A stretch of 64,000 nt of DNA from an uncultured Acidobacteriota bacterium (GTDB lineage Bacteria; Acidobacteriota; Vicinamibacteria; Vicinamibacterales; CAVVIG01): assembly GCA_963770995.1 (NCBI GenBank), contig CAVYRS010000001.1:502815-566814 (forward strand). Direction: 5' to 3'. The position numbers were made by a program, and so were the translations under genes. Below the pieces are notes generated by a model, which saw only the letters and a list, made by a program, of their open reading frames with translations, had not been told where the DNA came from and ran no database searches. Positions 1-64,000 of the stretch are shown piece after piece. Every line of letters starts with the position of its first letter. Position 1 is the stretch's first letter.

Positions 1-991
1 AAATGCCGCGAGCGCCGAGCAGGCGGACGGTTTCTCCGGCGCGGAGGATTCGCGATGTGGGTGCGCCGCTGTCGATCGCGGACTCCACCCACGCCTCTCG
101 ACGCATTTCGATCTCCAGCGACAACGGATTGGATGTCCCCGGCACCAGCGCAATGAGGCTGGCCGACAGCGTTGGCATCCGGTCGTCCGCCCACGACGGC
201 GTGACGCGCGGTACCTGCGGAACGGCGGCGAGCGGCGGAGCAAGGTTCTCCGCGGCCTCGAGGTAGCTGGAGAGCCACCAACCGCCTCCCCCGACGATCG
301 ACACGGCAATGACGGCAAGCACCGCCACGACGCCGGCCTTGCCAAGCCGTGGCGTCTCACGATCGGGAACCGCACGCATCGGTGCGGGCGCTGGCGCGGG
401 AGCGGTAACGGGAGCCCGAGCCGGTGTGAACACGGGAACGGGAACAGCGACCGTGCTCTCGACCGCAAGCGAATCCTCACGTTCGAAGAGCGGCGCGATC
501 GCGGCAAGCGCCGCTTCGTGTTCGACCTCGTCGACGACCGGCACCTCGGGCACTGCGACAACCGGTTCGACGACCGGCGCCGGGGGTGGCGGCTGCTCGG
601 CGAACTGCTGAACCTGCACGGCGATCTCGTCGAGTTCCGGGCGCATGTCAGCAAGCAATCGCTGGAGATCGCGCCGCGCCTGCTCCACGCTGTCCGACGC
701 GTCATCGTCCTGCTCGCCGTGCTCGGTCTGTTCGTTGATTGCCTGAAGCTGCGCCGTCAGAACCAGCAGCGCACGGCGCGCATCGACGACGATGCGGTGG
801 ATATCGGATCGCGCGGCCGCCAGAATGGCGGACGCTTCCCGTCCTGCCGCCGTACGCGCATCAGCCCGGAGCCGCGCCAGGTTTTCGCCCTGTCGCCGCC
901 AGGCGTCATGGCGGGCCTGGAAGTCGGCGATCAGATCGGTCGCGCGCGACGGAGACGACGACGGGGGATCTTGGAGGTCGAGGTCGGTCAT
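1..991 (-). CDS. partial CDS (C-terminus lies beyond window start): coiled-coil, single-TM envelope protein; C-terminal part tentatively RodZ-C (DUF4115)-like
   Basis: Not in the supplied track because no stop lies inside the window. I read every + strand triplet starting at pos 2 and found no TTA/CTA/TCA up to the CAT at 989-991, so the reverse frame is open for 330 codons. Translation MTDLDLQDPPSSSPSRATDLIADFQARHDAWRRQGENLARL... has one clear TM segment (AGVVAVLAVIAVSIVGGGGWWL) and G/C-rich third positions. The overlapping + ORFs (309..611, 518..1030) look like Arg/Gly-rich shadow frames. The domain call is from memory only. Confidence 0.55.
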   Translation of the reverse strand, partial: MTDLDLQDPPSSSPSRATDLIADFQARHDAWRRQGENLARLRADARTAAGREASAILAAARSDIHRIVVDARRALLVLTAQLQAINEQTEHGEQDDDASDSVEQARRDLQRLLADMRPELDEIAVQVQQFAEQPPPPAPVVEPVVAVPEVPVVDEVEHEAALAAIAPLFEREDSLAVESTVAVPVPVFTPARAPVTAPAPAPAPMRAVPDRETPRLGKAGVVAVLAVIAVSIVGGGGWWLSSYLEAAENLAPPLAAVPQVPRVTPSWADDRMPTLSASLIALVPGTSNPLSLEIEMRREAWVESAIDSGAPTSRILRAGETVRLLGARGI

Positions 992-1107
992 GACGTTTCT
1001 TGTATCGGTGGAAACGAAAGGACAGATTAGGGTTTGGCCGGCGGATCCTGTGGCTGAGCTGGCAGATAGTTTATATATAAAGTATACTGGCTGCCAGGAG
1101 AACGCCG

Positions 1108-2010
1108 ATGTCCGTCCGCCCTGTCAAACGGCTGCTCAGCACCAAGCCGACTCTCGAAGGCGCTGGCGTCAAGCTCCAGCGCGCCTTTGGCTTCGGCAAC
1201 ACGACCGAGTTCGATCCGTTCCTGCTGTTCGACGACTTCCGCAACGACAACCCGAAGGACTTCCTGGCGGGGTTTCCCTGGCATCCCCATCGGGGGATTG
1301 AAACGATTACGTACGTCCTGGCCGGCACTGTCGAGCACGGCGACAGCCTCGGCAACCGCGGCAGCCTCGGCTCGGGCGACGTGCAGTGGATGACGGCGGG
1401 CAGCGGCATCCTGCACCAGGAAATGCCGAAGGGCGACCCGAACGGGCGCATGCACGGCTTCCAGCTGTGGGCCAACCTCCCCGCTTCACTCAAGATGACC
1501 GCGCCGCGCTACCAGGACGTCACGGCGAACGACATCCCGGAGATCGTGGACGACGACGGCACGCGCGTGCGGATCATCTGCGGGGACTTCTGGGGCAAGA
1601 AGGGTCCGATCGAAGGCGTCGCTGCCGAACCGCGCTATCTGGATGTCTCGGTTCCGCCCGGCAAGCAGAAGCGGCTGGCCGTGGACCGCTCGAACCATGC
1701 GTTCGCGTACGTGTTCGCCGGGTCGGGGCGGTTCCGCGACGCGTCAGAGCCGCGCGCCGTACGCAACGAGCTGGCGGAATCGCCCAGCCTCGTGGCGGTG
1801 GACCGCGAAGCCGGCAACCGATCGCTCGTGCTCTTCGACGCCGGCGACGAAATCGTCGTGCAGGCGGGCGACGAAGGGATCCGGTTTCTGCTCGTCTCAG
1901 GAAAACCGATCGAGGAACCCGTCGCGTGGTACGGGCCGATCGTGATGAACACCGACCAGCAACTGCAGGAAGCGTACGCGGAACTGCGTAACGGGACGTT
2001 TATCAAGTAA
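1108..2010 (+). CDS. pirin family protein (bicupin)
   Basis: 300 aa. Typical pirin N-terminus and metal motif (FPWHPHRGIETITYVLAGTVEHGDSLGNRG, then MHGFQLWANLP). AGGAG lies about 8 nt upstream of the ATG. An AT-rich stretch (TTATATATAAAGTATACT, ~1067-1085) lies in the divergent gap. Confidence 0.95.
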   Translation: MSVRPVKRLLSTKPTLEGAGVKLQRAFGFGNTTEFDPFLLFDDFRNDNPKDFLAGFPWHPHRGIETITYVLAGTVEHGDSLGNRGSLGSGDVQWMTAGSGILHQEMPKGDPNGRMHGFQLWANLPASLKMTAPRYQDVTANDIPEIVDDDGTRVRIICGDFWGKKGPIEGVAAEPRYLDVSVPPGKQKRLAVDRSNHAFAYVFAGSGRFRDASEPRAVRNELAESPSLVAVDREAGNRSLVLFDAGDEIVVQAGDEGIRFLLVSGKPIEEPVAWYGPIVMNTDQQLQEAYAELRNGTFIK

Positions 2011-2017
2011 CGTACAA

Positions 2018-2088
2018 GTCAGAAGTCAGAAGTCAGAAGTCAGAAGTCAGAACGGTTCCGACTTCTGACTTCGTACTTCTGACTTTTT
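2018..2088 (+). terminator. heptamer-array hairpin followed by a T-run (candidate intrinsic terminator of the pirin gene; sits between convergent genes)
   Basis: GTCAGAA x5 in tandem (2018-2052), loop CGGTTCCG, then ACTTCTG/ACTTCGT/ACTTCTG (2061-2081), then ACTTTTT (2082-2088). It starts 8 nt after the pirin TAA. Confidence 0.6.
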
Positions 2089-2103
2089 CCGCGCCAGTCT
2101 GAA

Positions 2104-3024
2104 CTACTGCTGGCGAACGGTATCCTTCGCCGCCGCCTTGCCGGTGAAGCTGATGATCGCGAACTTGGGCTGCACTTCAGCGACCGCGCCGTCGCCGGTG
2201 CGCTTCTCGTCGGCGCCCAGCTTCGCGCCGGTGGCCGGGTCGACCAGCGCTTCGCCGATGTTGAAGACGGCGAACTTGTCGCCCACCTTGATCCCGCCTT
2301 CGGAGCCGAGGTTGATCCACGCACGGTTCCCTTCGACCTTGATGATCAGGCCTTCGAGCTTGCCGGACGGGTTGTTGGCCGTGCCGAGGCGCGCGAGGTA
2401 CTCGCCGGTCGTGAATTTCGCGACGAGATCCTTGGCCGTCTTCTGAATCGTCTCGCTGGCGATGCCCCACTCGGAGTCGCGGCTCAGGCTGGCGCCCTTC
2501 ATGAAGCCGCCGCCCTTCTTGACCTCGCCGTCGGCCGACAGCGACAGCACGCGCTCGGCGGTCGTCGAGTCGATCAGCCGCATGTTGATCGTCGCCTTCG
2601 ACTGGACCATGGCGCCGCCGATGCCGCGGAAGCCGCCGCCGGTCTTGTCGATGTTGAACTTGTCGATCCCGCCGAGCAGGATGTATTTGACGCCGAGGAT
2701 CTTGCCGACCTTGGCTGCTGAAGCCGGGTCCACCGCGCCCGATGCGCCGAGTCCCTGCTCCTTCAGCACGAGCGCGAGCTTGTCACGCTCGACGACGGAG
2801 AACTTGTCCGAGAGCATCTTGTTCTCGGAAAACTCGGTATCGATGGTGTTCCGCGCCGCCGGCCCCATCTCGTTGTGGAACCACCACGTGGTCGCAGCGT
2901 GGTTCTCGAACTCCCAGATTGCGATCTTGATCTTGGCCTGCGCGAACCCGGACACCGGCAGCGCGAGGACCAGGGCCACGCTGGCCGCCAGACATCGGAG
3001 CGTCTTTCTCATGATGCACCTCAT
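2104..3024 (-). CDS. CsgG-like periplasmic/outer-membrane assembly protein (curli-secretion CsgG family)
   Basis: 306 aa with a signal peptide (LAASVALVLALPVSGFAQA). CsgG-like core: AIWEFENH..., LGASGAVDPASAAKVGKILGVKYILLGGIDKFN. Its ATG (3024-3022) overlaps the TGA (3023-3021) of the upstream PP2C gene. Confidence 0.8.
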   Translation of the reverse strand: MRCIMRKTLRCLAASVALVLALPVSGFAQAKIKIAIWEFENHAATTWWFHNEMGPAARNTIDTEFSENKMLSDKFSVVERDKLALVLKEQGLGASGAVDPASAAKVGKILGVKYILLGGIDKFNIDKTGGGFRGIGGAMVQSKATINMRLIDSTTAERVLSLSADGEVKKGGGFMKGASLSRDSEWGIASETIQKTAKDLVAKFTTGEYLARLGTANNPSGKLEGLIIKVEGNRAWINLGSEGGIKVGDKFAVFNIGEALVDPATGAKLGADEKRTGDGAVAEVQPKFAIISFTGKAAAKDTVRQQ

Positions 3025-3782
3025 CGAGCGTTGGTATAACGAGCTAAAAGGACCGTGACGTTGTCGCGCCCGTTCAGATCGAGCGCCGATTGAATCAACC
3101 GATCGGCGGCCTTTCCGAGATCAGGCTCTTCCTGCAGCGTTTTCTGTATCACGTCGTCGCCAATCACCCCGTGCAGGCCGTCCGTGCACATCATCAGGGT
3201 CTGGCCGTCCTCGAGGTCGAGCTCGTGTACGGTGACGTCGAGCTCGAAGCGAGCGCCGACCACGTTGGTGAGGACGTGGTGCATGGGATGCTTCTTCAGC
3301 GTCGCGGCGTCCACGCCGGTTTCCTCACTCAGCATGGTCACCCACGAATCGTCGCGTGTGAGTTGTCGGATGCTCGAACCGACGAGCGAATAGAGCCGGC
3401 TGTCGCCGACGCTCGCGAAGGTCAGACGACAGCCTTCGACCAGCGCCATGACGACCGTCGTGCCCATGCCATTGTACTCAGCGCGTTCCTGGCCGGCGCT
3501 GAAGATCTGCCGGTTGGCGACCTTGACCGCGTTGAGCAGCCGGTTCTCCGTCATCGAGAGCGCGGCATTCAGACCGTAGGCAAAGGTCACGTCCGGAGAC
3601 TGCGCGCTCTTCCGCAAGAACTCCTGGGCGGCGTCGATCGCCACGCGGGAGGCCACTTCGCCCGCGTTGTGGCCGCCCATGCCGTCGGCAATCGCCAGCA
3701 GCGACAGGTCGGGATCCCAGAGGACCGAGTCTTCGTTTGTCGCGCGCGGTCCCGGGTTGGTCCGCGTTTCCACTGTGAGCAT
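3021..3782 (-). CDS. PP2C-family Ser/Thr protein phosphatase
   Basis: MLTVETRTNPGPRATNEDSVLWDPDLSLLAIADGMGGHNAGEVAS...MMCTDGLHG...GRDNVTVLLARY. I chose the internal ATG at 3782 by domain boundary; the track ORF extends to 3857. Confidence 0.9.
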   Translation of the reverse strand: MLTVETRTNPGPRATNEDSVLWDPDLSLLAIADGMGGHNAGEVASRVAIDAAQEFLRKSAQSPDVTFAYGLNAALSMTENRLLNAVKVANRQIFSAGQERAEYNGMGTTVVMALVEGCRLTFASVGDSRLYSLVGSSIRQLTRDDSWVTMLSEETGVDAATLKKHPMHHVLTNVVGARFELDVTVHELDLEDGQTLMMCTDGLHGVIGDDVIQKTLQEEPDLGKAADRLIQSALDLNGRDNVTVLLARYTNAR

Positions 3783-3930
3783 CGAGGGAGTCCTGTCGCC
3801 TGCGAGCGGCGCGGCGAGCGACAGTATCATACCGCCGGTGCGCAAATAGACGACCAATCCATGTCGGCACTCCCCCTCGCATCCTGTATCGGATCGGCCG
3901 ATAAACCCCTTCAGAAAGGCCTGCGAGCGA

Positions 3931-3974
3931 CCCCGAATTCCGGGGGGTTTCCCCGAATTGCTGACCCCGGAATT
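3931..3974. promoter_or_regulatory. three direct CCCCG(G)AATT repeats in the divergent PP2C/PP2C control region (candidate operator)
   Basis: CCCCGAATT at 3931-3939 and 3951-3959; CCCCGGAATT at 3965-3974. The first copy is part of the near-palindrome CCCCGAATTCCGGGG. They lie between gene starts at 3782 (-) and ~4067 (+). Confidence 0.3.
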
Positions 3975-4066
3975 GCCACTAAAGTGGTATTGTTTTGGGT
4001 CTCCAGACTCTTAGTCGCTCCTATGATCCACTCGAGCCGTCTGTCGAAGCGTACGCGAGGTCTCTT

Positions 4067-4834
4067 GTGATACGAGCCTGTGGCATATCCGATACAGGGA
4101 GGGTTCGTAAATCGAACGAAGACAAGTTCGTCTCGGACCCGGAATTCCGCCTGTTTGCCGTCGCCGACGGCATGGGCGGACATAGCGCGGGCGAGGTCGC
4201 GTCGGGCCTGGCGATCGAAACGCTCCAGGGTTTCATCCATCGCTCGTCGAACGACACCGATTTCTCCTGGCCGTACGGCCTCGACAAGACTCTGTCGTTC
4301 GACGGCAATCGCCTGCGGACGGCGGTGCACCTCGCCAATCGCCGCGTGTTCCGGGCGGCCGAGAGCAGCGACGACTACGGCGGCATGGGCACCACCATCG
4401 TCGGCATGCTCATCGCCGAAGAACGGATCTCGGTCGCGCATGTCGGCGACAGCCGCGTCTATCTGCTCTCCAACGATCATCTCGCGCAGTTGACGTTCGA
4501 CGACACCTGGGCGGCGACGATCCTGGCGCAGGATCCGAGCCTGGATCCCGCGGAAATCGCGCGCCACCCGATGCGCAACGTGCTCACCAACGTGCTCGGC
4601 GCTCGCGACCATGTCGACGTGCATCTGACGGAGTGTCCGGTCAGCGACGGCGACATCCTGCTGCTGTGCACCGACGGCCTGCACGGCGTGCTCGATGCCG
4701 ATTCGCTCAAGGCCCTGCTGGAGAAAAGCTCGGACGTCGAAGCCACGGCGCGCAGCCTGATCGACGCCGCGCTCGACGGCGGCGGCCGCGACAACGTCAC
4801 GGCCCTCGTCGTGCGCTACGAGGGTGCCTCGTGA
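4067..4834 (+). CDS. PP2C-family Ser/Thr protein phosphatase (start uncertain: TTG 3995, TTG 4064 or GTG 4067)
   Basis: VIRACGISDTGRVRKSNEDKFV...FAVADGMGGHSAGEVAS...LLLCTDGLHG...GGRDNVTALVVRYEG. The TGA at 4832-4834 overlaps the GTG of the next gene. Confidence 0.9.
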   Translation: MIRACGISDTGRVRKSNEDKFVSDPEFRLFAVADGMGGHSAGEVASGLAIETLQGFIHRSSNDTDFSWPYGLDKTLSFDGNRLRTAVHLANRRVFRAAESSDDYGGMGTTIVGMLIAEERISVAHVGDSRVYLLSNDHLAQLTFDDTWAATILAQDPSLDPAEIARHPMRNVLTNVLGARDHVDVHLTECPVSDGDILLLCTDGLHGVLDADSLKALLEKSSDVEATARSLIDAALDGGGRDNVTALVVRYEGAS

Positions 4835-6120
4835 GCACGACCGCGGGCACCGGCACCCCCGCCGACAAGCTGCCGCCGACCATCGGCCGCTACCGCGTCG
4901 TCGAACGGATCGGCACCGGTGCGATGGGCATGGTGTACGCGGCCGACGACGACACGCTAGGACGGCGGGTGGCGGTGAAAGTGATGATGGGCGACCTCGA
5001 GGACGAGCCCGAAATGCGTGGGCGATTCTTCCGCGAGGCGAAGATCACGGGGCAACTCGCCCACCGCAACATCGTCACCGTGTTCGATCTCGGCGAGGAG
5101 AATCACCATCCGTACATCGTGATGGAGCTGCTCTCGGGTCTGGCGCTTCCGGAGTTTCTCGCCGCGTCCGCCAAGGTGTCGCTGGACGTCAAGATCGACT
5201 TGATGATGCAGGTCTGCGAGGGGCTCCAGGCCGCGCACAGCAAGGGCGTCGTGCATCGCGACGTGAAGCCGAGCAACCTGTTCGTGCAGCACGACGGCAG
5301 CGTGAAGATCCTCGACTTCGGCGTCGCGCGGCTGGCCTCATCGAATTTGACGAAGCACGGATTTCTGGTCGGCACGCCGGAGTTCATGTCGCCCGAGCAG
5401 GCGCGGGGCGCGGCGGTCGACGCGCGCTCGGACGTGTTCTCGGCGGCCGGCGTGTTCTATTTCATGCTCTCGGGCAATGGACCGTTCTCGTCGCCCGATC
5501 TGCCGAAGATGCTGCGCGCGGTGATTCAGGACAACCCGCCGCCGCTCACCGAGGCCCAGGCGCCTGAACCGCTCCGGCGCGTGCTGATGAAGGGACTCTC
5601 GAAGGCGCCGGCCGATCGCTATCAGCAATGCATCGACATGCAGGCCGATCTCGCCAAGGTCCGTCGCTCGGAGGGCGGTGTCGCGCACCGCTACGCCCAG
5701 GCTGCGCTGGATCGCTACCGGCAGGTCGTGGCAACCATCGAGGAGCGCCGGGCACTCGGCCAGTCGCTGGGCCGGACCGACATCGATCGTGCCGCCGCAA
5801 CCGCTCTCGCCCGGCTGGCGGCGCGGTTTCCGGAGTTCGCGAAGCACACCGATCCGCATGCGCTGATGGAGCCGTTGGATTCCGCCGTCGCTCAGGAAGC
5901 GTTGTCGTCGCTGCAGACGCGTCACAACGCCGAGCTCGCATCGCTGGAAGCATTGAAAATGGAGGCCGGCGCCGCGCGCGCGCGCGGGGCGGCAGCCGAG
6001 CAGATCGATTTGACGCTGCACCGCGGGGGCATCAACGTCGAACCGTCGGCCGATCCTGAAGCGCCCTCGTCGCTCAAGAACCGCGCCGCCGCGCTGTGGC
6101 GCAAGCTCGGGGGAACGTGA
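4831..6120 (+). CDS. Ser/Thr protein kinase (Hanks type), cytoplasmic, with helical C-terminal region
   Basis: GTG 4831 in a GTGA overlap. Motifs: GRYRVVERIGTGAMGMVYAA, VAVKVM, HRDVKPSNLF, ILDFGVAR, GTPEFMSPEQ. The first 66 codons of the track ORF 4633.. overlap the PP2C gene and are Arg-rich junk. Confidence 0.9.
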   Translation: MSTTAGTGTPADKLPPTIGRYRVVERIGTGAMGMVYAADDDTLGRRVAVKVMMGDLEDEPEMRGRFFREAKITGQLAHRNIVTVFDLGEENHHPYIVMELLSGLALPEFLAASAKVSLDVKIDLMMQVCEGLQAAHSKGVVHRDVKPSNLFVQHDGSVKILDFGVARLASSNLTKHGFLVGTPEFMSPEQARGAAVDARSDVFSAAGVFYFMLSGNGPFSSPDLPKMLRAVIQDNPPPLTEAQAPEPLRRVLMKGLSKAPADRYQQCIDMQADLAKVRRSEGGVAHRYAQAALDRYRQVVATIEERRALGQSLGRTDIDRAAATALARLAARFPEFAKHTDPHALMEPLDSAVAQEALSSLQTRHNAELASLEALKMEAGAARARGAAAEQIDLTLHRGGINVEPSADPEAPSSLKNRAAALWRKLGGT

Positions 6121-7349
6121 GTCGAAAGCTGATCGTTTCCGACGGCCGCCGGCAACGCGAGTTGCTGATCGTCAGCAAGATCGTGGTCGGTCGTGATCCG
6201 ACGTGCGATCTGAGCGAAGCGGATCCCCTGCTGTCCCGCCGACACGCCGAATTTGCGATTTCCGGCGACGATGTCGTCGTGCGCGATCTCGGCAGCCGGA
6301 ACGGCATCTACATCAACGGCGCCCGGACGGCGGAAGGCACGCTCCAATCGGGTGACGTCGTCCGCATCGGCCGCCTGCACATGCGCTACATCGAAGACAG
6401 CGCGCCGCTGGTTGCGGTGCCCGAGCTCGTCGACGACGCGACGGGGCTGGTGATTCCCGGACCCCGACCGGGAACGCCCCAGCCACCGCCGGCCGCAGCA
6501 CCCATGTCTGCCGGCGCATTCGGTGCGAGGCCGCAGCCCGCGGCTCCGTTCGCGTCGAAATCGAACCCGATGCCGTCACCGCCTCCATCCACTGAGGCTG
6601 ACGTCGATTTGACGTCGTACGTGTCGCCGTCTGCCTTCCGGAAACCGCCGTCAGGCGTCTCGGGATCGTCCATCAAGAAATCACAGCCGGCAGCAGCCGC
6701 GGCGCCGCCCGCGGGCGACGAAGTCGAATCGACCCGTGTCGTTCCGGCGCCTGGACGCAGCGGTCTGCGTCCGCCGCTCGCTCCGCTGGCGAAGTCCGGT
6801 GTGAAGCCGCCGGCGGCGCCGCCCATCGGCACGTCGGTGCTGCCGCCGCCCGTGCCGCTGAGGGAAGACGAGCTCACGTCGTACGTGACGCCGCGTCCGC
6901 GAACGTCGGTGCAAGCCCCGCCCGCACCGGATCGCACGCTGGCGGTGCCACCGCCGACGCCTCTGGTCGAGCACACGGCCGTGCACGCGCCGCCGGCGCC
7001 GCCCGCGATGCACACCGCCGTGCAGCCGCCTCCCATGCCAGCGGTCGTTCACACGGCTGTGCAGCCGCCGCCATCGCCGGCGGTTGAAGACATGGACGAG
7101 CCGACGTCGGTCATCTTGATGCCGCGTCCCAAGACACAGGTAGGATCTGACTCCCGGGCTCACGCACTGGCGACGACGGTTGCAGCGGTCGTCACGTTTC
7201 TTGGACGCTTACCGAATGGCGAGCGTGCGGCGGAGGCGGTCAGACTGCTGGAGCGCGATCTCGTGGCAGCGGCACCTCCGGCTGATCTCGTAGACACGTT
7301 GAACGGACTGGCGGCGCGCGTGAGCGCGGCCGCGAACGAGCTCACATGA
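6117..7349 (+). CDS. FHA-domain protein with long Pro-rich region
   Basis: GTG 6117 in a GTGA overlap with the kinase stop. FHA signature: IVVGRDPTCDLSEADPLLSRRHAEFAISGDDVVVRDLGSRNGIYINGARTAEGTLQSGDVVRIG. Confidence 0.85.
   Translation: MSRKLIVSDGRRQRELLIVSKIVVGRDPTCDLSEADPLLSRRHAEFAISGDDVVVRDLGSRNGIYINGARTAEGTLQSGDVVRIGRLHMRYIEDSAPLVAVPELVDDATGLVIPGPRPGTPQPPPAAAPMSAGAFGARPQPAAPFASKSNPMPSPPPSTEADVDLTSYVSPSAFRKPPSGVSGSSIKKSQPAAAAAPPAGDEVESTRVVPAPGRSGLRPPLAPLAKSGVKPPAAPPIGTSVLPPPVPLREDELTSYVTPRPRTSVQAPPAPDRTLAVPPPTPLVEHTAVHAPPAPPAMHTAVQPPPMPAVVHTAVQPPPSPAVEDMDEPTSVILMPRPKTQVGSDSRAHALATTVAAVVTFLGRLPNGERAAEAVRLLERDLVAAAPPADLVDTLNGLAARVSAAANELT
6969..7085 (+). repeat. 3 x 39-nt in-frame tandem repeat inside the FHA gene
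   Basis: Units 6969-7007, 7008-7046 and 7047-7085 encode EHTAVHAPPAPPA / MHTAVQPPPMPAV / VHTAVQPPPSPAV. The units differ partly at synonymous sites (acg/acc, gcc/gct). Confidence 0.85.
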
Positions 7350-8836
7350 CACCTCTTCTGGTGATTCGCGATGCGGACGGCTCGGAGCGCACGGTCGAAC
7401 TGCGCGACGGCGTCATGCGGATCGGCCGGGCGGCGGGCAACGAGATCGTGATTGGCGACGCGAGCAAAGGTGTCTCGCGCACGCATGCCGAGCTGCACGT
7501 CGAGAACGGCCGGTGCACGATCGTCGACTTGCACAGCCAGAACGGCACCTGGGTCAACGCGCTGCGCGTGCAGCGCGCGGAAGTGCGACCCGACGCGGAG
7601 ATTGCCATCGGCGTGTTCCGGCTTCGCGTCAGCGGAGGGACGACGAATATTTCGGCGACGGGTCATCCGGCGCCACGGCCACAGCCGGCGACGATCGTCG
7701 CGCCGCGGCCGCCATCGGTCGCGGAGCCAGTCCCGCCGCCGATGCCCTCACCCCGCGGGACCGTCAGCGATCTTCCGTTGATGGCGGCGCACGGCGTGAC
7801 CAGCCCGGTGCCGATACCGACGATCCCGCAACCGGCGCCGCAGGCTGTTGTCGCTCCGGCGGCGAAGCCGAAACGCTCATCGCTGCCGTTCATCTACGTC
7901 GGCATCGGGGCCGTCGCGATGATCGCGCTGGCCGTCGCGTTGTTCAGCCTTCCGCAGAAACCATTGGGCAGGCCTCAGGCGCCCGCGCAGGCCCCGTCAG
8001 CCCAGGTTCCCGCAGCGCCACCCGCATCCGCGCCGCAGCCTCCACCCGCCGCGCCAAGTCCCGCCGCGGCCCCGACGCCAGCCGCCGCTCCACCGCCCGC
8101 GCCCCCGACCGACGGGCCGGGACGCGCCCGACCTGCGACGCGGCAGCCGACGCCACGACGCGCCGCCGCGCCAACGCCACGACCGGCCAGTCCGGCGCCG
8201 AGCGCGCCCGCGGGCAGCCGAAACGCGCCGCCGGCGCCGTCCGGTAGCGCACGAGGGCGAGTTGGTGCGGTCACACCAGGTTCCGCGGTGCGCACGGCCG
8301 CCGAGAATCTTCCCGTTCCGCGGAAGCCTGGCGAGTCGCTGCAGGATTGGCAGGCGCGCAGCTCGGCGCTGCAGGCGCGCTACTCGTTCGCGAAGGTCGC
8401 ACTCGAGCGCGGCGACTTCGCCGCAGCGTCCGGCGGATTTGCCGCGATCCTGCTCGAGGAGCCCGGGTTCCTCGATGCGCCGCAGTTGCTGGTCAGAGCG
8501 CGCGAGGGCCTGCGCGCAGCCGCCGTGGAGACGATTGAGGCGGGCAACAAGCTCGACGCAGCGGGCGATTCGATTGGCGCGCTCAAGAAGTACGACCAGG
8601 CGCGCGAGATCGATCGCGGAGCGCCGGGGCTGGACGAGGCGGTCAGGCGCGTGCGCGACAAGATGCGCGTGGCCGGTACCGCTGCCCTCAGACGCGCGCG
8701 CCAGTTCGACGCGCTGGGCCGTTTCGCCGATGCGCTGGCCGAGTACGAGAAGGCGGCGCAGTGGCTCTCCCCCGAGGATCCGAACCAGCAGATCGCGCGC
8801 GGCCGGGCCGATCAGCTGAAGGCGAGGCAGCGATGA
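7346..8836 (+). CDS. FHA-domain protein with one TM helix, Pro/Ala-rich spacer and helical (TPR-like) C-terminal domain
   Basis: ATGA overlap at 7346-7349. FHA: MRIGRAAGNEIVIGDASKGVSRTHAELHVENGRCTIVDLHSQNGTWVN. TM: FIYVGIGAVAMIALAVALFSL. The C-terminus is helical and repeat-like. Confidence 0.85.
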   Translation: MTPLLVIRDADGSERTVELRDGVMRIGRAAGNEIVIGDASKGVSRTHAELHVENGRCTIVDLHSQNGTWVNALRVQRAEVRPDAEIAIGVFRLRVSGGTTNISATGHPAPRPQPATIVAPRPPSVAEPVPPPMPSPRGTVSDLPLMAAHGVTSPVPIPTIPQPAPQAVVAPAAKPKRSSLPFIYVGIGAVAMIALAVALFSLPQKPLGRPQAPAQAPSAQVPAAPPASAPQPPPAAPSPAAAPTPAAAPPPAPPTDGPGRARPATRQPTPRRAAAPTPRPASPAPSAPAGSRNAPPAPSGSARGRVGAVTPGSAVRTAAENLPVPRKPGESLQDWQARSSALQARYSFAKVALERGDFAAASGGFAAILLEEPGFLDAPQLLVRAREGLRAAAVETIEAGNKLDAAGDSIGALKKYDQAREIDRGAPGLDEAVRRVRDKMRVAGTAALRRARQFDALGRFADALAEYEKAAQWLSPEDPNQQIARGRADQLKARQR

Positions 8837-9450
8837 CTCGCCTTCGCGCCTGGGTCGTCGCAGCACTCGCGATCGGCGCGACGGCGGCCGCGGCGTCGCC
8901 CCTGTCGGCGCAGGAGCCGGTGCCGCCGGCGGCGGGTGAGTACGGCCGCGCGGCAAAGCTCGAGAGCGTGGTCTTCGAAAGCGCGAACAAACAGATCCGG
9001 TTCGAGTACCCGAAGCGGGACTGGGAAATCGTGCCGCGGGCCGGCGCCGCGATGATTCCCGGCGCCACCTCCCCCATCGTGTCGCTGGTCCAGCGCAAGC
9101 GCGAGGCGGCGGTGGTCGTCGAGCAGACGAAGCTGCATCAGCCGCTCGCGCTCGACGACATCACCGATCTCCTCAGCCAGCTCGAGATGGATTCGCTGCG
9201 CGAGCGCCAGCCGCAGGCGAGCGACGTGAAGGCCAAGCTGGTGGAGGCCGGCGGCCGGCGGTTCGTCATCCTGACCTACGCCCGCCAGGGCGTCGGTGGT
9301 CCCGAGCGCGTTCGCCAGTATTCGTTTGCCGCCGGCGCCGATCTGTTTCGCCTGACGTGCGTCGCGGCGGCCTCGCAGTTCGCCCGGTACGAACCGGTTT
9401 TCGCCCACGTCGCGGCCTCGTTCACCGTGACCGCCGGCGGCACTCAGTGA
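8833..9450 (+). CDS. exported hypothetical protein (possibly PsbP/DcrB-like fold)
   Basis: Internal ATG at 8833 forms an ATGA overlap with the preceding stop. Signal peptide MTRLRAWVVAALAIGATAAAASPLSAQE. The fold suggestion is weak. Confidence 0.65.
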   Translation: MTRLRAWVVAALAIGATAAAASPLSAQEPVPPAAGEYGRAAKLESVVFESANKQIRFEYPKRDWEIVPRAGAAMIPGATSPIVSLVQRKREAAVVVEQTKLHQPLALDDITDLLSQLEMDSLRERQPQASDVKAKLVEAGGRRFVILTYARQGVGGPERVRQYSFAAGADLFRLTCVAAASQFARYEPVFAHVAASFTVTAGGTQ

Positions 9451-9457
9451 GGGATTC

Positions 9458-11232
9458 GTGAACACGAGGAACGACCCGTCCCAGATCGGACGGTATCAGG
9501 TCATCGAGCGCGTCGGCAAAGGCGGGATGGGTGTGCTCTTCCGCGGCATGGATCCGGTGCTCGATCGCGAGGTGGCGATCAAGCTGATGCTGGTCGACTT
9601 CTCCGAGGACGAGGAGCAGCTGCGCCCGCGTTTCTACGTCGAGGCCCGCGCCGCCGCCAAGCTCCAGCATCGCAACATCGTCACGGTGTTCGAGTTCGCG
9701 GAAGAAGGCAACACGCCGTACATCGTGATGGAGTTCCTGCGCGGCACGAGCCTGGCCGCGCGCATCGTGTCGCCGCTGCCGCTGTCGCTCGACGCCAAGC
9801 TCGACATCATCGCGCAGTTGTGCGACGCGCTCCATTACGCGCACGAACAGGGCGTCGTGCACCGCGACGTGAAGCCGGCGAACGTGTTCCTCCTCACCGA
9901 CGGGACGGTCAAGCTGCTCGACTTCGGCATCGCGAAGATGACCTCGTCCGGCGCTGACCCGTCAGGGCGACGTCCTCGGCAGCGCGTCGTACATGTCGCC
10001 CGAGCAGGTGCGCGGCAGCGACATGGTGGACGGCCGGGCCGACATCTTCTCGGTCGGCGTCGTCATGTACGAGCTGCTCGCCGGCCGCAAGCCGTTCGAG
10101 GCCGATCAGCCGACGGCGACGATCGTGAAGATCCTCAACGATCCGCCGCCGGCCATCGAGACGCTCGCGCCGGATCTGCCCGCACAGCTCGTCGCCGCCG
10201 TCAACCGTGCGTTGGCGAAGGATCCCGCCGAGCGCTACGCGACGGCCGGCGAGCTGAGCAAAGAGCTGCAGTGGATCCGGCGAGCGCTTGGCGCCGCCGG
10301 CGAAGGCGCGCCGCTCGAGGAAACGCGGTTCGCGTCGCCGACCGAGATCCGTTCGTTCCAGGCCGAGCTGGACAAACACGACAGGAAGTCCGCCACCGGA
10401 TCGCGCGCGGCCGCCGGCGTGGCGCCGCCGGCGACCGCGACGCCCAAGTGGGTGATCCCGGCAGCCGCAGCGGCAGTGGTCGTCGTCGGCGGGCTCGCCG
10501 CGATGCTGATGCTCGGACGCGGTTCGGACACGACCGCGGCCTCGGCGACGCCCACGGCAGCGGCCACTCCGGCCGCCGGCGCCGAAATCACCCGCCCCGG
10601 CAAATGCCGGTGTGGACGGCGCGACCCTCAAGGTCTCGTCGGAACCGACCGGAGCGTCCATCATTCTCGACGGGCGCGACACGAAGCAGGCGACGCCCGC
10701 GTCGATCACGCTCCAGGGCGCTGGTCCGCACCGGCTGCAGCTGACGAAGCGCGGATTCGTCAGCAAGACCGTCAACCTCGAAGCGCAGGACGTGAGCAGC
10801 GGCGCGGTCAACTACACGCTCGAAGAAGCGAAGGTCGTGATCGTCCCCATCGCCATCTCCAGCGCCTACCCGGTGGAGGTCTTCGAGGGCGGGAAATCGA
10901 TCTCGAAACCGAGCGACAGCCATCAGCTGAAGCTTCAAGCGGGCACGACGATCCGCGTGAGGAACCCGGAGTACCTGCTGGACGCCTCCGTCCGGGTCGA
11001 CGGCAAGACCGACTATCAGGCGCCGGCGCTCGGCTACCTGAGCGTGCTCACCCGATACGAGACGTGCAACGTCAAGATTGGCGCGAAGGATCTGGGCTAT
11101 CCGCCGATCACCAAGATGCCGCTCGTCGTCGGGCAGTACAAGGTCGATATCGTGTGCCCCGCCGGACAGAGTCCCAACGGGCAGTTCGTCACCATCGCGC
11201 CGAACAGCACCGCAGTCGCGAGGATCCAATGA
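9458..11232 (+). pseudogene. Ser/Thr kinase - TM - PEGA domain gene interrupted by two frameshifts
   Basis: The N-lobe and catalytic loop lie in the frame of 9458 (GKGGMGVLF, VAIKLM, HRDVKPANVF, LDFGIAK) and turn to junk after ...AKMTSSG. The activation segment, C-lobe and TM lie in the frame of 9993, which opens after TGA 9939-9941 (LTRQGDVLGSASYMSPEQ..., WVIPAAAAAVVVVGGLAAMLML). The PEGA domain lies in the frame of 10612, which opens after TGA 10507-10509 (ATLKVSSEPTGASIILDG...LQLTKRGFVSK), and ends at TGA 11230-11232. Confidence 0.8.
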
Positions 11233-12713
11233 AGCTGCAGTTCATGGTTGTTGCATCGCTCCTGCTGGCCGCCTCGCTAGGCGCCCAGTCGCCGCGCGAA
11301 GAAGAACTGGCGCGCAGTCAGTACCAGAGCGGCCTCGACTTTCTCCAGAGCCGGCGATACGCGGAAGCGATCAAGGATTTCCAGGCCGTCGTCGACTCCT
11401 TCCCGAAGAGCTCGGTGGCCGACGCCGCGCTGGTCCAGATCGGGATGTACCAGCTCGACGTCGCCCGCAACCCGGAGGCGGCGCAGGCTGCGACTGACAA
11501 GTTGCTGAAGGAATATCCGAGCGGTGCCGCCGCGCCAATGGCCTACGTCATGGCCGGGCGGCTGGCGATCACCAAAGGCCGCGCCGCAGCGGATGTCGAG
11601 GCGGCGATGGCCAGCTTCGAGCGCGTGTCGCGCCTCTTCCCGGGCTCGGAGGCGGTCGCGGCCGCGAATCACTACGCCGGCATCGCGCTGTGGCTGGTCC
11701 GCCGCAATGAGGAAGCGCTCGACCGGTTCCGGCGCGTGACGATGGAGTATCCGCGATCGATCTGGTCGGCGCGCGCGACCCTGGCCGCGGCCGTGGTGCT
11801 GGTGCAGACGGATCGCGCCATGCGCGCCCTCGAGGAACTGCAGCGCGTCCGCCTGCAGTTCGCGGGCACGCCGGAAGCGGCGACCGCGCTCAACTTCAAC
11901 ACGATCATCTACCGCCTCTACGTGCGTCCGCCGCAGCCCTCATACGCGTTCAGCGGCAAGTACATCGGGGCCGAAACCGCGAAGTTCCGCGATGTCGTCG
12001 GCGTCACCGTCAACGATGCCGGCCAGATCATCCTGGGTCATAAAACCGGCATCTCCGTCTTCGATGCCAAGGCGGCGCTCGTGAAGACGGTCACCGCCGA
12101 GGAGCCGTCGGCGTTTTTCACGGACGAGAAAGGTCGGCTCGTTACTGTCCGGCGCGACACGCTGGTGGCCGAGGGCGGCGACTACGCCGCGATCAGCATC
12201 CCGCAGAAGGACGGCAAACTGCGGCCGGCCGACGAAATCCCGTCGGTGCTCCCGCTGTCGAACGGCGACCGCCTCATCTCGGATCGCAAAGGCAAAGCCG
12301 TGATCCGCGTGGCGATCAACGGCAAGTACCTCAAGAACTTCGCAACGCTCAACGCCGAGCGCATGGTCATGAACCAGCTCGAAGACGTTGCGATACTGGA
12401 CAAGGACACCAAGTCGGTGGTGGTCGTCGATCGCGAAGGCAAGCAGCTGATCAAGATTCTGCCGAAGGGCACCGGCTACGAGCTCGACAACCCGGTGGAT
12501 GTGGCGTTCGATCCGTTCGGCAACATCTACGTCCTCGAGCGCGGCAAGCCGGCCCTGCATGTCTTCAATCCGAAGAACAAGCTGCTGGCGAGCTTCAGCA
12601 TGCCGGAGAAGGACCCGGGGTCGTTCCCCCGCCCGCAGGCGTTCGGGCTCGACGGCGCCGGCCGCGTGTACTTGTTCGATGATCGGTCGCAGCGCATCCA
12701 GGTGTATCAGTAA
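11229..12713 (+). CDS. exported protein: N-terminal YbgF/BamD-like TPR region plus C-terminal NHL-type beta-propeller repeats
   Basis: ATG 11229 in an ATGA overlap with the PEGA stop. Signal peptide MKLQFMVVASLLLAASLGAQS. TPR-like YQSGLDFLQSRRYAEAIKDFQAVVDSFPKS. NHL-like VDVAFDPFGNIYVLERG...LDGAGRVYLFDDRSQRIQVY. This is the last third of the chimeric track ORF 9993..12713. Confidence 0.8.
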   Translation: MKLQFMVVASLLLAASLGAQSPREEELARSQYQSGLDFLQSRRYAEAIKDFQAVVDSFPKSSVADAALVQIGMYQLDVARNPEAAQAATDKLLKEYPSGAAAPMAYVMAGRLAITKGRAAADVEAAMASFERVSRLFPGSEAVAAANHYAGIALWLVRRNEEALDRFRRVTMEYPRSIWSARATLAAAVVLVQTDRAMRALEELQRVRLQFAGTPEAATALNFNTIIYRLYVRPPQPSYAFSGKYIGAETAKFRDVVGVTVNDAGQIILGHKTGISVFDAKAALVKTVTAEEPSAFFTDEKGRLVTVRRDTLVAEGGDYAAISIPQKDGKLRPADEIPSVLPLSNGDRLISDRKGKAVIRVAINGKYLKNFATLNAERMVMNQLEDVAILDKDTKSVVVVDREGKQLIKILPKGTGYELDNPVDVAFDPFGNIYVLERGKPALHVFNPKNKLLASFSMPEKDPGSFPRPQAFGLDGAGRVYLFDDRSQRIQVYQ

Positions 12714-14857
12714 TGCTCAGACGAAAGTTCGTCCTTGTACTCGTCCTGCTGGCGGCCTTTGCGCCGGTCTGTCCTGCACACGCGCAGGCGGTGGATCCCC
12801 AGTTCTCCGAAGCCAAGCGGCTGTTCGATTCGTTGGACTACGATGCCGCGCTGCGCGCGCTGGACCTGGCGATCTCGGGCCTCGAAGCGAAACCGTTGCA
12901 GGATCCCGCCAGGCGCGAGCTGCTGCCGGGCGCGTACGAGATGCGGGCGCGCTCGAAGTTCGGCCTCGGCGATCAGGACGGCGCGCGCGCCGATTTCATC
13001 GCGCTCCTGAAGATCAACGCCGGCCACGCCTTGACGGGTCAGGTGTCGCCGCGCGTGGTGGCGCTGTTCGAGGAGGCCGTCAAGAACTCGGTCACCAGCG
13101 TGAACCTCTCAGTCACGCCGCCGAGCGCGAAGATCGCGATCGACGGCACCCCCGTGCCCGCCAGCGCCACGCTGCCGGTCACCATCGGCGAGCATACGAT
13201 CACCGCCGAGCAGCCCGGTTACCGCAAGGTGCAGCAGGCGTTCACCGCCGAAGCGGGCGCGCCCGCGACCGTGACCCTGACCCTCGAGCGCGTGTCGTCG
13301 GTATTGAACATCTTGACGACGCCGTCGGACGTCGACGTCTCGATCAACGGCGTGAAGCGCGGAAAGACCGCGGCCGGTCCGCCGCCCCCGGCGTTTGCGG
13401 AGGCAATCGCCCGCGCGAAGGTGACGCCGGCGCAGGTGTCGGCGGTGATGGTGGTCCCCGACATGCCGGCCGGCACGCACGTGATCGAATTCACGCGCGA
13501 CTGCTACGTCAAGGCCGAGAGGCGTCTGCCGATCGACAAGCCGGACGACTACACGGTGGGACCGATTCCACTCGAGCATGCGGTCGCCAGCTTGAACGTG
13601 CGCGCGAACGATCCCCGCGCGCAAGTGGTGGTCGATGGACAGAATCGCGGCTCCGCGCCGTTCAGCACGACCGATCTGTGCGAAGGCGAGCACACGGTGG
13701 AGCTGCGATCGCAATCGGGCCGCTTCTTCAAGCGCGTGCAGGCCCGGACCGGCGACAAGCTGACGGTCGACGGCGTCCTGAAGCCGGCGTTCGCCCTGCT
13801 CTCGGCGTTCGGCGGGCAGCCTGGCGGCTCGGATTTGCGGCTGGCCGTCGAGCGCCTGTTCGATCCGGCCGTCTCGGTGACGCTGTTCGCCCCGCCTGGA
13901 GACCAGGTTGATCAAGCGCTTCGCGCGAACCAGCTGCAACCCGGGTGGCTGGCGTTCGATGCCAACAAGCGGCCGATGGGCAACTCCACCGATCTGGTGC
14001 AGTCGATGCGCCGCGACCTCGGGCTCAAGCTCGCGTCGACGTTCGGGTCGCAGGGCGTTGCCGCAATCACGGTGATCGATCGAAACCGCGTGGTGCTGTC
14101 GATTCTGGCCGCCGGCAGCAACGACCCCGACGTGCTCGAGGTGAGCCTCGACAACGCCGATTCCGTGAGGCGCGCCATCGGCCAGCTCGATCGGTTGCCG
14201 GCCTTCTTCCGGCCCTCGATTGGGATGGTCTCTGTCGATGTGGCCGACGTGACCGGTGTCGTGGTCGGCGGCGTGGATGCGAACGGGCCGGCCGCGAAAG
14301 CCGGCATCAAGGTCGGCGACCTGGTGGTGAAAGCGAACAACCAGCCGATCGCGGACGCGGCGGCGCTCGCCGGCGCGCTGGCGTCCCGCAAGGCGAACGA
14401 CGACCTGAACATGGAAATCAAGGATCGCACCGGCGCCGTGAAGCAGGTCGCGGTGAAAGTGTCGATGACGCCGCGGCTGATCGGCATCTCGGATCAGAGC
14501 CTGCTGGTCAATGCGATCCTGGTGGCGCTGCGATCGCGGCTGCTCACGCCGTCGGAGCCATCCGAGGAAGCGGTGATACGCCTCAACCTGGCGGCTGCGC
14601 TCGCGCGCGTCGAGGCCTGGAGCGAGGCGCGCACGGAGCTGCAGAACGTCAAGTTGCCGGATGGCGCGGGCGTCGCCAACGGCACCGTGCAGTACCTGCT
14701 TGGCCTGTGCGCCGACCGCCTGGGGAATCGGGCCGACGCCGAAACCGCCTATCGAGCCGCGGCCGCGTCCGAGAGCCTGCTCACCGAAGACGGCCCGCCG
14801 GTGAGGGAGCTCGCGCAGGCGAAGCTCATGGAGCTGCAGCGGCGCTCGGGACTGTAG
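12713..14857 (+). CDS. exported multi-domain protein: TPR, 3 PEGA-like domains, PDZ, C-terminal TPR
   Basis: Its ATG overlaps the previous TAA (TAATG). Signal peptide LVLVLLAAFAPVCPAHAQA. PEGA-like segments: NLSVTPPSAKIAIDG...AEQPGY; LNILTTPSDVDVSINGV; LNVRANDPRAQVVVDGQNRG. PDZ: VVGGVDANGPAAKAGIKVGDLVVKANNQPI. Confidence 0.8.
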   Translation: MLRRKFVLVLVLLAAFAPVCPAHAQAVDPQFSEAKRLFDSLDYDAALRALDLAISGLEAKPLQDPARRELLPGAYEMRARSKFGLGDQDGARADFIALLKINAGHALTGQVSPRVVALFEEAVKNSVTSVNLSVTPPSAKIAIDGTPVPASATLPVTIGEHTITAEQPGYRKVQQAFTAEAGAPATVTLTLERVSSVLNILTTPSDVDVSINGVKRGKTAAGPPPPAFAEAIARAKVTPAQVSAVMVVPDMPAGTHVIEFTRDCYVKAERRLPIDKPDDYTVGPIPLEHAVASLNVRANDPRAQVVVDGQNRGSAPFSTTDLCEGEHTVELRSQSGRFFKRVQARTGDKLTVDGVLKPAFALLSAFGGQPGGSDLRLAVERLFDPAVSVTLFAPPGDQVDQALRANQLQPGWLAFDANKRPMGNSTDLVQSMRRDLGLKLASTFGSQGVAAITVIDRNRVVLSILAAGSNDPDVLEVSLDNADSVRRAIGQLDRLPAFFRPSIGMVSVDVADVTGVVVGGVDANGPAAKAGIKVGDLVVKANNQPIADAAALAGALASRKANDDLNMEIKDRTGAVKQVAVKVSMTPRLIGISDQSLLVNAILVALRSRLLTPSEPSEEAVIRLNLAAALARVEAWSEARTELQNVKLPDGAGVANGTVQYLLGLCADRLGNRADAETAYRAAAASESLLTEDGPPVRELAQAKLMELQRRSGL

Positions 14858-14861
14858 TCTC

Positions 14862-15128
14862 GTGTCGGACACCTGCGCGCATATCGACGCGATCACGAGC
14901 GTCAAACATCCCGTGCGCCGCGAGTGCGCGGAGTGCGTGAAGACGGGCGCGCGCTGGATGCACTTGCGCACGTGTCAGACCTGCGGCACGACGCTCTGCT
15001 GCGACTCGTCCCCCAACCGCCACGCCAGCAAGCACGCGCGCGCAAGCGACCATCCGGTGGTCGCGTCGGCCGAACCGGGCGAACAGTGGCTCTACTGCTT
15101 CGCCGATGACGCGTTCGCCGAGTACTGA
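14862..15128 (+). CDS. UBP-type zinc-finger (Znf-UBP) domain protein
   Basis: 88 aa, GTG start 4 nt after the previous stop. Cys/His pattern CAHID...CAECVKTGARWMHLRTCQTCGTTLCCDSSPNRHASKHA...HP. Confidence 0.8.
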   Translation: MSDTCAHIDAITSVKHPVRRECAECVKTGARWMHLRTCQTCGTTLCCDSSPNRHASKHARASDHPVVASAEPGEQWLYCFADDAFAEY

Positions 15129-15130
15129 TT

Positions 15131-16972
15131 TCAGTCGACGCCGAAAGCCAGCAGGACGTTGCCCGGCCGCAGGCCGAAGGCGCCGTAGCCGGAGCTCACA
15201 TAAACGCGCCCGCCGGCGACAACGGGCGCCGGCCCGTACATCGATCCGCCCCTGGCCTTCACGCGGTTGACGGTCGTGAACTCCCGGTTGCTGTCGAACG
15301 ACCACACCACCGCTCCGTCCGCCGTCGAGTGGGCGCGCGCGACGCCGTCGTTCGATGGGGAAAAGACGACGCCGCGAATCACTGTCACGGCGGAGAACAA
15401 CGCGCTGCTGCACGCGCGGCTCGGTTTGCCGCAGGCCGGCGCGGCGGGAGCCGCGAGCCACGCGCGATGGCCGGTTGCCAGATCGAGCGCGTGCAGCCCA
15501 CCGGGTTCCGGCGCGTAGATGTCGGCAATCGGAACGTACGCGTGCTGCCCGTCCGCGGCGACACCCCACTGCGTTCCGCCCAGTCCCGTTCCGACGCCGG
15601 CTCGATGGCGCCAGACGAGAGCGCCTTTCCGATCCGGATCGAGCGCGTAGGCCACGCCGGATTTCTGCCCGACAACGATCAGGTCGCGGCGCGGCGAGAC
15701 GGCAACGAGCGCCGGCGCGGCCCCGATGTCGAAGTCGGGTCCAGGCCGCTCGGCACAGTTGACGTCGCCGGGCACGCAGCCGAAGAGATCGTTCGGCGTC
15801 AGTTGATGCGTCCATCGCATGGCCCCGGTTTTCAGATCGAACGCGACGATCGCATCCGTCGTCGGCTGCGGCGGTCCGCTGTAGGAGTTGCCGACGCCGA
15901 CGTACAGCGCGCCGCGCTTGGCATCGATCGTCGGCGCCGACCAGATCGCGCCGCCAGACGGTCCCCACAACTCGGTGCCGTTCGCGTAGACACGCAGCAG
16001 TGTCGGCGGATCGGCAATGGTGTGGGTCTTCCACACTTCCTCTCCGGTGACGGCGTCGAGCGCGACGACGCTTCCCCGAAACGTGCAGCAGGGGTAGCCG
16101 GGCGCTCTGCCGCCTTCTTCGTAGGACGAAGTGGGCACGTACAGCCGGCCTTCATGCAGGGTTGGCGATCCTGTGAGTCTGACGAGCAGATGGTCGTCAA
16201 CCTTACGGCTCCATAAGAGCCGGCCATCGGATGCGTCAGCCGCGTAAACGTAGCCTTGTAGATCTGCGAAGTACGCCGCGTAACGGCGGGCGCTCCGGGC
16301 GACGCCGGGCGGACTCACCATACCAACCGAAATCGACGCGCGCACACCGGCGTGCGCTTCGAACGTCCATGCGATGCAGCCCGTTCGGGCGTCGAGCGAG
16401 TAGACGATGCCGTTCTGACCGCCGACGAACAGACGGCCGCCCGCAACCGTCGGCTGGGCCCATGCGGATGTCGTGTCCGGAAAGCCGAAGGCCCATTTCA
16501 AACGGAGGCGCGGCACCTGATCGGCGGTGAGGCCCGCCTGCGCGGCCGGTTGAAAGTGTGTGTTGCCGGGACCGGGCCCCCAGCCATTCCAGTGCGGGCC
16601 TGTCGCGGGATCCGTCATCGGCGGGATGCGCGGGCAGCGGCCGAGGGTGGCGCCGCTGACCGTTCCGCGCAGCGTTCGGCCCGTGATGAATTCGGCCACG
16701 GCGCGGCGTTCTGGTCCACTCAGCGCGAGTCCCTGGTAGCGCATGGAGCCGGACGTGAGCGCGTCCACGATCGCCTGCGGAGAACGGCCGCTCATCGCGT
16801 CCTGCGTCGGCGCGCGCGGATCGTCGCCGTCGTGACACGACTGGCAGGCCCGCTCGAAAATCGCCTGGCCGTCCACGGGCGCCGGTGCCGGTGCCGGTAT
16901 CTGCGCCAGCGCGGCGGCAAGGCACACGGCGGGCACGACCAGAAAGGGGATGACCAGACGGCTAGGGACCAC
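15131..16972 (-). CDS. cytochrome c domain fused to a PQQ-repeat (BamB-like) beta-propeller dehydrogenase-like protein
   Basis: 613 aa with a signal peptide and one CxxCH (ERACQSCHDG) at the N-terminus. Repeated propeller segments follow (GGRLFVGGQNGIVYSLDARTGCIAWTF, YVYAADASDGRLLW, VVALDAVTGEEVWK, LHALDLATGHRAW). Confidence 0.8.
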   Translation of the reverse strand: MVPSRLVIPFLVVPAVCLAAALAQIPAPAPAPVDGQAIFERACQSCHDGDDPRAPTQDAMSGRSPQAIVDALTSGSMRYQGLALSGPERRAVAEFITGRTLRGTVSGATLGRCPRIPPMTDPATGPHWNGWGPGPGNTHFQPAAQAGLTADQVPRLRLKWAFGFPDTTSAWAQPTVAGGRLFVGGQNGIVYSLDARTGCIAWTFEAHAGVRASISVGMVSPPGVARSARRYAAYFADLQGYVYAADASDGRLLWSRKVDDHLLVRLTGSPTLHEGRLYVPTSSYEEGGRAPGYPCCTFRGSVVALDAVTGEEVWKTHTIADPPTLLRVYANGTELWGPSGGAIWSAPTIDAKRGALYVGVGNSYSGPPQPTTDAIVAFDLKTGAMRWTHQLTPNDLFGCVPGDVNCAERPGPDFDIGAAPALVAVSPRRDLIVVGQKSGVAYALDPDRKGALVWRHRAGVGTGLGGTQWGVAADGQHAYVPIADIYAPEPGGLHALDLATGHRAWLAAPAAPACGKPSRACSSALFSAVTVIRGVVFSPSNDGVARAHSTADGAVVWSFDSNREFTTVNRVKARGGSMYGPAPVVAGGRVYVSSGYGAFGLRPGNVLLAFGVD

Positions 16973-17019
16973 GGAATCGAAAAACGATCATAACCGTGCA
17001 CGTGTAGAATCAGAGCGAA

Positions 17020-17598
17020 ATGCAACCACGAAGCCACGAAACCACGAAGAAGAACCGGTCTTTTTCGTGTCTTCGTGTTTTCGTGGTTGCGGTTGGGTTG
17101 GTGTCAGGTGGTGTAGGTACGGCGCAGACGCATCGGCTCCCGCAACCGGGCGTGCGCTACGTCCCGTCTCCACAGAGCGTCGTCGATGCGATGCTCGAGT
17201 TGGCGCACGTCACCTCAGCCGACGTCGTCTACGACCTGGGCTCTGGAGACGGCCGGATTCCGATCACTGCGGCGCAGCGCTACGGCGCGCGGGGTGTCGG
17301 CGTCGAGATCGAACGGCGGCTGGTGGCCGAGGCCGCGAGCAACGCGGCGAAGGCGCACGTGGCCGGCCTCGTCTCGTTCGTTCATGGAGACTTGTTCGAA
17401 GCCGACATCCGGCCGGCGACGGTGATCGCGATGTTCCTGCTGCCGCGGATGATCGACGAGCTCTTGCCGAAGTTCAAGCGCGATCTCCGGCCCGGAGCCC
17501 GCATCGTCTCGCACGGATACGACCTGGGTCCGAGTTGGCCGCCCGAACAGACGCGAGACGTCAGCGGCCTCACCATCCATCTCTGGACGATTCGATAG
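17020..17598 (+). CDS. class I SAM-dependent methyltransferase (start uncertain: ATG 17020 lies inside the repeat; TTG 17098 / GTG 17101 are alternatives)
   Basis: YVPSPQSVVDAMLELAHVTSADVVYDLGSGDGRIPITAAQRYGARGVGVEIERRL...FVHGDLF. The first ~24 codons (MQPRSHETTKKNRSFSCLRVFVV) are the translated hairpin element. Confidence 0.8.
   Translation: MQPRSHETTKKNRSFSCLRVFVVAVGLVSGGVGTAQTHRLPQPGVRYVPSPQSVVDAMLELAHVTSADVVYDLGSGDGRIPITAAQRYGARGVGVEIERRLVAEAASNAAKAHVAGLVSFVHGDLFEADIRPATVIAMFLLPRMIDELLPKFKRDLRPGARIVSHGYDLGPSWPPEQTRDVSGLTIHLWTIR
17022..17090. repeat. octamer-array hairpin element (CACGAAG class)
   Basis: GCAACCACGAAG-CCACGAAA-CCACGAAG, loop AAGAACCGGTC, then the inverse TTTTTCGTG-TCTTCGTG-TTTTCGTGGTTGC. 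It lies in a divergent 5' region. Confidence 0.9.
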
Positions 17599-17613
17599 GG
17601 ACGGAGGCGCCCG

Positions 17614-18375
17614 ATGATGATCGCCGGATTGCTCTTGGCTCTGCTCACCGCTCAAGGTCCAGCGGAGGTCGAACAGGGCAAGCAGCTGTTCAACGGCATG
17701 TGCGCACGGTGCCACGGCATCGACGGGACCGGCGACGAAGGTCCGAGCCTGAACCGGCCGGTGCTGGCTCGCGCCACCAGCGACGATGCCTTGCGCGAGG
17801 TGATACGGGACGGCATTCCCGATCGCGGCATGCCTCGCGTGCGCCGGATGACGGACAACGAGCTGGATCAGCTCGTCGCTTATGTCCGGTCGCTCGGACG
17901 GACGGCATCAGTGGCAACCACCGGCAATGTGGACAAAGGCCGCGCGACGTACGAGAAGCTGGGCTGCGCCGCCTGCCACATCGTGAAAGGACAGGGCGGC
18001 AGCTTCGGTCCGGATCTCACGCACATCGGGATCAATCGGGGAGCGGCATACCTGCGGCAGTCGTTTCTGGGACCCTCGGAGACGCTGCCCCGTGGAACGT
18101 CTCCGGTGCCAGGTCGCGGATTCACCGAATACCTCCCCGTTCGCGTCATCACCAACGACGGACGCGAAGTGCGCGGCGTCCGCATCAACGAGGATCCGTT
18201 CACGATTCAGATGCGCGACTCGGCCAACCGTTTTCACTCGTTTCGAAAGAGCGACACGAAGGAAGTCGAGAAAGAGTTCGGCAAGAGCCTGATGCCCAGC
18301 TACCGCGGCCGCCTGACCGACGCCGAAACCGAAGATCTGGTGGCCTTTCTTGCGAGTCTGCGAGGTGCCCAGTGA
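17614..18375 (+). CDS. di-haem c-type cytochrome
   Basis: Signal peptide MMIAGLLLALLTAQG. Two CxxCH motifs (GMCARCHG, LGCAACHIV). GGAGG upstream. Its stop overlaps the next start (GTGA at 18372-18375). Confidence 0.85.
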   Translation: MMIAGLLLALLTAQGPAEVEQGKQLFNGMCARCHGIDGTGDEGPSLNRPVLARATSDDALREVIRDGIPDRGMPRVRRMTDNELDQLVAYVRSLGRTASVATTGNVDKGRATYEKLGCAACHIVKGQGGSFGPDLTHIGINRGAAYLRQSFLGPSETLPRGTSPVPGRGFTEYLPVRVITNDGREVRGVRINEDPFTIQMRDSANRFHSFRKSDTKEVEKEFGKSLMPSYRGRLTDAETEDLVAFLASLRGAQ

Positions 18376-19958
18376 GGCGAATCCTCATCGTCCTGCTTTT
18401 GCTCTGTCCGTTCGCTGTCTCGGCGCAGGTTCCGTATCCGCGTATCGCGGCAGGCGACCGCACGCCGGCCGACTGGCTCACCTATTCGGGCAACTACCAG
18501 GCGCATCGCTTCTCGTCGCTGACACAAATCAACCGCCAGAACGTCTCGCAATTGAGACCGGCGTGGATCTACCAGGTGCGCCGCACGGGGATCGTCGAGA
18601 CGAGCCCGATTGTGGTCGACGGCGTCATGTACATCACGGAACCGCCGAGCACGGTGACGGCGCTCGACGTGCGGACGGGCCGTCCGCTCTGGACCTACAC
18701 GCCCGAGATTCCGACCGACGTCATCGTGATCGGATCGCCGCCGGTCAACCGCGGCGTCGCCATCCTGGACGATTCCGTGTTCGTGGGAACGGTGCATGGA
18801 CATCTGATCGCTCTCGATACCAAGTCCGGAGCGGTGCGATGGGACACTCAGGTCGACGACAACAAGTTCGGCTACTACGTGACCTCGGCGCCGCTGGCGG
18901 TCGACGGGCGGATCCTCATCGGCGTATCCGGCGCTGAGGCCGGGATTCGCGGATTCCTCGACGCCTACGACCCGAAAACCGGGAAGCGGGTCTGGCGCAC
19001 GCATACGATTCCGGCCCCGGGTGAGCCGGGCTCCGAGACCTGGAGCGGCGACGCGTGGAAGACCGGGGGCGGTTCCATGTGGCTGACCGGTTCGTACGAT
19101 CCCGAGCTGAACTTGATCTATTGGGGAACCGGAAATCCTGGACCCGATTGGAACGGAGATGTGCGGCCGGGCGACAACCTGTTCACCTGCTCGCTGCTCG
19201 CCATCAACGCCACGGACGGAAAGATCAAGTGGCACTTCCAGTTCACGCCACATGACATCCACGACTGGGACTCGAATGAGATTCCGGTGCTGTTCGAGGC
19301 TCCTGTCGAAGGTCGGCCGCGCAAGCTGGTGGCGATGGCCAACCGAAACGCGTTCTATTACGTGCTCGATCGCGAGACAGGCGAATTCCTCTCAGCCTTG
19401 CCGTACGCGAAGCAGACGTGGGCCGAGCGAATCGATGCGAAAGGCCGACCCGTTCGCCGGCCCGGCACGGCGCCCTCGGTGGAAGGCACGCTCGTGTTCC
19501 CGAACATCGTTGGCGCGTCGAACTGGCCGAGCCCGTCCTACAGCCCACAGACGCGCTTGTTCTACCAGGCTGCGCGCGAAATGGGGACCTACTTCTACAA
19601 AGGCGAGTCGGTCTACAAGCCCGGCGAAGCGTTCGTCGCGGGGGGCGGCCGCGCCGTGAACGGCGACGATGCGTGGGGCGCCGTGCGGGCGCTGGAGTCG
19701 ACCACCGGCAAACTGAAATGGGAATTCAAGCTCGTGACGCCGCCGCTGGCCGGTGTGCTGTCCACGGCCGGCGGTCTGGTCTTCAGCGGCACTGACGAAG
19801 GCAACTTCTTCGCGCTCGACGCGGACACCGGCAAGCCGCTGTGGGACACGCAGCTCGGCGGCGCGGTCCGGGCCAATCCGATGTCGTTTTCCGTCGACGG
19901 CAAACAGTATGTTGCGATTGCCGCCGGCTATGCGCTGTTCGTGTTCGGACTGCCGTAA
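18372..19958 (+). CDS. PQQ-dependent alcohol dehydrogenase family quinoprotein (8-bladed propeller), possible lanthanide-type
   Basis: GTG 18372. Signal peptide VRRILIVLLLLCPFAVSAQ. Motifs: WLTYSGNYQAHRFS, ETSPIVVDGVMY, ALDVRTGRPLW, GGGSMWLTGSYDPELNLIYWGTGNPGPDWNGDVRPGDNLFTCS, FTPHDIHDWDSNE. The first 474 codons of track ORF 16950..19958 are a shadow frame. Confidence 0.9.
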   Translation: MRRILIVLLLLCPFAVSAQVPYPRIAAGDRTPADWLTYSGNYQAHRFSSLTQINRQNVSQLRPAWIYQVRRTGIVETSPIVVDGVMYITEPPSTVTALDVRTGRPLWTYTPEIPTDVIVIGSPPVNRGVAILDDSVFVGTVHGHLIALDTKSGAVRWDTQVDDNKFGYYVTSAPLAVDGRILIGVSGAEAGIRGFLDAYDPKTGKRVWRTHTIPAPGEPGSETWSGDAWKTGGGSMWLTGSYDPELNLIYWGTGNPGPDWNGDVRPGDNLFTCSLLAINATDGKIKWHFQFTPHDIHDWDSNEIPVLFEAPVEGRPRKLVAMANRNAFYYVLDRETGEFLSALPYAKQTWAERIDAKGRPVRRPGTAPSVEGTLVFPNIVGASNWPSPSYSPQTRLFYQAAREMGTYFYKGESVYKPGEAFVAGGGRAVNGDDAWGAVRALESTTGKLKWEFKLVTPPLAGVLSTAGGLVFSGTDEGNFFALDADTGKPLWDTQLGGAVRANPMSFSVDGKQYVAIAAGYALFVFGLP

Positions 19959-19970
19959 AATAAGGCTCTC

Positions 19971-20024
19971 GTAGCGCGGGCCTTTCAGGCCCGCGTCGGC
20001 GGCCCTGAGAGGGCCGCCCTACGA
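19971..20024. repeat. double GC-rich hairpin element flanked by GTAG...CTAC (palindrome family variant); possible terminator
   Basis: CGCGGGCC-TTTCA-GGCCCGCG (19975-19995) and GGCGGCCC-TGAGA-GGGCCGCC (19998-20018). Outer TCGTAG/CTACGA flanks. There is no T-run. Confidence 0.7.
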
Positions 20025-20039
20025 CTAAGGAGCGGGCCG

Positions 20040-20999
20040 ATGCATCATCGCTCTTTCCACCTCGCCTGGCTCGTCGCCGCCCTCGTCGCCATCGGCACGG
20101 CTACGCCGACGAGCCAATCGAAGAAACCGATCCCACGCACCACCGACGGCCGTCCGGATCTCCAGGGCACCTGGGACTTCGCGCAGCTGACCCCGTTGGA
20201 ACGGCCCTCCGAGTTCAAGGACAAGGATTCGATCACCGAAGAAGAGGCGGAAGAATTCGCGCAGCGGCGCATCGAGACCAGCAATAAGGATCGCCGCGAC
20301 GGTGGCGCCGCAGCCGACGTCGAACGCGCCTACAACGACTTCTGGTGGGACTTCGGGACACGCATCGCCAAGCAGCGATCGCTCGTCGTGGATCCCCCGG
20401 ACGGCCGCATCCCGCCGCTCACCGACGATGCGCGCGAGCGCAACGCGCAGCGCCGCGTGCTCTACGAGAACCCCGAAGAGCGGCCGCTGCCCGAACGCTG
20501 CATCCTCGGTTTCAACTCCGGACCGCCGATGGTGCCGAGCGCGTACAACAACAACATGCAGCTCGTCCAAACGCCGCGGCACGTGATGATTCTCAACGAG
20601 ATGATCCACAGCGCCCGCGTCGTGGACATGAGCGGCCGCCCGCACATGCCCAAGTCGATGCGCTTTCTGACCGGCGACTCGATCGGACGGTGGGAAGGCG
20701 ACACGCTGGTGGTAGACACGACGAACTTCTCGAAGGAGCGGGCCTTCCGCGGTGCGAGCGCCAACATGCACCTCGTTGAGAAGTTCACGCGCGTCGATCG
20801 CGACACGCTCCGTTACGAGTTCACCGTGGACGATCCGTCGGTCTGGACGAAGAGCTGGACGGTGTCGATGCCGATGGCGCTCTCGAACGAACTGATGTTC
20901 GAGTACGCCTGCCACGAAGGCAATTACGCACTCGAAGGGGTCCTGAAAGGCGCGCGGTATCAGGAGAAGCAGCCCAAGTCCCAGGAAAAAGAAAAATAG
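20040..20999 (+). CDS. exported hypothetical protein
   Basis: 319 aa. AAGGAG lies 8 nt upstream. Signal peptide LAWLVAALVAIGTATP. Good GC3. I recognise no family. Confidence 0.7.
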   Translation: MHHRSFHLAWLVAALVAIGTATPTSQSKKPIPRTTDGRPDLQGTWDFAQLTPLERPSEFKDKDSITEEEAEEFAQRRIETSNKDRRDGGAAADVERAYNDFWWDFGTRIAKQRSLVVDPPDGRIPPLTDDARERNAQRRVLYENPEERPLPERCILGFNSGPPMVPSAYNNNMQLVQTPRHVMILNEMIHSARVVDMSGRPHMPKSMRFLTGDSIGRWEGDTLVVDTTNFSKERAFRGASANMHLVEKFTRVDRDTLRYEFTVDDPSVWTKSWTVSMPMALSNELMFEYACHEGNYALEGVLKGARYQEKQPKSQEKEK

Positions 21000-21024
21000 C
21001 TCGTCGCATTGACGGGGCGTGAGT

Positions 21025-21189
21025 ATGGACGACCTCGAGGCGGGTGTCCGCGTCGGGTCGTATGAGGTCGGCGCCCCCCTCGGTCGTGGCGGCATGGGCG
21101 ACGTCTATCGAGCCCTCGACACACGGCTGAATCGACCGGTCGCGATCGAATACGAACCGGTCCGACTGCGCTCCCCTGGTTTAGAGTGA
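21025..21189 (+). pseudogene. 5' remnant of a Ser/Thr kinase gene (first ~40 codons of the kinase domain only)
   Basis: Translation by hand: MDDLEAGVRVGSYEVGAPLGRGGMGDVYRALDTRLNRPVAIEYEPVRLRSPGLE*. The Gly-loop is present and the VAIK lysine is replaced (VAIE). The rest of the kinase is missing. It ends 7 nt before sixA. Confidence 0.5.
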
Positions 21190-21195
21190 CTCCGG

Positions 21196-21684
21196 ATGAA
21201 GACTTTGCTCGTGCTGCGACACGCCAAGTCCAGCTGGAGCGAGCCGGGTCTCGACGACCACGAGCGCCCGCTGAACACCCGCGGCCGTCGCGACGCCCCG
21301 CGGATGGGTGGGCTGGTGCGCCGGCAGCGAATCACCCCTGACATCATCATCAGCTCCGATGCGGTCAGGGCCTGCCTGACGGCGGAGGCCGTGGCTAAAG
21401 CTGCCCGCTACAAGGGAGACATCGTGCTGGACCGGCGTCTCTATCTCGCCGGCCCGTCCGCCATCGTCGCGGTTCTCCAGGGGACGCGCGACGAGAACGA
21501 GACGGTGTTGATCGTCGGGCACAATCCCGGGTTCGAACAGCTGGTTGCGGAGTTGACGGGCGAGTCGGAGGACCTCCCGACAGCAGCGCTGGCGCAGATT
21601 GTCCTGCCGATCGACCGGTGGCGCGCTCTCAACGTCTCGACGCGCGGGACGCTCGCGGGCATCTGGCGCCCGAAAGAGCTGTAG
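21196..21684 (+). CDS. sixA: phosphohistidine phosphatase SixA (histidine phosphatase superfamily)
   Basis: MKTLLVLRHAKSSW...RPLNTRGRRDAP...VLIVGHNPGFEQLV. Confidence 0.9.
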   Translation: MKTLLVLRHAKSSWSEPGLDDHERPLNTRGRRDAPRMGGLVRRQRITPDIIISSDAVRACLTAEAVAKAARYKGDIVLDRRLYLAGPSAIVAVLQGTRDENETVLIVGHNPGFEQLVAELTGESEDLPTAALAQIVLPIDRWRALNVSTRGTLAGIWRPKEL

Positions 21685-21699
21685 TGCCTCCGACACTAG

Positions 21700-21891
21700 G
21701 AGCAGATCGACCAGTACCTGGCGACCGGCGTCCGGCAGTTAAGGTTCGTGGAACCGTCCAAGCGGTGCGTCACTGTCTACCGGCCAAACGCAGCGCCACA
21801 GCTCCTCGTCGAAACTGACACGCTGGACGGCGGCGACGTTCTGCCCGGGTTCCACTATCCGCTCGCGCGCCTGTTTACGTTCGACACCTAG
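21700..21891 (+). pseudogene. 3' remnant of a Uma2-family (DUF820) endonuclease gene
   Basis: A 63-codon open frame with no start: EQIDQYLATGVRQLRFVEPSKRCVTVYRPNAAPQLLVETDTLDGGDVLPGFHYPLARLFTFDT*. It matches the usual Uma2 C-terminus pattern (..VYR.....L...D.L....LPGF...L..LF). The N-terminal two thirds are absent. Confidence 0.45.
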
Positions 21892-21903
21892 GGCGTCGAG
21901 GCA

Positions 21904-23595
21904 TCACCAGTCGCGGGCGAGGTTGGGATCGTGCGCGTCGATGAATCGCGAGTCCCATCTCACGTACAGCCCTGGGCGAACGCGCGCGTAGCCGTACGAT
22001 TCGACCTCCGGCTCGTCGAGCCCAATGAGCACGACGTCGGGCCGGAGCGTCCCGATCGAGTATCCGTAGTCGACCTTGTTGTGCCCGGGGCGAAACGCGC
22101 GTGTCGGCGTGATGCGGGCAATGTGTTTGTCCGTCTTGCCGAACAGATCGATCGCGGGGAGGCCGCTGTAGTACGCGGGCCCTCCCAGCCAGCCGGCGGC
22201 CAGCACCGCGCTGGCTGGAACGCGATCCCGCAGTGCCAGGCCGAAGTGCGCCACGCCCCGATCGTTCGGCACGTAATGCCCATTGTCGGCGGCCCATCGG
22301 ATCCACGCATGCGCGGAGGGGATGAGCACCGTCGCCGCCAGCGCGCCCGCCGCGCAGAGCTCCCGCCGCCGCGACCGCGACCCACCTCCGGCAGCGACCC
22401 CTGTCAGGGCGATGGCGGCGCCGACGATCCAGCCCGCGAGCATCGTGCGCTTCGACGGAGGATCGAGGGCGGGGAAGATCCAGAGCGTCTGGAGAAACGC
22501 GACATTGAGCAGCATGAACGTCATCGCCGTTCGCGGGCGATTGAAAAACTGCAGGCAACTCGGCGCCGCAGCGATCACTCCGGTCATCAGCACGGGCACG
22601 ACCAATGACGTAAACCGGTTCGAGTGATCGAACACCCACGCGTCGCCGCCAACCCAGACCAGATACATCGACTGGACGGCCACGAGCGCCAGGCCAATCG
22701 CGATCAGCTTCCGCACCGGCCGCGGCGTTTCGGCGGACAACGCGCCGCCGCCGGCTATCGCTGTGAGCCAGACCAGCGGCGGCAGGGTCTCCACGAACGC
22801 ATCAAGGCCCCTCGCCAGCCGCTCGCCGACTCCGACGCCGGTCAGCTTCAGCACGTACGTGTTCGGCACGAGCTCACCGTAGTAGGCGTAGCGGAACGCG
22901 AACTGCGCCAGGATGCACAGCGCCAGCGGCGCGGCCGCGGCGAGCGCGTGCTGCCGAATCCCGCGATGCTGAATCACGGACGCCCCCACGAGCGCGAACA
23001 GGATGATGGAGTCGTTGCGGGTCAGGAACGCGACGCCGGCAATTGTCGACAGCATCACCAGCTCGCGCCGAGCGCGCGTTGAGTCCTCCGGGGCCGGCCG
23101 AAGCGCGATCGCGACAGCCCATAACAGGAGGCAGGCGACCAGACCGACCTCCATCCCCCGCAGCGTCCAGAACACGAGCGGGTAGTACGTGAGCACGATC
23201 GCGACGCCAGCGATTTGAATCGCCGCGGGCGATCCAAGCCCGCGCAGGATACTGTGCACGGCGAGCCCGCACGCGAGCAGCGTCGCCGCGCCGATCGCGC
23301 TCACGACGATTGGCGCGATGGTCTTCGGGAACACGAGCAGCACCGCGCTCATGACGAGCGTCCAGGCGAGGTTCGTGTACCCCTCAATCGGCGGATTCTC
23401 GCCGGGATTCCACACGAGCCCGTACCCGCTCGCCAGGTTGTGCGCGTACCGGAGCGAAATCAGCGCATCGTCGAACAGCGTCCCGACCAGTTGGCCCTTG
23501 TAGGTGAAGACGGTGCGCGCGATGAAGGCGGCATACAACCCGGCGATGCCGACAAGGACAAGAACCCATGGAATCGTGCGCCGGTCAGAGGCCAC
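21904..23595 (-). CDS. polytopic membrane protein, GT-C-type glycosyltransferase-like
   Basis: 563 aa, GTG start, about 12 hydrophobic segments. N-terminal [39 protein letters not shown] loop and a C-terminal soluble part. The family call is tentative. Confidence 0.65.
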
Positions 23596-23645
23596 GGTCG
23601 CAACAATGATAGGGCGTATAGTCCCGTTTCGAAAGGCAGGGTTCC

Positions 23646-24215
23646 ATGAAGCGTGCCGCCTGCTTCGCGCAGGTCATCCTCGCTCTGGCCACCGCAGTCC
23701 CCCGCGCCGCCGGACCTGCCCTGAGCGCAGTCGAAGGACCGACGTTCACGCCCGGTGAAGTCGCGCCGATGTCGCTCGTCTCGTACGAGGATGTGCGGCC
23801 GTGGGCGAAGTCGATCCGCCTCAAGGTCGCCAACCGGGAGATGCCGCCGTGGGGCGCGGATCCGCGATTCGGCACCTTCAAGGACGACCGGAGCCTCACC
23901 GCGGAACAGATCGACACGATCGCGAAGTGGGTCGATGGCGGCGCACCGAAAGGCAGCGACGCGGACCTTCCGCCGGTGCCGACATTCGCCACCGGCTGGT
24001 CGCGCGGCGAGCCGGATGTCGTGATCGAGATGCCGATCGACTTCGACATTCCAGCCGAGGGCCTCGTCCCGGTGATCGACTTCTTCGCGAAGTCGCCGTT
24101 CACCGAGGACGTCTACGTGAAGGCGCTCGAAGTGCGGCCCGGAACGCCCGGCGTCGTGCATCACGCGGGCCTGTATGTCATCGAGCGGCTGCCCGACGGC
24201 GCGCAATTGGTGTAA
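23646..24215 (+). pseudogene. truncated paralogue of the haem-c/PHM-like family (lacks CxxCH and everything after the HH motif)
   Basis: 189 aa, colinear with residues ~55-215 of the 25808..27256 protein (SYEDVRPWAK, EMPPWGADP, DRSLTAEQIDTIAKWVDGGAPKG, VVHHAGLY). Where the paralogue has NNCATCHRAGEVAPM this copy reads GPTFTPGEVAPM. It stops at TAA, directly abutting a hairpin element. Confidence 0.5.
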
Positions 24216-24283
24216 GAACTTAGAAGGGCTGCGACGCCGGCCTCGTTGTCCGTCTAACTTCTGAATTCTAACTTCTAACTTCC
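24214..24283. repeat. heptamer-array hairpin element (TAACTTC / GAAGTTA class) between convergent genes
   Basis: The right arm is TAACTTC-TGAATTC-TAACTTC-TAACTTC (24255-24282). The left arm AAGAACTTAGAAGG is shorter. The loop is GC-rich. Confidence 0.7.
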
Positions 24284-25620
24284 TACAGGAAGATCGCGCC
24301 GGCGACGACTCCCACGATCATCACGGCGACGGATAACAGCGCGACCATCCGGAATCGCTGTAGCGATCCGCCGAGCAGCATCATGCACGGCAGGCTGACC
24401 GCCGGCAGCACGACCAGCAGCGCCGCGGCCGGACCGTTGATGCCAGCCTGAATCAGCTCCAACGCCATCGGGATCTCAGACCAGGTGGAGATCATGAACA
24501 ACGTGCCGGCGATGGCCGACACCAGCACGCTGGGCAGGTTGTTGCCGAATGCCGATGGCAGCGTCTGAAACACCGCGGACGCAAGCACGCTCCACACCCA
24601 CAACGTCGGCACCAGGACCAGAGCGATGCGGCCGCTCGCGTACAGCCAGGATCCAATCAGCTGCGACGCCGTCTCGACCTTGCGGCCCGCCACGATCCGG
24701 TCAAAGTCCAGCAGCCCCAGGTAGAAGCGGCTGAAGGTCCGCCTAATGGTGGACCCCACGTACGGAGCTCGATTCACCTCGTACGTGGAGTCCGCAGCCT
24801 CCATAGCGTACGTGGGGTCCGGCTTTAGCCGGACCTTCACCCCCGCGTCCCATCGGTCGGCCACTCGAGAAATGAGATACGTGACCAGCACCGTGACGAC
24901 CACGCCGGCGACGACGCGCGTCACCGCGAACGGCACCGGCAGGAGCGCGAACGCCAGGACCAGCGTCGTGACGTTCAGCATGGGGGCGCCGACGACGAAC
25001 GAGAGCAGGAAGTTCGTGGAGGCACCGCGGCGGGCGAACGAGGGCGCCATCACCGACGAGCAGCAGGAGCAGAACGGCTGCGGCAGCGCAAACAGCGCGC
25101 CGAACAGCGAACCGGTGAAGCCGTCGCGGACGAAGTACGGCTTGAAGTACACGGGCAGGATTGTCAGCGCCAGCCCGGAAATCAGAATACCCAGCATCGT
25201 CGCGTGCCAGACGTTGAACAGGTAGCTGGTCGCCTGCGCGAACGGCCGCCACCATGCGGTCACGCCGAACGCGTGCAACCAGTCCATGTTGATGCGGCCG
25301 GACGCCATCGAGCGCGCCGCCGGCACGCCGCGATACGCGAACAGATCGATCACCAGCAGCGCCAGGATCGCAAACGTCAGCGGCTTGAGGTATCGCGCCG
25401 TGGGGGCGTCCTGCGCCTCGCGCATCCGCAGGCCGCGAAAGGACACGAGCATGCCGACGACGCCCGCCGCGAACAGTGGCACCTGCCACGGGTTGAACAC
25501 GTAGAACAGCGTGCGGACGGGATATGCGGCGAAGAGGAACCCGCGACGAAAATCGACGAGCGCCAGCAGGGCAACGCCCAGGCACACGACGAAGGCCATC
25601 GCCAACCGGCGGGCTGTCAC
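24283..25620 (-). CDS. permease of the UPF0718/DUF318 (ArsP-like) family, carrying an in-frame palindromic-element insertion
   Basis: 445 aa, polytopic. Signature: ALPQPFCSCCSSVMAPSFARRGAS. The central loop contains VRLKPDPTYAMEAADSTYEV, encoded by the repeat at 24782-24840. Confidence 0.85.
   Translation of the reverse strand: MTARRLAMAFVVCLGVALLALVDFRRGFLFAAYPVRTLFYVFNPWQVPLFAAGVVGMLVSFRGLRMREAQDAPTARYLKPLTFAILALLVIDLFAYRGVPAARSMASGRINMDWLHAFGVTAWWRPFAQATSYLFNVWHATMLGILISGLALTILPVYFKPYFVRDGFTGSLFGALFALPQPFCSCCSSVMAPSFARRGASTNFLLSFVVGAPMLNVTTLVLAFALLPVPFAVTRVVAGVVVTVLVTYLISRVADRWDAGVKVRLKPDPTYAMEAADSTYEVNRAPYVGSTIRRTFSRFYLGLLDFDRIVAGRKVETASQLIGSWLYASGRIALVLVPTLWVWSVLASAVFQTLPSAFGNNLPSVLVSAIAGTLFMISTWSEIPMALELIQAGINGPAAALLVVLPAVSLPCMMLLGGSLQRFRMVALLSVAVMIVGVVAGAIFL
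24782..24840. repeat. palindromic element (one intact copy plus one degenerate copy) in frame inside the permease ORF
   Basis: ACGTGGGGTCCGGCTTTAGCCGGACCTTCAC (24810-24840), preceded by the degenerate TACGTGGAGTCCGCAGCCTCCATAGCGT. Confidence 0.85.
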
Positions 25621-25807
25621 CGGCTCTGCCCCGCTCTGTACCTCGTGACTCGCTGCGCGCGTTCCAGCGTGTCTCGTTGACCGGCGGCGACGTAGGGAAG
25701 ATCGTCGAAGGTGAACGCCATCGTGCGCGCGACCGGCTGGCCGGGCGTGAGCGCGGCCCAGCCGATCGTGATGGCGAATGCGAAGAGCGACCGGATAAGC
25801 AGAGCCG

Positions 25808-27256
25808 CTACTGTTTTTGCGACGGCTTGGTGACCGTCAACTCGGTGACCACCTGGCTGTCCACGGAGTACTCGGTGAAGGGCTGGTACATCTCGTCCCA
25901 GCTCTGCTCCGACCAGAACACTTCGAGATTCGGCGACGGGTTCCAGCGGTTCTTCGGCGAGTTGTCGTAGGCGCCGATGCCGAGAATCTTGCTGCCGGCC
26001 GGAATCTTCAGCGGCTCGGCGAGCTCGTACTGAATCTGCCAGTTGAAGTCGAACTTCGGCACGTCGAGAATCGTCTGCTCGCGGCCGTCGGGATAGACGA
26101 TCACCCACTTCAGGCTCTTGCCGCGCACATGCATGTGCGGGGACATCGCGTAGAGCGTGATGTCTTCCGTCACCGGCGTGATGCCCGTGAGCTTCCAGTT
26201 CTCGGCGTACGCCGGAATGTTGGGCGTCTTGCTGCGCCGGCGCGTGCTGCCCTCTTCGGCGGTGTACTCGACTTCCTTCCCTTCGGCGCGATACAGCGAG
26301 AGGCCGCCCTTGGTCGTCGCCAGCGGATCGCCGGCCTGGCGAATCAGCACTTCGTGCGTCACCGGCACCTTGTTGAACCAGATCCCCAGGCGCGTGCGGT
26401 CGGTGGCTTCCTTGCCGATCGGGTTGTAGTGCACCTGCCAGTTGATGTACTTGCCGGCGGGAATGCGCTTGCCGATGTCCGCGCGATGGGCATCCACGCC
26501 ACGGCCCGGAACCCAGGACAACAGCTTGTTCGCGCCCGGCAACGCCGTCGTGTCAGCACGGCCCGCGAGGCCTTCGCCGCGATCGGTCGCCGGCTTGCCG
26601 TCGGGTGCGATCAACCTGCCCTGCGCGTCGATGGTCGCCCCTTCAGGAATGTCCACGACGAAGACGCCCGCGTGATGGACGAGCGATCGGTTGCCGGGCC
26701 GGATTTCCAGCACCTCCGCGAAGCGATCCTCCTTGAACGGCACCTTCGAGTAGAACATCTGCACGCCGAGCTCGCCCTCGGCCGGAATCGTGAACTCGAT
26801 CGGCATCTCGAGGATGTAGTCCGGCTCGCGGCCGTAGGTCCAGCCGTCCGCGAACTTCGGCAGCGCCGGCAGATCCGCGTCGTTGCCTTTCGGCGCCCCG
26901 CCGTCCACCCACGCGACGATCGTGTCGATCTGCTGCTTGGAGAGGCTGCGGTCGTTCCGCATCTTCAGCGAGTGGTCGGGGTCGGCGCCCCACGGCGGCA
27001 TCTCGCGCGCCTGAACCTTCGTCTTGATCACCTTCGCCCACGGCCGGACATCCTCGTACGAGAGGAAGGTCATCGGCGCCACTTCGCCGGCGCGGTGACA
27101 GGTCGCGCAGTTGTTGAAGATGATCGGCGCGACGTCTTTGGTGAACGTCGGCACGGCCGCGGGTGCCCCTTCGCTCAGGGCGGGCAGGCCAGCCGCGTGC
27201 ATCGTCGTCGCCGCGACTGCGAGGGTTCCAAGGAGCACTACAGCGGCACGCTTCAT
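25808..27256 (-). CDS. exported c-type haem motif + PHM/DBH-like copper monooxygenase-fold protein (uncharacterised family)
   Basis: 482 aa with a signal peptide. CxxCH: NNCATCHRAGE. The ligand-like motifs then occur in PHM order: LVHHAG ... WQVHYNP ... SPHMHVRG ... FDFNWQ ... SWDEMY. Confidence 0.75.
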   Translation of the reverse strand: MKRAAVVLLGTLAVAATTMHAAGLPALSEGAPAAVPTFTKDVAPIIFNNCATCHRAGEVAPMTFLSYEDVRPWAKVIKTKVQAREMPPWGADPDHSLKMRNDRSLSKQQIDTIVAWVDGGAPKGNDADLPALPKFADGWTYGREPDYILEMPIEFTIPAEGELGVQMFYSKVPFKEDRFAEVLEIRPGNRSLVHHAGVFVVDIPEGATIDAQGRLIAPDGKPATDRGEGLAGRADTTALPGANKLLSWVPGRGVDAHRADIGKRIPAGKYINWQVHYNPIGKEATDRTRLGIWFNKVPVTHEVLIRQAGDPLATTKGGLSLYRAEGKEVEYTAEEGSTRRRSKTPNIPAYAENWKLTGITPVTEDITLYAMSPHMHVRGKSLKWVIVYPDGREQTILDVPKFDFNWQIQYELAEPLKIPAGSKILGIGAYDNSPKNRWNPSPNLEVFWSEQSWDEMYQPFTEYSVDSQVVTELTVTKPSQKQ

Positions 27257-27291
27257 GACCCCTCCAAGGTGAAGATCCGGCGTAGTTTAGC

Positions 27292-27660
27292 CTATTTACT
27301 GGCTCCCGGAGCGCACGACGTCGTCGCGGTCGTGACCGAGGTCACGTTGACACGGCTCACCGGCGTTGCCTTGATGAAGAGGCCTTTAATCACGACGGTG
27401 TGGTCCTTGTGGGCGGGCATGTTGAACTCGAAGACGCCGATGAGCCGAAACTCGTTCTTCCCTGCCGGCGGCGTCGTAGGGACATCCTTCGGCGCCGGCG
27501 TGTTCGCGCTGCTCGGCACCGGGTCGGTGGCGCTGACGAGGGTCCACGTGTTCGGCGCGGACTCGCGGAGGCAGCCGGTGACGCTCACGATCTCGACCTT
27601 CGGCGCCGGCGCGGCCTGAGCCGCCAGCGCAGCAGCCGCCAGCACAGCTATCGCGGTCAT
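27292..27660 (-). CDS. small exported hypothetical protein
   Basis: ATG at 27660 (MTAIAVLAAAALAAQAAPAP...). It ends 35 nt upstream of the haem-c/PHM-like gene. The upstream part of the track ORF runs through a repeat. Confidence 0.6.
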   Translation of the reverse strand: MTAIAVLAAAALAAQAAPAPKVEIVSVTGCLRESAPNTWTLVSATDPVPSSANTPAPKDVPTTPPAGKNEFRLIGVFEFNMPAHKDHTVVIKGLFIKATPVSRVNVTSVTTATTSCAPGASK

Positions 27661-27692
27661 GGCGCGTATGATACCGCCAGTGACATACGGAT

Positions 27693-27756
27693 CAACGCAG
27701 AACACGCGGAACACGCAGAGCCGTTTTTCTCTGCGCGTTCTGCGAATTCTGCGTGC
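27693..27756. repeat. nonamer-array hairpin element (ACGCAGAAC class) in a divergent 5' region
   Basis: ACGCAGAAC-ACGCGGAAC-ACGCAGAG, loop CCGTTTTT, then CTCTGCGCG-TTCTGCGAA-TTCTGCGTG. Confidence 0.85.
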
Positions 27757-27763
27757 TACGTTC

Positions 27764-28285
27764 GTGACGGTCGCAATCGGGCTAGTCGCCTCGCAAGCAG
27801 GGGCGCACGACGTGGAGCGCACGCAGGTGCTGCTGGCGTTCGAGCGCGACGGATCGTTCACGCTCGACGTGTCCAACGATCCCAATTGGCTGAAGCTGCG
27901 TCTGGAACGGTTCAACGGAAACTTCATCGATCGCGTCGTACTGTTCGTGGACGGCCACGAGATCCGGCCCACGTCGATCGAATACATCGCCGGCGAAGCG
28001 ATGGCCACACAGCGCATGCGCGGCCGCTTCCCCACCGACGCGCGCACGCTGCGCTGGTACTACGGCATGGTTGTGGATCCGTATCCGCTCGCGATTCGGC
28101 GGGCCGATGGTCGTGTCGTGGTTGAAGAAATTGCGGGCGATGCGTGGAGCGGCGCCATTGACGTGAGCGGTCAGTTCAAGGCGCCGCTGCTCTCCGAGCG
28201 GAGCGTCGTCGTGCTCGTGATTGGCTTGTTCTGCGCGCCGCTATTGCTGCGTCGAGCCCGTCGCGGCCGGCACGAACTTCTGTAG
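27764..28285 (+). CDS. hypothetical protein with C-terminal TM anchor (start uncertain; GTG 27764 chosen)
   Basis: Good GC3 throughout. C-terminal VVVLVIGLFCAPLLLRRARRGR. The track ORF N-terminus (27659..) is the translated repeat. The 3' end overlaps the convergent NHL gene by 45 nt. Confidence 0.55.
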   Translation: MTVAIGLVASQAGAHDVERTQVLLAFERDGSFTLDVSNDPNWLKLRLERFNGNFIDRVVLFVDGHEIRPTSIEYIAGEAMATQRMRGRFPTDARTLRWYYGMVVDPYPLAIRRADGRVVVEEIAGDAWSGAIDVSGQFKAPLLSERSVVVLVIGLFCAPLLLRRARRGRHELL

Positions 28286-29386
28286 CCGCTGGCCGTAGGT
28301 GTCGGCCGCGTACACCGCACCCTTCGAGTCGACGACGATGCCGTGGACCCAGTCGAACTCGCCAGGTCCCCAACCCTGCTTGCCCCAGATCGCGAGAATC
28401 TTGCCGTCCTTCAACGAGAACTTCACCACGCGCTCGTCTTTGTGATCGGCGATGAATCCAACGCCGTCGGTGCCTTTCCGCGAGATGTTCACGTCCCACG
28501 GATTCCAGTCATTTCGAATCTCGCGAACGTAGTTCAAATTCTTGTCGAACACCTCGATCCGGTGACCCTCGCGATCGATGATGTAGAGGTTCTCGTCGGC
28601 GTCCACCGCGAGCTTGTGCGGGAGATTCCATTCACCGGGCCCCGTCCCCTTGTCGCCGGGACCACCCGCGCCCTTCGCCACCTGTTTGATGAACTTGCCG
28701 TTCTTGTCGAAGAGGATCACACGGTTGTTGCCGTACCCGTCGGTGACGATCATGTTGCCGTTGCGGAGAATCGCGATGCCTGACGGCAGGTCCAGGTGCG
28801 TCGGATCGTTCCCCTTCTCGTTCGTCGTCCCGAGCTGGAGCAGGAACTTGTCCAGTTTTGGACCAAGTTTGACGATGCGGTGGGCGTCGCGCTCGATGAC
28901 GTAGACGTTGCCTTCCCAGTCCACGCCGCCCGAGTGCTGCCAGGACGGGTTGATCGTCTTGCCGTTGATCTCCTGATCGCCGCCGGCGAGGATCAGGTTG
29001 CCGTCGCGGTCGAACACCATGACCGGCTTCGCGCCGCGGTTGAACACGTAGATGTGATCCTGCGCGTCGATGGCGAGGCCGGAAATCCCCGGCTGGTTCG
29101 TCGGGCCGCCGGACATCTGATTGCCGCCCTGCCCTGAGCCTGTCGAAGGGGCACCGGTACCACCCGCCCGTGGTGAGCTTGTCGAACCACGTGCGCGCCG
29201 TGCCGCGGCCAGCGCCTCACGCTCGGCCGGAGGCGGCGGTGGCTCCTTCAATCCGAAGAACATCCCCTGCGGCAGCTTCGGCCAGTTCGGCACGCGCCTG
29301 TAGCCGCCGTCGCCTTGGGCCTGCATCGCGGTAGATACCAGCAACAACGCTGCAACCGCCAAGAGCGCGAACACAACTCGTCGCAT
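28241..29386 (-). CDS. exported NHL-repeat six-bladed beta-propeller protein (PAL-like)
   Basis: ATG 29386 with GGAGG 5 nt upstream. Signal peptide MRRVVFALLAVAALLLVSTAMQAQ. Repeated NHL blades: GLAIDAQDHIYVFNRG, VDWEGNVYVIERDAHRIVKL, IAILRNGNMIVTDGYGNNRVILFD, LAVDADENLYIIDREGHRIEVFD, IVVDSKGAVYAADTYGQRLQKF. Confidence 0.85.
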   Translation of the reverse strand: MRRVVFALLAVAALLLVSTAMQAQGDGGYRRVPNWPKLPQGMFFGLKEPPPPPAEREALAAARRARGSTSSPRAGGTGAPSTGSGQGGNQMSGGPTNQPGISGLAIDAQDHIYVFNRGAKPVMVFDRDGNLILAGGDQEINGKTINPSWQHSGGVDWEGNVYVIERDAHRIVKLGPKLDKFLLQLGTTNEKGNDPTHLDLPSGIAILRNGNMIVTDGYGNNRVILFDKNGKFIKQVAKGAGGPGDKGTGPGEWNLPHKLAVDADENLYIIDREGHRIEVFDKNLNYVREIRNDWNPWDVNISRKGTDGVGFIADHKDERVVKFSLKDGKILAIWGKQGWGPGEFDWVHGIVVDSKGAVYAADTYGQRLQKFVPAATGSTQQ

Positions 29387-29405
29387 AGAACCTCCAGATC
29401 GATCA

Positions 29406-29475
29406 GCCACGAAAGCACGAAATCACGAAAATCATCCTGTACACATCACGTTTCGTGTTTTCGTGTTCTCGTGGC
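29406..29475. repeat. octamer-array hairpin element (CACGAAA class)
   Basis: GCCACGAAA-GCACGAAA-TCACGAAA ... GTTTCGTG-TTTTCGTG-TTCTCGTGGC. It lies between the MFS stop (29481) and the NHL start (29386) on the - strand. Confidence 0.9.
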
Positions 29476-29480
29476 AGATC

Positions 29481-30712
29481 CTAAACTCTCGCGGGCACTG
29501 CCGCACGCGCGGGCTCCGCATGCGGGTTCTTCGCCATGAACAGCGTCGCGAGCGCAACAATCGACACGCCGGCGGCAATGAAGAACGCCCACCGGTATTC
29601 GCCGGTGGCGACGTACACGCGCCCGCCGAGATACGGACCGAGGATCCCGGCGACGCCCCACGCCGTGAGCAGCAATCCGTAGTTGAAGCCGACGTTTTTC
29701 GTTCCGTAGAAGTCCGCGCTCGTGGACGCGTACACCGACAACTGCGTGCCGTAGCAGTAGTAGACGAGCGCGAGCAGCAGGTAGAAGAGGACGACATTCT
29801 CGCGCAGCAGGAAGAGCAGCGGCATCGTGGCGGTCGACACGAAGAGCAGAAGGCGGATCGTATTCAAGCGGCCCACGCGATCCGACATCCACCCCGACAG
29901 CACGCGGCCGACACGCTGCCGATGGCGCCGACGGTGATTGCATAGGCGGCAGCCGTCGCACCGTGCCCCGCAGCGCGCGCGAACGGCACGAGCTGGCTGA
30001 TCACCATCGTGCCCGCCGTCGTGCCCAGACAGTAGGCGACCCACAGCGCCCAGAACGTCTGCGTGCGCACCATATCCGACGCCATCATGTCCGCGCCGCC
30101 GCGAGCGGCCGCGCGAGCCATCGCCGGATCCCAGCCCTCCGGCCGGTATCCCGGTGGAGGGTTCTGCAGCAAGTACGTCGCGATCAGCGTCATCGCGAAG
30201 AACAGCAGCGCAAAAATCTGGAACGTGCTCCGCCAGCCGACCTGTTCGATCAACGACGAGGCGATCGGACCGAAAATCCCGGACCCCGCGCCATAGCCGC
30301 CGACCATCATCCCCACCACCAGGCCGCGCTTGTCCGGAAACCATTTCGCGCCGACCGAGGTCGGCACGACGTAGCCGAAGCCGCCGCCGATGCCCGAGAT
30401 GAACCCGGCGGTCACGAAGAACCAGGTCAGGGACTGGGTGTAGCTCGCGAGGAAGAAGCCGAGGCTGAACAGCGTGCCGCCGATCGCCGCCACGATGCGC
30501 GGGCCGCGCAGATCGTGAATGCGCCCGGCGAACACGTACCAACCGGCGACCATCGCAATGCCAATCGTCGTCACCCACGACGTCTGCGCGCGCGTCGAGC
30601 CGAACTCTTTTTCGAGCGGCAGCATGAACGCGCTCATCGCATAGAGCGTACCCAGGGTGATGTTCAGCATCACGCCGCCGACAACGGGGAGCGAGCGATT
30701 CGGCGTGTTCAT
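29481..30712 (-). pseudogene. MFS transporter (oxalate/formate antiporter-like) with one frameshift
   Basis: The N-terminal 270 aa lie in the frame of track ORF 29864..30745 (MNTPNRSLPVVGGVMLNITLGTLYAMSAF...AITVGAIGSV). The C-terminal 140 aa lie in the frame of ORF 29481..30779 (GRVLSGWMSDRVGRLNTIRLLLF...). The junction is consistent with a 1-nt deletion near 29909-29912. Confidence 0.8.
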
Positions 30713-31314
30713 CGGCTCGTCGGGGCCGCAACGTCCTTGCGCCACCAGGGGTTGCCGTAATTGCGATACGGCCCGCCATCCACCGACAGCGTCGTCGCCA
30801 CCTTGTAGTTGAGCGGCGACAGCAGGCGCAGCGCGTGCTTGATGCGAAGCGTCTTGCCGGCGTGGTTGAACGGCGAGCTCTCGAAGTAGATGTTGTAGTA
30901 GCCGCCCAGATCGCCGCCGATCGTGCCGATCTGCAAGTAGGTGAAGCCGCGGCTGTCGGTCGCCTGCCGCGCGAGCGCTTTCTGCTCCTTGTGGTACGCG
31001 ATCAGCTCACGAAGCTTGAAGGCGCCGCCGGGCCCGACGGCGTCCGTGTTCGCCTCGTAGAATCGCCCGTCGACCGGCTTGTAGACCGTTGTGCCGGTGA
31101 TGCGGCCCGCCGGACCGAGCGGCCCCTCGGGCACGTCCCACTCGAACGTCCACTTGCCGGGAAAGTACTCGTCGAAGTTGAACGGCGGCAGCGCGTCCTC
31201 GGATTTCGTCGGCCGGCCAAGATCGGGCATCTGGCCCTTCGGGAGCGGAGTCTGCGCAGCGAGCGCCCCAGCCGCCAGAACTACTCCCAGTGCCGGCAAC
31301 AATAGATCTGCCAC
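30709..31314 (-). CDS. exported hypothetical protein
   Basis: GTG 31314 gives M-ADLLLPALGVVLAAGALAAQTP (signal peptide). Its TGA overlaps the ATG of the MFS gene (ATGA at 30709-30712). The start codon lies within the terminal GCCACGAAG of a hairpin element. Confidence 0.65.
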   Translation of the reverse strand: MADLLLPALGVVLAAGALAAQTPLPKGQMPDLGRPTKSEDALPPFNFDEYFPGKWTFEWDVPEGPLGPAGRITGTTVYKPVDGRFYEANTDAVGPGGAFKLRELIAYHKEQKALARQATDSRGFTYLQIGTIGGDLGGYYNIYFESSPFNHAGKTLRIKHALRLLSPLNYKVATTLSVDGGPYRNYGNPWWRKDVAAPTSR

Positions 31315-31374
31315 GAAGACACGAAAACACGAAGAAGACTTCCTTGGGTTTCGTGCTTTCGTGATTTCGTGTCT
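31310..31374. repeat. octamer-array hairpin element (CACGAAG class)
   Basis: GCCACGAAG-ACACGAAA-ACACGAAG ... TTTCGTG-CTTTCGTG-ATTTCGTGTC. Confidence 0.9.
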
Positions 31375-31418
31375 GCTTCGAACGCCTCGGCTCATTGCGT
31401 GCTCCACGCCCCGGAAGT

Positions 31419-31913
31419 CTATCGCACGTCCACGCCGTTCGACCATTTCTCCATCGTAAACAGCGGCGTACCGAAGAGCTCGTAGGGTGGCGCGCTCGTG
31501 CGGACGAAACCGGCGCGCTCGTAGAGCTGAATCGCGGAGGCCAGGAACGGTGTTGTGCTCAAATAGAAATGGTGACGGTTCTGCGCGGCGGCGAACTCCT
31601 CCACCTGATGCAGCAGGTTCCGCGCGATTCCGCAGCCGCGCGCCGCGGGCCCAACCGCCATGCTGCGAACGTACACGCCATCCGGTCGGACCACGGCGGA
31701 CACAGTTCCGGCGATCCCGCCGTCGTGTTCGGCGACCCAGATCGGGCCGTCGGCGAATCGCCGCTCGATTTCGTCCCGGCTCAGCGTGGTGGCACGATAC
31801 CCGTCGGGCGTGTAGAGACGCTCGAATTCGACGAAGGCGTCGGCGAGCAGCGATGCAATCGCTTCGGCGTCGGTCGGCGCCGCCACCCGGACGGCAACAG
31901 TGTCGACAATCAT
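31419..31913 (-). CDS. GNAT family N-acetyltransferase
   Basis: ATG 31913 (MIVDTVAVRVAAPTDAEAIASLL...). Acetyl-CoA motif VGPAARGCGIARNLL. Confidence 0.85.
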   Translation of the reverse strand: MIVDTVAVRVAAPTDAEAIASLLADAFVEFERLYTPDGYRATTLSRDEIERRFADGPIWVAEHDGGIAGTVSAVVRPDGVYVRSMAVGPAARGCGIARNLLHQVEEFAAAQNRHHFYLSTTPFLASAIQLYERAGFVRTSAPPYELFGTPLFTMEKWSNGVDVR

Positions 31914-31930
31914 GGCGGACGGAGTGTAGC

Positions 31931-33178
31931 TCAGGTCTCGAGCTCTCGGAGCCGGCGCTCGAGAAATCGCCGCTGCGGCTCCTGACGCGTCAGCTCCAGC
32001 GCACGCTGATACGACGCGCGCGCGTCCTCGGTCTTCCCCAGGCGGCGGCACAGATCGGCGCGGGCCGAGTGCGCCAGCTGGTAATCGGCGAGATCACCTC
32101 GGGCGAGGATCGCGTCGATCAGCGCGAGACCGGCTTGCGGACCATCGCGCATCGCGACGGCGGCGGCGCGGTTGAGATCGACCACCGGCGACGGATCGGC
32201 GCGCGCCAGGACGTCGTACAAGCCGACGATCTGCGCCCAGTCCGTCCGCTCCGCGCTCGGCGCTTCGGCGTGCAGCGCCGCAATCGCCGCCTGCAAGGTG
32301 TAGGGGCCGATCCGGCGCGACGCCAGCGCGCGCCCGACCAACGTGCTTCCCTCGGCAATCTGATCGTGGTTCCAGAGCGATCGGTCCTGTTCGTCCATCA
32401 GGATCAACTCGCCATCTACCGTCGTGCGGGCCGCGCGTCGCGACTCATGGAGGAGCATCAACGCGAGCAGCCCCACCGCTTCCGGCTCAGGAAGCAGCTC
32501 GACGAGCAGCCGTCCGAGACGAATCGCCTCCGCCGACATGTCGTGGCGTGTCAGAGACGCGCCGGAAGAGGCCGAGTACCCTTCGTTGAACACGAGATAA
32601 ACGACGCGGAGTACCGTGTCGAGGCGATCGGGGAGATCCGCGCGCGACGGCAGCTGATACGGAATGCGCGCGTCGCGGATCTTGGCCTTCGCCCGCACGA
32701 TGCGCTGCGCCACCGTGGGGGCGCCGGTCAAGAAGGCATGGGCGATCTCTTCCGTCGTGAGACCGCAGACTTCGCGAAGCGTGAGCGCCACCTGCGCGTC
32801 CGCCGGCAGCGCCGGATGGCAGCACGTGAAGATCAGCCGCAGCCGATCATCGTCCACACCGTCCTCGTCCGGATCGGGCGAGCCGGCGGCCGCCGCTTCG
32901 ATGCGTTCCGCCAACTCACCGAGCGACGCGTCGAACCGCGCGCGGCGGCGCATGCCGTCGATCGCTTTGAAGCGGCCGGTCGAGACGAGCCAGGCGCGTG
33001 GATTGGCGGGGACGCCGTCCGCGGCCCACTGGACCAGGGCGGCCATGAAGGCGTCGTGCAGCGCCTCCTCGGCGAGATCGAAATCGCCGAGAAGCCGGAT
33101 CAACGTGGCGAGGACGCGCCGCGATTCGGATCGGTAGACGGCATCCACCCGTTCGCGAACGCTGGCGTCCTCGGCCAT
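31931..33178 (-). CDS. ECF-type RNA polymerase sigma factor with extended C-terminal (TPR-like) domain, of the type paired with YciI-like proteins
   Basis: 415 aa. Region 2: LLGDFDLAEEALHDAFMAALVQW. Region 4: LTLREVCGLTTEEIAHAFLTGAPTVAQRIVRAK. It lies 20 nt downstream of a YciI-family gene. Confidence 0.85.
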   Translation of the reverse strand: MAEDASVRERVDAVYRSESRRVLATLIRLLGDFDLAEEALHDAFMAALVQWAADGVPANPRAWLVSTGRFKAIDGMRRRARFDASLGELAERIEAAAAGSPDPDEDGVDDDRLRLIFTCCHPALPADAQVALTLREVCGLTTEEIAHAFLTGAPTVAQRIVRAKAKIRDARIPYQLPSRADLPDRLDTVLRVVYLVFNEGYSASSGASLTRHDMSAEAIRLGRLLVELLPEPEAVGLLALMLLHESRRAARTTVDGELILMDEQDRSLWNHDQIAEGSTLVGRALASRRIGPYTLQAAIAALHAEAPSAERTDWAQIVGLYDVLARADPSPVVDLNRAAAVAMRDGPQAGLALIDAILARGDLADYQLAHSARADLCRRLGKTEDARASYQRALELTRQEPQRRFLERRLRELET

Positions 33179-33197
33179 CAGTGTTCCGCGGCTGTTG

Positions 33198-33557
33198 CTA
33201 CGTCGGCTGCTCGAAGACGACCACCGGGCGCACTTCGACGCTGCCCAGCCTCGCCGACGGAATCTTCGACGCCACCTGGATGGCGTCGTTCAGGTCCCGA
33301 GCCTCGATCATGTAGAAGCCGCCCAGCTGCTCCTTCGTCTCGGCGAACGGACCGTCGGTCGTCGAGACCTTGCCGCTGCGCACCCGCACAGTGGTGGCCG
33401 TCTGAACGGGCTGGAGCGCTTCGCCGGCGACATAGTGCCCGCTCTTGCGAATCCCCTCCGTAAAGGCGAAGTACTCGCCCATGAACGCGTCCGATTCAGT
33501 CTTGGACATCCCGCCGAGCTTCTTCTCTTCGTCGTAAATCAGGCACAGGTACTTCAT
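33198..33557 (-). CDS. YciI family protein
   Basis: MKYLCLIYDEE...DGPFAETKEQLGGFYMIEARDLNDAIQVASKIP. Confidence 0.9.
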   Translation of the reverse strand: MKYLCLIYDEEKKLGGMSKTESDAFMGEYFAFTEGIRKSGHYVAGEALQPVQTATTVRVRSGKVSTTDGPFAETKEQLGGFYMIEARDLNDAIQVASKIPSARLGSVEVRPVVVFEQPT

Positions 33558-33659
33558 GACTTCCTCCAAATCGTGTGTGAACTGCTTCGAACACGAGATA
33601 GTCGTTCGCAGGCGTTCGAATTCGACAATCTGCCGACCGTGGTATCGTTCGATTCACTC

Positions 33660-35291
33660 ATGAGTGCTCTGGCCAGCGGCAGAGCTGCCTTCCATCGAGG
33701 CACATGGGCCACCGCGTACGCGCGGCTGTCCGCGGCCGATGCGCAGACTCCACTCGACCCCGAGGATCTGGAGCGGCTGGCGACGGCTGCCGAGTTGATT
33801 GGCAAGGACTCCGAGAGCATCGCCGCGCGGACGCGCGCCCACGCGGGCTGTCTGGAGCGAGGCGACCGTCTCGGCGCCGCCGCCAGCGCCCTCCGGCTCG
33901 CGTTCGGCATGATCGCCGATCCGAACTCGCACGCACAAGCCATGGGATGGTTCGCGCGGGCGCACCGGCTGATCGACGAAGTCAATGTGCCGTGCGTCCA
34001 TCAGGGTTGGCTGGCCTGCGCCTCCGGTCTGCAGCAGGTGTTTGCTGGCGAGCTCGACGCGGCTCGAGCCATGTTCGAGGAAGCGGCTGCAGCCGGCTCC
34101 CGCTTCAACGATCGCGATCTGATCGCGTATGCGCGGCACGGAGAGGGGCGCGCGCTCGTCGGCATGAACCGCAAGTCCGAGGGACTCGCCCTGCTCGACG
34201 AGGTGATGATCGCCGTCACCGGCGGCGAAGTCGGCCCGGTGATTGCCGGCGTCGTCTACTGCAGCGTGATCAGCGCCTGTCACGACCTGTTCGATCTCCG
34301 CCGGGCGCACGAGTGGACCGCGGCCTTGCATCGGTGGTGTGCGGAGCATCCGGACATGGTGCCGTTTCGCGGCCCCTGCCTCGTGCGCCGATCGGAGGTC
34401 ATGCAGCTGCGCGGCGCGTGGCGCGATGCCATGGAGGAGGCTCGGCGCGCATGTGAGCACCTCAACGCTGAGGCCCGCCCGGTCGAACCCGGGGCGGCCC
34501 ACTACCAGCTCGCCGAGCTGCATCGCCTGCAAGGCGACTTCGAAGAGGCCGAGGACGCCTATCGGCTGGCGAGTCAGGCAGGACGCAAACCGCAACCCGG
34601 TCTGGCGCTGCTGCGGCTCGCACAGGGACAAATAGACGCCGCCGATGCGGCGATCCGCCTCGCGCTTCGCGAGACGCGCGCTCCCCGCGCGCGCGTGCAC
34701 GTGTTGGCGGCCGCCGTGGAGATCATGCTGGCGAAAGGTGACCGTGCCGCCGCACGCGCCGCGGCCGACGAGCTCTCGCAGAGTGCTGAACATCTGGAGG
34801 CTCCGTTCCCGCGTGCGGTCGCATCGCAGGCCGCCGGCGCGGTGGAAGTCTGCGACGAACACGCCGAGGCTGCGCTCGCCGCGCTCGACACTGCTCGCAC
34901 CATCTGGCAGGAGCTTGACGTGCCGTACGAGCTGGCGCGAGTCCGCATGCTGATCGGTCTCGCCTATCGGCACCTCGGCGACGAGGATGGCGCGCAACTC
35001 GAGTTCGATGCCGCGCTCGAAGCCTTCGAGCGGCTCGGCGCCGGACCGGATGTGAGGCGCGCCTCCGCGATCGCCGCGACGGCTGAGCCGCCTTCGGCGG
35101 CGGGCCTGACCGGCCGCGAGATCGAAGTGCTGCGGCTGATCGCCACCGGCGCCACCAACCGCGCAATCGCCGCACGCCTCGGCATCAGCGAAAAGACCGT
35201 CGCCCGGCATTTGAGCAACATCTTCACGAAGCTGGATTTGCCGTCGCGCTCGGCAGCCACCGCTTACGCCTACGAGCACAAGCTCGTGTAG
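33660..35291 (+). CDS. LuxR-family transcriptional regulator with large N-terminal helical/TPR sensor region
   Basis: ATG 33660. C-terminal HTH: LTGREIEVLRLIATGATNRAIAARLGISEKTVARHLSNIFTKLDL. The first 155 codons of the track ORF overlap the YciI gene on the opposite strand and are discarded. Confidence 0.85.
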   Translation: MSALASGRAAFHRGTWATAYARLSAADAQTPLDPEDLERLATAAELIGKDSESIAARTRAHAGCLERGDRLGAAASALRLAFGMIADPNSHAQAMGWFARAHRLIDEVNVPCVHQGWLACASGLQQVFAGELDAARAMFEEAAAAGSRFNDRDLIAYARHGEGRALVGMNRKSEGLALLDEVMIAVTGGEVGPVIAGVVYCSVISACHDLFDLRRAHEWTAALHRWCAEHPDMVPFRGPCLVRRSEVMQLRGAWRDAMEEARRACEHLNAEARPVEPGAAHYQLAELHRLQGDFEEAEDAYRLASQAGRKPQPGLALLRLAQGQIDAADAAIRLALRETRAPRARVHVLAAAVEIMLAKGDRAAARAAADELSQSAEHLEAPFPRAVASQAAGAVEVCDEHAEAALAALDTARTIWQELDVPYELARVRMLIGLAYRHLGDEDGAQLEFDAALEAFERLGAGPDVRRASAIAATAEPPSAAGLTGREIEVLRLIATGATNRAIAARLGISEKTVARHLSNIFTKLDLPSRSAATAYAYEHKLV

Positions 35292-35400
35292 CCGGCCTGC
35301 GAAGAATTACCCATTCGGATTTCCAGCACGTCTGCGCAATCCGCCCGATGCGGCGCGGCCGCGTTCTCCCTATTCTTCGAACAAGCACGGAGGAGAGAAC

Positions 35401-36519
35401 ATGGCCGGAACGAATACGACAGAACGCGTGAACACGCTCGTCATCGGCGGCGGTCAAGCCGGCCTGTCGGTCGGCTACCACCTCGCCCGACACGGCGTGC
35501 CGTTCTTGATTCTGGACGGCAGCGAGCGCGTCGGCGACGCATGGCGGCAGCGGTGGGATTCGCTCCACCTCTTCACGCCGGCCAAGCTCGCCGGCCTGGA
35601 CGGCATGCGTTTTCCTGCCCCACCAGACTCATTTCCGACGAAGGACGCGATGGCCGACTATCTCGAGTCGTACGCCCAGACGTTCGCGCTGCCGGTGCGC
35701 TCGGGCGTTCGCGTCGACCGGCTCTCGCGGCTCGGTGACGGTTTCGTGGCCGTGTCGGGCACGAGGCGCTACGAGGCCGATCAGGTGATCGTCGCGATGG
35801 CGAACTATCAGCGGCCGCGCGTGCCCGCGTTCGCCCGCGATCTCGACGCGGGTATCGTGCAGCTCCATTCCTTCGAGTACCGGCGCCCGTCGCAGTTGCA
35901 GACGGGTGACGCGCTCGTGGCCGGCGCGGGCAATTCGGGCGCCGAGATCGCCATCGAGCTCGTGCGCAGCCATGCGACGTGGCTGGCCGGCCCCGATACC
36001 GGCCATATCCCGTATCGCATCGACGGCCTCGCGGCGCGACTGGTGTTTACGCGGCTCGTGCTCCGGGTGGTGTTTCACCGCGTGCTGACGATCGGCACGC
36101 CGCTCGGGCGGAGGGTGCGGCCAACGGTGCTGCACGGCGCCGCACCGCTCATCCGGCTGAAGCCGAGAGACCTCGCTGCCGCGGGCGTCGCTCGCGTGCC
36201 TCGCGTCGCCGGGGTCAGGAACGGCTTGCCGCTGCTCGAGGATGGCCGCGTACTCGAGGTGTCCAATGTCATCTGGTGCACCGGCTACGATCCGGGATTC
36301 TCGTGGATCGATCTGCCGGTGTTCGATGCCGACGGCGATCCGCGGCATGTGGCCGGCGTCGTCGAGAGCGAACCGGGCCTGTACTTCGTCGGCCTCCACT
36401 TCCTGTACGCGTTCTCGTCGGAAATGATTCACGGCGTCGGGCGTGATGCCGCGCGGATCGCAGGTGTCGTCGCGTCTCGAGGCGCCGCCGCGAGGACGGC
36501 ACAGCGCAGCGCGGCGTAA
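35401..36519 (+). CDS. FAD/NAD(P)-binding flavin monooxygenase-like oxidoreductase
   Basis: GGAGGAG upstream. Two dinucleotide motifs: VIGGGQAGLSVG and VAGAGNSGAEIA. Confidence 0.85.
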   Translation: MAGTNTTERVNTLVIGGGQAGLSVGYHLARHGVPFLILDGSERVGDAWRQRWDSLHLFTPAKLAGLDGMRFPAPPDSFPTKDAMADYLESYAQTFALPVRSGVRVDRLSRLGDGFVAVSGTRRYEADQVIVAMANYQRPRVPAFARDLDAGIVQLHSFEYRRPSQLQTGDALVAGAGNSGAEIAIELVRSHATWLAGPDTGHIPYRIDGLAARLVFTRLVLRVVFHRVLTIGTPLGRRVRPTVLHGAAPLIRLKPRDLAAAGVARVPRVAGVRNGLPLLEDGRVLEVSNVIWCTGYDPGFSWIDLPVFDADGDPRHVAGVVESEPGLYFVGLHFLYAFSSEMIHGVGRDAARIAGVVASRGAAARTAQRSAA

Positions 36520-36545
36520 CGGAGCATCGGGATCGGAGGGCGGTC

Positions 36546-36995
36546 ATGCGCACACTATTTGATGATGCCTGCCGCATGGACGTTCTCGCTCGCCTCAGAC
36601 ACGTCCGACAGGATGTGCGACCGTTATGGGGTCGGATGACCGCGCCGGAAATGGTAGTGCACCTCGCAGACCAGATGCGGATGACGCTTGGCAATGCGCG
36701 CTGGACACGGATGCCACCTGCCCATTTGAGATGGCCGGGGATGAAACAGGCTGCCCTCTACTGGCTTCCATGGCCCAAAGGCGGCATCCAGGGTCCGCCC
36801 GAAGCGTTCGTGACGACGCCGACAGACTGGGATGCCGATATCGCGAGGCTGGAGGCGCTGGTCGTGCGCTTCGCCGAGCGTGGGCCGGGCGGCGTCTGGC
36901 CGCAGCATTCCCATTTCGGCCGGCTGAACGGCCGGCAGTGGGGCGTGTTTTGCTATCGTCATTTCGACCACCACCTGCGCCAGTTCGGAGCCTGA
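36546..36995 (+). CDS. DinB-superfamily / DUF1569-like protein
   Basis: 149 aa. C-terminal HSHFGRLNGRQWGVFCYRHFDHHLRQFG is typical of DUF1569. Confidence 0.75.
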   Translation: MRTLFDDACRMDVLARLRHVRQDVRPLWGRMTAPEMVVHLADQMRMTLGNARWTRMPPAHLRWPGMKQAALYWLPWPKGGIQGPPEAFVTTPTDWDADIARLEALVVRFAERGPGGVWPQHSHFGRLNGRQWGVFCYRHFDHHLRQFGA

Positions 36996-37076
36996 GTACC
37001 AAGCGCCGTGCCGCACAGTGTGCCGGTCATGATGAAGCGATCGCCTCCGTGGTCGCGGGTGCGATCGCACGGGCGT

Positions 37077-40037
37077 CTAGCGTCCGAACGACCACCGGAC
37101 GCCAATCTGGCCGACGCGCTGCTCGGGCTGCTGAAAATCCCCGGCATATGACGTGGGTTGCATGAAACTCGGATTCGGATTGCCAAGTCCGAGCAGCCGC
37201 TGCCTGTTGAACGCCCCAGGATTGTCGGCGTTCAACAGGTTGAACATCTCCGCGATCAGTTCGAGCCGCGATCCCCGTGGCAGCGCAAAGCGCTTCGAGG
37301 CGCGCAAGTTGAGCTGGCTGAACGATGCGCCGCGGCCGCAGTTGACGGTCGCGCACGCGCCGATCTCCCTGGCGGGACTGCCGACGCCGTCGAATGCATA
37401 CGCACGGGCGGGAAGATCGTTGTTGTTCAGATCGTTGTTCCGATCAACGCCCTCAATCGTGTTGACCGGCGGCGCCGAGCGGAAATAGAAAATCGGCGCC
37501 AGCTGCACGCCCCAGCGGATCGGCGCGATGACGCTAATCGACACACGGTGGCGCGCATCGGTGACGCCCGGACCGTACTCAGCCGCCGCAAATGGATCGG
37601 CGGCATCGAGGACGCTGTGGTTCCGGCCGCCGGTGATGGCGGTCTCATCGGCCGCCAATCCCAGGTAGCCTTTCGCGTTCGACAGCGTGTAGCTGGCGGC
37701 AACGTCGAGGCCCGCCGTTGTCCGACGCCGAATGCTGAACAGCAGCGCGTCGTACCGGCTCCATGCGGCACTCGTTGCGATGCGGAACAACGGGGCGGTG
37801 ATGCGAAGATCGGCGAATCGACGCGGGCCGCGGTTGGGCGCCGAATTCAGCGGCAGGCGCGTGCTGAGATCGCGTCCGTCGGCATGAATGAAGTCCGCCG
37901 CGAGCGCGGTAGACGGATCCAGCTGATGCGACCACCCCACTGACAGCTGGCGCGTGAAGGGCTGTTCGAGGAGCGGCGACAGCACCTCGTTGTTGAGTCC
38001 GAGCCCCGATGCCTGATTGAGCGAGGCGATCGCAGCGATCGGATCGCCGACGCGAAAGAACGTGCCGTCGGGTTTCCGCAGCCCGTTCGGATCGATCGCG
38101 TTGAAGCCTCCGGTATCGACTGGCCCTCTGGCATCGCCGGCCGCAATCAGGATATTGGCGTTCGTGAAGGCGGCGTCGGTGAACACGCCCCAGCCGCCGC
38201 GGACAACGTCGCGGCCGTCTCCGCGAACATCGAGCGCAAATCCGAGGCGAGGCTGGAGGTTGTCGATGTCCTCGCGCGGCGCCGCACCGAAATCCTCGAA
38301 CCCGATCACGCCGCGCAAGCGGCCCGACTGCGCAGCCTGCTGCAAGATGACGAAATTGGGATTGCGCGACTGGTCGATCTGGTAGCCAAGGGCGACGTCG
38401 TATCGCAGGCCGAGGTTGACGGTCAGGCGATCGGTCACGCGCCAGTCATCCTGAACGTACCCGCCGACATGGGTCAGCGGTGTATTCAACTCGGGGAATT
38501 CGCGTGGCGCCGTGGCGAGACTGGCCACGACCTGCGTGAGCGGGCCGGTGCGATCGTTCGTCAGATGAAAGTACGTGGTGAACCCTGACGCCTCTGTCAC
38601 CGCAGGGACACCGAGAACAGGCACATAGCCGAAACTTCCCCCAAACTTCAGGCCGTGCGCGACGCCGAATCTGCCGCCGCGATGCCAGGTGAGATCGTCG
38701 CGGATCTGGAGCTGACGCTGTCGCGTGAACTGCGGTGCGAACGGAGAACGCCCGACGGTCACGCCGTTGGGGAATATCTCGAGGGGCTGGTCGTTGGTCG
38801 TGATCGCGTTCTCGAACGTCGCAAACTGCACGACGAGCTCGTTGAACGCCGACGCCGCCATCACGCGGCTGTGGTTGACGTTGATCGAATGAAAGCGGTT
38901 GCGGCTATCGCCCCAGGCCTCCGCCGTTCGAGTCGGCGCCGCGCCTTCGGGCTGCCGGTTCGCGTCCCATCCGTAGCGGATGGCGAAACGATCGCGCAGG
39001 CCGAGGTTCACCGTGAGTTTGCCGGTCGCCAGGGTGTCGCGGTAGCGGACCGGAGAGACGCCGTCCCTCGCCGGAAACAACCCTTGCGTGTTGACGGCCT
39101 GGAATGTGTTCTGATGGACGCGTTCGGCGGCGCCGAAGAAATGCGCTCTGTTTTCGATGACGGGACCGCCCAGCGATCCGCCGAACTGCGACCGCCGGTA
39201 ATCCGGCTTCTCCACGTCGAGGATCGTCTCTGTCGCCGTCCGGCTATTGAGCGATTCGTGGCGGATCAGATCGAATGCGCTCCCCGCTACTTGGTTCGCA
39301 CCGCTCTTCGTGACGACGCTCAGCACGCCGCCGCTGGCCCGGCCGTGCTCGGCCCCGTAGCTCGCATTCGAGAAACGGAATTCTTCGATGGCGTCGAGCG
39401 GAAATTGCTGCAGCGGCCCGCCGACCGTATCGTCAACGTTGTCGGCGCCGTCGACGACGTACATCACGTTGCGGCCGTTGCCGCCGTTGACCTGCGGCAT
39501 GTACTGCGTGCTTTTCGTCGGGTCGCGATGAAATCCGAGGCCGACGCCCGGCAGCGTCGCGGCCAGATTCGCGAACTGCCGCCCGTTGAGCGGCAGCTCC
39601 GCGATCCGGCGCTGGTCGACGACGCCGCCGACTTCCGGCGAAGCCGGCTGCATGAGCGGACTGGACGCGGCGACGGCCACCGTCTCGGCCACCGCGGCAA
39701 CACGCAGCTGGAAATCGACGCGCACGATGGCCGCGACTTCGATCGCCATTCCGCGCTGCTCGACAGTCGCAAACCCGTTGAGCGCCGCTTGAATGTCGTA
39801 CATGCCAGGTGGTAGACCGGCAATTCGGTATGCGCCCTGACCGTCGCTGATGCCCTGCCGCGCGAAGCCGGTCGCCGGGTTCGCCACGGTGACGACGACA
39901 CCTGGGACGGCTAGCGCCTGTTGATCCACGGCCCGGCCTTCAATCGCCGCGCTCTGGGCGGACGCCGCACGGATGCCAGGGAGTAGCACGCCGACACAAA
40001 CGATCGCAGCGGCTCGAATGCGCACGCGGTAGTTCAT
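37077..40037 (-). CDS. TonB-dependent receptor-like outer-membrane barrel with N-terminal CarboxypepD_reg domain
   Basis: 986 aa with a signal peptide. IEGRAVDQQALAVPGVVVTVANPATGFARQGISDGQGAYRIAGLPPGMYDI, then a long beta-rich region. Its ATG overlaps the kinase stop (ATGA 40034-40037). Confidence 0.9.
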   Translation of the reverse strand: MNYRVRIRAAAIVCVGVLLPGIRAASAQSAAIEGRAVDQQALAVPGVVVTVANPATGFARQGISDGQGAYRIAGLPPGMYDIQAALNGFATVEQRGMAIEVAAIVRVDFQLRVAAVAETVAVAASSPLMQPASPEVGGVVDQRRIAELPLNGRQFANLAATLPGVGLGFHRDPTKSTQYMPQVNGGNGRNVMYVVDGADNVDDTVGGPLQQFPLDAIEEFRFSNASYGAEHGRASGGVLSVVTKSGANQVAGSAFDLIRHESLNSRTATETILDVEKPDYRRSQFGGSLGGPVIENRAHFFGAAERVHQNTFQAVNTQGLFPARDGVSPVRYRDTLATGKLTVNLGLRDRFAIRYGWDANRQPEGAAPTRTAEAWGDSRNRFHSINVNHSRVMAASAFNELVVQFATFENAITTNDQPLEIFPNGVTVGRSPFAPQFTRQRQLQIRDDLTWHRGGRFGVAHGLKFGGSFGYVPVLGVPAVTEASGFTTYFHLTNDRTGPLTQVVASLATAPREFPELNTPLTHVGGYVQDDWRVTDRLTVNLGLRYDVALGYQIDQSRNPNFVILQQAAQSGRLRGVIGFEDFGAAPREDIDNLQPRLGFALDVRGDGRDVVRGGWGVFTDAAFTNANILIAAGDARGPVDTGGFNAIDPNGLRKPDGTFFRVGDPIAAIASLNQASGLGLNNEVLSPLLEQPFTRQLSVGWSHQLDPSTALAADFIHADGRDLSTRLPLNSAPNRGPRRFADLRITAPLFRIATSAAWSRYDALLFSIRRRTTAGLDVAASYTLSNAKGYLGLAADETAITGGRNHSVLDAADPFAAAEYGPGVTDARHRVSISVIAPIRWGVQLAPIFYFRSAPPVNTIEGVDRNNDLNNNDLPARAYAFDGVGSPAREIGACATVNCGRGASFSQLNLRASKRFALPRGSRLELIAEMFNLLNADNPGAFNRQRLLGLGNPNPSFMQPTSYAGDFQQPEQRVGQIGVRWSFGR

Positions 40038-42760
40038 CTCAGGCCGTCAATCATATACAGGCTCGCGAGTCCTCTCGCGAACCCGTACACGTAGCTCTGG
40101 CCGTCAGCGGATATCAACACGCGGTTCGGAACGAGGCCCGCGGGATCCGCGAAGGCGATCTCGCGCCACACCGTGCGTGTCCGCGTCGCGAGATCGAACC
40201 GCAGGATTTGGATCGGTGTGCTCCGACTGTTTGAAAGCCATAAGGCTTTCCCGTCCACGCTCCAGCGCAGCGGGTTATCGCCTCGTGCGAGACCCTCGAG
40301 TGGATCCGGCTGCTCGCGGTCTGGATGGTACAGGAAGAATTGTCCAGCCGAATCGGTCGTCACGACTCTGGAATCCGGCGACACGACCACCGGAACCGTC
40401 AGCCGCACGCCCTCCGGCGTGATCGGGCGTGGGGATCCGGTGGTTGTCGACTGCACGTAGACCCGCGGCGGACGACCAGGCTCGGCCGCATTGAACACAA
40501 TCCGGGCATTGTCCGGCAGCCAGGCCGCGAACGTGTTGGTCAACTGCAGTCGGCCGAGATCGAGCGCCCGTGATTGACCGGGTCCGGTCGGCATGATGGT
40601 CGGAAAACTCTCATCCTGTTTGCGAACGAGCACCCATTGCCCGTCCGGCGAGAGCGCCATGCTCACGCCCTCCGTCAGGCGGATGGCGGGCGACCCATCG
40701 GTCTTCCGCAGAAACACGACTGGCGTTGGACCTGCGCCGACACCGCTCTCCTGGAACAACAGCGTCTTGCCGTCGCTCGACAAGTCCTTCGACGTTGACC
40801 AGTCCAGCCACGAGAGATCGCGCTCGCGACTCGAGCCGTCGGCCACACCAATCATCTGTGCTCGGGCGACCTCCGAGGCCGCCAACACGCGACCGTCGGG
40901 CGCGACATCCGCAATCCACAGCGATTCCGGGCTCCGCTGGACGACGCGCTCACGGCCGTCCCGGGTTACGGCGCGCAGCGAATAATCGAGGCCGACTTCC
41001 GAGGCACTGAACCAGACCTCATTGCCGCTCCAGGCCGCGCACCCACAGGCTGACGAATACTGCTGGGACAACCGCGTAACGGCGCCCGATCGATCCACGA
41101 CGGTCAGCCGACCACCGCCCGGCGGGTCGCGGTCGATGAACGCCACGAGACTGCCGTCGGGTGATAGGCGAACGCCGTCAACCGGCGCGCTCGTCGTGTA
41201 CAGCGTTTTCCCGATCGGATACTCAATCGTACGTTCTCGACCCTTTGCACGCAGCACGGCGAGGGAGGTGCCATCGGGCGCCCAGTCGGCCGCTACGACG
41301 TTGTCGACCAGTTCGCGTGGGGCTTCGCCGCCGAGCGGTACCTGCGCGAGCGTGCCCGATTTGGTCAGGATCGCCAGTTCCCCCGAACGCGAAACCGCCA
41401 ACAGCCTCGCGTCCGGCACGGGGATGGGAACGGACTGCCCTGTATCCAGCCGCATCGAGAAGGTCTGAGCCGGCTTGCCCTCCCACTGCGCCGTGTAAAG
41501 GATCGTCTGACCGTCAGGCGAGAACCTGGCGTTGTCGATGGTTCCGCGACGGAACGTGAGCTTCTTGAGCGTCGGAGACACGGTCGGTGCGAATCGGCGG
41601 CCCGCCATGTAGGTTCCTGTCATGCCAAGCGCCGCGAGAACACCGAGCAACGCCAGCCACGCCCCTGCGGGTCGCGTGCGACTGTGCGACTGCCCCTCCG
41701 ACGGCCTCAACACCCCGTCGCGAATCCAGCGCAACTGCAGCGCGGCGTCGTGCGCCGATTGCAGCCGCGCGTCGGGATCCTTCGCGAGACACGTGCGGAC
41801 GAGCACATCGAGCGCCGGCGGCGTGACCGGCTGAATCGTGGACAGCGGTGGCGGCTCGTCGCGCAGAATCGACGCGATCAGATTCGAGCGGCTGTCGCCC
41901 GTAAACGCTCTTCGGCCGGTGATCATCTCGTAGACGATGGCGCCGAATGCGAAGAGATCCGTGCGGGCGTCCGCATCCTTGCCTTCGAGCTGCTCGGGCG
42001 CCATGTACTGAAACGTGCCGACGATGGTTCCTTCGCCCGTGAGCGTGTGCGGCGTTGTCGGCAGAGCCGTGGCCGAGGCAAACGTACCGGTGCGAGCGCC
42101 GAACTTCGCCAGGCCGAAATCCAGCAGCTTCGCGCCGTCCTTCGTCAGCATGACGTTGCCGGGTTTCAAGTCGCGATGCGTGATGCTGGCACGATGCGCG
42201 CTGTGCAGCGCCTCGGCGATCTCGATGGCGTACTGCAGCGCCCGGTCGAGCGGCAGCGGGCCCTTTTTCAACCGCTGCTCCAGGGTCTCGCCTTCGAGGT
42301 GCTCCATGACCAGGAACTCGACGCCCTGATCGTGGCCGATGTCGTACAGCACGCAGATGTGCGGATGCCTGAGCGCCGCGATCGCCTGCGCCTCGCGCTC
42401 GAAGCGCTGCCGCAGTTCGGGCTCGTTCGCGAATGCGGAGGGCAGCACTTTGATCGCGACGGACCGATTCAATCGCGTATCGCGCGCCTTGTACACCTCA
42501 CCCATGCCGCCGGCGCCGAGCGCCGCTTCGATCCGATAGGGGCCGAGCGCCGTGCCGGGCGCGACGCTTGGCGCAGGCCGCGCGAACGGATCGCCGCCTT
42601 CGCGCGCGCGTGCGTCGCCCGACAGCAGCGTCTCCACTTCGCCGCGCAGCGCGGCGTCGTCGCTGCACACATCTGCGAGAAACGCCGCGCGTGCGCCCGA
42701 CTCGCGCGCCAGCGCCGCGTGGAAGATCTCGGTGATCTTCTTCCAGCGTTCAGGATCCAT
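40034..42760 (-). CDS. Ser/Thr protein kinase with one TM helix and a periplasmic PD40/TolB-like beta-propeller
   Basis: ATG 42760 (MDPERWKKITEIFHAAL). Kinase motifs: GAGGMGEVYKARD, VAIKVL, HRDLKPGNVM, LLDFGLAK, GTFQYMAPEQ. TM: WLALLGVLAALGMTGTYMA. More than 8 xSPDG/xAPDG repeats. It overlaps the sigma gene by 11 nt. Confidence 0.9.
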   Translation of the reverse strand: MDPERWKKITEIFHAALARESGARAAFLADVCSDDAALRGEVETLLSGDARAREGGDPFARPAPSVAPGTALGPYRIEAALGAGGMGEVYKARDTRLNRSVAIKVLPSAFANEPELRQRFEREAQAIAALRHPHICVLYDIGHDQGVEFLVMEHLEGETLEQRLKKGPLPLDRALQYAIEIAEALHSAHRASITHRDLKPGNVMLTKDGAKLLDFGLAKFGARTGTFASATALPTTPHTLTGEGTIVGTFQYMAPEQLEGKDADARTDLFAFGAIVYEMITGRRAFTGDSRSNLIASILRDEPPPLSTIQPVTPPALDVLVRTCLAKDPDARLQSAHDAALQLRWIRDGVLRPSEGQSHSRTRPAGAWLALLGVLAALGMTGTYMAGRRFAPTVSPTLKKLTFRRGTIDNARFSPDGQTILYTAQWEGKPAQTFSMRLDTGQSVPIPVPDARLLAVSRSGELAILTKSGTLAQVPLGGEAPRELVDNVVAADWAPDGTSLAVLRAKGRERTIEYPIGKTLYTTSAPVDGVRLSPDGSLVAFIDRDPPGGGRLTVVDRSGAVTRLSQQYSSACGCAAWSGNEVWFSASEVGLDYSLRAVTRDGRERVVQRSPESLWIADVAPDGRVLAASEVARAQMIGVADGSSRERDLSWLDWSTSKDLSSDGKTLLFQESGVGAGPTPVVFLRKTDGSPAIRLTEGVSMALSPDGQWVLVRKQDESFPTIMPTGPGQSRALDLGRLQLTNTFAAWLPDNARIVFNAAEPGRPPRVYVQSTTTGSPRPITPEGVRLTVPVVVSPDSRVVTTDSAGQFFLYHPDREQPDPLEGLARGDNPLRWSVDGKALWLSNSRSTPIQILRFDLATRTRTVWREIAFADPAGLVPNRVLISADGQSYVYGFARGLASLYMIDGLR

Positions 42761-43322
42761 GGGTGAGCTGCGCGTGCAGCCAGGCCCGGGCCGCCCGCCA
42801 CTCGCGATCGATGGTTGCCGGCGAGACCTCGAGGAAGCGGGCTGTCTCTTCGAGCGAGAGCCCGCCGAAGTATCGCAATTCGACGACGCGGCTCTTGCGT
42901 GCATCGAACGCCGCCAGCCGATCGAGCAGCGTGTCGAGCATCAAGACGTCGAATCCGGGATCGGGCGCAGCGGCGCCGAGATCGGTCAGGGACACGCGCA
43001 CCCACCGTCCCGAGCGTTTGTCCATCTTCCGCCGGCGGGCGTGATCGACGAGGATGCGCCGCATCATCTGCGACGCCACGCCGTAGAACTGCGCGCGGTT
43101 CTGCCAGCTGGCGTGCTTCTGACCGGCCAGCCGAAGGTAGGCCTCGTGAACGACTGCGGTCGCCTGCAGCGTGTGATTCGGCCGTTCCTGTCGCAGGTAC
43201 GCCGCAGCGCGCCGCCGCAGCTGCTTGTAGACCAGGGGCACGAGACGGTCTCCAGCCTCCCGATCCCCCCGGCCCCACGCACGGAGCAGCCCGGTGACGT
43301 CAGGGCTCGATTCGCTGTTCAA
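42750..43322 (-). CDS. ECF sigma factor of the TIGR02999 (kinase-associated, ECF43-like) type
   Basis: TTG start. VTGLLRAWGRGDREAGDRLVPLVYKQLRRRAAAYLRQERPNHTLQATAVVHEAYLRL; region 4 VVELRYFGGLSLEETARFLEVSPATIDREW. Confidence 0.85.
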   Translation of the reverse strand: MNSESSPDVTGLLRAWGRGDREAGDRLVPLVYKQLRRRAAAYLRQERPNHTLQATAVVHEAYLRLAGQKHASWQNRAQFYGVASQMMRRILVDHARRRKMDKRSGRWVRVSLTDLGAAAPDPGFDVLMLDTLLDRLAAFDARKSRVVELRYFGGLSLEETARFLEVSPATIDREWRAARAWLHAQLTHGS

Positions 43323-43433
43323 GGTATTGCATCAGATCCTCTGGCCTGGCCCGTTCAAAGTCAACAGCCCGAGTGAGTTCCGGGGCATGACGAGGTTTCG
43401 CCGAGGTTCTCGCGTCACGGTCCGGAGGCCGAT

Positions 43434-43979
43434 ATGGCTACGGAGCGCGACGGCCACAATCGAGCGACATCCCGCGCAGCCGCGGCGCTGTGCCTCATCG
43501 GACTCATGCTGGCCCCGGCTCGGGCAGCTGCCGCAGGCTTCGACCACGTTCGCTCGGAGGACGCGTACGTGCGCGCGCTGCTGGACAGCGGCTACGCGCG
43601 CTCCGCGACCTTCAAGGCGCTCGTCGACGAACTCGACTCGCGCCCGGGCATCGTCTACATCGTCCAGGCCGTCGCGCTCTCGCGTGGCATGGATGGTGCG
43701 CTGCTCCACGCCGTCGCGGGCTCGCCGGAGATCCCGATGTTCCGCGTGTTGCTCAAAACGAACCTGGGGCGGGATTACGCCGTTGCGGTTCTCGCGCACG
43801 AACTGCAGCACGTCCTCGAGGTGCTGCGCGCCGGACGGCCAATGGACAGCGCCGCGATGGCAGAGTTCTTCGCGGCGCTCGACGATCAGGCGGCGGATTC
43901 GAAATTCGAAACCGAGGATGCACGCGCCATCACGTCCCGCGTGCTGGACGAGCTGCGGGTGGGCCGCCGGCGGCGATGA
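43434..43979 (+). CDS. exported hypothetical protein with HExxH motif (possible small zinc metallopeptidase)
   Basis: 181 aa with a signal peptide (ALCLIGLMLAPARAAAA). AVLAHELQHVLE is the only recognisable motif. Confidence 0.55.
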   Translation: MATERDGHNRATSRAAAALCLIGLMLAPARAAAAGFDHVRSEDAYVRALLDSGYARSATFKALVDELDSRPGIVYIVQAVALSRGMDGALLHAVAGSPEIPMFRVLLKTNLGRDYAVAVLAHELQHVLEVLRAGRPMDSAAMAEFFAALDDQAADSKFETEDARAITSRVLDELRVGRRRR

Positions 43980-44196
43980 CGCTCTGGTCGAACTCTTTCA
44001 CCTCGGGAAATTCATGCGTTGGAGCAGCGCCTGAAAGCGCGGATCCGATCGCGCAAAGTCCTGGGGTGGACCCTGTTTCATGTGCACCAATCCGGCGCGG
44101 GGCGATCGTGGCAGGAGGCGCATTTCGTGCGGTAGAGCGTCTCCCCGTCAGGGTACCCCCTGAGTAGCCGGGAATCCCGCAGCGACCATCAGAACA

Positions 44197-44274
44197 AATG
44201 CAACCACGAAGACACGAAGGCACGAAAAAGACATGTTGTTCTTCTTCGTGGTTTCGTGACTTCGTGGTTGCATT
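44197..44274. repeat. octamer-array hairpin element with AATGCAACCACGAAG termini
   Basis: AATGCAACCACGAAG-ACACGAAG-GCACGAAA ... CTTCTTCGTG-GTTTCGTG-ACTTCGTGGTTGCATT. Its last 2 nt overlap the TAA of the hydrolase gene. It spawns the spurious ORF 44198.. (MQPRRHEGTKKT). Confidence 0.9.
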
Positions 44275-45274
44275 AGAGATACTTCTGGAACCAGGCCACT
44301 GCTGCCTCGACTGCGGCGTCGAAAGCCTGCGGCGACGTGAGACCATGCGTCGCGCCGGGGATTGTGGTCACGCCATTCGGTCCCTTCAACAGCTTCGAGG
44401 CAGCGACCGCGTTCGTGGCGTTGTTCACCTTCGCATCCTTCTCCGCGACGACGAACAGGATGGCAGTTGTCTGCGGAATCTGATCGACGTACCAGAACGG
44501 ATGGTACTCGGCCAGGGCGAGCTTCGCTTCCTCGTCGTTCATCACCGCGCCTGCGGCCGCGGTTGCGGGCGCCTGTCCGCTTCGCGCCAGCCGCACCATC
44601 GCCGCCTGCTGCGCCGACGTCGGCTTCATCGCCTTGCGCGGCGTGTCCTGGCCGTCGATGATCGGCGTCTGCGCAACCGCCGCCTTGACACGAAAGTCGA
44701 CTCCGGCGGTCACCACAACATGACCGCCGGCGAGGCCGGCGCCCCAGACACCGATCCGCGCGCGATCCACGCCCGGTTCGCCCTGCAGGTACGAGATTGC
44801 GTTGCGGATATCGAGGATCTGCGCGTCAGGGATCGATCGCCCGCGGCGGACTCGCATTTTCGCCGTGTGCTGTGAGAAACGCAGCCGGTCGTCCCACCGA
44901 AGCGGTTCGGCCAGATAGAGAAAGCCGCCGCTCTTGCCCCAGCCGCGATAGTCGATGGCCATCGCGACCATGCCGCGCGCGGCCAGCTGCGCCGCGTACT
45001 TGTCGATCGACGCGGCCGTCTCGCCCGCTGCCGGCGCGAGGACGACAGCGGGGGCCTTGCTGTCGGCGGTGAATCCCTTCGGCGTATAGATCTTCGCGTA
45101 GCACTGCACGGCTTCGCTGAAGAACTTCACCTCTTTCGAGCTGACGCCGTCGGGTGGGCTTCCGGCTTTCGCGGGTTGTGCAATCGCCGTACTCGAGATA
45201 AGCCACGAAGACACAAAGACACGAAGAACCTGTAGCCTTCGTGCCTTCGTGCCTTGGTGGCACATCGAAGTCAT
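44273..45274 (-). CDS. alpha/beta-hydrolase fold protein (dienelactone-hydrolase-like), nucleophile position Gly
   Basis: ATG 45274 forms an ATGA overlap with the stop of the upstream paralogue. Signal peptide MTSMCHQGTKARRLQVLRVFVSSWLISSTAIAQPA. VAMAIDYRGWGKSGG. The elbow reads GVWGAGLAGG instead of G-x-S-x-G. Asp (VAEKDAKV) and His (GATHGL) are present. Confidence 0.8.
   Translation of the reverse strand: MTSMCHQGTKARRLQVLRVFVSSWLISSTAIAQPAKAGSPPDGVSSKEVKFFSEAVQCYAKIYTPKGFTADSKAPAVVLAPAAGETAASIDKYAAQLAARGMVAMAIDYRGWGKSGGFLYLAEPLRWDDRLRFSQHTAKMRVRRGRSIPDAQILDIRNAISYLQGEPGVDRARIGVWGAGLAGGHVVVTAGVDFRVKAAVAQTPIIDGQDTPRKAMKPTSAQQAAMVRLARSGQAPATAAAGAVMNDEEAKLALAEYHPFWYVDQIPQTTAILFVVAEKDAKVNNATNAVAASKLLKGPNGVTTIPGATHGLTSPQAFDAAVEAAVAWFQKYL
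45202..45261. repeat. octamer-array hairpin element lying entirely inside the signal-peptide codons of the hydrolase gene
   Basis: GCCACGAAG-ACACAAAG-ACACGAAG-AACC TGTAG CCTTCGTG-CCTTCGTG-CCTTGGTGGC. It is translated on the - strand as HQGTKARRLQVLRVFVSSW. Confidence 0.9.
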
Positions 45275-46457
45275 CGCCGCACCTGCTCGGTCGATGTTTT
45301 TGTCGGCGTCGAGGAGCCCAGGTATTTCAAGAACCACTCAGCCGCGAGATTGGACCCGACCTCGAACCCCGTGTTCGAGTACGCCTGAAAATGCGTGAGC
45401 TCGGGATAGACAATGGTTTGCGCGGTGATGCCGTGCTCGTTCAGATACTTCGTGGCTTCGATCGCGCCGCCGGGGCCGTTGGTGAGCTCGTCCTTCTCCG
45501 CCGGCAGGAACAGCACCCTGGTCGACTCGGCGATTTGATCGAGCGTCGCGCCCGGCCGCACGTCGCGGTTCCGGAAGTTGCCGAACAGATCGATCTTGCT
45601 GCGGAAGGAAAACCCGCCGTCCACCTCGGCGCCCTGCCCCGTCCTCGCGCGCTTGATCGCATCGTCCACCATCGCCGCCTGCGGACCGGCCGGCGCCGGC
45701 GCGGGACCGCGCGGCACCGGACGCGGGCCGGCGACTTGTGCCACGACCGCCTTCGCTCGCGTGTCGAGTGCGGCGACCGCGATGACGACGCTGCCGGCGT
45801 TGCTCGATCCCCAGATGCCGATGCGATCCGGATCGACGCCCGCCTCGCCCTGCAGATACGACATTGCCGCGCGATAGTCGTCCACTTCGTGCGCGTTGTT
45901 CAGATTTGTACGCTTGACGACGACACGCAGACGTCTGTCGGTAACTGTAGGTCCGGCTTTAGCCGGACCTACACGCGGCGGTCGCTCGTGGGATCCGGTT
46001 CGAGCAGCCGCAGATCGTCGGAGCCGCTGCCGCTGAACCCGTAGCTCTGGTAGTCGATGGCCATCGCGACGAGCCCGCGTTCAGCGAACCGCGCGGCGTA
46101 CTTCTCGATACCGATCGACAGCGCGTTGATCCCGTGGCCGACGACAACGCCCGGCCGGCGATCGGTGGCCTTGAATCCCTTCGGGAAAAACAGCTTCCCG
46201 TAGAGCGGCGTGCCGCCGTCCACGTAGAACGTGATCTGTTTCGTCGTGACGCCGTCCGGGAGCGTGTAGTCCCAGTCTCGCGGCTGCGTGCCGCCCTCAC
46301 GCTTCATGTCGGCGTCGGTCGCCTGCTTGTGGAACTCGGCGCGATTCTTCTCGACGAGATCGGTGCCGATTTGCGCGACGACGGACGAGGGCGCCAACCC
46401 GAGCGCCGCCATCGTGCCAAGGCCAATGACGAACGCCGGATGCCGGCACACAGCCAT
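45271..46457 (-). pseudogene. alpha/beta-hydrolase paralogue interrupted by a palindromic element (in-frame TAG plus frame change)
   Basis: The N-terminal part is track ORF 45969..46457 (...VAMAIDYQSYGFSGSGSDDLRLLEPDPTSDRRV*). The C-terminal part is ORF 45271..45885, and its frame extended upstream reads VGPAKAGPTVTDRRLRVVVKRTNLNNAHEVDDYRAAMSYLQGEAGVDPDRIGIWGSSNAGS. The two frames meet at the palindrome at 45946-45973. Confidence 0.7.
45946..45973. repeat. palindromic element TGTAGGTCCGGCTTTAGCCGGACCTACA
   Basis: Perfect 12-bp stem with a 4-nt loop. It supplies the TAG that ends the upstream hydrolase ORF. Confidence 0.9.
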
Positions 46458-46524
46458 GGCAATCTCCTGTGAGAAACGACGGGCCGTATCCTATCATCGA
46501 GCTGAAAACAAGGAGGCGCACGTG

Positions 46525-46962
46525 ATGCGGCTGATGATCGTCGGGCTCGCGGCCCTGGCGCTGGGCGCCGGCGGACAAACCGGCGCGAAGAACGTCGAGC
46601 GCGACATTCATGCGATGGAGCATCAATGGAATGAGGCGCGGGCAAAAGCCGACGTGGCCACGCTCGAGCGCATCCTGGTGGACGACTGGACCGTGACGCA
46701 CGGCGACGGCACGACGGACACGAAGGTGCGTTACCTGACGGATCTGAAGTCCGGCGCTCGGAAATTTTCTGGCGGGGTCACCGAATCCGATGTGACGATC
46801 CGCGTCTACGGAGACACCGCGGTCGCCGCCGGCTCCAGCAATTCGACCGTCACCCTGAACGGCCAGGCGCAGGGCGGCGCGCTGCATTTCACGCGCGTCT
46901 ACATAAAACGCGACGGCGCGTGGAAGATGATCGTGTCGCACGCAACCCGCCGACAGCCCTGA
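46525..46962 (+). CDS. SnoaL-like / DUF4440 (NTF2-fold) exported protein
   Basis: AAGGAGG lies 9 nt upstream of ATG 46525. MRLMIVGLAALALGAGG. HAMEHQWNEARAKADVATLERILVDDWTVTHGDG...FTRVYIKRDGAWKMIVSHAT. Confidence 0.8.
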   Translation: MRLMIVGLAALALGAGGQTGAKNVERDIHAMEHQWNEARAKADVATLERILVDDWTVTHGDGTTDTKVRYLTDLKSGARKFSGGVTESDVTIRVYGDTAVAAGSSNSTVTLNGQAQGGALHFTRVYIKRDGAWKMIVSHATRRQP

Positions 46963-46965
46963 AAA

Positions 46966-47041
46966 AAAGCAACCATGAAGTCACGAAGTCACGAAGAAAA
47001 CCTATTGAGGCTTCGTGTTTTCGTGTCTTCGTGGTTGCATT
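46966..47041. repeat. octamer-array hairpin element with GCAACC...GGTTGCATT termini between convergent genes
   Basis: AAAGCAACCATGAAG-TCACGAAG-TCACGAAG ... GCTTCGTG-TTTTCGTG-TCTTCGTGGTTGCATT. Confidence 0.9.
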
Positions 47042-47046
47042 CGGAA

Positions 47047-48216
47047 CTACTGGCTCTTTTTTCCCGCCGCCAGGTAGGCCTTCGACTGCGACTTCACGAC
47101 GTCGAGCAGGTTGCCCATCGCCAGGTTGACGTCGATCAAGTGCAGGCCCCAGCTCGCGTTGGGCTGGCCGTTCTGCATGACGTCGCCGGTGATCTCGTCG
47201 GTGCGCGGATCCGCCGGGTTGCCGTGCACGGTCACCTCGAGATACGAGCCCTTCTCGTTCGACACACATTGCGCGGTCAGCAGACCCGGGACACTCACAA
47301 ACGGCGTGTCGATCGTCTTGGCGGGAGTCACCCACGGCTTCGGCTGGGCGGCCGACCCCGTAATGCTGCTGCCACCGGTCGAGAGGTACGCGTGGAGCGC
47401 GCCGCTGCCGCCGCCCAGCGCCGCTGGATTGGAGCACGCCGCCTGCATCGAGTTGTCCCCGGCGATCCGGCCAAACAGCGAGTTCCCAGGCGGCGGGATC
47501 GTGGAGCGGAACGAGGCGTACGCGATCGCGCAGCCGGTGTCGGTCGCTGAATGGCACAGCGGGATCTTCTGAAACGCGCCGCCGACGTCCTTGCCTTTCG
47601 GCACCGACAGGCTGGTCCCAAGGAGCAGCGCGGAGATCAGCCGCGCCTGCACCGGCTTGCCGTCGATCTCGCTGCGGATGAGCTGCGTCAGGACGCCGGA
47701 TCCCTGGGAGTGCCCGATCAGCACGACGCCGCGGCCGTTGTTGTCGTGCTGCAGGTAGTAATTCCACGCGTCGAGGACGTCGTTGTAGGCGAGCTCGCGG
47801 TCGCGAGTCATCGGAGTCCCGCCGGAGAGGCGGGCGCGCAGCGCGGCGAGGGTGACCTGCCGGTACATCGGCGCGAACAACCGGCACGCCGCGCCGAACC
47901 GGGCGAACTGCGACCGCACGACGCCTCGCTCGGCGGGATCGATGTTCATGTCGCTGTTCGCCGACGGGTCGGACGACACCGTCGGGTAGACGTAGAAGCA
48001 GTCGATCGGTGGATTCGCCAGCGGCTTGAACTCCTCGCGCATCAGCGCGCCGTCCGCAGCCACGATCGTCGTGTTCAGGTCGATCGTGCAGGCATCGGTC
48101 CGTCCCGGTCGACAGAGCCATGCCCGACCGTCGCTGTAGTCGTTCTTCTCGGCCGCGATCACCCCCGTCGAGCAGAAGCCCGCCACGATCCCGATCATCA
48201 GTAGTCGACGATGCAT
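47047..48216 (-). CDS. DUF3089-like alpha/beta-hydrolase fold lipoprotein/exported protein
   Basis: ATG 48216 with AAAGAGGAG upstream. MHRRLLMIGIVAGFCSTGVIA. VVLIGHSQGSGVLTQLI. Confidence 0.8.
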   Translation of the reverse strand: MHRRLLMIGIVAGFCSTGVIAAEKNDYSDGRAWLCRPGRTDACTIDLNTTIVAADGALMREEFKPLANPPIDCFYVYPTVSSDPSANSDMNIDPAERGVVRSQFARFGAACRLFAPMYRQVTLAALRARLSGGTPMTRDRELAYNDVLDAWNYYLQHDNNGRGVVLIGHSQGSGVLTQLIRSEIDGKPVQARLISALLLGTSLSVPKGKDVGGAFQKIPLCHSATDTGCAIAYASFRSTIPPPGNSLFGRIAGDNSMQAACSNPAALGGGSGALHAYLSTGGSSITGSAAQPKPWVTPAKTIDTPFVSVPGLLTAQCVSNEKGSYLEVTVHGNPADPRTDEITGDVMQNGQPNASWGLHLIDVNLAMGNLLDVVKSQSKAYLAAGKKSQ

Positions 48217-48232
48217 ACGCTCCTCTTTTGCT

Positions 48233-49506
48233 TCACGCGATCGCTCGCGCTTTTTCAACCAGCCGGACACCCTTCGTTTCCGGCAGCGCCCAGACAGCCA
48301 TGCCCGCCAGCAGCGCGAACGGCGCGGCAAGCGCAATGCCCGCTCCGAATGTGGAACGCGCGGCCACCCACGCGATGATGACTGGCGCCAGGAACTGCAC
48401 GCCGCTCGACACGTTGTAGATGATACCCAGCGCGGCCGCGCGCACCGAGGTCGGGAACAGTTCGTTCAACAGCGGCCCGATGCAGCCCCAGTTGCCCTCG
48501 CCGAAACCGACCATGAACATGAACGCGAAGATCGCCAGCGAGTAGCCGCCGCCGAGCGTCCACCCGAGCGTGACCATGAGCAGCCCGATCGCCTTGATGA
48601 ATGGAAAACGCCGTGAAGCTCGGGCGCCGGCCGAAGCGATCGCTCGAGAAACCGAAGGCGATGTAGCCGATGAGCGATCCGATCTGATCCATGAGGAGCA
48701 GCCAGGCCGAGTCGCCGAGCGAGAGTCCGCGGATCTGCGTGAAAGTAGGTCGGCAGCCAGATCGTCTTGAACCAGTAGGCCGCCATGTTGAGCGTCGTCA
48801 CGGTCATGGCGAGCGCGGTCGTCCTCCGCAGCGCCGGGCCGATCATCTCCGACGACACGCGCCCGTAGTGGTGACCCGCGGCCGACGCCCGCTTGCTCTT
48901 CTCGAGCAGCCAGACGTCGGACTCGGGCATCTGCCGACGGATGAGGACGACGATGCAGCGCCGGCAGCGGCCGACACCATGAAGGCCGCGCGCCAGCCGA
49001 TCCACGGCGCCAGCAGGTTGCCCATCATCGTCGCGAAGAACCGCGCGAACGCGGATCCGCTCTGCAGGTACGAACCGTAGCGGCCGCGCACGTGCGGCGG
49101 CACCGTTTCGCCGACCATCGCGTGCGCCACGGCCCACTCGCCGCCGACGCCAATGCCGGTGATGGCGCGCGCGATGAGCAGCGTCCAAATCCCCGTCGCC
49201 ATGCCGGACAGCAGCGTGCCGATGCTGTAGATGAGGATCGTGATCATCAGCAGCGGCTTGCGGCCGTACCGATCCGCCAGCGCGCCGCCGAGAAGACCGC
49301 CCACTGCCGTGAAGGCCAGCGCCGTCCCCAGCAGCACCGCCACGTCGTCTGCGCGACAGCGCGAGATCCTTCGTCAGCGACGTCGATGCGACGAGGAAAC
49401 TGAGGAGCAGCAGGTCGTAGAAGTCGAAGATCCAGCCGATGAACGAAAACGCCAGGATCTTGCGGTGGATCGGCAGGACGGTCGGGCTCTCGCTGAGGAG
49501 GGGCAT
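48233..49506 (-). pseudogene. MFS transporter gene broken by at least four frameshifts
   Basis: The sensible peptide alternates between frames. MPLLSESPTVLPIHRKILAFSFIGWIFDFYDLLLLSFLVASTSLTKDLALS (ORF 48466..49506), then ADDVAVLLGTALAFTAVGGLLGGALADRYGRKPLL...WIGWRAAFMVSA (ORF 48843..49343), then IVVLIRRQMPESDVWLLEKSK...AAYWFKTIWLPTYF (ORF 48466.. again), then QIRGLSLGDSAWLLLMDQIGSLIGYIAFGFSSDRFGRRPSFTAFS (ORF 48255..48692), then FIKAIGLLMVTLGWTLGGGYSLAIF...ALPETKG (ORF 48233..48577). Confidence 0.8.
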
Positions 49507-49529
49507 CTTGGAGCGCTGATTATAGCGTT

Positions 49530-49692
49530 ACGAGAACACGGAGGTTTTCGGAGGGCACGGTTTTAGACGGAGGCACGAAGGCACGGAGGAAAACGGACAG
49601 AGACAGCGATGGGCAGTTCGACGGGTCGAACTTCTGTCTTCTTCGTGCGTCTTCGTGTCTCCGTTCCTCCGTGTGAGATCCGTGCGCTCCGC
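49530..49692. repeat. ~160-bp composite hairpin (CACGGAGG/CACGAAGG arms) with a central perfect palindrome
   Basis: The left arm at 49530-49606 contains CACGGAGG, GACGGAGG, CACGAAGG, CACGGAGG, ACAGAGACAG. The centre is AGTTCGAC-GG-GTCGAACT. The right arm at 49634-49690 reads TCTGTCTTCTTCGTGCGTCTTCGTGTCTCCGTTCCTCCGTG... Confidence 0.8.
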
Positions 49693-51477
49693 TACCTTCG
49701 TTGGCTCAGATACAGGGTGCGTTGTCGCCGCAGCTCGCTCGCGAGCGGGTCGGCGGGCGCCAGGAGAAGCGCGGCGTCAATCGCCTCGATCGCGCGCTCG
49801 AATTGACCGTCGGCCGCGTACGCGGATGCGAGGTTCGCGAACCCGTTGGCCACGGCCGGCTGCAGCCGCACGACCTCTCGATACTCTCGAACCGCGTCAC
49901 CGAACTTGCGCTGCTGCATGAGCACGCTGCCGAGGTTGTTGTGCGCGTTGGCGTATTGCGGGTCGATCTCCAGGGCGCGCCGATACTCGGTCGCGGCTTC
50001 ATCCAGCCGGCGGGCGACGGTCAGCGCGGTGCCCAGGTTGTAGTGTGCGGCGGCGGACCCGGGTTTCAGAGCGAGCGATGCGCTGAAGTGCTTCACTGCG
50101 TCATTGGCGCGCCCCAGTTCGAGATTCAGCAGGGCGGCATCGTCGTGCAAGCCGGCGTCGCTGGGATGCTTCTCGATCTCCACGCTCGTAGCCGATCACG
50201 TCTTCGGCGAGGACCTTCGGCCGAAAATCACTGATCAGCCGATCGAGCTCGCTCGCGTCCTTCGTCAACACCTGGATCCAGAGATCGCCCATCTCGTCCG
50301 ATGAACGCTGTCCCCACCTCGCCCGTTTCGGCGGCTGATCCGGATTGCGCGGGTTCTCCGCGGAGTTGTCGTAGGTGTAGCGCATCGACAGCCGCGTTCC
50401 TTTCGGAAAATGCAGCGGCGTGGCGAACCGGTAGACGTGCTGCCACCGGAAATCCCAGTCCTTGATCCCGATCAGCGGCCGGACGGTGCCATCCGGCAGC
50501 ACCGCCTCGCCCCGCACGTCGCGCGCGCGGTAGTGCGCGTGCGGCTGCACGGCCTGCACGTCCACGTCCACCGGCACCACGTACGAGTCGGTAATCGTGT
50601 ACTCCTTCTGACCCGCGGGAATGTCGATGCTCTGCCGCCCGAGACGCAGCATCGCCGGCGTCCGCGTCGGCGCCGCGTCGCTGAAATACAAGCCGACCGA
50701 CGGCGCCACCGATTCCGGCTTGCCGCTCGGCCGCATGTGCAGCTCGACGACGAGATCGGAGTGCACGTCGAGACGCCAGGACAGATCCTTCGGCAGCAGC
50801 GGCGCAACCTGGCCGGGCGTCCAGCCGAGAAAATGGCCGGCGGGGTACTGCGCCGAATGCGCGATCAACCCGTCGTATCCCGGACCAGGCTGCGCCTCGT
50901 CGAGGCCGCGCGATGCGGGCGTCTTGTCGATGCGGATGTTGGCGTGATGCACCACCCTGGGATTTCCCGGACGGAATTCGAGCGCCCGCACGAATCGAAT
51001 GGCCGATGTCGGAATCGGGATCACGAAGATTCGAAACGCATCGGTGCCGTCCGGCGGCAGCGTGTACGCCTGCGGGAGCGTGATGATGACGTCCGGCTGA
51101 CCAAGCTGCCAGCCTTCGTTCCACGTCCGCGCCGGCGGGCGCGGCGACGGGTTGCCTTCGGCGCTGCCCTCATCCACCCAGCGGCGGATCAATCGGATTT
51201 CCTCATCCGAGAGCGGACGCTGATCGACGAACGGACCGTTTGACGGATCGGCCTTCCACGGCGGCATGTAGCGTCGTTCGGTGACCGCCGCGACGAGCGC
51301 CGCACGGCGCTTCACGTCGTCGTAGGTAAGCAGATTGAACGGCCCCGATCCGCCGGGGTGATGGCACATCGCACAGCGATCGGCGACGAGCGGCGCGATG
51401 TCTTTCGAGTAGGTGACCGGCTGTGCAAAAACCTCGACATGAGTTAGCACAAACGCGACCGCAAGCAGACGTTTCAA
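49692..51477 (-). pseudogene. haem-c/PHM-like monooxygenase-fold + TPR protein, split by one frameshift (or two overlapping ORFs)
   Basis: TTG 51477 gives MKRLLAVAFVLTHVEVFAQP. CxxCH: ADRCAMCHHPGG. Then VVHHANIR, VVELHMRP, QPHAHYRA, WDFRWQ, SSDEMGDLWIQV...LAEDVIGYE. The TPR part (VEIEKHPSDAGLHDDAALLNLELGRANDAVKHF...) continues in another frame (track ORF 49692..50183). The intact paralogue 55532.. has both parts fused. Confidence 0.7.
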
Positions 51478-51482
51478 AATCG

Positions 51483-51609
51483 ACGTGGGGTCCGCCTTCA
51501 CGTGGACCAAGGTCCGGCTAAAGCCGGACCCCACGTACAGCCAGGTCCGGCTAAAGCCAGACCCCACCAAAATACGTCTTCCTCGTGTTTTCGTGTTTTC
51601 GTGGTTGCC
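51483..51609. repeat. cluster: three palindromic-element copies next to a solo arm of a CACGAA-type hairpin
   Basis: ACGTGGGGTCCGCC..., AAGGTCCGGCTAAAGCCGGACCCCACGTA (51509-51537), CAGGTCCGGCTAAAGCCAGACCCCACC (51541-51568), then CTTCCTCGTG-TTTTCGTG-TTTTCGTGGTTGCC (51577-51609). No partner arm is present. Confidence 0.8.
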
Positions 51610-51617
51610 TTTGGTCG

Positions 51618-52187
51618 TCATCGCGCGAAATCGGCGATGAAACAGCCCACGGCCTGTGTGGTGGGTCGCGGAATCGGCTTGCCGGCCAGCACCGCCGTCA
51701 GCGCGTCGGCCAGATCGTGCGTCGTCGGCGCCGGCCTCTCGAGACCGAGATCCACGTAGCGATCGTCGATGCGGCCGAGGTACGCGACGCGACCGCCCGC
51801 AACAACGGCGGCTTCAGGTGTGACGGTCGCCTTGACGTACTTGACGAGTGCGAGCGCCGGATCGCGCAGCGCCTCGAACGAGCCGTCGTAGCCGAACGCC
51901 GCCATGTGCTCGCGAATCGCCGCGGCCTGCTCCGACGGATTGGGATAGACGAGGCGAAACACCACGCCTTGTCGCGCGAACGTGGACACGATGCGGCGCA
52001 CTTCCGGCGCGTAGCGGTTCGAGATGGGGCAATCGGTGCTCGTGAACAGGAACACGATCGCCTTGGTCCCGGCCGGCGCGGCGAGCGCGTCGACGGCTGC
52101 CCCGTCGATCGTCAGCACGCGCACCTCGGAGGCTCCGTGGACGGTTGCCGACAGCAGCAGGCAGACCAGCGTACATCTGAGAATCAC
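51618..52187 (-). CDS. thioredoxin-fold (redoxin/AhpC-TSA-like) exported protein, single-Cys active-site variant (start uncertain)
   Basis: IVFLFTSTDCPISNRYAPEV...; C-terminal TTQAVGCFI. GTG 52187 chosen; the track ORF extends to 52256. Confidence 0.7.
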   Translation of the reverse strand: MILRCTLVCLLLSATVHGASEVRVLTIDGAAVDALAAPAGTKAIVFLFTSTDCPISNRYAPEVRRIVSTFARQGVVFRLVYPNPSEQAAAIREHMAAFGYDGSFEALRDPALALVKYVKATVTPEAAVVAGGRVAYLGRIDDRYVDLGLERPAPTTHDLADALTAVLAGKPIPRPTTQAVGCFIADFAR

Positions 52188-52294
52188 GGTCGAAGCCAAG
52201 ATAGCACGAACAAAAAAGGGCTGAGGCGTTTCCACCCCAGCCCTTCGACGAACCACGAACGACGAACGAAGGTCGAAGACCTACGAACGTCGCC

Positions 52295-55200
52295 TTACCA
52301 GTTGACGACCGCCGCCAAACGAAGCAGACGGCCCTGGATGATGCTGCCCGGCAGCAGGTAGCTGCCGCTCGACCCGTTGACCGCCGTCGGCGTCGCGCCG
52401 ACCCCCGTCAACGTGTAGGTAGTCGACCGAGCGGTGAAGAAGTCGCTCGAGTTCAACGCGTTGAACACGTCGACCTTCGGGTCGATCCGGAAGCGGCCGA
52501 CGGTAATGCGCTTCGAGACCGACAGGTCGAGCTGATTCAGCCGCGGCGTGAGCAACGTATTCGGCGCGTCCAGCGGGACGGTCAGCGTGGACAGCGCACC
52601 CGGTGCGATGAGCGCGCCGACGACGCAGCCCTGCGACGCCGAATTGCCCGGGCACGCCGTGTACCGCGTCGCCGCCGTCACGGTCAGCTGGCTGGCGAGC
52701 CCGCTGATGTTCGCGAAGTTCGGCGCGCCGGCGCCGCCCGCGGTCAGCGCGCTGGTCCCGAGGACGTAACCCGGCAGCCCCTGATACGCGCCGGCGAAGA
52801 CCAGCCCGTACCAGGGCAGCGGAACCATCCCGACGAGCTTGATGCCCGTCCGCCATGGAATCCCGCTGTTCTCCTGATCGCAGTAATTGGCGCCGCCGAT
52901 TCTGATCAGGAAGTTCGGATTCGAGGCGGCCGCCGTGCAGGTGTAGGCGATCGTCCGCTCGGTCCCGAATCCGCCCGAGAGGCGCGCGCCGCGCGGCAGC
53001 CGCGCGTTGAAGCCCATCTCGAACGAGTTGTACGTCTGCTTCAGTCCCGGATCGTTGGTGTCGATGTTCTTCGCCGCGAGGGTGCCGACCGCCGCGCTGG
53101 CGACGTCGAACACCGTGATCGGCGTTCCGTCGATGGGGCTGAACACCGTGACCGGTCGATAGCTGGCGTTGGTCACGGTCCCGTCGGCGTTGAGGGTGCC
53201 GGGCCGGTTGACGTTGTTCCGCTCCATGAAACCCTTGCTCACGTTGTGGAACCAGTCGAACGACACTGAGACGCCTTGGAACAGCTCGCGCGTGATGCCG
53301 GTGTTGCCCTGCAGCACGTACGGGCGCGTCAAGCCGGGATCGGGCTCCGCCAGCGAGACCGTCCCGAAGTTCGACGGGAGGCTGGCGAAGTTGATCTCGC
53401 AGGTCGGGTCGGTCGCGAAGGCGCAGCCCCGCGCGCCCTGCGCGACGTCGTCGAGGTTCTTGTCGGTCCACGGAAGCGTCGCATTGATGATGTTGCCGGC
53501 GCCCGGATCGTAGAGCTCGGCCAACGTCGTCGTGGCCGCCGCCATGAACTTGTTGAAGCCGAACTTCAGCGCGGTCTTGCCGTTGCCCTGCAGGTCGTAG
53601 ACCACTCCGGTGCGCGGCGAGAAGCTCTTCCAGATCGGCATCTGCTTGTCGCCGTAGGCCGGAATGTTGGCGAAGCGCCCCGACTGCGCGGGCTGTCCGT
53701 CAACTTGTTCGTTGACATATTCCCACCGGCCGCCGTACGTCAACGTCAGGCGATTGAGCGTCCAGATGTCCTGCGCGAAGATGCCGAGGCTGGCGTTCAG
53801 GCGATCCCGCCACCGGGCCGGCGTCGCGAACACGGTCACGGTTTGCGGGGTCTCGACGCCGTTGACCTGCACGTAGTTCTGATACAGATCCCCGTTCGCG
53901 TAGGACGCTCGGTTGAACGGACCCCACGAATCCTGGAATCCGACTTTGACGCTGTGGGTGCCGGTGACGTAGGTTGCCGACGCCTGCGCGTTGTAGCGAT
54001 CGGGATAGACGTTGTTCTGGAGGGCCGACGCCTTCCAGGTGAGGCCCGCGCCGGCGTCGACGTGGCGCGCGTTCGAGAACCATTCCGGCGAGCCATACGG
54101 CTTCTCGATGCCCGGTTGATAGAGGTTGTTGTAGCGCTCGATGTTGCCGGAATACCCGCCCTCGATGAGCAGCCGGCTGCTGACGGTCGACGTCCACTTG
54201 ACGCTGTTCGTCGTATACAACGGCGAATTCCAGAGAACCGACGACGTCGTCTGATCGTCGCCGGGCGCCATCGCCGCGCCGCGATCTTTGAGGACGCGGT
54301 CGTAGTACCCCGACAGCTTGTTCCGCGGCGAGATCTGCCACGTGAGGCGGCCGAGGTAGCTGTACTGGTGCTGCGGGTCGACGCCCTGCGGACAGAGCGC
54401 GCCGCCGCGGCCGGCCAGAGCCGCCTGGCACCGCTGAATGCCGGCCGGCGTGCCGTCGGAAACGAGCGTGTTCGCGATTGGCTTGTTCACCGTGAAGAGC
54501 CGGAACGACGCGAAGAACCACATCTTGTCTTTCTTCAGCGGTCCGCCCTGCGTGAAGTTGGTGTCGTTGTAGGTTCCGATCTTGTCGACCGTCCGGACCC
54601 CTAGCGACTCCAGCTTGGGTGTCAGGTTGTTGCTCTGCATCTTGCTGCTCTCGTAGCCCTCGAACAGCGATCCGCTGAACCGGTTGCCGCCTTCCTTCGG
54701 CACCAGGTTGATCTTGACGCCCCCGGTCGGCGAATCGACCGTGCCGCCACCCGTCTGGTAGACCATTTCCTGGTTCGCGCCTTCGTTCAGATAGCTCTGG
54801 ATGGCGCCGTCGCCCTGCAGCCCGTTCATGATCATGCCGTCGATCGTCACGGTCGTCTGCGCGGCGCCGAGGCCGTGCACCGTGAAGTAGGTCTGCTGCA
54901 TCGCCTGCGATCCGCCGACGTCGGGCGCGGTCAACGACACGCCCACGACGAGCTGGCCGACCGATTGAATCGTGTGCGCCGACGGGACCGCGTCGAGCAC
55001 GTCGCGCGACAGGACCTGTGCCTTGATGTTGGTCTGCACGTCGACCACCGGAGATTCGCCGGACACCGTCACGGTTTCCTCGACCGTGCCGACCTTCAAA
55101 TCGCCGTTGATCGTGGACGTGAAGTTCGACGGCAATTCGATCGCGTCTTTCTTCACACTGGAGAATCCGGGGAGCGAGAAGGTAAGGGAGTAAATGCCGG

Positions 55201-55417
55201 GCCGGAGGTTTTCAATCCTGTACGCCCCGTTCGAGTCGGTGGTGACCGACCGCACCCTTTCGATGAGCGCGTCGCTAGCGGCTTCCACGGTCACGCCCGG
55301 AAGCACGGCGCCGGTGGTGTCCTTGACCACGCCGGCGAACGCGCTCTGTGCGCGGGCGGTCGTCGGCCACGCCAGCAGACACGCTAGCGCAAATACCGAC
55401 AGCAGTAGTCTTCTCAT
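52295..55417 (-). CDS. TonB-dependent receptor-like outer-membrane barrel with CarboxypepD_reg domain
   Basis: 1040 aa. Signal peptide, then GVVKDTTGAVLPGVTVEAASDALIERVRSVTTDSNGAYRIENLRPGIYSLTF. C-terminal ...LRLAAVVNW. GGAGGA upstream. Confidence 0.9.
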   Translation of the reverse strand: MRRLLLSVFALACLLAWPTTARAQSAFAGVVKDTTGAVLPGVTVEAASDALIERVRSVTTDSNGAYRIENLRPGIYSLTFSLPGFSSVKKDAIELPSNFTSTINGDLKVGTVEETVTVSGESPVVDVQTNIKAQVLSRDVLDAVPSAHTIQSVGQLVVGVSLTAPDVGGSQAMQQTYFTVHGLGAAQTTVTIDGMIMNGLQGDGAIQSYLNEGANQEMVYQTGGGTVDSPTGGVKINLVPKEGGNRFSGSLFEGYESSKMQSNNLTPKLESLGVRTVDKIGTYNDTNFTQGGPLKKDKMWFFASFRLFTVNKPIANTLVSDGTPAGIQRCQAALAGRGGALCPQGVDPQHQYSYLGRLTWQISPRNKLSGYYDRVLKDRGAAMAPGDDQTTSSVLWNSPLYTTNSVKWTSTVSSRLLIEGGYSGNIERYNNLYQPGIEKPYGSPEWFSNARHVDAGAGLTWKASALQNNVYPDRYNAQASATYVTGTHSVKVGFQDSWGPFNRASYANGDLYQNYVQVNGVETPQTVTVFATPARWRDRLNASLGIFAQDIWTLNRLTLTYGGRWEYVNEQVDGQPAQSGRFANIPAYGDKQMPIWKSFSPRTGVVYDLQGNGKTALKFGFNKFMAAATTTLAELYDPGAGNIINATLPWTDKNLDDVAQGARGCAFATDPTCEINFASLPSNFGTVSLAEPDPGLTRPYVLQGNTGITRELFQGVSVSFDWFHNVSKGFMERNNVNRPGTLNADGTVTNASYRPVTVFSPIDGTPITVFDVASAAVGTLAAKNIDTNDPGLKQTYNSFEMGFNARLPRGARLSGGFGTERTIAYTCTAAASNPNFLIRIGGANYCDQENSGIPWRTGIKLVGMVPLPWYGLVFAGAYQGLPGYVLGTSALTAGGAGAPNFANISGLASQLTVTAATRYTACPGNSASQGCVVGALIAPGALSTLTVPLDAPNTLLTPRLNQLDLSVSKRITVGRFRIDPKVDVFNALNSSDFFTARSTTYTLTGVGATPTAVNGSSGSYLLPGSIIQGRLLRLAAVVNW

Positions 55418-55531
55418 GCTGTTTCCTCCTCGGAGTCCACGAGAACCAAAGTTTGGTCCGAGGAAAAACCTACACCGAAGGGTGGCGAGAATCTACGGGG
55501 AATTTGACAAACGGAGACGTCTGGCCCGCCG

Positions 55532-57574
55532 TTACGGAAACTTGGATCCGGGCATGCGGTAGGGTCGCCCCTCTTCATACATCTGCAATCGCTCCCGGAA
55601 GCGGGCCGCCACCTCGTGCGCCCCCGCCGCCGCCGCCGTGTCTACCCCAGCCCTGGCGGTTTTCACGGCTTCGGTGAAGCGTCCGGCAGCGGCATACGCC
55701 GCCGCCAGCGCGTCGAGCGATGCGACATCGCGTCCCTCGGTGACACTCACCGCCCGTTCTCCCAGCGAGATCGCTTCGGCGGCGTTGCGAAGGGCGGGAT
55801 CGGCAGCGGTCGCCCGGATCCAGGCCAGCCCGGCCAGCGCCGGCGCGAAATCGGGTGTCAGCGTCAGCGCGCTCCTGAGCACACCCATGGCCTCGGCCGT
55901 TCGTCCCTGCGCCGACAACAGAAGGCCGAGATTCGCGCGCGCCTGGACGTTGTCCGGACGCAAGGCGATGGCTCGGCGATAGTGCTCCAGAGCCGGCTCC
56001 GTGCGTCCGAGCATGTGAAGCACGGCCCCCAGATTGTTGTGCGCCTGCGCGTAGTCGGGGTCGATGCCGAGCGCGGCGTCGAATGCCAACACGGCTTGTT
56101 CGCGCAACCCGCGCACCGACAACGCGATTCCGAGGTTGTAGTGCGTCTGCGCGGAGCGCGGATCGAGCCTGAGCGACTCGCTGTATTCGGCAATCGCCTC
56201 GTCGTACTGCCCGCCCTCGAGGTACAGATTCGCGACCGCGTCGTGGCGCAGCGGATCGTCGGGCGCATTGCGCAGGAGTTTGGAGTACGCGGCGAGATCG
56301 TCGGCACGCGCCTTACTGCGAACGTCCGTAGCCAGGCGCTGATGATCTGCGCCGGTCCGCGCTGCCACCTGCAGCCACAGATCGCCCATTTCGTCGGTCG
56401 TGTTCTGCCCCCACACGACGCGCACCGGCGGCTGATGCGGATTGCGCACGTTCTCGGCGGAGTTGTCGTAGGTGTAGCGCATTGCAACCGTGGTCCCCTT
56501 GGGCAAGGCGATCGGCGACGCGAAGCGGTAGACGTCCTGCCACCGGAAATCCCAGTCGTCGATGGCGATGAGCGGCCGCGTGGACCCGTCGGGCAGGGTC
56601 GCGTTCGCCTCCATGCGGCGCGCCAGGTTGTGCGCGTGCGGCTGCACGGCCAGCACGTCGACGTCGACGGGCAGCGCGTACCGATCGGTGATGACGTGCG
56701 CGCGATCGCCGGCGGGAACGTCGATTGTCTCGCTGCCGAGACGAAGGCCGACCGGCGTGCGTGTAGGCGGCGCGTCCGTCAAGAACAGCCCGATAGTGGG
56801 CTGGACCGGCTCGGGCTTCCCGGTCGGTTGCAGGTGCAGCTGGACGACGAGGTCGCTTCCCGGATCGAGCCGCCATTGCATGCCGTCAGGCGACGCGTGC
56901 GGCGCCTGACCCGGGGTCCAGCCGAGGAGTTGCCCTTCCGGATAGCGCGCCTCGACCACCATGCTTCCCGTGTATCCCGGCTCGGCGTCGCGGCGATCGA
57001 GCTGGCGCGACGACTGTGTTCGATCGATCCCAAGGTTCGCGTGGTGCACGACCCGGGCGTTGCCCGGCTGGAACTCAATCGCGCGCACGTAGCGGGGCGA
57101 GGTGAGTGGAATCGGAATCACGAACGTGCGGAACACATCGGGTCCATCCGCGCGCACGGTATACGCCTCGGCCATGCGGACGACGAGGTCGGGCGTGCCG
57201 AGCTGCCAGCCATCGGCGAATCTCGGGGGCGGCGAGAGGTCGGAGTGATCGCCTTCGACGGCGCCGGCGGCAATCCAGCGCTGCAATGTGTCGAGCTCGG
57301 CATCTGAGAGTCGCCGTTCGTTTTGAAAGTTACCCTTTCCCGCCACGGGCTTCCACGGCGGCATCACACGCCGCGCGGTCACCGCCGCAATCTGCGTCAG
57401 CCGCCTCTTCACATCGTCATACGTGAGCAGGCTGAAGGGACCGATCTCGCCGGGGCGATGGCAGTTCGCGCAGCGGGACCAGATGATCGGTGCGATGTTT
57501 TTGGTGAACGTGAGGCGCGGTTGAGCCGACACAGAGGGGACGGAGAACACGGAGACAAACAGCCACAGAGACAC
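55532..57574 (-). CDS. haem-c/PHM-like copper monooxygenase-fold + C-terminal TPR protein (intact paralogue; start uncertain, GTG 57574 proposed)
   Basis: WSRCANCHRPGE (CxxCH), VVHHANLG, VVQLHLQP, QPHAHNLA, WDFRWQ, NTTDEMGDLWLQV, then about 7 TPR units. The hydrophobic signal segment SLWLFVSVFSVPSVSAQP is encoded by a repeat arm. The track ORF 5' extension to 57994 crosses repeats. Confidence 0.75.
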   Translation of the reverse strand: MSLWLFVSVFSVPSVSAQPRLTFTKNIAPIIWSRCANCHRPGEIGPFSLLTYDDVKRRLTQIAAVTARRVMPPWKPVAGKGNFQNERRLSDAELDTLQRWIAAGAVEGDHSDLSPPPRFADGWQLGTPDLVVRMAEAYTVRADGPDVFRTFVIPIPLTSPRYVRAIEFQPGNARVVHHANLGIDRTQSSRQLDRRDAEPGYTGSMVVEARYPEGQLLGWTPGQAPHASPDGMQWRLDPGSDLVVQLHLQPTGKPEPVQPTIGLFLTDAPPTRTPVGLRLGSETIDVPAGDRAHVITDRYALPVDVDVLAVQPHAHNLARRMEANATLPDGSTRPLIAIDDWDFRWQDVYRFASPIALPKGTTVAMRYTYDNSAENVRNPHQPPVRVVWGQNTTDEMGDLWLQVAARTGADHQRLATDVRSKARADDLAAYSKLLRNAPDDPLRHDAVANLYLEGGQYDEAIAEYSESLRLDPRSAQTHYNLGIALSVRGLREQAVLAFDAALGIDPDYAQAHNNLGAVLHMLGRTEPALEHYRRAIALRPDNVQARANLGLLLSAQGRTAEAMGVLRSALTLTPDFAPALAGLAWIRATAADPALRNAAEAISLGERAVSVTEGRDVASLDALAAAYAAAGRFTEAVKTARAGVDTAAAAGAHEVAARFRERLQMYEEGRPYRMPGSKFP

Positions 57575-57859
57575 GGAGACACAGAGGGGCGCGCCGCAGG
57601 AGATTCGGCGGGAGCGCCGCGATGCGGCGCACTGTGGCCGAACCGATCGGAAACGTGAACCTGGAACATCCGAGAGGTTCACGTTTCCGGTCGGTTCGAC
57701 CACAGCGCCCGGCCTGCTCCGCAGGCCGTCCCGCCGAACTGCGAGCGCGCCTCGCGTTCCGCGCCACCCGAACTCTCTTGTTTCCACGCTGTCTTCTCTG
57801 TGTCTCTGTGTCTCCGTGGCTGAATCACTCCGTGAGCTCTGCTTCCTCCGTGTCCTCCG
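57528..57859. repeat. nested composite inverted repeat in a divergent 5' region
   Basis: The outer arms are built of ACACAGAG/ACACGGAG units (57528-57589) and their inverse CTCTGTGT/CTCCGTG units (57775-57859). The inner 25-bp inverted repeat is CCGAACCGATCGGAAACGTGAACCT / AGGTTCACGTTTCCGGTCGGTTCGA (~57638-57700), with 1 mismatch. Confidence 0.8.
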
Positions 57860-57937
57860 CGCTGGTTTAGCATAGCGCTGTTGCCGCCCAAGAAAGTCGT
57901 TCGACCGCTCGCGCTGGAAACCCGCGTCGATCGCCCG

Positions 57938-60187
57938 ATGCTGCTGCCGGCGGTCGCGATCTTCGCGATCGCGTTCGGCATCCGGCTCGTGCACGTGTTG
58001 CAGATTCGATCCGCGCCGTTCTTCTCCGTCCTGATGGGCGACTCCCGCGGGTACGACGAGTGGGCACAGCGGATCGCGGCCGGCGACTGGTGGGGGACGG
58101 AGGTCTTCTATCAGGCGCCGCTGTATCCGTACTTCCTCGGCGTTCTGTACTCGGTCGCGGGCCGGTCGCTGCTGCTCGTGCGGCTCGTCCAGGCGGCGAT
58201 CGGGTCGGCGTCGTGCGTGCTGGTCGCCCTCGCCGCCGCGCGATTGATCTCGCGCCGCGCGGGCATTGCAGCCGGACTGATCCTGGCGTTGTACGCGCCC
58301 GCGATTTTCTTCGACGGTCTGCTGCAGAAGTCGGTGCTCGACGTGTTCTTCGTCAGCCTCGCGCTGTTATTGATCGCCCGGATCGAGACGGTCCGCCTAA
58401 AGGCGGACCCCACGTACGAGAAAAGGCCGGTAGGTGGGGTCCGGCTTCAGCCGGACCTACATTGGCTCTTGCTCGGCCTCGCGATCGGCGGGCTGAGCCT
58501 GACGCGCGAAAACGCGCTCGTCTTCGTCGTCGTTCTGCTCGCGTGGGCGCTGATGCGTTCATGGCCTTTGCGGTCTCCGCGGTCTTTGCGTTCACCTGCT
58601 GCGCTCCTCCTGGGCCTCGCGCTGGTTCTCGTTCCAGTCGCGACGCGCAACACGCTCGTCGGCGGCGGCTTCTTCATCACGACGTCGCAGTTCGGCCCCA
58701 ACTTCTACATCGGCAACAACTCGAAAGCAGACGGGACGTACGCCTCGCTGCGCTTCGGGCGAGGCGCGCCGGAATACGAACGGCAGGACGCCACCGAGCT
58801 CGCCGAGCTCTCGTTGGGGCACCGGCTCCCGCCTGGAGAGGTGTCGAGCTACTGGACCGATCGCGCGCTGCAGTACATCACCTCACAACCGGGCGCGTGG
58901 GCACGGCTGATGGCGAGGAAGGCCGCGCTGCTGGTAAACCGGGCGGAAATGGTGGACACCGAAGATCAGGCGACCCACGCCGAGTGGTCGCTGCCGCTCC
59001 GCCTGCTCGGGCCCGTGGCGCATTTCGGCGTGCTCGTTCCACTCGCGATGCTCGGCATCGTCGCGACGTGGCCCCAGCGATCGCGGCTCGGTGTCCTGCT
59101 CGCCCTGCTGGTCGTCTACGCCGCGAGCGTGGTGATGTTCTACGTCTTCGCGCGGTATCGATATCCGCTGGTGCCGATGCTGATCGTGTTTGCGGCCGTC
59201 GCGCTCGTCGAATCACCGCGATTCGCGCGATCGCTCACGAAGGGCTCTACCACGGAGGACACGGCCACAAACGGAGGACACAGAAAACCAAAGGATTCCG
59301 TGCCCGCCGTTCGCCACAGTGCCCTCCGTGGTGAAGCCGTGTGGACGGTCGTGGCGATTGTCGGGACCGCGGTCCTGACCAATTGGCCGCTGCTGTCGAC
59401 GAACAACATGCGCGCGGTCACCGAGAACAATCTCGCCGCCGCGTTGCAGGCCACCGGCCGCCTCGACGAGGCCGAAGCACACTATCGCCGCGCCGTCGAT
59501 TTTCGTCCCGACTACGCGCCCGCCTACAGCAACCTCGGAACCGTGCAGCGCGCGCGCGGGCGGCGCGCTGACTCCATCGCCTCGTACGAGCAGGCGCTGC
59601 GCCTGCAGCCTGATTATCCAGACGCGCACTACAACCTCGCCAACGCGCTCACGGACGACGGGCGATCCGCGGAGGCGATCCAGCACTTTCAGATCGCGTT
59701 GCGGTCCGTGCCCGGATCAGCCGAGGTGCACAACAACCTTGGCATCGCGCTCGCGTCGAGCGGGAAACGCGACGAGGCGATCGCGGAATTCGAAGCTGCC
59801 CTACGCGCCGATCCGGCGGCGGCGAAGGCGCATCGCAACCTCGGCGACGCGCTGCTGGCAGCCGGGCGCGGACCGGAAGCGCTGACCCACTTCAAACGCG
59901 CCACCGAACTGGCGCCAGACGAGGGCTCGTTCCACTACGACTACGGGAGCGTGCTGCTCGAGGCGGGACGTCCGCAGGACGCCGCGGCCGAATTCCGCGC
60001 CGCGCTGAAGTCGATGCCCCGCGCACCCGAGGTGCACAACAACCTGGGCATCGCGCTCGGATCGCTGGGGAAGCTGGACGAGGCGATCGAGCAGTTTCAG
60101 GAGGCGCTGAGCATCAAGCCGGACTTCGCTGATGCGCGCAGGAATTTGACAATGGCTGGCGAGGCACGAAAACGCAAAACACCCTAG
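57938..60187 (+). CDS. GT39/ArnT-like membrane glycosyltransferase fused to C-terminal TPR domain, with several repeat-derived in-frame segments
   Basis: ATG 57938. N-terminal polytopic part: FFSVLMGDSRGYDEWAQRIAAGDWWGTEVFYQAPLYPYFLGVLY. The C-terminus has about 7 TPR units (AHYRRAVDFRPDYAPAYSNLG...). In-frame repeat segments lie at 58389-58461, 58567-58593 and 59250-59331. Confidence 0.85.
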   Translation: MLLPAVAIFAIAFGIRLVHVLQIRSAPFFSVLMGDSRGYDEWAQRIAAGDWWGTEVFYQAPLYPYFLGVLYSVAGRSLLLVRLVQAAIGSASCVLVALAAARLISRRAGIAAGLILALYAPAIFFDGLLQKSVLDVFFVSLALLLIARIETVRLKADPTYEKRPVGGVRLQPDLHWLLLGLAIGGLSLTRENALVFVVVLLAWALMRSWPLRSPRSLRSPAALLLGLALVLVPVATRNTLVGGGFFITTSQFGPNFYIGNNSKADGTYASLRFGRGAPEYERQDATELAELSLGHRLPPGEVSSYWTDRALQYITSQPGAWARLMARKAALLVNRAEMVDTEDQATHAEWSLPLRLLGPVAHFGVLVPLAMLGIVATWPQRSRLGVLLALLVVYAASVVMFYVFARYRYPLVPMLIVFAAVALVESPRFARSLTKGSTTEDTATNGGHRKPKDSVPAVRHSALRGEAVWTVVAIVGTAVLTNWPLLSTNNMRAVTENNLAAALQATGRLDEAEAHYRRAVDFRPDYAPAYSNLGTVQRARGRRADSIASYEQALRLQPDYPDAHYNLANALTDDGRSAEAIQHFQIALRSVPGSAEVHNNLGIALASSGKRDEAIAEFEAALRADPAAAKAHRNLGDALLAAGRGPEALTHFKRATELAPDEGSFHYDYGSVLLEAGRPQDAAAEFRAALKSMPRAPEVHNNLGIALGSLGKLDEAIEQFQEALSIKPDFADARRNLTMAGEARKRKTP
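58389..58461. repeat. two palindromic-element copies in frame inside the glycosyltransferase ORF
   Basis: ACGGTCCGCCTAAAGGCGGACCCCACGTA (58389-58417) and TAGGTGGGGTCCGGCTTCAGCCGGACCTACA (58431-58461), translated TVRLKADPTYEKRPVGGVRLQPDLH. Confidence 0.9.
59250..59331. repeat. degenerate CACGGAGG-type hairpin element in frame in the linker between the GT39 and TPR domains
   Basis: CCACGGAGGACACGGCCACAAACGGAGGACACAG, loop, CCGTGCCCGCCGTTCGCCACAGTGCCCTCCGTGG. About 24 of 34 arm positions are complementary. Translated STTEDTATNGGHRKPKDSVPAVRHSALRGE. Confidence 0.75.
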
Positions 60188-60247
60188 AGTGCTTCACGAA
60201 CAAAGCACCCTAAGGTGCTGTTCGAGAAGAGCACTCTAGAGTGCTGG
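60184..60247. repeat. multi-hairpin element of alternating GTGCT / AGCAC blocks between convergent genes (candidate bidirectional terminator)
   Basis: CTAGAGTGCTTCACGAACAAAGCACCCTAAGGTGCTGTTCGAGAAGAGCACTCTAGAGTGCTGG. It contains the perfect palindrome AGCACTCTAGAGTGCT and two further GTGCT...AGCAC stems. Confidence 0.75.
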
Positions 60248-60255
60248 TCCAAGTC

Positions 60256-63207
60256 CTACCAGCGAACCCCCGTCCCGATCCCGATGATGCGCCCCTGCAC
60301 GATGCTGTTGGGGCGCAGGTAAGTCGCCGCCAGGACGTTGGTCGACACGTAGCTCACGACCGCATCCGAGTTGTTCAGGTTGAAGATCTCGAGCGTCGGG
60401 AGAATCGTCACGCGACCCGCTTTAAACGTCTTCGAGATCTTCAGGTCGAGCTGATTGATCCGCTCCGTGTACGTCGTGTCCTGATCGACGAGTTGCACGG
60501 TCAGCGTCGCCGGCTGGAACGTCGCCGGCAGGATGAACGCGCCGGCCGGGCAGGGCGCCGGGCAGTTGGCCGGATACCGCGTCGAGTTCCGCGTGATCGC
60601 CATGTTCATGCTGCTCGTGCTGCCCTGGACGTTCTGGAACGAGGCGCTGATGGTTACGCCGTAGGGCAGCGGATACGACCCCGCCAGCTTGAACTGCCTC
60701 CGGAATGGAAGCCCGTTCTCGCGGTCATCACAGAAACGCAGGGTGTTGGGATTGTCGGGCGCCGTGCAGGTGACGTCCTGCTGCCGCTCGAAGGTGAACC
60801 CGCCGAACAGATTCGAGCCGCGCCCCGGCCGCGCGCGGAACTCCATCGAGTACGCGTTGTAGATCCGCTTGCGGTCCGGATCGAATGTGTCGAGGTTCAA
60901 CGTGGGAGCCGCGGCCGCCGCAGCCGTCCGGCCGTACACCGTAATCGGCTCGCCGGTCAGCGGGTTGAACACGGCAAAGGGAGTGTAGTTCGGGTTCTGG
61001 ACCGGATCGCCGGTGGTCACCCAGCTCCGGTTGATGGTCGTCGTCAGGTTGTGGAAGCCGCCGTGGAACCAGCTGCCTGTTACGGAAAGCTGCGGCATCA
61101 CTTCATGCTGGAGCTCGAGGCCCTGCTCCACGTTCCAGGTCCGCGGATAGCCGCCGTACGTGTTCAGTGCCACGAACCCGAAATTCGACGGCAGCGCGCT
61201 GAAGTTGATCTCGCATCCAGGCAGGCCGTTCGTTCCGAAATTGCAGCCGCGGGTACCCTGCGCGATGTCGTCGCCGTTCACGTCGCGCCAGGCCAGAGCC
61301 GGCGACGTGGCCGTCGTGGCCCCGAGCGACCGGAGCCCGTTGTAATCCTCTGCGATACCGGTCGTCCGGGCGAGGTTGTATTTGTTGAGCGAGTACTTGA
61401 GCGCGGTCTTCGCGTTGCCGAACAGATCGTAGACAAGGCTCGAGCGAGGCGCCCAGTTCCGCCAGTTCGGCAGGTTTTCGATCCCCTCGAACCGCCGCTC
61501 GGGGACGAAACGGCCGGCCGCCGCGACGGCGGGGTCCACCTGCGCGTTGAGCGCCTCGTACCGGATCCCGGCGTTGATCGTCATCCGGTTCATCCGCCAC
61601 GAGTCCTGCGCGTAGATGCCGAGATCGTAGTTCAGACGTTCACCGTACGTGGAGAGCGGCGTGTTGCGTATGTAGACCGTATCAGGGACGGTGAAGGCCT
61701 TCCCCGTGCTGTTGCTTCGATACTGCTGCGTGAGATCGGCGTTCACGTCAACGGTGTGGTAGAACGTGCCCCACGTCCGCTGTACGCCTACCTTGAAGCT
61801 GTGCGATCCCGTGATGTAGGAGACCGACGCATTGACGGCGTACCGTATCGGACTTTGCGTGGTCTGCGTCGGCGCCGCGCCCTTGCGGCCGCCCAGGTCG
61901 AGCTCGACCCTCGGAGCGCCAGCGAACCACTCCGGCGTACCCCGCAAATGTCCGATCCCGGGCAGGTAGCTGTTCGTGTAGTTCTCGGTGTTGTTCGACC
62001 AGCCGGCTTCGAGCAGCAGGCGATTCGTGACTGGCGACTGCCACTTGGCCGACGCCGTGTGGTACGCCGGCGAGTACCAGACGGTTGCGGCCGTCTCGGG
62101 ATCGTACAGGGCCTGCATGTCGTGGCCGCGGAACTTGTCGACCTCGTCGAAGTAGGCCGAAAACTTGTTGCGGGGGCTGACCTGCCACGTCAGGCGGCCG
62201 TTGATGCTTTTGATGAACTGATCGTCGATGCCCTTGCTCCCGTCGTCGAAGAACGTGTCGGGAATGAAGTTGTTCACCGAGATGTAGCGGGCCGAGGTGA
62301 AGAACCACAACTTGTCCTTCTTGATAGGTCCGCCCTGCGCAAAGGTGTAGTCGACAATGCGATCCGTCGCGTTCCCGGTCGCCAGCCCCTTGTCCTTGTG
62401 CCGCTGCGTCAGGTTGTTGCCCTGCCACGTGCCGGGGCGATACGCCTGCTTGAAATCGCCGCTGAAGCGGTTGCCGCCTTCGCGGGGAATCATGTTCAGG
62501 CGCACGCCGCCTGCCTGGGTGTCCGCTCCGATACCGGAAGTCTGGTAGCTGACTTCCTGATTCATCGCGTCGTTGTAGTAGCTCTGGACCGCGCCGTCAG
62601 ACTGCAGACCGTTCACCATCATCCCGTCCACCAGGACCGTGGTGTTCGACGTCGTCATGCCGTGCGTCGACATGTAGGTCTGCTGCATCGCGCGCGCGCC
62701 GCCCGTATCGGGAAGGCTCAGACTGACTCCCACGATCAGCTGCCCGATCCCCTGGATGGTGCGCCCGGTCGGAATTGAATCGATCTGCTCGCGATTGAGC
62801 ACCTGCGTGTGGACAGCGGTCGTCACATCGACGATGGGCGATTGAGCGGAGACCGTCACCGACTCCTCGATCGCACCGACTTTCATGTCCGCGTTGATCG
62901 TGGCGGTGAATTCAGACGGCAGTACGACGTTCTCACGCCTGAAACTTTGGAACCCGACCAGCGTGAACGTCACCACGTAGGTGCCGGGCCGCAGGTCCAC
63001 GATCCGGTAAGCGCCCTGCCCATCGGTGATCACTTCGCGGCTCTTCTCGATGAGCACGTCGCTGGACGCTTCGACGCTCACGCCAGGCAGCACTGCTCCC
63101 GAGGTGTCCTTGGCGACGCCGACGATGGCGCTTTGGGCGTGCACGACGCCGGGCAACACCGCGAGCAGCAGCACCGCGAAGGGACATGCGAGTAGTCGTC
63201 TGCTCAT
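60256..63207 (-). CDS. TonB-dependent receptor-like outer-membrane barrel with CarboxypepD_reg domain (paralogue of 52295..55417)
   Basis: 983 aa. GVAKDTSGAVLPGVSVEASSDVLIEKSREVITDGQGAYRIVDLRPGTYVVTF. C-terminal ...GIGTGVRW. AGGAGGA upstream. Confidence 0.9.
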   Translation of the reverse strand: MSRRLLACPFAVLLLAVLPGVVHAQSAIVGVAKDTSGAVLPGVSVEASSDVLIEKSREVITDGQGAYRIVDLRPGTYVVTFTLVGFQSFRRENVVLPSEFTATINADMKVGAIEESVTVSAQSPIVDVTTAVHTQVLNREQIDSIPTGRTIQGIGQLIVGVSLSLPDTGGARAMQQTYMSTHGMTTSNTTVLVDGMMVNGLQSDGAVQSYYNDAMNQEVSYQTSGIGADTQAGGVRLNMIPREGGNRFSGDFKQAYRPGTWQGNNLTQRHKDKGLATGNATDRIVDYTFAQGGPIKKDKLWFFTSARYISVNNFIPDTFFDDGSKGIDDQFIKSINGRLTWQVSPRNKFSAYFDEVDKFRGHDMQALYDPETAATVWYSPAYHTASAKWQSPVTNRLLLEAGWSNNTENYTNSYLPGIGHLRGTPEWFAGAPRVELDLGGRKGAAPTQTTQSPIRYAVNASVSYITGSHSFKVGVQRTWGTFYHTVDVNADLTQQYRSNSTGKAFTVPDTVYIRNTPLSTYGERLNYDLGIYAQDSWRMNRMTINAGIRYEALNAQVDPAVAAAGRFVPERRFEGIENLPNWRNWAPRSSLVYDLFGNAKTALKYSLNKYNLARTTGIAEDYNGLRSLGATTATSPALAWRDVNGDDIAQGTRGCNFGTNGLPGCEINFSALPSNFGFVALNTYGGYPRTWNVEQGLELQHEVMPQLSVTGSWFHGGFHNLTTTINRSWVTTGDPVQNPNYTPFAVFNPLTGEPITVYGRTAAAAAAPTLNLDTFDPDRKRIYNAYSMEFRARPGRGSNLFGGFTFERQQDVTCTAPDNPNTLRFCDDRENGLPFRRQFKLAGSYPLPYGVTISASFQNVQGSTSSMNMAITRNSTRYPANCPAPCPAGAFILPATFQPATLTVQLVDQDTTYTERINQLDLKISKTFKAGRVTILPTLEIFNLNNSDAVVSYVSTNVLAATYLRPNSIVQGRIIGIGTGVRW

Positions 63208-63385
63208 TACCGCGTCCTCCTTGGAGTCACGAATGATGGAATTGCAAGCTACTCGATGACATCAAGCGACGAATGAAGACGAAGGCTTACGAAATGTGAC
63301 AAACACTACGCTTACGGTTTCCTACGGTCAAGGGAATTTGCCCGCGACGGACACACGGCTTGTCACCGACCGGAAATTTGGATTC

Positions 63386-63473
63386 CGTAGGTCCGCCTAA
63401 AGGCGGACCCCACGTATTGCGTTTCTGCGCGTTCGCGAAACGTACGTGGGGTCCGGCTTTAGCCGGACCTTCA
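63386..63473. repeat. pair of palindromic elements flanking a small CGTTTC...GAAACG hairpin; overlaps the stop codon of the PTE-like gene
   Basis: CGTAGGTCCGCCTAAAGGCGGACCCCACGTA (63386-63416), TTGCGTTTCTGCGCGTTCGCGAAACG, TACGTGGGGTCCGGCTTTAGCCGGACCTTCA (63443-63473). The TGA at 63473-63471 lies within the last copy. Confidence 0.85.
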
Positions 63474-64000
63474 GCCCCGTGGGACGAACGCGAGGAAGCG
63501 GCGGGAGTTGTCGACCAGGATGTGGCGGAGTGTGGCTTCGCTCACGCCCGCCTTGATCAGCATCGGACCAAAGACGGTGGCTGTCTGAGCAATGCCGGGG
63601 CCGCCGTTCTTTTTCAATGCACGGCCGGTGGCGAAGTCCGACGACAGCAAGAGGTGATCGACGTGGCCGGCTTCGAGAAACGCCAGAATCGTCGTCACTT
63701 TCTGCGCGTCCGGAACGATCGGGAGCGTCACTCGATCGAAACCGACGAAGACCCCGCGCCTGGCGAGCTGCTTGGGAATTTCGGCCTTCACATCGTCGAG
63801 GCAGCACACGTGGCCGATCGCGAGATGGCGCGGATCCGCGCCGGCCGATTCGAGCACGTCGAGTTGCTTGAGCGCGGTGTCCATGGGGATCGGCGTCGTA
63901 GCAGGACGAGTCCCGGTGTACGCGTTGTGCGTGAAAATCGGGATCCCCGTGCGCGCCTGCGCTTTGGCCACCGCCATGAACACCTTGCGCTCGTCGTCGG
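63471..64000 (-). CDS. partial CDS (N-terminus beyond window end): phosphotriesterase-family (PTE/PHP, amidohydrolase superfamily) protein
   Basis: ...GIPIFTHNAYTG...LAIGHVCCLDD...VFVGFDRV...GHVDHLLLSSDF... pattern. The frame is open to the window end. Confidence 0.7.
   Translation of the reverse strand, partial: DDERKVFMAVAKAQARTGIPIFTHNAYTGTRPATTPIPMDTALKQLDVLESAGADPRHLAIGHVCCLDDVKAEIPKQLARRGVFVGFDRVTLPIVPDAQKVTTILAFLEAGHVDHLLLSSDFATGRALKKNGGPGIAQTATVFGPMLIKAGVSEATLRHILVDNSRRFLAFVPRG

Follow-up and report, generated by a model that had tools for sequence, protein, structure and literature searches.

A probable haem c-fused copper monooxygenase of the PHM/DBH type in an uncultured acidobacterium, and its narrow link to a PAL-like NHL propeller

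Analysis of a 64,000-nucleotide stretch of DNA from an uncultured soil bacterium of the Acidobacteriota (hereafter the window) revealed a gene, cytCu, whose product, as judged from its sequence and structural model, belongs to the PHM/DBH class of enzymes and is a previously undescribed bacterial form of it. In eukaryotic enzymes of this type the electron donor is ascorbate. We consider it probable that cytCu is a periplasmic, self-contained monooxygenase with two non-coupled coppers, in which a fused c-type haem with His/Met ligands takes the place of ascorbate. A fusion of haem c with a PHM/DBH-like monooxygenase had been proposed in a preliminary description of this DNA, and profile comparison, predicted fold and ligand conservation all support it. 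The features of the locus are collected in Table 1.

Table 1. Features of the cytCu locus and related genes in the window
Feature	Position	Strand	Basis or remark
cytCu, 482 aa, predicted exported fusion of haem c and PHM/DBH-like two-copper monooxygenase	25808..27256	-	sequence and model
cytCu signal-peptide-like N terminus, residues 1-22	27191..27256	-	sequence inspection
cytCu mono-haem cytochrome c domain, residues ~36-125	26882..27151	-	sub-threshold Pfam, invariant residues
cytCu CATCH, residues 50-54	27095..27109	-	CxxCH haem motif
cytCu MPPW, invariant; Met86 candidate axial ligand	26990..27001	-	conservation
cytCu PHM N-domain equivalent (CuH site)	26357..26839	-	PHM profile alignment, invariance, Foldseek
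cytCu LVHHAG, H194/H195 = PHM H107/H108	26672..26677	-	profile alignment
cytCu WQVHYNP, H276 = PHM H172	26429..26431	-	profile alignment
cytCu PHM C-domain equivalent (CuM site)	25847..26224	-	sub-threshold Cu2_monoox_C, profile, Foldseek, invariance
cytCu SPHMHVRG, H374/H376 = PHM H242/H244	26129..26137	-	profile alignment
cytCu FDFNWQ, W406/Q407	26036..26041	-	Q407 (26036..26038) = PHM Q272
cytCu WDEMY	25889..25897	-	M456 (25889..25891) = PHM M314
Truncated cytCu paralogue remnant, 189 aa	23646..24215	+	53% identical to cytCu residues 1-209
Full-length paralogue, 29% identity	50101..51621	-	all ligand motifs present
Second full-length paralogue, C-terminal TPR fusion	55532..57994	-	true start inside ORF
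Exported six-bladed NHL propeller, PAL-like active site	28241..29386	-	Pfam, PAL alignment
small121, 122-aa secreted protein	27292..27660	-	called gene in source genome; 35 nt upstream of cytCu
Sigma-70-like promoter match TTGATC-16-TATCAT	27668..27695	-	consensus match only
opp208, HupE/UreJ-type metal permease N-terminal periplasmic domain and one TM helix	27659..28285	+	orthologue comparison
DUF1579-like secreted protein	30709..31446	-	most persistent neighbour of cytCu orthologue group

The cytCu ATG is preceded, at a distance of 6 nt, by a GGAGG ribosome-binding site, and the encoded N terminus, MKRAAVVLLGTLAVAATTMHAAG, looks signal-like on inspection. In Pfam scans the copper region was matched by Cu2_monoox_C below the gathering threshold (E 0.004; 17.0 bits versus a cut-off of 23), while the N-domain family Cu2_monooxygen was not matched. 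That all copper-domain matches fall below the curated threshold speaks against a monooxygenase reading; such scores make cytCu a distant branch outside the curated family. Matches of the haem region to Cytochrome_CBB3 (2e-4) and Cytochrom_C (0.01) were likewise sub-threshold (21.9 versus 27 bits), and many cytCu orthologues carry a precomputed PF13442 annotation. Sub-threshold Cu2_monoox_C and cytochrome c matches were also obtained for both full-length paralogues in the window.

A family profile, on which conservation was also counted, was built from 35 diverse members with 28-47% identity. It matched DBH at E 2e-6 and, across the two copper domains, PHM at E 8e-8. The HH, H, HxH and M of the family aligned exactly with PHM H107/H108, H172, H242/H244 and M314, and cytCu Q407 aligned with PHM Q272. 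Residues C50, C53, H54, M86, H194, H276, H374, H376, W406, Q407 and M456 were invariant (35/35 members), H195 being the only ligand with an exception (34/35). All of these residues were kept in 16 domain-shuffled, redoxin-fused relatives of planctomycete and acidobacterial origin. Among 361 retrieved family sequences with a length of 400 aa or more, 339 contained the whole chain of motifs. Every cytCu motif named in the preliminary description was found, in the order given there, and because of the conservation just described this set of sequence motifs far exceeds chance. The AF2 model of cytCu (pLDDT 86, pTM 0.84) was compared with the PDB by Foldseek, and the top 31 matches were all PHM or DBH (E 2e-13 to 3e-10, target-normalised TM 0.39-0.66), 8 orders of magnitude above the next fold; PNGase and CBM folds were among the weaker matches. 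The invariant CxxCH and distal Met, together with the signal-like N terminus, are features of class I c-type cytochromes, and Met86 would be the axial haem ligand.

The family is very large, bacterial and unstudied. It comprises at least 15,879 representative clusters at 50% identity (E <= 1e-3), or 2,339 clusters at E <= 1e-30, and occurs in Acidobacteriota and Planctomycetota; the only annotations that its members carry are "cytochrome c" and "peroxiredoxin". Three full paralogues are encoded in the window, together with one remnant that has lost the CxxCH segment by deletion and whose ORF stops just past the HH motif. The start of the 29%-identical paralogue is overlapped by 4 nt by a redoxin gene (51618..52256, minus strand), and a TPR gene lies downstream of it. 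Tandem arrays of 3-6 paralogues were also seen. Many paralogues have an AhpC/TSA-redoxin domain, fused or adjacent, and the reaction might accordingly involve peroxide or thiols and not the hydroxylation of a substrate.

With PHM (PDB 1PHM/1OPM, the catalytic core of PAM) cytCu shares the two jelly-roll domains, the order of CuH (HH...H) and CuM (HxH...M) ligands, the second-sphere Gln272, and the QVHY and DEM motifs. The two differ in that identity is only about 15%, cytCu is bacterial and predicted to be periplasmic, carries a covalently fused N-terminal haem c domain, lacks disulfides (its sole cysteines are the two of CxxCH) and is not fused to PAL as PHM is in PAM. They also differ at the substrate site. 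Asn316 and Tyr318 of PHM, which we take to be the partners of Arg240 at the site for the substrate C-terminal carboxylate, have equivalents that vary across the 35 members, and this substrate triad is missing from cytCu. Arg240 itself is described as the ligand of the substrate carboxylate in an account of ligand roles in PHM (PMC12164859); its equivalent column in the 35 members contains F, M, S, Q, G, Y, W and others, never K or R. Since this carboxylate-binding Arg is missing, the substrate of cytCu is probably not a peptide with a C-terminal glycine. DBH (PDB 4ZEL) and the tyramine beta-monooxygenase/MOXD family have the ligand set and the catalytic core in common with cytCu (Foldseek E 4e-13, with the profile match given above), and neither DBH nor cytCu has a peptide-carboxylate site. 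In contrast to these enzymes, cytCu has a haem c domain instead of DOMON or dimerisation domains, and presumably receives its electrons from a protein, not from ascorbate.

The NHL gene has the same orientation as cytCu and lies 985 nt upstream of it; translation probably begins at the ATG at 29386, behind a GGAGG ribosome-binding site. Its product matches Pfam NHL (6.6e-23) and the six-bladed DUF5128 (2e-18), aligns to 3FVZ residues 69-319 (E 7e-22) and is 27% identical to rat PAL over 300 aa (E 5e-26). In PAL, His585, His690 and His786 are said to bind zinc and Tyr654 to be catalytic, with roles also reported for Arg706 and Arg533. The corresponding residues of the NHL protein, counted from the GTG at 29410, are H159, H265, H356, Y226, R280 and R125 (PAL numbering was checked against 5wm0/3fvz). 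All six are kept in the window protein and its orthologues at loci L001, L003, L008 and L009, so that its likeness to PAL, noted earlier at the level of the fold, goes beyond it; the PAL calcium ligand Asp787 is Gly in all five. In a second NHL clade the six-residue signature is present in 79 of 80 first copies versus 17 of about 58 second copies, and is thus a selected marker and not a generic NHL feature. Unlike PAL, the NHL protein has a Pro/Ala-rich insertion near the N terminus and is encoded separately from the hydroxylase, and in phmmer searches generic NHL proteins (TRIM71, Thin) outscore PAL overall. By its sequence the protein is PAL-like at the active-site level, and it may act as a lyase on alpha-hydroxyglycine adducts; some orthologues carry the JGI annotation peptidylamidoglycolate lyase.

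A single plus-strand gene had been described between the NHL gene and cytCu. That gene, opp208, is present, but the minus-strand gene small121 had been missed, and two genes therefore separate the pair. In the small121 protein two cysteines (C30, C116) are invariant and an H-x-G-H-x-V motif is conserved; no match to the protein was found in Pfam or the PDB. The gene adjoins cytCu in 24 loci and is probably co-transcribed with it. The promoter match ends 7 nt before the small121 ATG, a geometry that would yield a leaderless mRNA. The true start of opp208 is probably downstream of 27659, the predicted mature N terminus being AHDVERT; its permease domain is missing, whereas orthologues have it (HupE_UreJ_2, 2e-48 in the L006 orthologue). 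An ArsP_1/SO_0444-like permease also flanks the locus. The divergent opp208 and the promoter-like site stand between the NHL gene and small121-cytCu, and the NHL gene and cytCu appear to be transcribed separately.

The NHL gene lay beside cytCu in all 5 loci with at least 71% cytCu identity whose upstream flank extends to that gene. At lower identity it was never seen there (0/28 loci for 43-70%, 0/45 for less than 43%); reciprocally, a cytCu gene was found in 0/80 loci (662 kb) of the second catalytic PAL-like NHL clade. The genomic coupling appears weak, and the link of cytCu to a PAL-like propeller seems limited to one narrow lineage; for the family, the counts largely speak against co-occurrence beyond chance. 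More persistent partners of cytCu are small121, the DUF1579-like protein, whose gene lies directly downstream of cytCu in orthologues of 43-59% identity, and PQQ dehydrogenases. These counts bear on the coupled two-step amidation system of the preliminary description, a PAM-like pathway in which cytCu would alpha-hydroxylate a periplasmic N-acyl or peptidyl glycine and the NHL protein would cleave the carbinolamide to an amide and glyoxylate. The alignment to rat PAL, the retained active-site residues, the selection of the signature in a related clade and the JGI label would suit such a pathway. So would the block DUF1579-NHL-opp208-small121-cytCu, which is kept in L001, L003, L008 and L009 (in part in L004) although the outer flanks differ, and locus L006, where three more NHL genes immediately follow the cytCu orthologue. 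Beyond the absence of the NHL gene from more distant cytCu loci, the pathway is opposed by the never-basic Arg240 position with its unconserved partners and by the plus-strand gene and promoter-like site that split the NHL gene from small121-cytCu; moreover, there is no precursor-peptide ORF, and none of the neighbouring proteins ends in Gly. One inherited chance adjacency is plausible, because these genomes hold many members of both families. We regard the pathway as unlikely.

It is also rather improbable that cytCu serves in the periplasm for electron transfer or as an oxidase-type protein with redox-only coppers, passing electrons from cytochromes or thiols to O2 or peroxide or handling Cu(I)/Cu(II). 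The very many relatives that are fused or translationally coupled to AhpC/TSA-redoxins and annotated as peroxiredoxin would agree with this role, as would the flanking metal-transport-type genes (the HupE/UreJ-type remnant and the ArsP_1/SO_0444-like permease). However, there is no variation in the CuM set of two His and Met or in the second-sphere Gln, the residues by which PHM tunes O2 activation; the positions next to the CuM ligands differ among paralogues, as changing substrates would predict, which suggests substrate diversification; and the tandem arrays fit such diversification better than housekeeping redox. That the PHM-like part only binds, as a non-catalytic module from the PHM/PNGase F jelly-roll superfamily whose motifs are coincidental, has a negligible probability: the sub-threshold Pfam scores and the weaker PNGase and CBM matches are in its favour, but the margin of the PHM/DBH matches over the next fold and the invariance of six ligands and the second-sphere Gln across phyla and 28%-identical paralogues argue against it, the latter effectively refuting it.

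For a monooxygenase with a fused haem, an electron source may be sought among the neighbours. In 23/83 loci a gene for a PQQ dehydrogenase occurs no more than 6 kb from the cytCu family gene, a raw count to be read against the genome-wide density of such genes, and they are found near unrelated NHL loci too. They overlap or abut starts of cytCu paralogues in L034, L050, L051 and L055, the L050 enzyme being 68% identical to the PQQ enzyme of the window (16950..19958). Fungal LPMOs are fed by cellobiose dehydrogenase or by a PQQ-pyranose dehydrogenase carrying a cytochrome domain. The resemblance is one of analogy only: an extracytoplasmic copper oxygenase, a haem electron conduit and, near cytCu, genes for PQQ dehydrogenases. 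The folds are unrelated, a histidine brace contrasts with two mononuclear coppers, and cytCu carries a c-type haem on the same polypeptide as the oxygenase.

In the proposed monooxygenase mechanism, cytCu would be exported by the Sec pathway and receive its haem in the periplasm. Likely accessory proteins are the Cys-pair protein small121 and the DUF1579-like protein. The haem domain would accept single electrons from a periplasmic donor. This could be a cytochrome in soluble form, or a PQQ/quinohaemoprotein dehydrogenase like those whose genes adjoin cytCu paralogues at other loci. With both copper sites occupied, electrons would pass from the haem to CuH (H194/H195/H276) and on to CuM (H374/H376/M456, with second-sphere Q407), which would activate O2 for the hydroxylation of a C-H bond in a periplasmic substrate.

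The gene for cytCu, the exported 482-aa haem-copper protein, starts at an ATG preceded by a GGAGG ribosome-binding site with a 6 nt gap, and inspection of the sequence revealed a signal-peptide-like N terminus, MKRAAVVLLGTLAVAATTMHAAG. Every motif listed for the protein in the preliminary description was recovered by sequence check, in the same order. The NHL propeller gene lies, as described, nearby on the same strand, 985 nt upstream of cytCu. The plus-strand gene said to separate the two (opp208) is present, but it is not alone: a second gene, coding for a 122-aa secreted protein (small121), also lies between them.

Features of the cytCu region and of related genes in the window (motifs are numbered by cytCu residue)
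Feature	Position	Strand	Remark
PQQ-dependent dehydrogenase, 1002 aa	16950..19958	+	long N-terminal extension
Secreted protein, 319 aa	20040..20999	+	
Remnant of a fourth cytCu-type copy, 189 aa	23646..24215	+	53% identical to cytCu residues 1-209
ArsP_1/SO_0444-like permease gene	24283..25620	-	faces the remnant
cytCu ORF, 482 aa	25808..27256	-	from the ORF list
cytCu haem motif CATCH	residues 50-54		
cytCu LVHHAG	H194/H195		
cytCu WQVHYNP	H276		
cytCu SPHMHVRG	H374/H376		
cytCu FDFNWQ	W406/Q407		
cytCu WDEMY	M456		
small121, 122-aa secreted protein	27292..27660	-	called gene in the source genome; 35 nt upstream of cytCu
opp208	27659..28285	+	
NHL gene	28241..29410 (as ORF)	-	likely start ATG 29386, with GGAGG ribosome-binding site
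MFS transporter gene	29481..30779	-	between the DUF1579-like and NHL genes
DUF1579-like secreted protein	30709..31446		
Pair of paralogous cassettes	49692..63207	-	
Cassette 1, separate TPR gene	49692..50183	-	
Cassette 1, haem-copper paralogue	50101..51621	-	
Cassette 1, redoxin gene	51618..52256	-	translationally coupled
Cassette 1, TonB-dependent-receptor-like outer-membrane protein	52295..55417	-	
Cassette 2, haem-copper paralogue	within 55532..57994	-	TPR fused to the enzyme
Cassette 2, TonB-dependent-receptor-like outer-membrane protein	60256..63207	-	

Pfam matches of cytCu were all below threshold (Cytochrome_CBB3, 2e-4; Cytochrom_C, 0.01; Cu2_monoox_C, 0.004, residues 346-435). A single-sequence search against PDB found nothing, and PHM was reached only with a family profile. 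This profile was built from 35 relatives sharing 28-47% identity, with both full window paralogues included. It matched rat PHM over both copper domains (E 8e-8) and human DBH (E 2e-6). Few columns of the alignment are invariant; they include C50, C53 and H54 of CxxCH, M86-P87-P88, H194, H276, H374, H376, W406, Q407 and M456. The copper His and Met residues are thus conserved throughout, except H195, which is present in 34/35 members. Counting of chain positions in the printed alignment placed the family HH, H, HxH and M exactly on PHM His107/His108, His172, His242/His244 and Met314. In the profile alignment, invariant Q407 falls on Gln272 of PHM, a second-sphere partner of His242 (PMC12164859). 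The roles of the PHM copper-site residues are described in the same work and are also implied by the names of PDB mutant entries among the Foldseek matches. Since the residues are invariant, a chance match of the motif chain was ruled out.

A shallow alignment (22 orthologues, at least 82% identity) gave an AlphaFold model with pLDDT 33.6; the model used was the one built on a diverse alignment (pLDDT 86, pTM 0.84). The top 31 Foldseek PDB matches of this model are PHM and DBH (E 2e-13 to 3e-10, probability 1.00), and the next fold in the ranking follows at E 5e-5. Profile and structure searches therefore both retrieve PHM/DBH, and the proposed fusion was borne out by family profile, fold and ligand invariance. 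As judged from sequence and model, cytCu is a haem c + PHM/DBH-like fusion, a new bacterial form of this enzyme class in which the fused haem c would be the point of electron entry.

Asn316 and Tyr318 of PHM are involved in binding of the peptide carboxylate, and the columns equivalent to both are variable among the 35 family members. The C-terminal carboxylate is held in PHM by Arg240 (PMC12164859), whereas the cytCu family has no basic equivalent: the column contains Ser in cytCu and F, M, S, Q, G, Y, W and others in the family, never Lys or Arg in the 35 members. This sequence comparison argues that cytCu is not PHM itself but an enzyme of the PHM/DBH class that has another substrate. Residues beside the CuM ligands differ from paralogue to paralogue, suggesting that different paralogues may take different substrates.

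Scanned exhaustively with HMMER, 1.84 billion representatives yielded 15,879 (E <= 1e-3), 9,624 (<= 1e-10) and 2,339 (<= 1e-30) clusters; cytCu stands for a very large family that lacks annotation. The 120 proteins closest to it, at least 80% identical, originate from Vicinamibacterales and soil metagenomes and bear the labels 'hypothetical' or 'cytochrome c'. An AhpC/TSA-redoxin domain is found at the N terminus of longer relatives, whose C-terminal modules vary (TPR, ankyrin, alpha/beta-hydrolase, EF-hand, CBM48). The redoxin-fused branch, found in Planctomycetota (Gemmataceae, Pirellulaceae) and labelled 'peroxiredoxin' or 'redoxin domain-containing protein', retains all haem and copper ligands. 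Of the 361 retrieved family proteins with 400 aa or more, 339 have the whole motif chain. In one literature library, full-text searching turned up no publication on PHM/DBH homologues from bacteria, haem-fused or otherwise.

Three full cytCu-type copies and one remnant are present in the 64-kb window, and tandem arrays of 3-6 copies each occur in other genomes. Strong lineage-specific expansion is indicated by L047, L054, L062, L064, L075 and L080, loci from Blastocatellia and other Acidobacteriota that each have four to six haem-copper paralogues in tandem on one strand. Having lost the CxxCH-bearing segment in frame and stopping just past the HH motif, the remnant is probably a pseudogene; the permease gene facing it is missing from syntenic loci of other genomes. 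The two cassettes are diverged paralogues, about 76% identical in DNA over 300 nt at a spacing of 6,097 nt.

Gene neighbourhoods were analyzed at 83 loci, 80 retrieved with a 10-member family alignment from among 185,579 species genomes and three by exact protein look-up, all scanned with the proteins of the window. Neighbours were defined as clusters of all ORFs within 6 kb of a cytCu-type gene. DUF1579-like secreted proteins were found at 26/83 loci, with the gene immediately downstream and on the same strand in cytCu orthologues of 43-59% identity; a PDB profile search with this protein gave nothing significant. PQQ-dependent dehydrogenases are present at 23/83 loci, and in L034, L050, L051 and L055 the dehydrogenase gene overlaps or directly adjoins the start of a cytCu paralogue. 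The L050 enzyme, 68% identical to the PQQ dehydrogenase of the window, terminates 12 nt ahead of a haem-copper paralogue, which makes the window dehydrogenase a candidate physiological electron donor. TonB-dependent-receptor-like outer-membrane proteins occur at 10/83 loci. In small121, found at 24 loci, two Cys are invariant and an H-x-G-H-x-V motif is conserved; no relative of this protein was detected in Pfam or, by profile search, in PDB.

The opp208 product corresponds to the periplasmic N-terminal domain of a metal permease of the HupE/UreJ type, with a predicted mature N terminus AHDVERT. The orthologues considered include those in L006-L009. Longer orthologues contain the HupE_UreJ_2 domain (2e-48); the membrane permease domain has been lost in the window genome and its nearest relatives. 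The annotated start of opp208 overlaps the small121 start codon, so the true start probably lies further downstream. The MFS transporter gene appears frameshifted: its N-terminal 293 aa (MFS_1, 7e-30) are read in one frame (30745..29864), and the C-terminal ~135 aa, homologous to an L012 gene, in another; the frame changes near 29.87-29.92 kb. Neither L001 nor L003 has this gene in its syntenic block. The 319-aa secreted protein has no significant Pfam or NCBIfam match. It recurs, often in multiple copies, in L007, L010, L012, L037, L039, L041, L065, L069, L083, L107, L115, L118, L139, L147 and L149, where it sits near haem-copper paralogues and PAL-like NHL pairs and beside PQQ dehydrogenases; this recurrence suggests a shared periplasmic oxidative or uptake gene set in Acidobacteriota.

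Generic NHL proteins (Thin, TRIM71) outrank PAL in a phmmer search with the NHL protein, PAL (3FVZ) being matched at 7e-22. BLASTP against rat PAL, whose sequence and numbering were checked against 3fvz/5wm0, gave 27% identity over 300 residues (E 5e-26). BLASTP and a MAFFT alignment with orthologues showed that Arg533, His585, Tyr654, His690, Arg706 and His786 of PAL, which serve in that enzyme as Zn ligands, catalytic Tyr and substrate-binding Arg residues, are all kept, while the Ca ligand Asp787 is replaced by Gly. A generic propeller was ruled out by this six-residue signature, and the PAL likeness described earlier holds at the level of the predicted active site. The JGI pipeline sometimes labels the orthologues 'peptidylamidoglycolate lyase'. 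A second acidobacterial NHL clade, from metagenome contigs (L084-L163), almost always occurs as tandem pairs. Its first copies have R-H-Y-H-R-H in 79/80 cases versus 17/~58 of the second copies, the remaining second copies being devoid of the His ligands. The signature is thus no general trait of NHL propellers, and by these residues the pair looks like a catalytic and a non-catalytic propeller.

Beyond the observed homology, fold, ligand invariance and neighbourhood statistics, we infer as most likely the following cofactor loading, direction of electron flow, activity and partners of cytCu. The protein would be exported and its c-type haem attached in the periplasm. The donor to the His/Met haem would be a periplasmic protein (a soluble cytochrome or else a PQQ/quinohaemoprotein dehydrogenase), and the haem would pass electrons to CuH and on to CuM, where activated O2 would hydroxylate a C-H bond of a periplasmic substrate other than a C-terminal glycine. 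The main rival to this monooxygenase reading is a redox or peroxide-handling role of cytCu that involves no substrate hydroxylation, and it is favoured by the wide occurrence of redoxin fusions in the family.

A PAM-like two-step pathway, in which cytCu and NHL would act together, had also been put forward as conceivable. In its favour, the active sites of both proteins are intact and the gene block is kept while its flanks change. However, where cytCu identity is at least 71%, NHL is adjacent in five loci (L001, L003, L004, L008 and L009), which is every locus whose upstream flank extends to NHL, and adjacency is absent at 43-70% identity (0/28; 0/21 with at least 4 kb on each side) and below 43% (0/45). 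Reciprocally, none of 80 metagenome loci (662 kb) retrieved for the second catalytic PAL-like NHL clade has a PHM-like gene. Co-occurrence is therefore limited to the closest orthologues. Furthermore, NHL is separated from small121 and cytCu by opp208, which is divergent, and by a promoter-like sequence (TTGATC-16-TATCAT) whose end lies 7 nt upstream of the small121 ATG. This arrangement suggests that small121 and cytCu form a transcription unit of their own. Neither a precursor-peptide ORF nor a Gly-terminated neighbouring protein was found at the cytCu locus. As a candidate Gly-terminated precursor, small121 was rejected: its sequence terminates in K or C-D/E and resembles a folded domain with a Cys pair. 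In L006 (77% identity), three other NHL genes lie directly downstream of the cytCu orthologue. Given the abundance of both families in these genomes, a single inherited adjacency suffices to explain the pairing. The presence of a PAL-like neighbour is confirmed, yet its association is lineage-specific; a functional link is weakly supported, and we consider the PAM-like pathway quite improbable.

To our knowledge, PHM, DBH and tyramine beta-monooxygenase are regarded as a small, essentially eukaryotic, ascorbate-dependent class, and long-range electron transfer from CuH to CuM in this class is still debated. The widest form of the monooxygenase reading, a form to which we give rather low credence, posits a very large unrecognised class of bacterial periplasmic PHM/DBH-type copper monooxygenases, coupled via a fused haem c to cytochrome/PQQ-dehydrogenase electron transfer. 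Hydroxylation, which needs two electrons, and alcohol dehydrogenation, which yields two, would form a closed extracytoplasmic redox loop that soil Acidobacteria and Planctomycetes would use to attack recalcitrant organic matter oxidatively. One Vicinamibacterales lineage would have added a catalytic PAL-like lyase, making a prokaryotic counterpart, even an evolutionary precursor, of eukaryotic PAM. If true, the bacterial branch would offer thousands of members with a built-in haem donor, free of disulfides and glycosylation, in which electron entry could be triggered and tracked optically. Genes that are very abundant in soil metagenomes and at present carry the labels 'cytochrome c', 'peroxiredoxin' or 'hypothetical' would be re-annotated. 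The lineage-specific pairing with a PAL-like propeller, catalytically intact by its signature, would bear on the origin of the peptide-amidating enzyme PAM, and the family as a whole would represent unexplored periplasmic oxidative chemistry in Acidobacteria and Planctomycetes, major players in soil carbon turnover.

What the first reader, a model, noticed from the sequence alone, without database searches (positions are those of the whole stretch)
37077..43322. ECF sigma, Ser/Thr kinase (periplasmic PD40 propeller) and TonB-dependent receptor fused into one overlapping operon: a kinase-based analogue of FecI-FecR-FecA signalling?
The TIGR02999/ECF43-like sigma gene overlaps the kinase gene by 11 nt (42750-42760). 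The kinase stop overlaps the receptor ATG (ATGA at 40034-40037).

ECF43-type sigma factors are known to be controlled by partner Ser/Thr kinases through phosphorylation rather than by anti-sigma factors. Here the kinase has a TM helix and a large periplasmic TolB-like propeller, and it is stoichiometrically coupled to an outer-membrane TBDR-like barrel. This is the topology of cell-surface signalling (receptor, inner-membrane transducer, sigma), with a kinase in place of FecR. The receptor has a CarboxypepD_reg N-domain instead of the usual STN signalling domain.
Basis: partly seen in the sequence, partly recalled or inferred. Interest (0 to 1): 0.65.

Follow-up and report, generated by a model that had tools for sequence, protein, structure and literature searches.

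The report
Kinase-controlled sigma factor operon with transporter
A soil acidobacterium encodes, in one tightly packed operon, a sigma factor switched on by phosphorylation, its membrane Ser/Thr kinase with a TolB-like periplasmic sensor, and a TonB-dependent outer-membrane transporter; the kinase-transporter pair is conserved even where the sigma factor is replaced by another regulator, which suggests a previously undescribed way of linking an outer-membrane transporter to gene control.

Summary
Three minus-strand genes overlap as described. They are an ECF sigma (TIGR02999), a Hanks kinase with one TM helix and a TolB-like propeller, and an Oar-subclass TonB-dependent transporter (TBDT) with no STN domain.

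The sigma shows ECF43 hallmarks: QATA replaces the acidic DAED motif, and Thr55 sits at the phospho-acceptor position. The kinase has the N-terminal helical extension also seen in PknS.

The triplet is not widespread. Transporter paralogues at 52% identity or less never have a kinase or sigma immediately upstream (0 of about 144 testable loci). A monophyletic transporter clade at 56% identity or more always follows a tightly coupled propeller kinase (11/11).

Within that clade:
- One subclade carries the sigma.
- The sister subclade lacks it, and four of five loci instead carry a convergent FHA plus winged-helix regulator.

So kinase plus transporter is the conserved core, and the output is interchangeable.

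It encodes a small secreted HExxH protein (43434-43979) and always lies head-to-head with the regulator gene.

It remains untested whether the transporter feeds the kinase (FecA-like or SusC/HTCS-like) or is merely co-expressed cargo. Verdict: a new variant of known kinds, of moderate to high interest.

The parts
43434..43979 (+). Small putatively secreted protein (181 aa). It has a signal-peptide-like N-terminus and an invariant HELQHVxE motif, and belongs to an uncharacterised family. It is transcribed divergently from the sigma gene.
   Evidence: No Pfam or NCBIfam hit. It is 44-72% identical to the gene head-to-head with sigma in L001, L002 and L005, and to the gene head-to-head with the FHA-wHTH regulator in L166 and L167. 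The family holds 129 database clusters, all named 'hypothetical'.
43323..43433 (.). Shared intergenic control region between the HExxH gene and the sigma operon. Candidate sigma-A-like promoter towards sigma: TTGACT (43364-43359), 17 nt, GAGGAT (43341-43336). Conserved block GACCGTGACGCGAG lies at 43422-43409.
   Evidence: It is nearly invariant in the window, L001, L002 and L087, while the flanking coding DNA diverges. The blocks GACCGTGACGCGAG, GTTGACTTT and AGGAT are also kept in L005. The promoter assignment is an inference. The consensus scan found nothing above threshold.
42750..43322 (-). ECF sigma factor of the kinase-activated type (TIGR02999, ECF43-like), 190 aa.
   Evidence: PF07638 1.7e-54; TIGR02999 218.5 bits against a cut-off of 126. 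Orthologues in L001, L002 and L087 are 90-97% identical.
43158..43160 (-). Codon of Thr55, within Q53-A54-T55-A56. This is the position of the acidic DAED motif of sigma region 2.2 and the predicted phospho-acceptor.
   Evidence: Translation. Alignment to E. coli RpoE places QATA on DVPD. The EcfP STTA second Thr and EcfK T51 are the phosphorylated residues (PMC8999054, PMC13147305). LQATA is conserved in L001, L002, L087 and L005.
42750..42760 (-). 11-nt overlap of the sigma stop (TGA) with the kinase start (ATG).
   Evidence: Sequence. The identical overlap occurs in L001, L002, the P0126 contig and L005.
40034..42760 (-). Receptor Ser/Thr kinase (Hanks type), 908 aa.
   Evidence: Pkinase 4e-47. 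Catalytic motifs VAIK, HRDLKPGN, DFG and APE are visible in the translation. The AlphaFold model has mean pLDDT 88. Foldseek top hits are PknB and PknA.
42551..42760 (-). N-terminal 70-aa extension of the kinase, a three-helix bundle. It is found only in sigma-linked kinases.
   Evidence: Helices 3-17, 21-31 and 36-54 have pLDDT 81-93. No Pfam hit. It is present in P0001-P0010, L087 and L005, and absent from sigma-less kinases, whose kinase domain starts at residue 12. PknS has an analogous 83-aa helical extension.
41594..41668 (-). Single transmembrane helix of the kinase (about residues 365-389).
   Evidence: Single hydropathy maximum. Model helix at 373-389.
40037..41575 (-). Periplasmic all-beta PD40/TolB-like propeller region of the kinase (residues 396-908).
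   Evidence: PD40 1.2e-11 and TIGR02800 TolB propeller 7.5e-13. The nearest solved sequences are TolB at 1e-6. The model has about 44 strands at pLDDT above 90. This region is only 47-48% identical in orthologues whose kinase domain is 85-91% identical.
40034..40037 (-). ATGA: the kinase stop overlaps the transporter start.
   Evidence: The junction is overlapping or separated by at most 5 nt in L001, L002, the P0126 and P0127 contigs, L165, L166, L168 and L169.
37077..40037 (-). Oar-subclass TonB-dependent-transporter-like outer-membrane protein, 986 aa. Layout: signal peptide, CarboxypepD_reg N-terminal extension (39702-39944), TonB-box-like ETVAVAA (39666-39686), divergent plug-like region (39288-39632), 22-strand barrel (37080-39287).
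   Evidence: PF13620 3.6e-16, PF25183 7e-73, PF00593 2.6e-07, no STN. In the model, the barrel and N-terminal extension have pLDDT 75-90 and residues 114-245 are below 50. All top Foldseek hits are TBDTs: YddB 7.9e-27, FusA, Cir, FpvA, SusC. A profile gives a weak match to the plug region of YncD and PqqU, E 4e-4.

Best explanation
This is a four-gene envelope-signalling module.

**Cytoplasmic half.** This is an ECF43-type system. The sigma is intrinsically inactive because region 2.2 has lost its acidic DAED patch (QATA). It is switched on when the adjacent Hanks kinase phosphorylates Thr55. The kinase probably docks the sigma through its N-terminal three-helix extension.

**Sensory half.** This is the conserved pair of the kinase's periplasmic TolB-like propeller and an Oar-subclass TonB-dependent transporter, made from overlapping genes. 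The most likely reading is that the transporter supplies the input. Substrate captured or imported by the transporter is detected by the propeller, either as free periplasmic ligand or through contact with the transporter's periplasmic N-terminal, TonB-box or plug region. This activates the kinase.

**Output.** Activated sigma then transcribes from the conserved shared intergenic region, most probably the divergent HExxH gene and its own operon.

**Sister lineage.** There the same kinase-transporter pair appears to signal through an FHA-wHTH (EmbR-like) regulator instead of a sigma.

**Shown:** gene anatomy, domain identities, the ECF43 sequence hallmarks, and the conservation pattern.

**Inferred:** phosphorylation of Thr55, the direction transporter to kinase, and the targets.
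For: 1. **ECF43 hallmarks.** TIGR02999 scores above its cut-off. QATA with Thr55 replaces DAED and is conserved in the orthologues. The mechanism is established for EcfP/PknT and EcfK/PknS.
2. **Kinase N-terminal extension.** The three-helix extension is present in 5/5 sigma-linked kinases examined in their loci and absent from the sigma-less kinases. PknS has the same feature.
3. **Kinase-transporter linkage.**
   - Every transporter of the clade at 56% identity or more that could be examined has a PD40 kinase directly upstream, overlapping or within a few nt except in frameshift-fragmented L167 (135-nt gap). These are the window, L001, L002, L085, L087, the P0126 and P0127 contigs, L165, L166, L167, L168 and L169.
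   - None of the 156 paralogue loci at 52% identity or less (about 144 testable) has a kinase or sigma immediately upstream on the same strand.
   - The 21 linked-clade transporters form an exclusive clade in an NJ tree.
4. **Output swap.** Subclade I has the sigma. In subclade II, L166-L169 have a convergent orthologous FHA plus Trans_reg_C gene (61-69% identical) and no sigma. The kinase-transporter pair therefore persists independently of the regulator.
5. **HExxH gene.** It always lies head-to-head with the regulator gene, and the intergenic region is nearly invariant.
6. **Module integrity.** The flanking genes are rearranged between the window and L001/L002, while the module stays intact.
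Against: - No STN domain and no FecR-like protein are present, so there is no known structural basis for TBDT-to-transducer signalling.
- The N-terminal extension and periplasmic turns of the transporter carry no clade-specific conserved residues.
- The propeller evolves much faster (47%) than the transporter (72%), which argues against a tightly co-evolving interface.
- The propellers of transporter-linked kinases are not clearly closer to one another than to the bulk of stand-alone PD40 kinases.
- L005 has a closely related sigma-kinase-HExxH set without any transporter.
- L165 has kinase and transporter but no regulator nearby.
- The plug domain is only weakly supported.
- The sample of contexts is small (12 loci), all from uncultured relatives.
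- No expression or biochemical data exist.
Confidence: 0.5

Rival explanations
1. Co-expressed cargo. The propeller kinase senses some periplasmic or envelope signal on its own. The transporter is simply a product of the regulated operon, an uptake or export device switched on by the pathway, and has no role in sensing.
For: - Thousands of stand-alone kinases with the same PD40 architecture exist without a transporter.
- A close sigma-kinase-HExxH relative lacks the transporter (L005).
- The transporter has no signalling (STN) domain.
- It shows no clade-specific residues on its periplasmic N-terminal extension.
- Autoregulated ECF operons commonly carry effector genes (general knowledge).
Against: - The kinase-transporter pair keeps overlapping or abutting genes through a change of regulator type and in L165 without any regulator.
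- A transporter translationally coupled to a low-abundance signalling kinase is unusual for a bulk nutrient importer (inference).
- The linked transporters form a dedicated, exclusive clade.
Confidence: 0.28
2. Export module of the Oar type. As M. xanthus Oar exports the protease PopC, this Oar-subclass transporter would export the small HExxH protein encoded next door. The kinase and sigma would control or monitor that secretion.
For: - The transporter has the Oar architecture: CarboxypepD_reg N-terminal extension, TonB box, barrel and no STN.
- A small signal-peptide-bearing HExxH protein is a conserved neighbour in both subclades.
- The top fold matches include the protein-translocating TBDTs YddB and FusA.
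Against: - The HExxH gene also occurs with sigma and kinase but without a transporter (L005).
- L165 has the transporter without an HExxH gene.
- L168 and L169 carry an unrelated HExxH family.
- Protease activity of the HExxH protein is unproven. It has no family hit, and its best PDB match, to the HtpX active-site helix, has E 0.47.
- The fold ranking among TBDTs is not discriminating (TM 0.41-0.53).
Confidence: 0.1
3. Neighbourhood by descent only. The gene order reflects recent common ancestry of a few related genomes and has no functional meaning beyond the known sigma-kinase pair.
For: - The window, L001 and L002 share wider synteny: GerE/TPR regulator, flavin monooxygenase, DUF6596 sigma and hydrolases.
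- The clade is small and absent from the 79 loci returned by the scan of GTDB species-representative genomes.
Against: - The pair is kept at 56-59% transporter identity and 43-48% kinase identity in loci with entirely different flanks (L165-L169, P0126 contig).
- The start/stop overlaps are preserved.
- The flanking blocks are rearranged around an intact module.
- The regulator was exchanged while the pair was kept.
Confidence: 0.08

Closest known systems
EcfK/PknS (Xanthomonas citri) and EcfP/PknT (Vibrio parahaemolyticus): ECF43 sigma factors activated by a cognate Hanks-type kinase
   Same: - The ECF sigma gene lies next to a single-pass receptor Ser/Thr kinase.
- Sigma region 2.2 lacks DAED and carries Thr at the phosphorylated position (QATA here, STTA in EcfP, consensus QTTA).
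- Ser and Thr residues are present in the sigma2-sigma4 linker (S104, S111, T113).
- The kinase has an N-terminal helical extension of about 70-83 aa before the kinase domain.
- No anti-sigma gene is present.
   Different: - The sensor domain is a TolB-like propeller, whereas PknS has TPR repeats.
- The pair is translationally coupled to a TonB-dependent transporter.
- It sits head-to-head with a small HExxH gene.
- No such linkage is mentioned in the papers read, and a full-text search for TonB-dependent + Hanks-type + ECF found nothing.
FecI-FecR-FecA type cell-surface signalling (TBDT transducer, anti-sigma, ECF sigma)
   Same: There are three tiers encoded together: an outer-membrane TBDT, a single-pass inner-membrane protein with a periplasmic domain, and an ECF sigma.
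   Different: - The transporter has no STN signalling domain.
- There is no FecR-like anti-sigma. The sigma would be activated by phosphorylation, not released by proteolysis.
- The sigma belongs to a different ECF group.
- Signal flow from the transporter is not demonstrated.
Myxococcus xanthus Oar (Oar subclass of TBDTs)
   Same: The architecture matches: signal peptide, CarboxypepD_reg N-terminal extension, TonB box (ExVxV), plug region, 22-strand barrel and no STN.
   Different: - No direct sequence comparison with Oar was made.
- Oar is not reported as kinase-linked.
- Oar's role is export of PopC.
- Here the Pfam Plug model is not matched.
Bacteroidota SusC-like transporters with hybrid two-component sensors (HTCS)
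   Same: (From general knowledge.) The TBDT carries a CarboxypepD_reg-type N-terminal extension. It works with an inner-membrane sensor whose periplasmic beta-propeller domain binds the imported ligand and controls transcription.
   Different: - The sensor is a Hanks kinase, not a histidine kinase/response regulator fusion.
- No SusD-like lipoprotein gene is adjacent.
- The propeller family differs (PD40/TolB here, Reg_prop in HTCS).
PknH-EmbR (Mycobacterium tuberculosis): Hanks kinase signalling to an FHA-containing winged-helix regulator
   Same: This applies to the sister subclade only (L166-L169). A receptor Ser/Thr kinase is encoded beside a regulator that combines Trans_reg_C and FHA domains.
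   Different: - The regulators here are short (215-249 aa) and lack a BTAD domain.
- The kinase is coupled to a TBDT.
- No such regulator flanks the module in the window; only weak FHA-domain matches occur elsewhere, at about 6183-6431 and 7382-7693.

Membership tests
ECF43-type (kinase-activated) ECF sigma factors | ECF architecture (sigma2 + sigma4 only) and a match to the TIGR02999 / PF07638 subfamily | tested here: met
   PF07638 covers residues 8-187 at 1.7e-54. TIGR02999 scores 218.5 bits against a cut-off of 126.15.
ECF43-type (kinase-activated) ECF sigma factors | Acidic DAED motif of region 2.2 replaced by uncharged residues, with Thr at the third position as phospho-acceptor | tested here: met
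   Q53-A54-T55-A56 aligns with DVPD of RpoE. It is conserved in L001, L002, L087 and L005. The motif definition comes from PMC8999054 and PMC13147305.
ECF43-type (kinase-activated) ECF sigma factors | Hanks-type kinase gene adjacent; no anti-sigma gene | tested here: met
   The kinase gene overlaps the sigma stop by 11 nt. The neighbours show no anti-sigma domains.
ECF43-type (kinase-activated) ECF sigma factors | Assignment by the ECF classification HMMs (ECF Hub) | not testable with these tools
   That library is not available here.
ECF43-type (kinase-activated) ECF sigma factors | Sigma inactive until phosphorylated by the partner kinase | not testable with these tools
   This needs a biochemical or reporter assay.
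Hanks-type receptor kinases partnering ECF43 sigmas (PknS/PknT-like) | Complete catalytic kinase domain, one TM helix and an extracytoplasmic sensor domain | tested here: met
   Pkinase 4e-47. The VAIK, HRDLKPGN, DFG and APE motifs are present. TM helix at about residues 365-389. Foldseek matches PknB and PknA with target-normalised TM 0.82-0.91.
Hanks-type receptor kinases partnering ECF43 sigmas (PknS/PknT-like) | Helical N-terminal extension before the kinase domain | tested here: met
   Three helices within residues 3-54 at pLDDT 81-93. PknS has an 83-aa extension predicted as 3-4 helices. Sequence homology between the two extensions was not tested.
TonB-dependent transporters, Oar subclass | 22-strand outer-membrane beta-barrel | tested here: met
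   The model shows 22 long strands with alternating long loops and short turns. Foldseek gives E 7.9e-27 to 1e-16 against solved TBDTs only.
TonB-dependent transporters, Oar subclass | CarboxypepD_reg (PF13620) N-terminal extension and no STN domain | tested here: met
   PF13620 covers residues 32-112 at 3.6e-16. No PF07660 hit. The subclass definition is in PMC6434023.
TonB-dependent transporters, Oar subclass | Plug domain (PF07715) filling the barrel | tested here: inconclusive
   There is no PF07715 hit even at E up to 10 on the isolated region, and pLDDT is below 50 for residues 114-245. Against that, the family profile matches the plug region of YncD, PqqU and PirA at E 4e-4 to 2.5e-3. 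Several homologues carry weak or faint PF07715 hits. The region is the most conserved part of the protein.
TonB-dependent transporters, Oar subclass | TonB box between the N-terminal extension and the plug | tested here: inconclusive
   The motif A-E118-T-V-A-V-A-A follows the N-terminal extension. E118 is invariant in A1 and the consensus is VAExVTVTGESPL. This rests on a motif match by eye only, and TonB binding was not tested.
FecA/FecR/FecI-type cell-surface signalling | STN signalling domain on the transporter and a FecR-like anti-sigma factor | tested here: not met
   Neither domain was found. The inner-membrane component is a kinase.
SusC/SusD-type transporters | Adjacent SusD-like lipoprotein gene | tested here: not met
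   The gene downstream of the transporter is a convergent DinB-like DUF1569 gene.

The most novel reading that the evidence does not exclude
This would be a third mode of transporter-coupled trans-envelope signalling. An Oar-type TonB-dependent transporter reports substrate occupancy or import to the TolB-like periplasmic propeller of a eukaryote-like Ser/Thr kinase. That sensory pair is a portable cassette plugged into interchangeable cytoplasmic outputs: phosphorylation of an ECF43 sigma in one lineage and an FHA-winged-helix regulator in its sister lineage.
Probability: 0.3. Interest if true: 0.8.

Novelty: new variant of a known kind. Interest (0 to 1): 0.6.

Why it matters
TonB-dependent transporters are known to talk to gene expression through FecR-type anti-sigma factors. 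In Bacteroidota they do so indirectly, through propeller-bearing two-component sensors.

ECF43 sigma factors are known to be activated by Ser/Thr kinases, but what those kinases sense is unknown for every studied case.

A kinase whose sensor domain is genetically locked to a dedicated transporter would give a concrete candidate input for an ECF43 pathway. It would also show that TBDT-linked signalling has evolved with Hanks kinases.

The natural swap of output (sigma versus FHA regulator) around a constant kinase-transporter pair is a clean example of modular rewiring. It offers a built-in comparative test.

The weakness is that the system is confined to a small clade of uncultured soil Acidobacteriota, so it would have to be studied by heterologous reconstitution.

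Tried and rejected
- **Consensus promoter and terminator scan, 36400-44100.** It found no promoter and terminator-like hits below the shuffle expectation. No ECF-type -35/-10 pair with proper spacing could be assigned by eye. An apparent AACCTC direct repeat is not conserved in L001 and was dropped.
- **Clade-specific residues of kinase-linked versus unlinked transporters.** There are 20 positions, mostly conservative changes in the plug-like region and strands 3-10. None lies in the N-terminal extension or periplasmic turns. This does not discriminate between the models.
- **Domain-wise identity of kinases.** The kinase domain of the window kinase is closest to sigma-linked kinases (70% to L005, against 47-48% to the sigma-less L165 and L168). 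The propeller identities (44% to transporter-linked sigma-less kinases, 38-45% to others) do not define a transporter-linked propeller clade.
- **Foldseek of the full kinase model.** It returned only kinase-domain matches, so the propeller's structural neighbours were not obtained. Sequence search gave TolB instead.
- **phmmer of the sigma against PDB.** No hit.
- **Family scans.** Pfam on the kinase N-terminal extension and on the plug region gave nothing meaningful. NCBIfam and a PDB profile search on the HExxH protein likewise gave nothing meaningful; the best PDB matches had E 0.045 and 0.47.
- **Literature searches.** Searches for a described kinase/TBDT/ECF combination found nothing.
- **Contig-length matching.** Equal 'longest contig' lengths suggest further co-located sets: contig 13531 with P0003, P0125 and P0255; 12661 with P0010 and P0281; 5566 with P0008 and P0301; 7407 with P0132 and P0308. 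This is inference only and is not counted as evidence.

Full report
**Observation**

The window is about 66% G+C throughout. On the minus strand there are three consecutive ORFs: 42750-43322 (190 aa, TTG start), 40034-42904 and 37077-40037 (986 aa).

- The middle gene is best started at ATG 42760 (MDPERW...). Full-length homologues P0002-P0010 align over 100% of that 908-aa protein.
- The same start, overlapping the sigma stop by 11 nt (...THGS* / MDP...), recurs in L001, L002, the P0126 contig and L005.
- The raw sequence shows ACC CAT GGA TCC TGA overlapping ATG GAT CCT GAA.
- The kinase stop and transporter start form ATGA at 40034-40037.
- All three ORFs have the third-position G+C bias expected of real genes (0.79-0.82).
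- The unit is bounded by opposite-strand genes: a DinB-like DUF1569 gene at 36546-36995 and an unannotated gene at 43434-43979.

**Identity of the three proteins**

*Sigma.*
- PF07638 scores 1.7e-54. TIGR02999 scores 218.5 bits against a cut-off of 126.15.
- The stretch H50-T-L-Q-A-T-A-V-V-H-E60 places Q53-A54-T55-A56 where ordinary ECF sigmas carry the acidic DAED patch (DVPD in E. coli RpoE).
- The literature defines ECF43 by exactly this loss. It identifies the Thr at the third position as the residue phosphorylated by the partner kinase: STTA in EcfP, consensus QTTA, T51 in EcfK (PMC8999054, PMC13147305).
- LQATA is kept in the orthologues of L001, L002 and L087 and in the more distant L005 sigma.
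- The sigma2-sigma4 linker also carries S104, S111 and T113. In EcfK a second activating phosphosite lies in this region.

*Kinase.*
- The Pkinase domain covers residues 75-342 with all catalytic motifs.
- There is one hydrophobic helix at about residues 365-389, followed by a 510-residue all-beta region with PD40 and TolB-propeller matches. Its nearest solved sequence relatives are TolB at E 1e-6.
- The AlphaFold model is confident, with mean pLDDT 88. It shows a three-helix N-terminal extension (residues 3-54), the kinase fold (Foldseek: PknB and PknA), a TM helix and about 44 beta strands.
- PknS, the kinase of the ECF43 sigma EcfK, likewise has an 83-aa N-terminal extension predicted as three to four helices.

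*Outer-membrane protein.*
- It has a signal peptide, CarboxypepD_reg at residues 32-112, PF25183 at 7e-73, a weak PF00593 hit and no STN.
- In the model the N-terminal domain and a 22-strand barrel are reasonably confident (pLDDT 75-90), but residues 114-245 are not.
- All leading Foldseek matches are TonB-dependent transporters: YddB 7.9e-27, FusA, Cir, FpvA, YncD and SusC.
- After the N-terminal domain comes A-E118-T-V-A-V-A-A, which resembles a TonB box. It is followed by the most conserved part of the family (PLNGRQFANLA...).
- Pfam's Plug model does not match this protein. A profile of the family matches the plug region of YncD and PqqU only weakly, at E 4e-4.

**How far the triplet is conserved**

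The kinase architecture is very common: at least 8,000 database clusters score E ≤ 1e-20 (the tool's candidate cap). Three relatives at 45-49% identity were examined. Two stand alone (L003, L004). One (L005) has the sigma and the 11-nt overlap but no transporter.

The transporter also belongs to a large family, with hundreds of paralogues at 45-52% identity, mostly labelled Vicinamibacterales. I fetched 79 such loci from GTDB species representatives and 77 from metagenomes. I then searched them with the window's sigma, kinase domain and propeller.
- None has a kinase or sigma immediately upstream on the same strand.
- About 144 of the 156 loci have enough upstream sequence to be testable.

By contrast, every transporter at 56% identity or more whose context could be read follows a PD40 kinase, with the genes overlapping or at most 5 nt apart; the one exception is frameshift-fragmented L167, where the gap is 135 nt.
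- These are L001, L002, L085 (partial), L087, the P0126 contig, the P0127 contig (upstream gene cut), L165, L166, L167 (kinase broken by frameshifts), L168 and L169.

In an NJ tree of 110 family members, these 21 proteins form an exclusive clade with two subclades. The linkage is therefore real and specific, but it is narrow. It is not a general acidobacterial arrangement.

**The output is interchangeable**

- Subclade I contains the window (P0121-P0129). It has the sigma upstream wherever the contig reaches that far: the window, L001, L002, L087 and the P0126 contig.
- Subclade II (P0130-P0142) has no sigma. Its kinases lack the N-terminal extension, with the kinase domain starting at residue 12.
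- In four of five subclade II loci (L166-L169), a convergent gene directly after the transporter encodes an orthologous protein (61-69% identical) that combines Trans_reg_C (winged helix) and FHA domains. FHA domains bind phosphothreonine, so this is the logic of PknH-EmbR.
- L165 has the kinase-transporter pair with neither regulator.

The constant element is thus kinase plus transporter. The N-terminal extension of the kinase tracks the presence of the sigma: 5/5 examined loci with it, and none without it. That fits a sigma-docking role (inference).

**A fourth component**

The gene divergent from the sigma (43434-43979, 181 aa) has no family assignment. It has a signal-peptide-like N-terminus and an invariant HELQHVxE motif.
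- Homologues at 44-72% identity lie head-to-head with the sigma in L001, L002 and L005. They also lie head-to-head with the FHA regulator in L166 and L167.
- L168 and L169 carry an unrelated HELGH protein in the same position.
- The family is small (129 clusters), and every member that carries a source name is called 'hypothetical'.
- The 110-nt intergenic region shared with the sigma operon is almost invariant among the window, L001, L002 and L087, although the adjacent coding DNA diverges.
- Three of its blocks survive in L005. They include a possible TTGACT-N17-GAGGAT promoter towards the sigma gene.

This makes the HExxH gene the most plausible regulated target, besides the operon itself. 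That is inference only.

**Mechanism**

The cytoplasmic steps follow established ECF43 biology: kinase autophosphorylation, then phosphorylation of Thr55, which restores the negative charge needed for binding the RNA polymerase beta-prime subunit.

The periplasmic steps are open. I favour the transporter as input, at roughly 0.5. Three observations support this:
- The pair is kept through a regulator swap.
- The genes are translationally coupled.
- The transporters form a dedicated clade.

Within that reading, two variants cannot be separated:
- a FecA-like physical relay to the propeller;
- SusC/HTCS-like sensing of the imported ligand by the propeller.

Several observations weaken the physical-relay variant:
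- There is no STN domain.
- No clade-specific residues lie on the transporter's periplasmic N-terminal extension.
- The propeller diverges quickly: 47% identity, against 72% for the transporter and 85-91% for the kinase domain.

The main rival is that the transporter is co-expressed cargo (about 0.28). An Oar-like export role for the HExxH protein is possible but weakly supported (about 0.1).

**Comparison with known systems and novelty**

- The sigma-kinase pair passes every sequence-level test for ECF43 that I could run.
- The transporter passes the tests for the barrel and N-terminal extension of the Oar subclass. The plug and TonB box remain inconclusive.
- The system fails the defining features of FecIRA-type signalling: there is no STN domain and no FecR.
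- The papers read on ECF43 do not mention a transporter partner. Full-text searches combining TonB-dependent, Hanks-type and ECF returned nothing.

I therefore rate it a new variant of known kinds.

Noticed in passing
window 43434-43979 (+): Uncharacterised small protein with a signal-peptide-like N-terminus and an invariant HELQHVxE motif. Its gene is always head-to-head with the regulator gene of the module, whether that is the sigma or the FHA-wHTH. The family has 129 clusters, all 'hypothetical', with no Pfam or NCBIfam model.
   Followed up: partly
L166 4981-5628, L167 8848-9498, L168 6694-7443, L169 4876-5550 (all minus strand in locus coordinates): The sister clade of the module has no sigma. 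Instead it has a convergent, orthologous Trans_reg_C + FHA regulator (215-249 aa) right after the transporter. This looks like an EmbR-like output for the same kinase-transporter pair.
   Followed up: partly
window 43323-43433: The intergenic region is nearly invariant across four loci and partly conserved in L005. The conserved blocks are GACCGTGACGCGAG, AACCTCGTCATGC, GGAAC, GTTGACTTTGAACG and CCAGAGGATCTG. No convincing ECF-type promoter could be assigned.
   Followed up: partly
L005 5138-8502: This locus holds a closely related sigma (72-78% identical), a PD40 kinase with the same 11-nt overlap, and a divergent HExxH gene, but no transporter downstream. The sigma and the kinase N-terminus are broken by frameshifts, probably long-read assembly errors.
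   Followed up: partly
window 40037-41575 versus 41711-42550: There is strong rate heterogeneity within the kinase. Among orthologues the kinase domain is 85-91% identical and the sigma 90-97%, but the periplasmic propeller is only 47-48% identical. The coupled transporter is 72% identical.
   Followed up: partly
window 31931-36995: This block holds a DUF6596/TPR ECF sigma (ECF41-like, 31931-33178 minus), a TPR-LuxR regulator (33195-35291), a flavin monooxygenase (35401-36519) and a DinB-like gene (36546-36995). In L001 and L002 the LuxR and monooxygenase genes lie on the other side of the module, so the flanks were rearranged around an intact module.
   Followed up: no
window 4882-5664, 9485-10280, 21052-21159; 6183-6431, 7382-7693: tblastn detects further Hanks-kinase-like stretches and two FHA-domain-like stretches elsewhere in the window. 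This suggests a genome rich in Ser/Thr phospho-signalling.
   Followed up: no
window 60256-63261 (-) and 52295-55492 (-): Two more large ORFs have distant similarity (25% identity) to the transporter. They are probably additional TBDT-like outer-membrane proteins that are not linked to kinases.
   Followed up: no
window 43330-43332: An ATG just after the GAGGA motif opens a 10-codon reading frame that overlaps the sigma TTG start in another frame. In L001 the corresponding GTG is in frame with the sigma. In L002 and L087 there is no such start. The true start and leader of the sigma mRNA are therefore uncertain.
   Followed up: no

Follow-up and report, generated by a model that had tools for sequence, protein, structure and literature searches.

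The stretch of DNA analysed here (64,000 nucleotides from a soil acidobacterium, hereafter the window) contains an alpha/beta hydrolase gene whose first codons coincide with a hairpin composed of short repeated words. This arrangement raises the question of whether such a repeat is translated as the beginning of an exported protein and, if so, how it came to lie there. The original prediction placed a complete hairpin-array element over codons 5-25 of the hydrolase and regarded it as the core of a signal peptide. The positions of the features discussed below are collected in the table.

Features of the hydrolase locus and of related loci in the window
Feature	Position	Strand	Description
Hairpin-array element	45202..45261	-	purine arm 45237-45259, loop, pyrimidine arm 45204-45226
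Alpha/beta hydrolase CDS (dienelactone hydrolase / Peptidase_S9-like)	44273..45274	-	333 aa
Hydrolase ATG start	45272..45274	-	shares ATGA with the upstream paralogue fragment, whose TGA is at 45271-45273
Proposed Sec signal peptide, codons 1-32	45179..45274	-	MTSMCHQGTKARRLQVLRVFVSSWLISSTAIA, predicted cleavage before QP; -3/-1 rule and conserved A-x-A↓Q in orthologues
Upstream tandem paralogue, split into two ORFs	45271..46457	-	GTAG-type REP palindrome, 26 nt, at 45947-45972
Second, near-perfect element	44197..44274		abuts the hydrolase stop codon (TAATG)
SAM-methyltransferase-like gene	17020..17598	+	N-terminus MQPRSHETTKKNRSFSCLRVFVVAVGLVSGGVGTAQ corresponds to the element at ~17022-17090
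Large nested inverted repeat, pyrimidine arm (CTCTGTG/CTCCGTG words)	57528..57585	-	read as h-region LCVSVSLWLFVSVFSVPSVSA of the haem-c/PHM-TPR protein

The placement of the element was confirmed by locating its individual units relative to the ATG at 45274. On the minus strand, the purine arm is composed of CACCAAG (45259-45253), CACGAAG (45251-45245) and CACGAAG (45243-45237), and the pyrimidine arm of CTTCGTG (45226-45220), CTTTGTG (45218-45212) and CTTCGTG (45210-45204). With 3+3 units and three variant bases overall, this copy belongs to a family defined by three CACGAAR units at an 8-nt period, a loop of 9-25 nt and three YTTCGTG units, the two arms being inverted. It overlaps codons 5-25 of the hydrolase, and the whole codons 6-24 read HQGTKARRLQVLRVFVSSW. 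Its flanks (ATGTGC / GCTTAT) bear only a loose likeness to the termini of subfamily A of this family (see below), which would suit an old, decayed copy.

The genome holds approximately 187 hairpins of the CACGAAR type, 102 of which have the 3+3 structure; within the 64-kb window the two-unit pattern occurs 29 times, compared to 0.85 expected. Relatives belonging to the same bacterial family contain from none to ~140 elements. Two subfamilies were distinguished by their consensus termini, AAAtGCAAC... (subfamily A) and GATCaGC..., and about half of the subfamily A termini carry an ATG (ATGCAAC, read as M-Q-P-R...). The element is largely stop-free and, owing to its 8-nt period, reads alike in every frame of both strands: the purine arm as H-E-x-T-K-x-R-R/S, which is basic, and the pyrimidine arm as L-R-x-F-V-x-S-W, which is hydrophobic save for one arginine. 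The family is found shortly behind genes, at a median distance of 21 nt from the upstream stop codon (interquartile range 11-34), the copy studied here lying at 11 nt. An assignment to the RAYT-mobilised REP/REPIN elements was rejected, since the GTAG/CGTC tag is lacking and neither of the two Y1_Tnp genes is flanked by CACGAAR sequences within ~1.4 kb.

The reading of the element as a leader depends on the start codon. The ATGA overlap, on which the original prediction had relied to fix the start at 45274, is kept in all 10 orthologue contigs that retain the upstream paralogue (G001, P0004, P0016, P0013, P0028, P0005, P0029, P0014, P0021 and P0007), and the public gene call for the hydrolase (P0001, 333 aa) uses the same ATG. 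These three observations support the extreme N-terminal place of the predicted leader. A second in-frame ATG is present at 45263-45265. Downstream of the pyrimidine arm, no in-frame ATG, GTG or TTG was found before the conserved mature region of the protein begins.

In the proposed signal peptide, the n-region would be derived from the purine arm and the first part of the h-region from the pyrimidine arm, with an ancestral c-region (AIA). The n-region contains K10, R12, R13 and R18, with no acidic residue at positions 1-18 and a net charge of +3 before the h-window. The putative h-region (VFVSSWLISSTAIA) has a best 10-residue Kyte-Doolittle mean of 1.63, a plausible but weak value at the 4th percentile among 113 orthologue leaders (median 2.6), so the predicted export may be inefficient. 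The c-region, A-I-A↓Q-P (the arrow marks the predicted cleavage site), aligns with the A-x-A↓Q of the orthologues and has small residues at -3 and -1. The predicted leader would be exported and cleaved by the Sec route. A Tat signal was also considered and rejected: the RR pair encoded by CGA-AGR is not set in an S/T-R-R-x-F-L-K context.

Comparison of the hydrolase orthologues revealed the element-derived peptide, in the same frame, in more than 30 metagenomic sequences (~65-89% identity). In P0003 the peptide reads ...RHESTKARNQTVFRVFVFSWLLSNFASAQP and the underlying DNA forms a perfect hairpin, while P0012, P0015, P0022, P0034 and P0046 share the form HENTKTRKPILFRxFVxSWL. In every orthologue checked at the DNA level, the reading frame stays open between the ATG and the pyrimidine arm; the Trp codon lies 10, 14, 14, 14, 24, 24, 25, 26, 26, 27 or 32 codons from the ATG, always in frame. 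In at least four DNA-checked orthologues (P0014, P0016, P0021 and P0007) the purine arm is gone and the pyrimidine arm has been kept as the hydrophobic core. As revealed by a motif search, the element-bearing orthologues fall into two clades, making up 14 of the 16 members of one and 11 of the 14 members of the other; by eye, most of the members missed by this search look like decayed forms. Orthologues that are free of the element (G020, P0032 and others), a comparison suggested together with the original prediction, have canonical predicted signal peptides at the same place, followed by the same mature start (...PDGVTxKEVKFFSEA). Taken together, the conserved start, the open frame and the same-frame peptides of the orthologues bear out the claimed translation of the element as a signal-peptide core, export itself being predicted from the sequence. 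Alignment of the 5' region with the G001 and G020 orthologues showed neither a clean insertion boundary nor a target duplication, the leaders being too diverged, so that an insertion is not separable from a replacement.

Like cases had been put forward for a methyltransferase gene and a haem-c/PHM-TPR gene, and both hold up, the quoted peptides being present. The ATG of the methyltransferase gene (17020) is supplied by the element terminus ATGCAAC, the peptide MQPRSHETTKKNRSFSCLRVFVVAV is present, and comparison of orthologues shows a pattern like that of the hydrolase. The gene call for the methyltransferase in this genome gives a truncated product of 135 aa, without the conserved N-terminus. 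The haem-c/PHM-TPR protein (CDS end 55532) carries LCVSVSLWLFVSVFSVPSVSAQP; the position of its start codon is not firm, and ~190 nt separate the two arms. Among the orthologues of this protein, and among those of an ABC-type sugar-binding lipoprotein, the word hairpin found at this place in the signal peptide differs, with 4 of the 10 loci of the haem-protein comparison giving no usable N-terminus.

Fusions of this kind were then counted over the whole genome, using a home-made gene finder (codon log-odds, ORFs of at least 90 aa) that yields approximate gene starts. A signal-peptide-like continuation directly after the arm, without an ATG, was observed in 16 of 146 gene-frame cases and in 6 of 292 other frames (Fisher p=2e-4). 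By a crude test there are at least 16 fusions of an arm with a signal peptide, where ~3 would be expected; the heuristic used is conservative and noisy (2-6% positives in control frames) and misses the hydrolase itself, and 16 is therefore a rough lower bound. The frames of the 16 strict fusions are split 9/5/2, which is suggestive only, and a frame bias of the elements located upstream of genes, for which the original prediction had proposed a count, was absent (45/52/49). An upstream stop codon lies within 40 nt in 12 of 17 fused copies. Only a minority of the family copies are coding.

These results are best explained, with a probability of roughly 80%, by a copy of a dispersed palindromic word array that landed in the first codons of the hydrolase gene and has been inherited as a translated leader. 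The explanation is founded on what was observed of the element (its identity and its post-stop position), on the conserved start and frame, and on the forms seen in the orthologues. The usual site of the family is ~10-35 nt past a stop codon, and this copy lies 11 nt after the TGA of the upstream paralogue; since the hydrolase start overlaps that stop, a copy inserted at its usual site would have fallen inside the first hydrolase codons. Where genes overlap in this way, the signal-peptide codons of the next gene may tolerate an element. As the element is poor in stops and basic or hydrophobic in any frame, its insertion would have reproduced an n-region and the start of an h-region, with the remainder of the h-region, as well as the cleavage site, probably still provided by the ancestral tail LISSTAIA↓QP. 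The leader, with translation beginning at the conserved ATG, would then have been inherited; the purine arm, and hence the hairpin, presumably decayed or was deleted in many lineages, and the pyrimidine arm stayed as coding sequence. Such a history would reflect neutral tolerance rather than adaptive gain.

Against this explanation stand the weak h-region, the absence of clean insertion boundaries, the perfect hairpin of P0003 among relatives with decayed ones, and the crudeness of the gene finder and of the signal-peptide heuristic. In addition, a hairpin of -40 to -44 kcal/mol begins 14 nt past the hydrolase ATG and should impede initiation. Moreover, the upstream paralogue, whose termination would give translational coupling, is broken here by the REP palindrome, which brings in an in-frame TAG; the intact paralogue of relatives has 386-415 aa.

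Other starts of translation would change the meaning of the element. If the hydrolase began at the GTG of the second pyrimidine unit (codon 21, 45214-45212), translation would cover only the ...SSW of the element, leaving the purine arm and loop as a 5' UTR. A GTG occurs in every pyrimidine unit, many fused copies have an in-frame GTG ahead of their hydrophobic stretch, and gene callers have picked internal starts for some hydrolase orthologues. The resulting leader (MSSWLISSTAIA), however, would be without a charged n-region and, with a hydrophobicity of 1.24, would stand at the 3rd percentile of orthologue leaders; no purine-rich ribosome-binding sequence lies ahead of this GTG. The preservation of frame between the ATGA start and the arm across at least six lengths is unexpected for a UTR, and in P0014, P0016, P0021 and P0007 the arm follows within 2-6 codons of the overlap ATG. 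We consider the codon-21 start very improbable. It is hardly credible that translation begins altogether downstream of the element, for instance at the GTG of codon 49, leaving a cytoplasmic hydrolase and an intergenic repeat. That in-frame GTG does exist (KE-V-KFF), close to the beginning of the domain alignable with the upstream paralogue, but the preceding sequence, A-x-A↓Q...PDGV(T/S)xKEVKFFSEA, is conserved at the protein level in more than 100 orthologues, all with leaders. In the 10 contigs the upstream stop and the ATG leave no intergenic gap, and the start in the public gene call is 45274, not codon 49.

A different objection concerns the hairpin itself, which might be kept for a function in RNA or DNA (coupling or attenuation, mRNA stabilisation, or termination of the upstream gene), the coding of a leader being incidental. 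Comparison of the two arms of the 45202-45261 copy identified four G-T mismatches on the minus strand, i.e. A-C on the plus strand, which become G-U pairs in the minus-strand transcript as originally described, and one C-C mismatch; variable positions in the inter-unit spacers account for three of the four G-U pairs. In RNA folding the element reached -44.1 kcal/mol on the minus strand and -30.5 kcal/mol on the plus strand, and the sense strand exceeds the antisense strand in stability by 11-14 kcal/mol. It had been proposed on the basis of these mismatches that structure in the sense mRNA is favoured, and beyond this one copy the proposal was not supported. Over the genome, co-directional contexts gave 74 elements with a more stable sense strand against 58 with a more stable antisense strand (Wilcoxon p=0.19, not significant); among the 17 fused copies the figures are 11 and 4, with 2 ties (also not significant). 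The same bias of sense over antisense was found in hairpin-less orthologue 5' regions (G001 and P0014). The asymmetry of the stem strands, being not significant and present also in orthologues free of the hairpin, was therefore rejected as a sign of selection at the RNA level. A function of the hairpin would still agree with the perfect hairpin of P0003, with the purine-arm words that some orthologues have kept better than an n-region needs (HENTKTRK in at least six), and with the location of the family just past stop codons, as is the case for REP-type 3' hairpins. Nevertheless, the purine arm has been wholly lost in the four or more DNA-checked orthologues mentioned above and no compensatory changes between the arms are visible in the decayed orthologue copies, and we consider this explanation improbable. 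The history of the insertion is a separate matter. Instead of one old, vertically inherited insertion, the 5' end of the hydrolase gene may have been struck repeatedly, or its copies refreshed by gene conversion, which is possible though doubtful. P0003 combines its perfect hairpin with a different upstream context, the loop reads RLQV here and KPIL in many orthologues, the word family at the corresponding position varies between genomes in the haem-protein and lipoprotein orthologues, and the tree requires many changes of state. On the other hand, the junction of the arm with SWL and the frame are identical in all element-bearing orthologues, the KPIL loop is common to several subclades, and a graded series of decay is seen, e.g. 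from HENTKTRKPILF to HSANARKPIRF. With respect to P0003 itself, whose relatives have decayed hairpins, re-insertion or gene conversion fits better than simple vertical descent.

Translated palindromes have reportedly been found before: the Rickettsia palindromic elements, reported by Ogata et al. 2000, are said to lie in frame within protein genes, to be tolerated and translated there, and to be shared by orthologues through inheritance. They are reportedly 100-150 bp long and encode surface-exposed loops within mature proteins, with no signal-peptide association. They have no known sequence relationship to the CACGAAG element. The REPs with GTAG or CGTC tags, reported by Di Nocera et al. 2013, are said to be short extragenic palindromes, mostly located past stop codons and occasionally read through within genes. 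The CACGAAG element differs from them in having no tag, in its arms of three 7-nt words with an 8-nt period, and in that no link to RAYT was found; a GTAG-type REP is also present in this genome, where it breaks the upstream paralogue.

A predicted signal peptide derived from a repeat has one in silico precedent (Delihas 2007, PMC2759123): RU-2, an ERIC-like small mobile sequence, supplies part of the signal peptide predicted for Yersinia pestis YPO1552, while the signal peptides of homologues from other genera are unrelated. That case comprises a single locus, predicted in silico, and a MITE-like element of 168 bp, whereas the element described here is a 60-nt hairpin of tandem words. Fusions of the hydrolase type recur within a single genome, in 16 genes or more, are in frame across orthologues down to ~65% identity, and retain the hydrophobic arm longer than the hairpin. 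Tandem 7-nt words in non-coding DNA are described in the abstract of Rehm et al. 2015 (PMC4692102) for the GGGAATC-type heptamer repeats of Xanthomonas and Nostoc, which prefer the gaps between co-oriented ORFs, near stop codons. Unlike the CACGAAG hairpins, those repeats are direct arrays that form G-quadruplexes, and the abstract mentions no coding role for them.

The fusion of an element with a leader reveals no new molecular machine. It does provide a well-documented natural series, leading from the intact hairpin through the decayed hairpin and the arm alone to an ordinary-looking leader, in which coding sequence takes up selfish or structural repeat DNA where a protein is most permissive, and it offers a concrete, testable route for the turnover of signal peptides. 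The post-stop position of the family (median as given above) explains the collisions in tightly packed tandem genes. A broader proposal, somewhat unlikely in our estimation, is that word-array hairpins act as portable proto-signal peptides, so that one post-stop insertion could rebuild or replace, and perhaps create, a leader. If this were true, N-terminal export signals across the family would be turned over repeatedly by these repeats, with proteins occasionally relocalised, and the pyrimidine arm would be retained by selection once the hairpin had gone. In practical terms, start codons beside word-array repeats are called inconsistently, and leaders derived from the element will also muddle clustering by N-terminus. 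On its minus strand, the second element of the locus, abutting the hydrolase stop codon, opens a signal-peptide-like ORF of 42 codons (44145-44273), which is followed by a CxxCH motif in a different frame.

On the minus strand, the element (45261–45202) reads GCCACCAAGGCACGAAGGCACGAAGG-CTACAGG-TTCTTCGTGTCTTTGTGTCTTCGTGGC, in which three CACGAAG-type words, recurring every 8 nt, are separated by a short loop from three CTTCGTG-type words; its presence in the 5′ end of the hydrolase gene, as first noted, is confirmed. The two-word pattern (≤2 mismatches allowed) has 29 matches in the window, compared to 0.85 expected. The host genome (9.3 Mb, 65.7% G+C) contains approximately 187 hairpins of the CACGAAG type, 102 of them in the full 3+3 arrangement, which form two subfamilies with different termini (AAAtGCAAC... 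and GATCaGC...), and further word families are also present. CACGAAG words were found in many genomes of the same bacterial family in very uneven numbers (~140 elements in G022, ~100 in G019 and only ~12 in G001, which belongs to the same genus), while the other families of the order contain none, or single matches at chance level. Since the element is palindromic, both strands give the purine arm first and the pyrimidine arm second, and no arm pairs of the reverse order were detected in the genome-wide element search. Among subfamily-A ends of the whole genome, 46 of 87 (~53%) carry ATGCAAC, so that an ATG precedes the first word by 5 nt; several genes fused to an element start M-Q-P-R-(K/R/S)-H-E from this codon. 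The genome also contains two Y1_Tnp (IS200/RAYT-like) genes (C1:4570253–4570591 and C1:3321661–3322008), neither of which is flanked by CACGAAR elements.

Coordinates of the analyzed features in the window
Feature	Position	Strand	Remarks
Word-array element	45202–45261	-	Inside 5′ end of hydrolase gene
Alpha/beta hydrolase ORF	44273–45274	-	Peptidase_S9, DLH matches
Second CACGAAG element, nearly perfect	within 44145–44274	-	Adjoins hydrolase stop codon (TAATG)
GTAG-type REP palindrome, 26 nt	45947–45972	-	Inside upstream paralogue
Methyltransferase	17020–17598	+	Public call P0142, 135 aa
Haem-c/PHM-TPR gene	55532–57574		

The ATG of the hydrolase gene overlaps the TGA of the ORF upstream (ATGA), and the public gene call P0001 (333 aa) corresponds exactly to translation from this start. 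The product reads MTSMC-HQGTKARRLQVLRVFVSSW-LISSTAIA|QPAKAGSPPDGVSSKEVKFF, with codons 5–25 overlapped by the element. Past the pyrimidine arm, no in-frame ATG, GTG or TTG occurs until the conserved mature region is reached. A start at the arm-internal GTG (codon 21) is unlikely; its product, MSSWLISSTAIA, would be devoid of the charged n-region and has a hydrophobicity of 1.24 (3rd percentile of orthologue leaders). The full leader has a net charge of +3 ahead of the h-window, whose score is only 1.63 (4th percentile). This low score marks the leader of the present genome as a weak one, a real caveat.

Comparison with hydrolase orthologues lacking the element, proposed as a check in the original prediction, showed ordinary leaders in G020 and numerous others (e.g. 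MLRHLSVLLPMLFVTAAPAAA|QVGKD and MKTLLALVLIALGVSPANA|QTKP), after which the mature start (...PDGVTxKEVKFFSEA) is the same as in the element-bearing forms. This suggests that the family is exported and that the cleavage region is ancestral. An element-derived peptide in the same frame was identified in more than 30 orthologues (~65–89% identity). The leader of P0003, RHESTKARNQTVFRVFVFSWLLSNFASAQP, is encoded by a perfect 3+3 hairpin; P0012, P0015, P0022, P0034 and P0046 share HENTKTRKPILFRxFVxSWL, and the element is partly decayed in P0004, P0005, P0028 and P0029. The purine arm is gone in P0014, P0016, P0021 and P0007 (MKPILVFRAFVFSWL..., MTSNRLFRVFVFSWL..., MTCRVFVCSWL... and MKTKLILCVFVASWL..., respectively), where the pyrimidine arm lies 2–6 codons after the ATGA start. 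The G001 leader MRPIVIGACVFASVV probably represents a further decayed loop and arm (cf. MKPILVFRAFVFSW). The 4-nt overlap of upstream stop and downstream start is present in G001 and in nine metagenome contigs.

Were the element untranslated, the stretch between start and arm would not be expected to keep the reading frame. Among the orthologues, the ATG and the Trp codon are separated by 10–32 codons, with six or more distinct lengths, and are in frame every time, which is a signature of coding sequence and not of a UTR. In the tree of mature domains, element-bearing states, as detected by motif search, cluster in two clades (14/16 and 11/14), the members missed by the search being, by eye, mostly decayed-looking forms. 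From this series we conclude that the element has probably long been translated as part of the hydrolase leader, and that the hairpin is dispensable, the pyrimidine arm being kept as h-region coding sequence. The original prediction that the element is translated as the core of a signal peptide is thus upheld by the same-frame peptides, the conserved ATGA start and the in-frame lengths, with a probability of about 0.8; export itself we infer from sequence.

The position of the hydrolase copy, 11 nt past the TGA, is a normal one. Elements in tandem and convergent contexts are located at a median distance of 21 nt past the upstream stop (IQR 11–34), and 87 are nearer to this stop than to the start of the next gene, compared to 45 with the reverse arrangement. 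The hydrolase copy falls within codons of the downstream gene because the two genes overlap, and an upstream same-strand stop is located within 40 nt in 12 of 17 fused copies. Because the words recur every 8 nt, the three in one arm between them fill all three frames, so that each frame is leader-like: every frame reads, in some rotation, H-E-x-T-K-x-R-(R/S) followed by L-R-x-F-V-x-S-W. Approximately 85% of frame/strand combinations are open across the whole element.

Using a home-made gene finder, 87 element/strand combinations were located within a stop-to-stop ORF at gene 5′ ends; many have an obvious ATG just downstream, and there the element is 5′ UTR. A strict fusion heuristic (directly past the arm, an uncharged hydrophobic run and then a small-x-small site, with no ATG between) gave positives at 16/146 gene-frame and 6/292 other-frame positions (Fisher p=2e-4). 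The genes concerned encode proteins of typically exported kinds (lipoproteins, a GH29-like fucosidase, a sulfatase-like protein and a sugar-binding protein). No more than ~6 gene-internal copies are convincing, although leaders account for an estimated ~1–2% of coding DNA only; signal-peptide codons are the one coding context that suits the element-derived peptide.

The mismatches had also been proposed to favour the mRNA strand. This holds for the hydrolase copy, whose sense strand has four G-U pairs and a single C-C (−44.1 kcal/mol, compared to −30.5 for antisense), three of the four G-U pairs occupying variable spacer positions between words. As evidence of selection the proposal is not supported. 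Of 143 co-directional elements, 74 are more stable as the sense strand and 58 as the antisense (p=0.19), the fused copies being split 11 to 4 with two ties; hairpin-free 5′ regions of G001 and P0014 display the same sense bias, and no compensatory changes between arms were seen in decayed hydrolase orthologues. The asymmetry is therefore not evidence of a selected mRNA structure, nor does it exclude one.

Rickettsia palindromic elements are palindromic repeats readable in frame through genes. In Y. pestis YPO1552, part of the predicted signal peptide is formed by an RU-2 repeat of 168 bp, a single in silico case; homologues elsewhere have unrelated leaders (Delihas 2007, PMC2759123). Intragenic REPs are further palindromic repeats that can be read through in frame (PMC3733652), and heptamer arrays close to stop codons are known in Xanthomonas and Nostoc (PMC4692102). 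No closer precedent was found in the literature searched. Compared with RU-2 and other known repeats, the CACGAAG element is distinguished by a word-array architecture that renders all six frames leader-like, by its recurrence (at least 16 genes in this one genome, and orthologues in which several word families occupy one site), and by long in-frame retention, the arm outlasting the hairpin.

The methyltransferase, when read from ATG 17020, likewise uses the element as leader, in agreement with the original prediction. In all orthologues a Sec or Tat leader precedes conserved QTHRLPQPGVRYVPSPQ, and P0122, P0137, P0123, P0124, P0129 and P0121 carry an element-derived leader or the arm alone. 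In some orthologues, the leader is of the twin-arginine type (MDRRNFLKGAAAIPAA). The start of the public call (MLELAHV) is probably mis-annotated, since it omits the N-terminal QTHRLPQPGVRYVPSPQSVVDA conserved in all orthologues. At the leader of the haem/PHM-TPR protein, a decayed CACGAAG element is present in the orthologue from G019 and a hairpin of different words in that from G014; ordinary leaders are seen in other orthologues. In a sugar-binding lipoprotein of the present genome a CACGAAA element follows the conserved start MRD; in G001 a GGTGCTGG/GGTGCCAG word array occupies the same place after MRE, and G029 has an ordinary lipoprotein leader. These cases suggest that 5′ ends of tightly spaced genes for exported proteins are recurrent sites tolerating different word hairpins. 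At locus L034 (G001:C53), ~100 nt upstream of locus position 1500, the GGTGCTGG/GGTGCCAG array has ~9 units and is translated CQVLGAGCQVPGARCWVLGAVAILALSAC.

The tandem pair formed by the hydrolase and its upstream paralogue is kept in relatives, in which the paralogue is intact (386–415 aa). In the present genome it is split by the REP palindrome GTAGGTCCGGCTAAAGCCGGACCTAC, which introduces both a frame shift and an in-frame TAG; genome-wide, its half-site GTAGGTCCGGC has 132 occurrences (both strands counted). The paralogue is apparently split or frameshifted in G020 as well (L003, 284–1446). This genome and G020 are both few-contig assemblies whose completeness scores are reduced, and indel errors may be involved. 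Downstream, the terminal ATG of the second element opens a 42-codon ORF, MQPRSHETTKKNNMSFSCLRVFVVAFVLMVAAGFPATQGVP*, followed in the +1 frame by a cytochrome-c motif (GETLYRTKCASCHD); this region may represent either an assembly indel or a small cytochrome c that is frameshifted and has a leader derived from the element.
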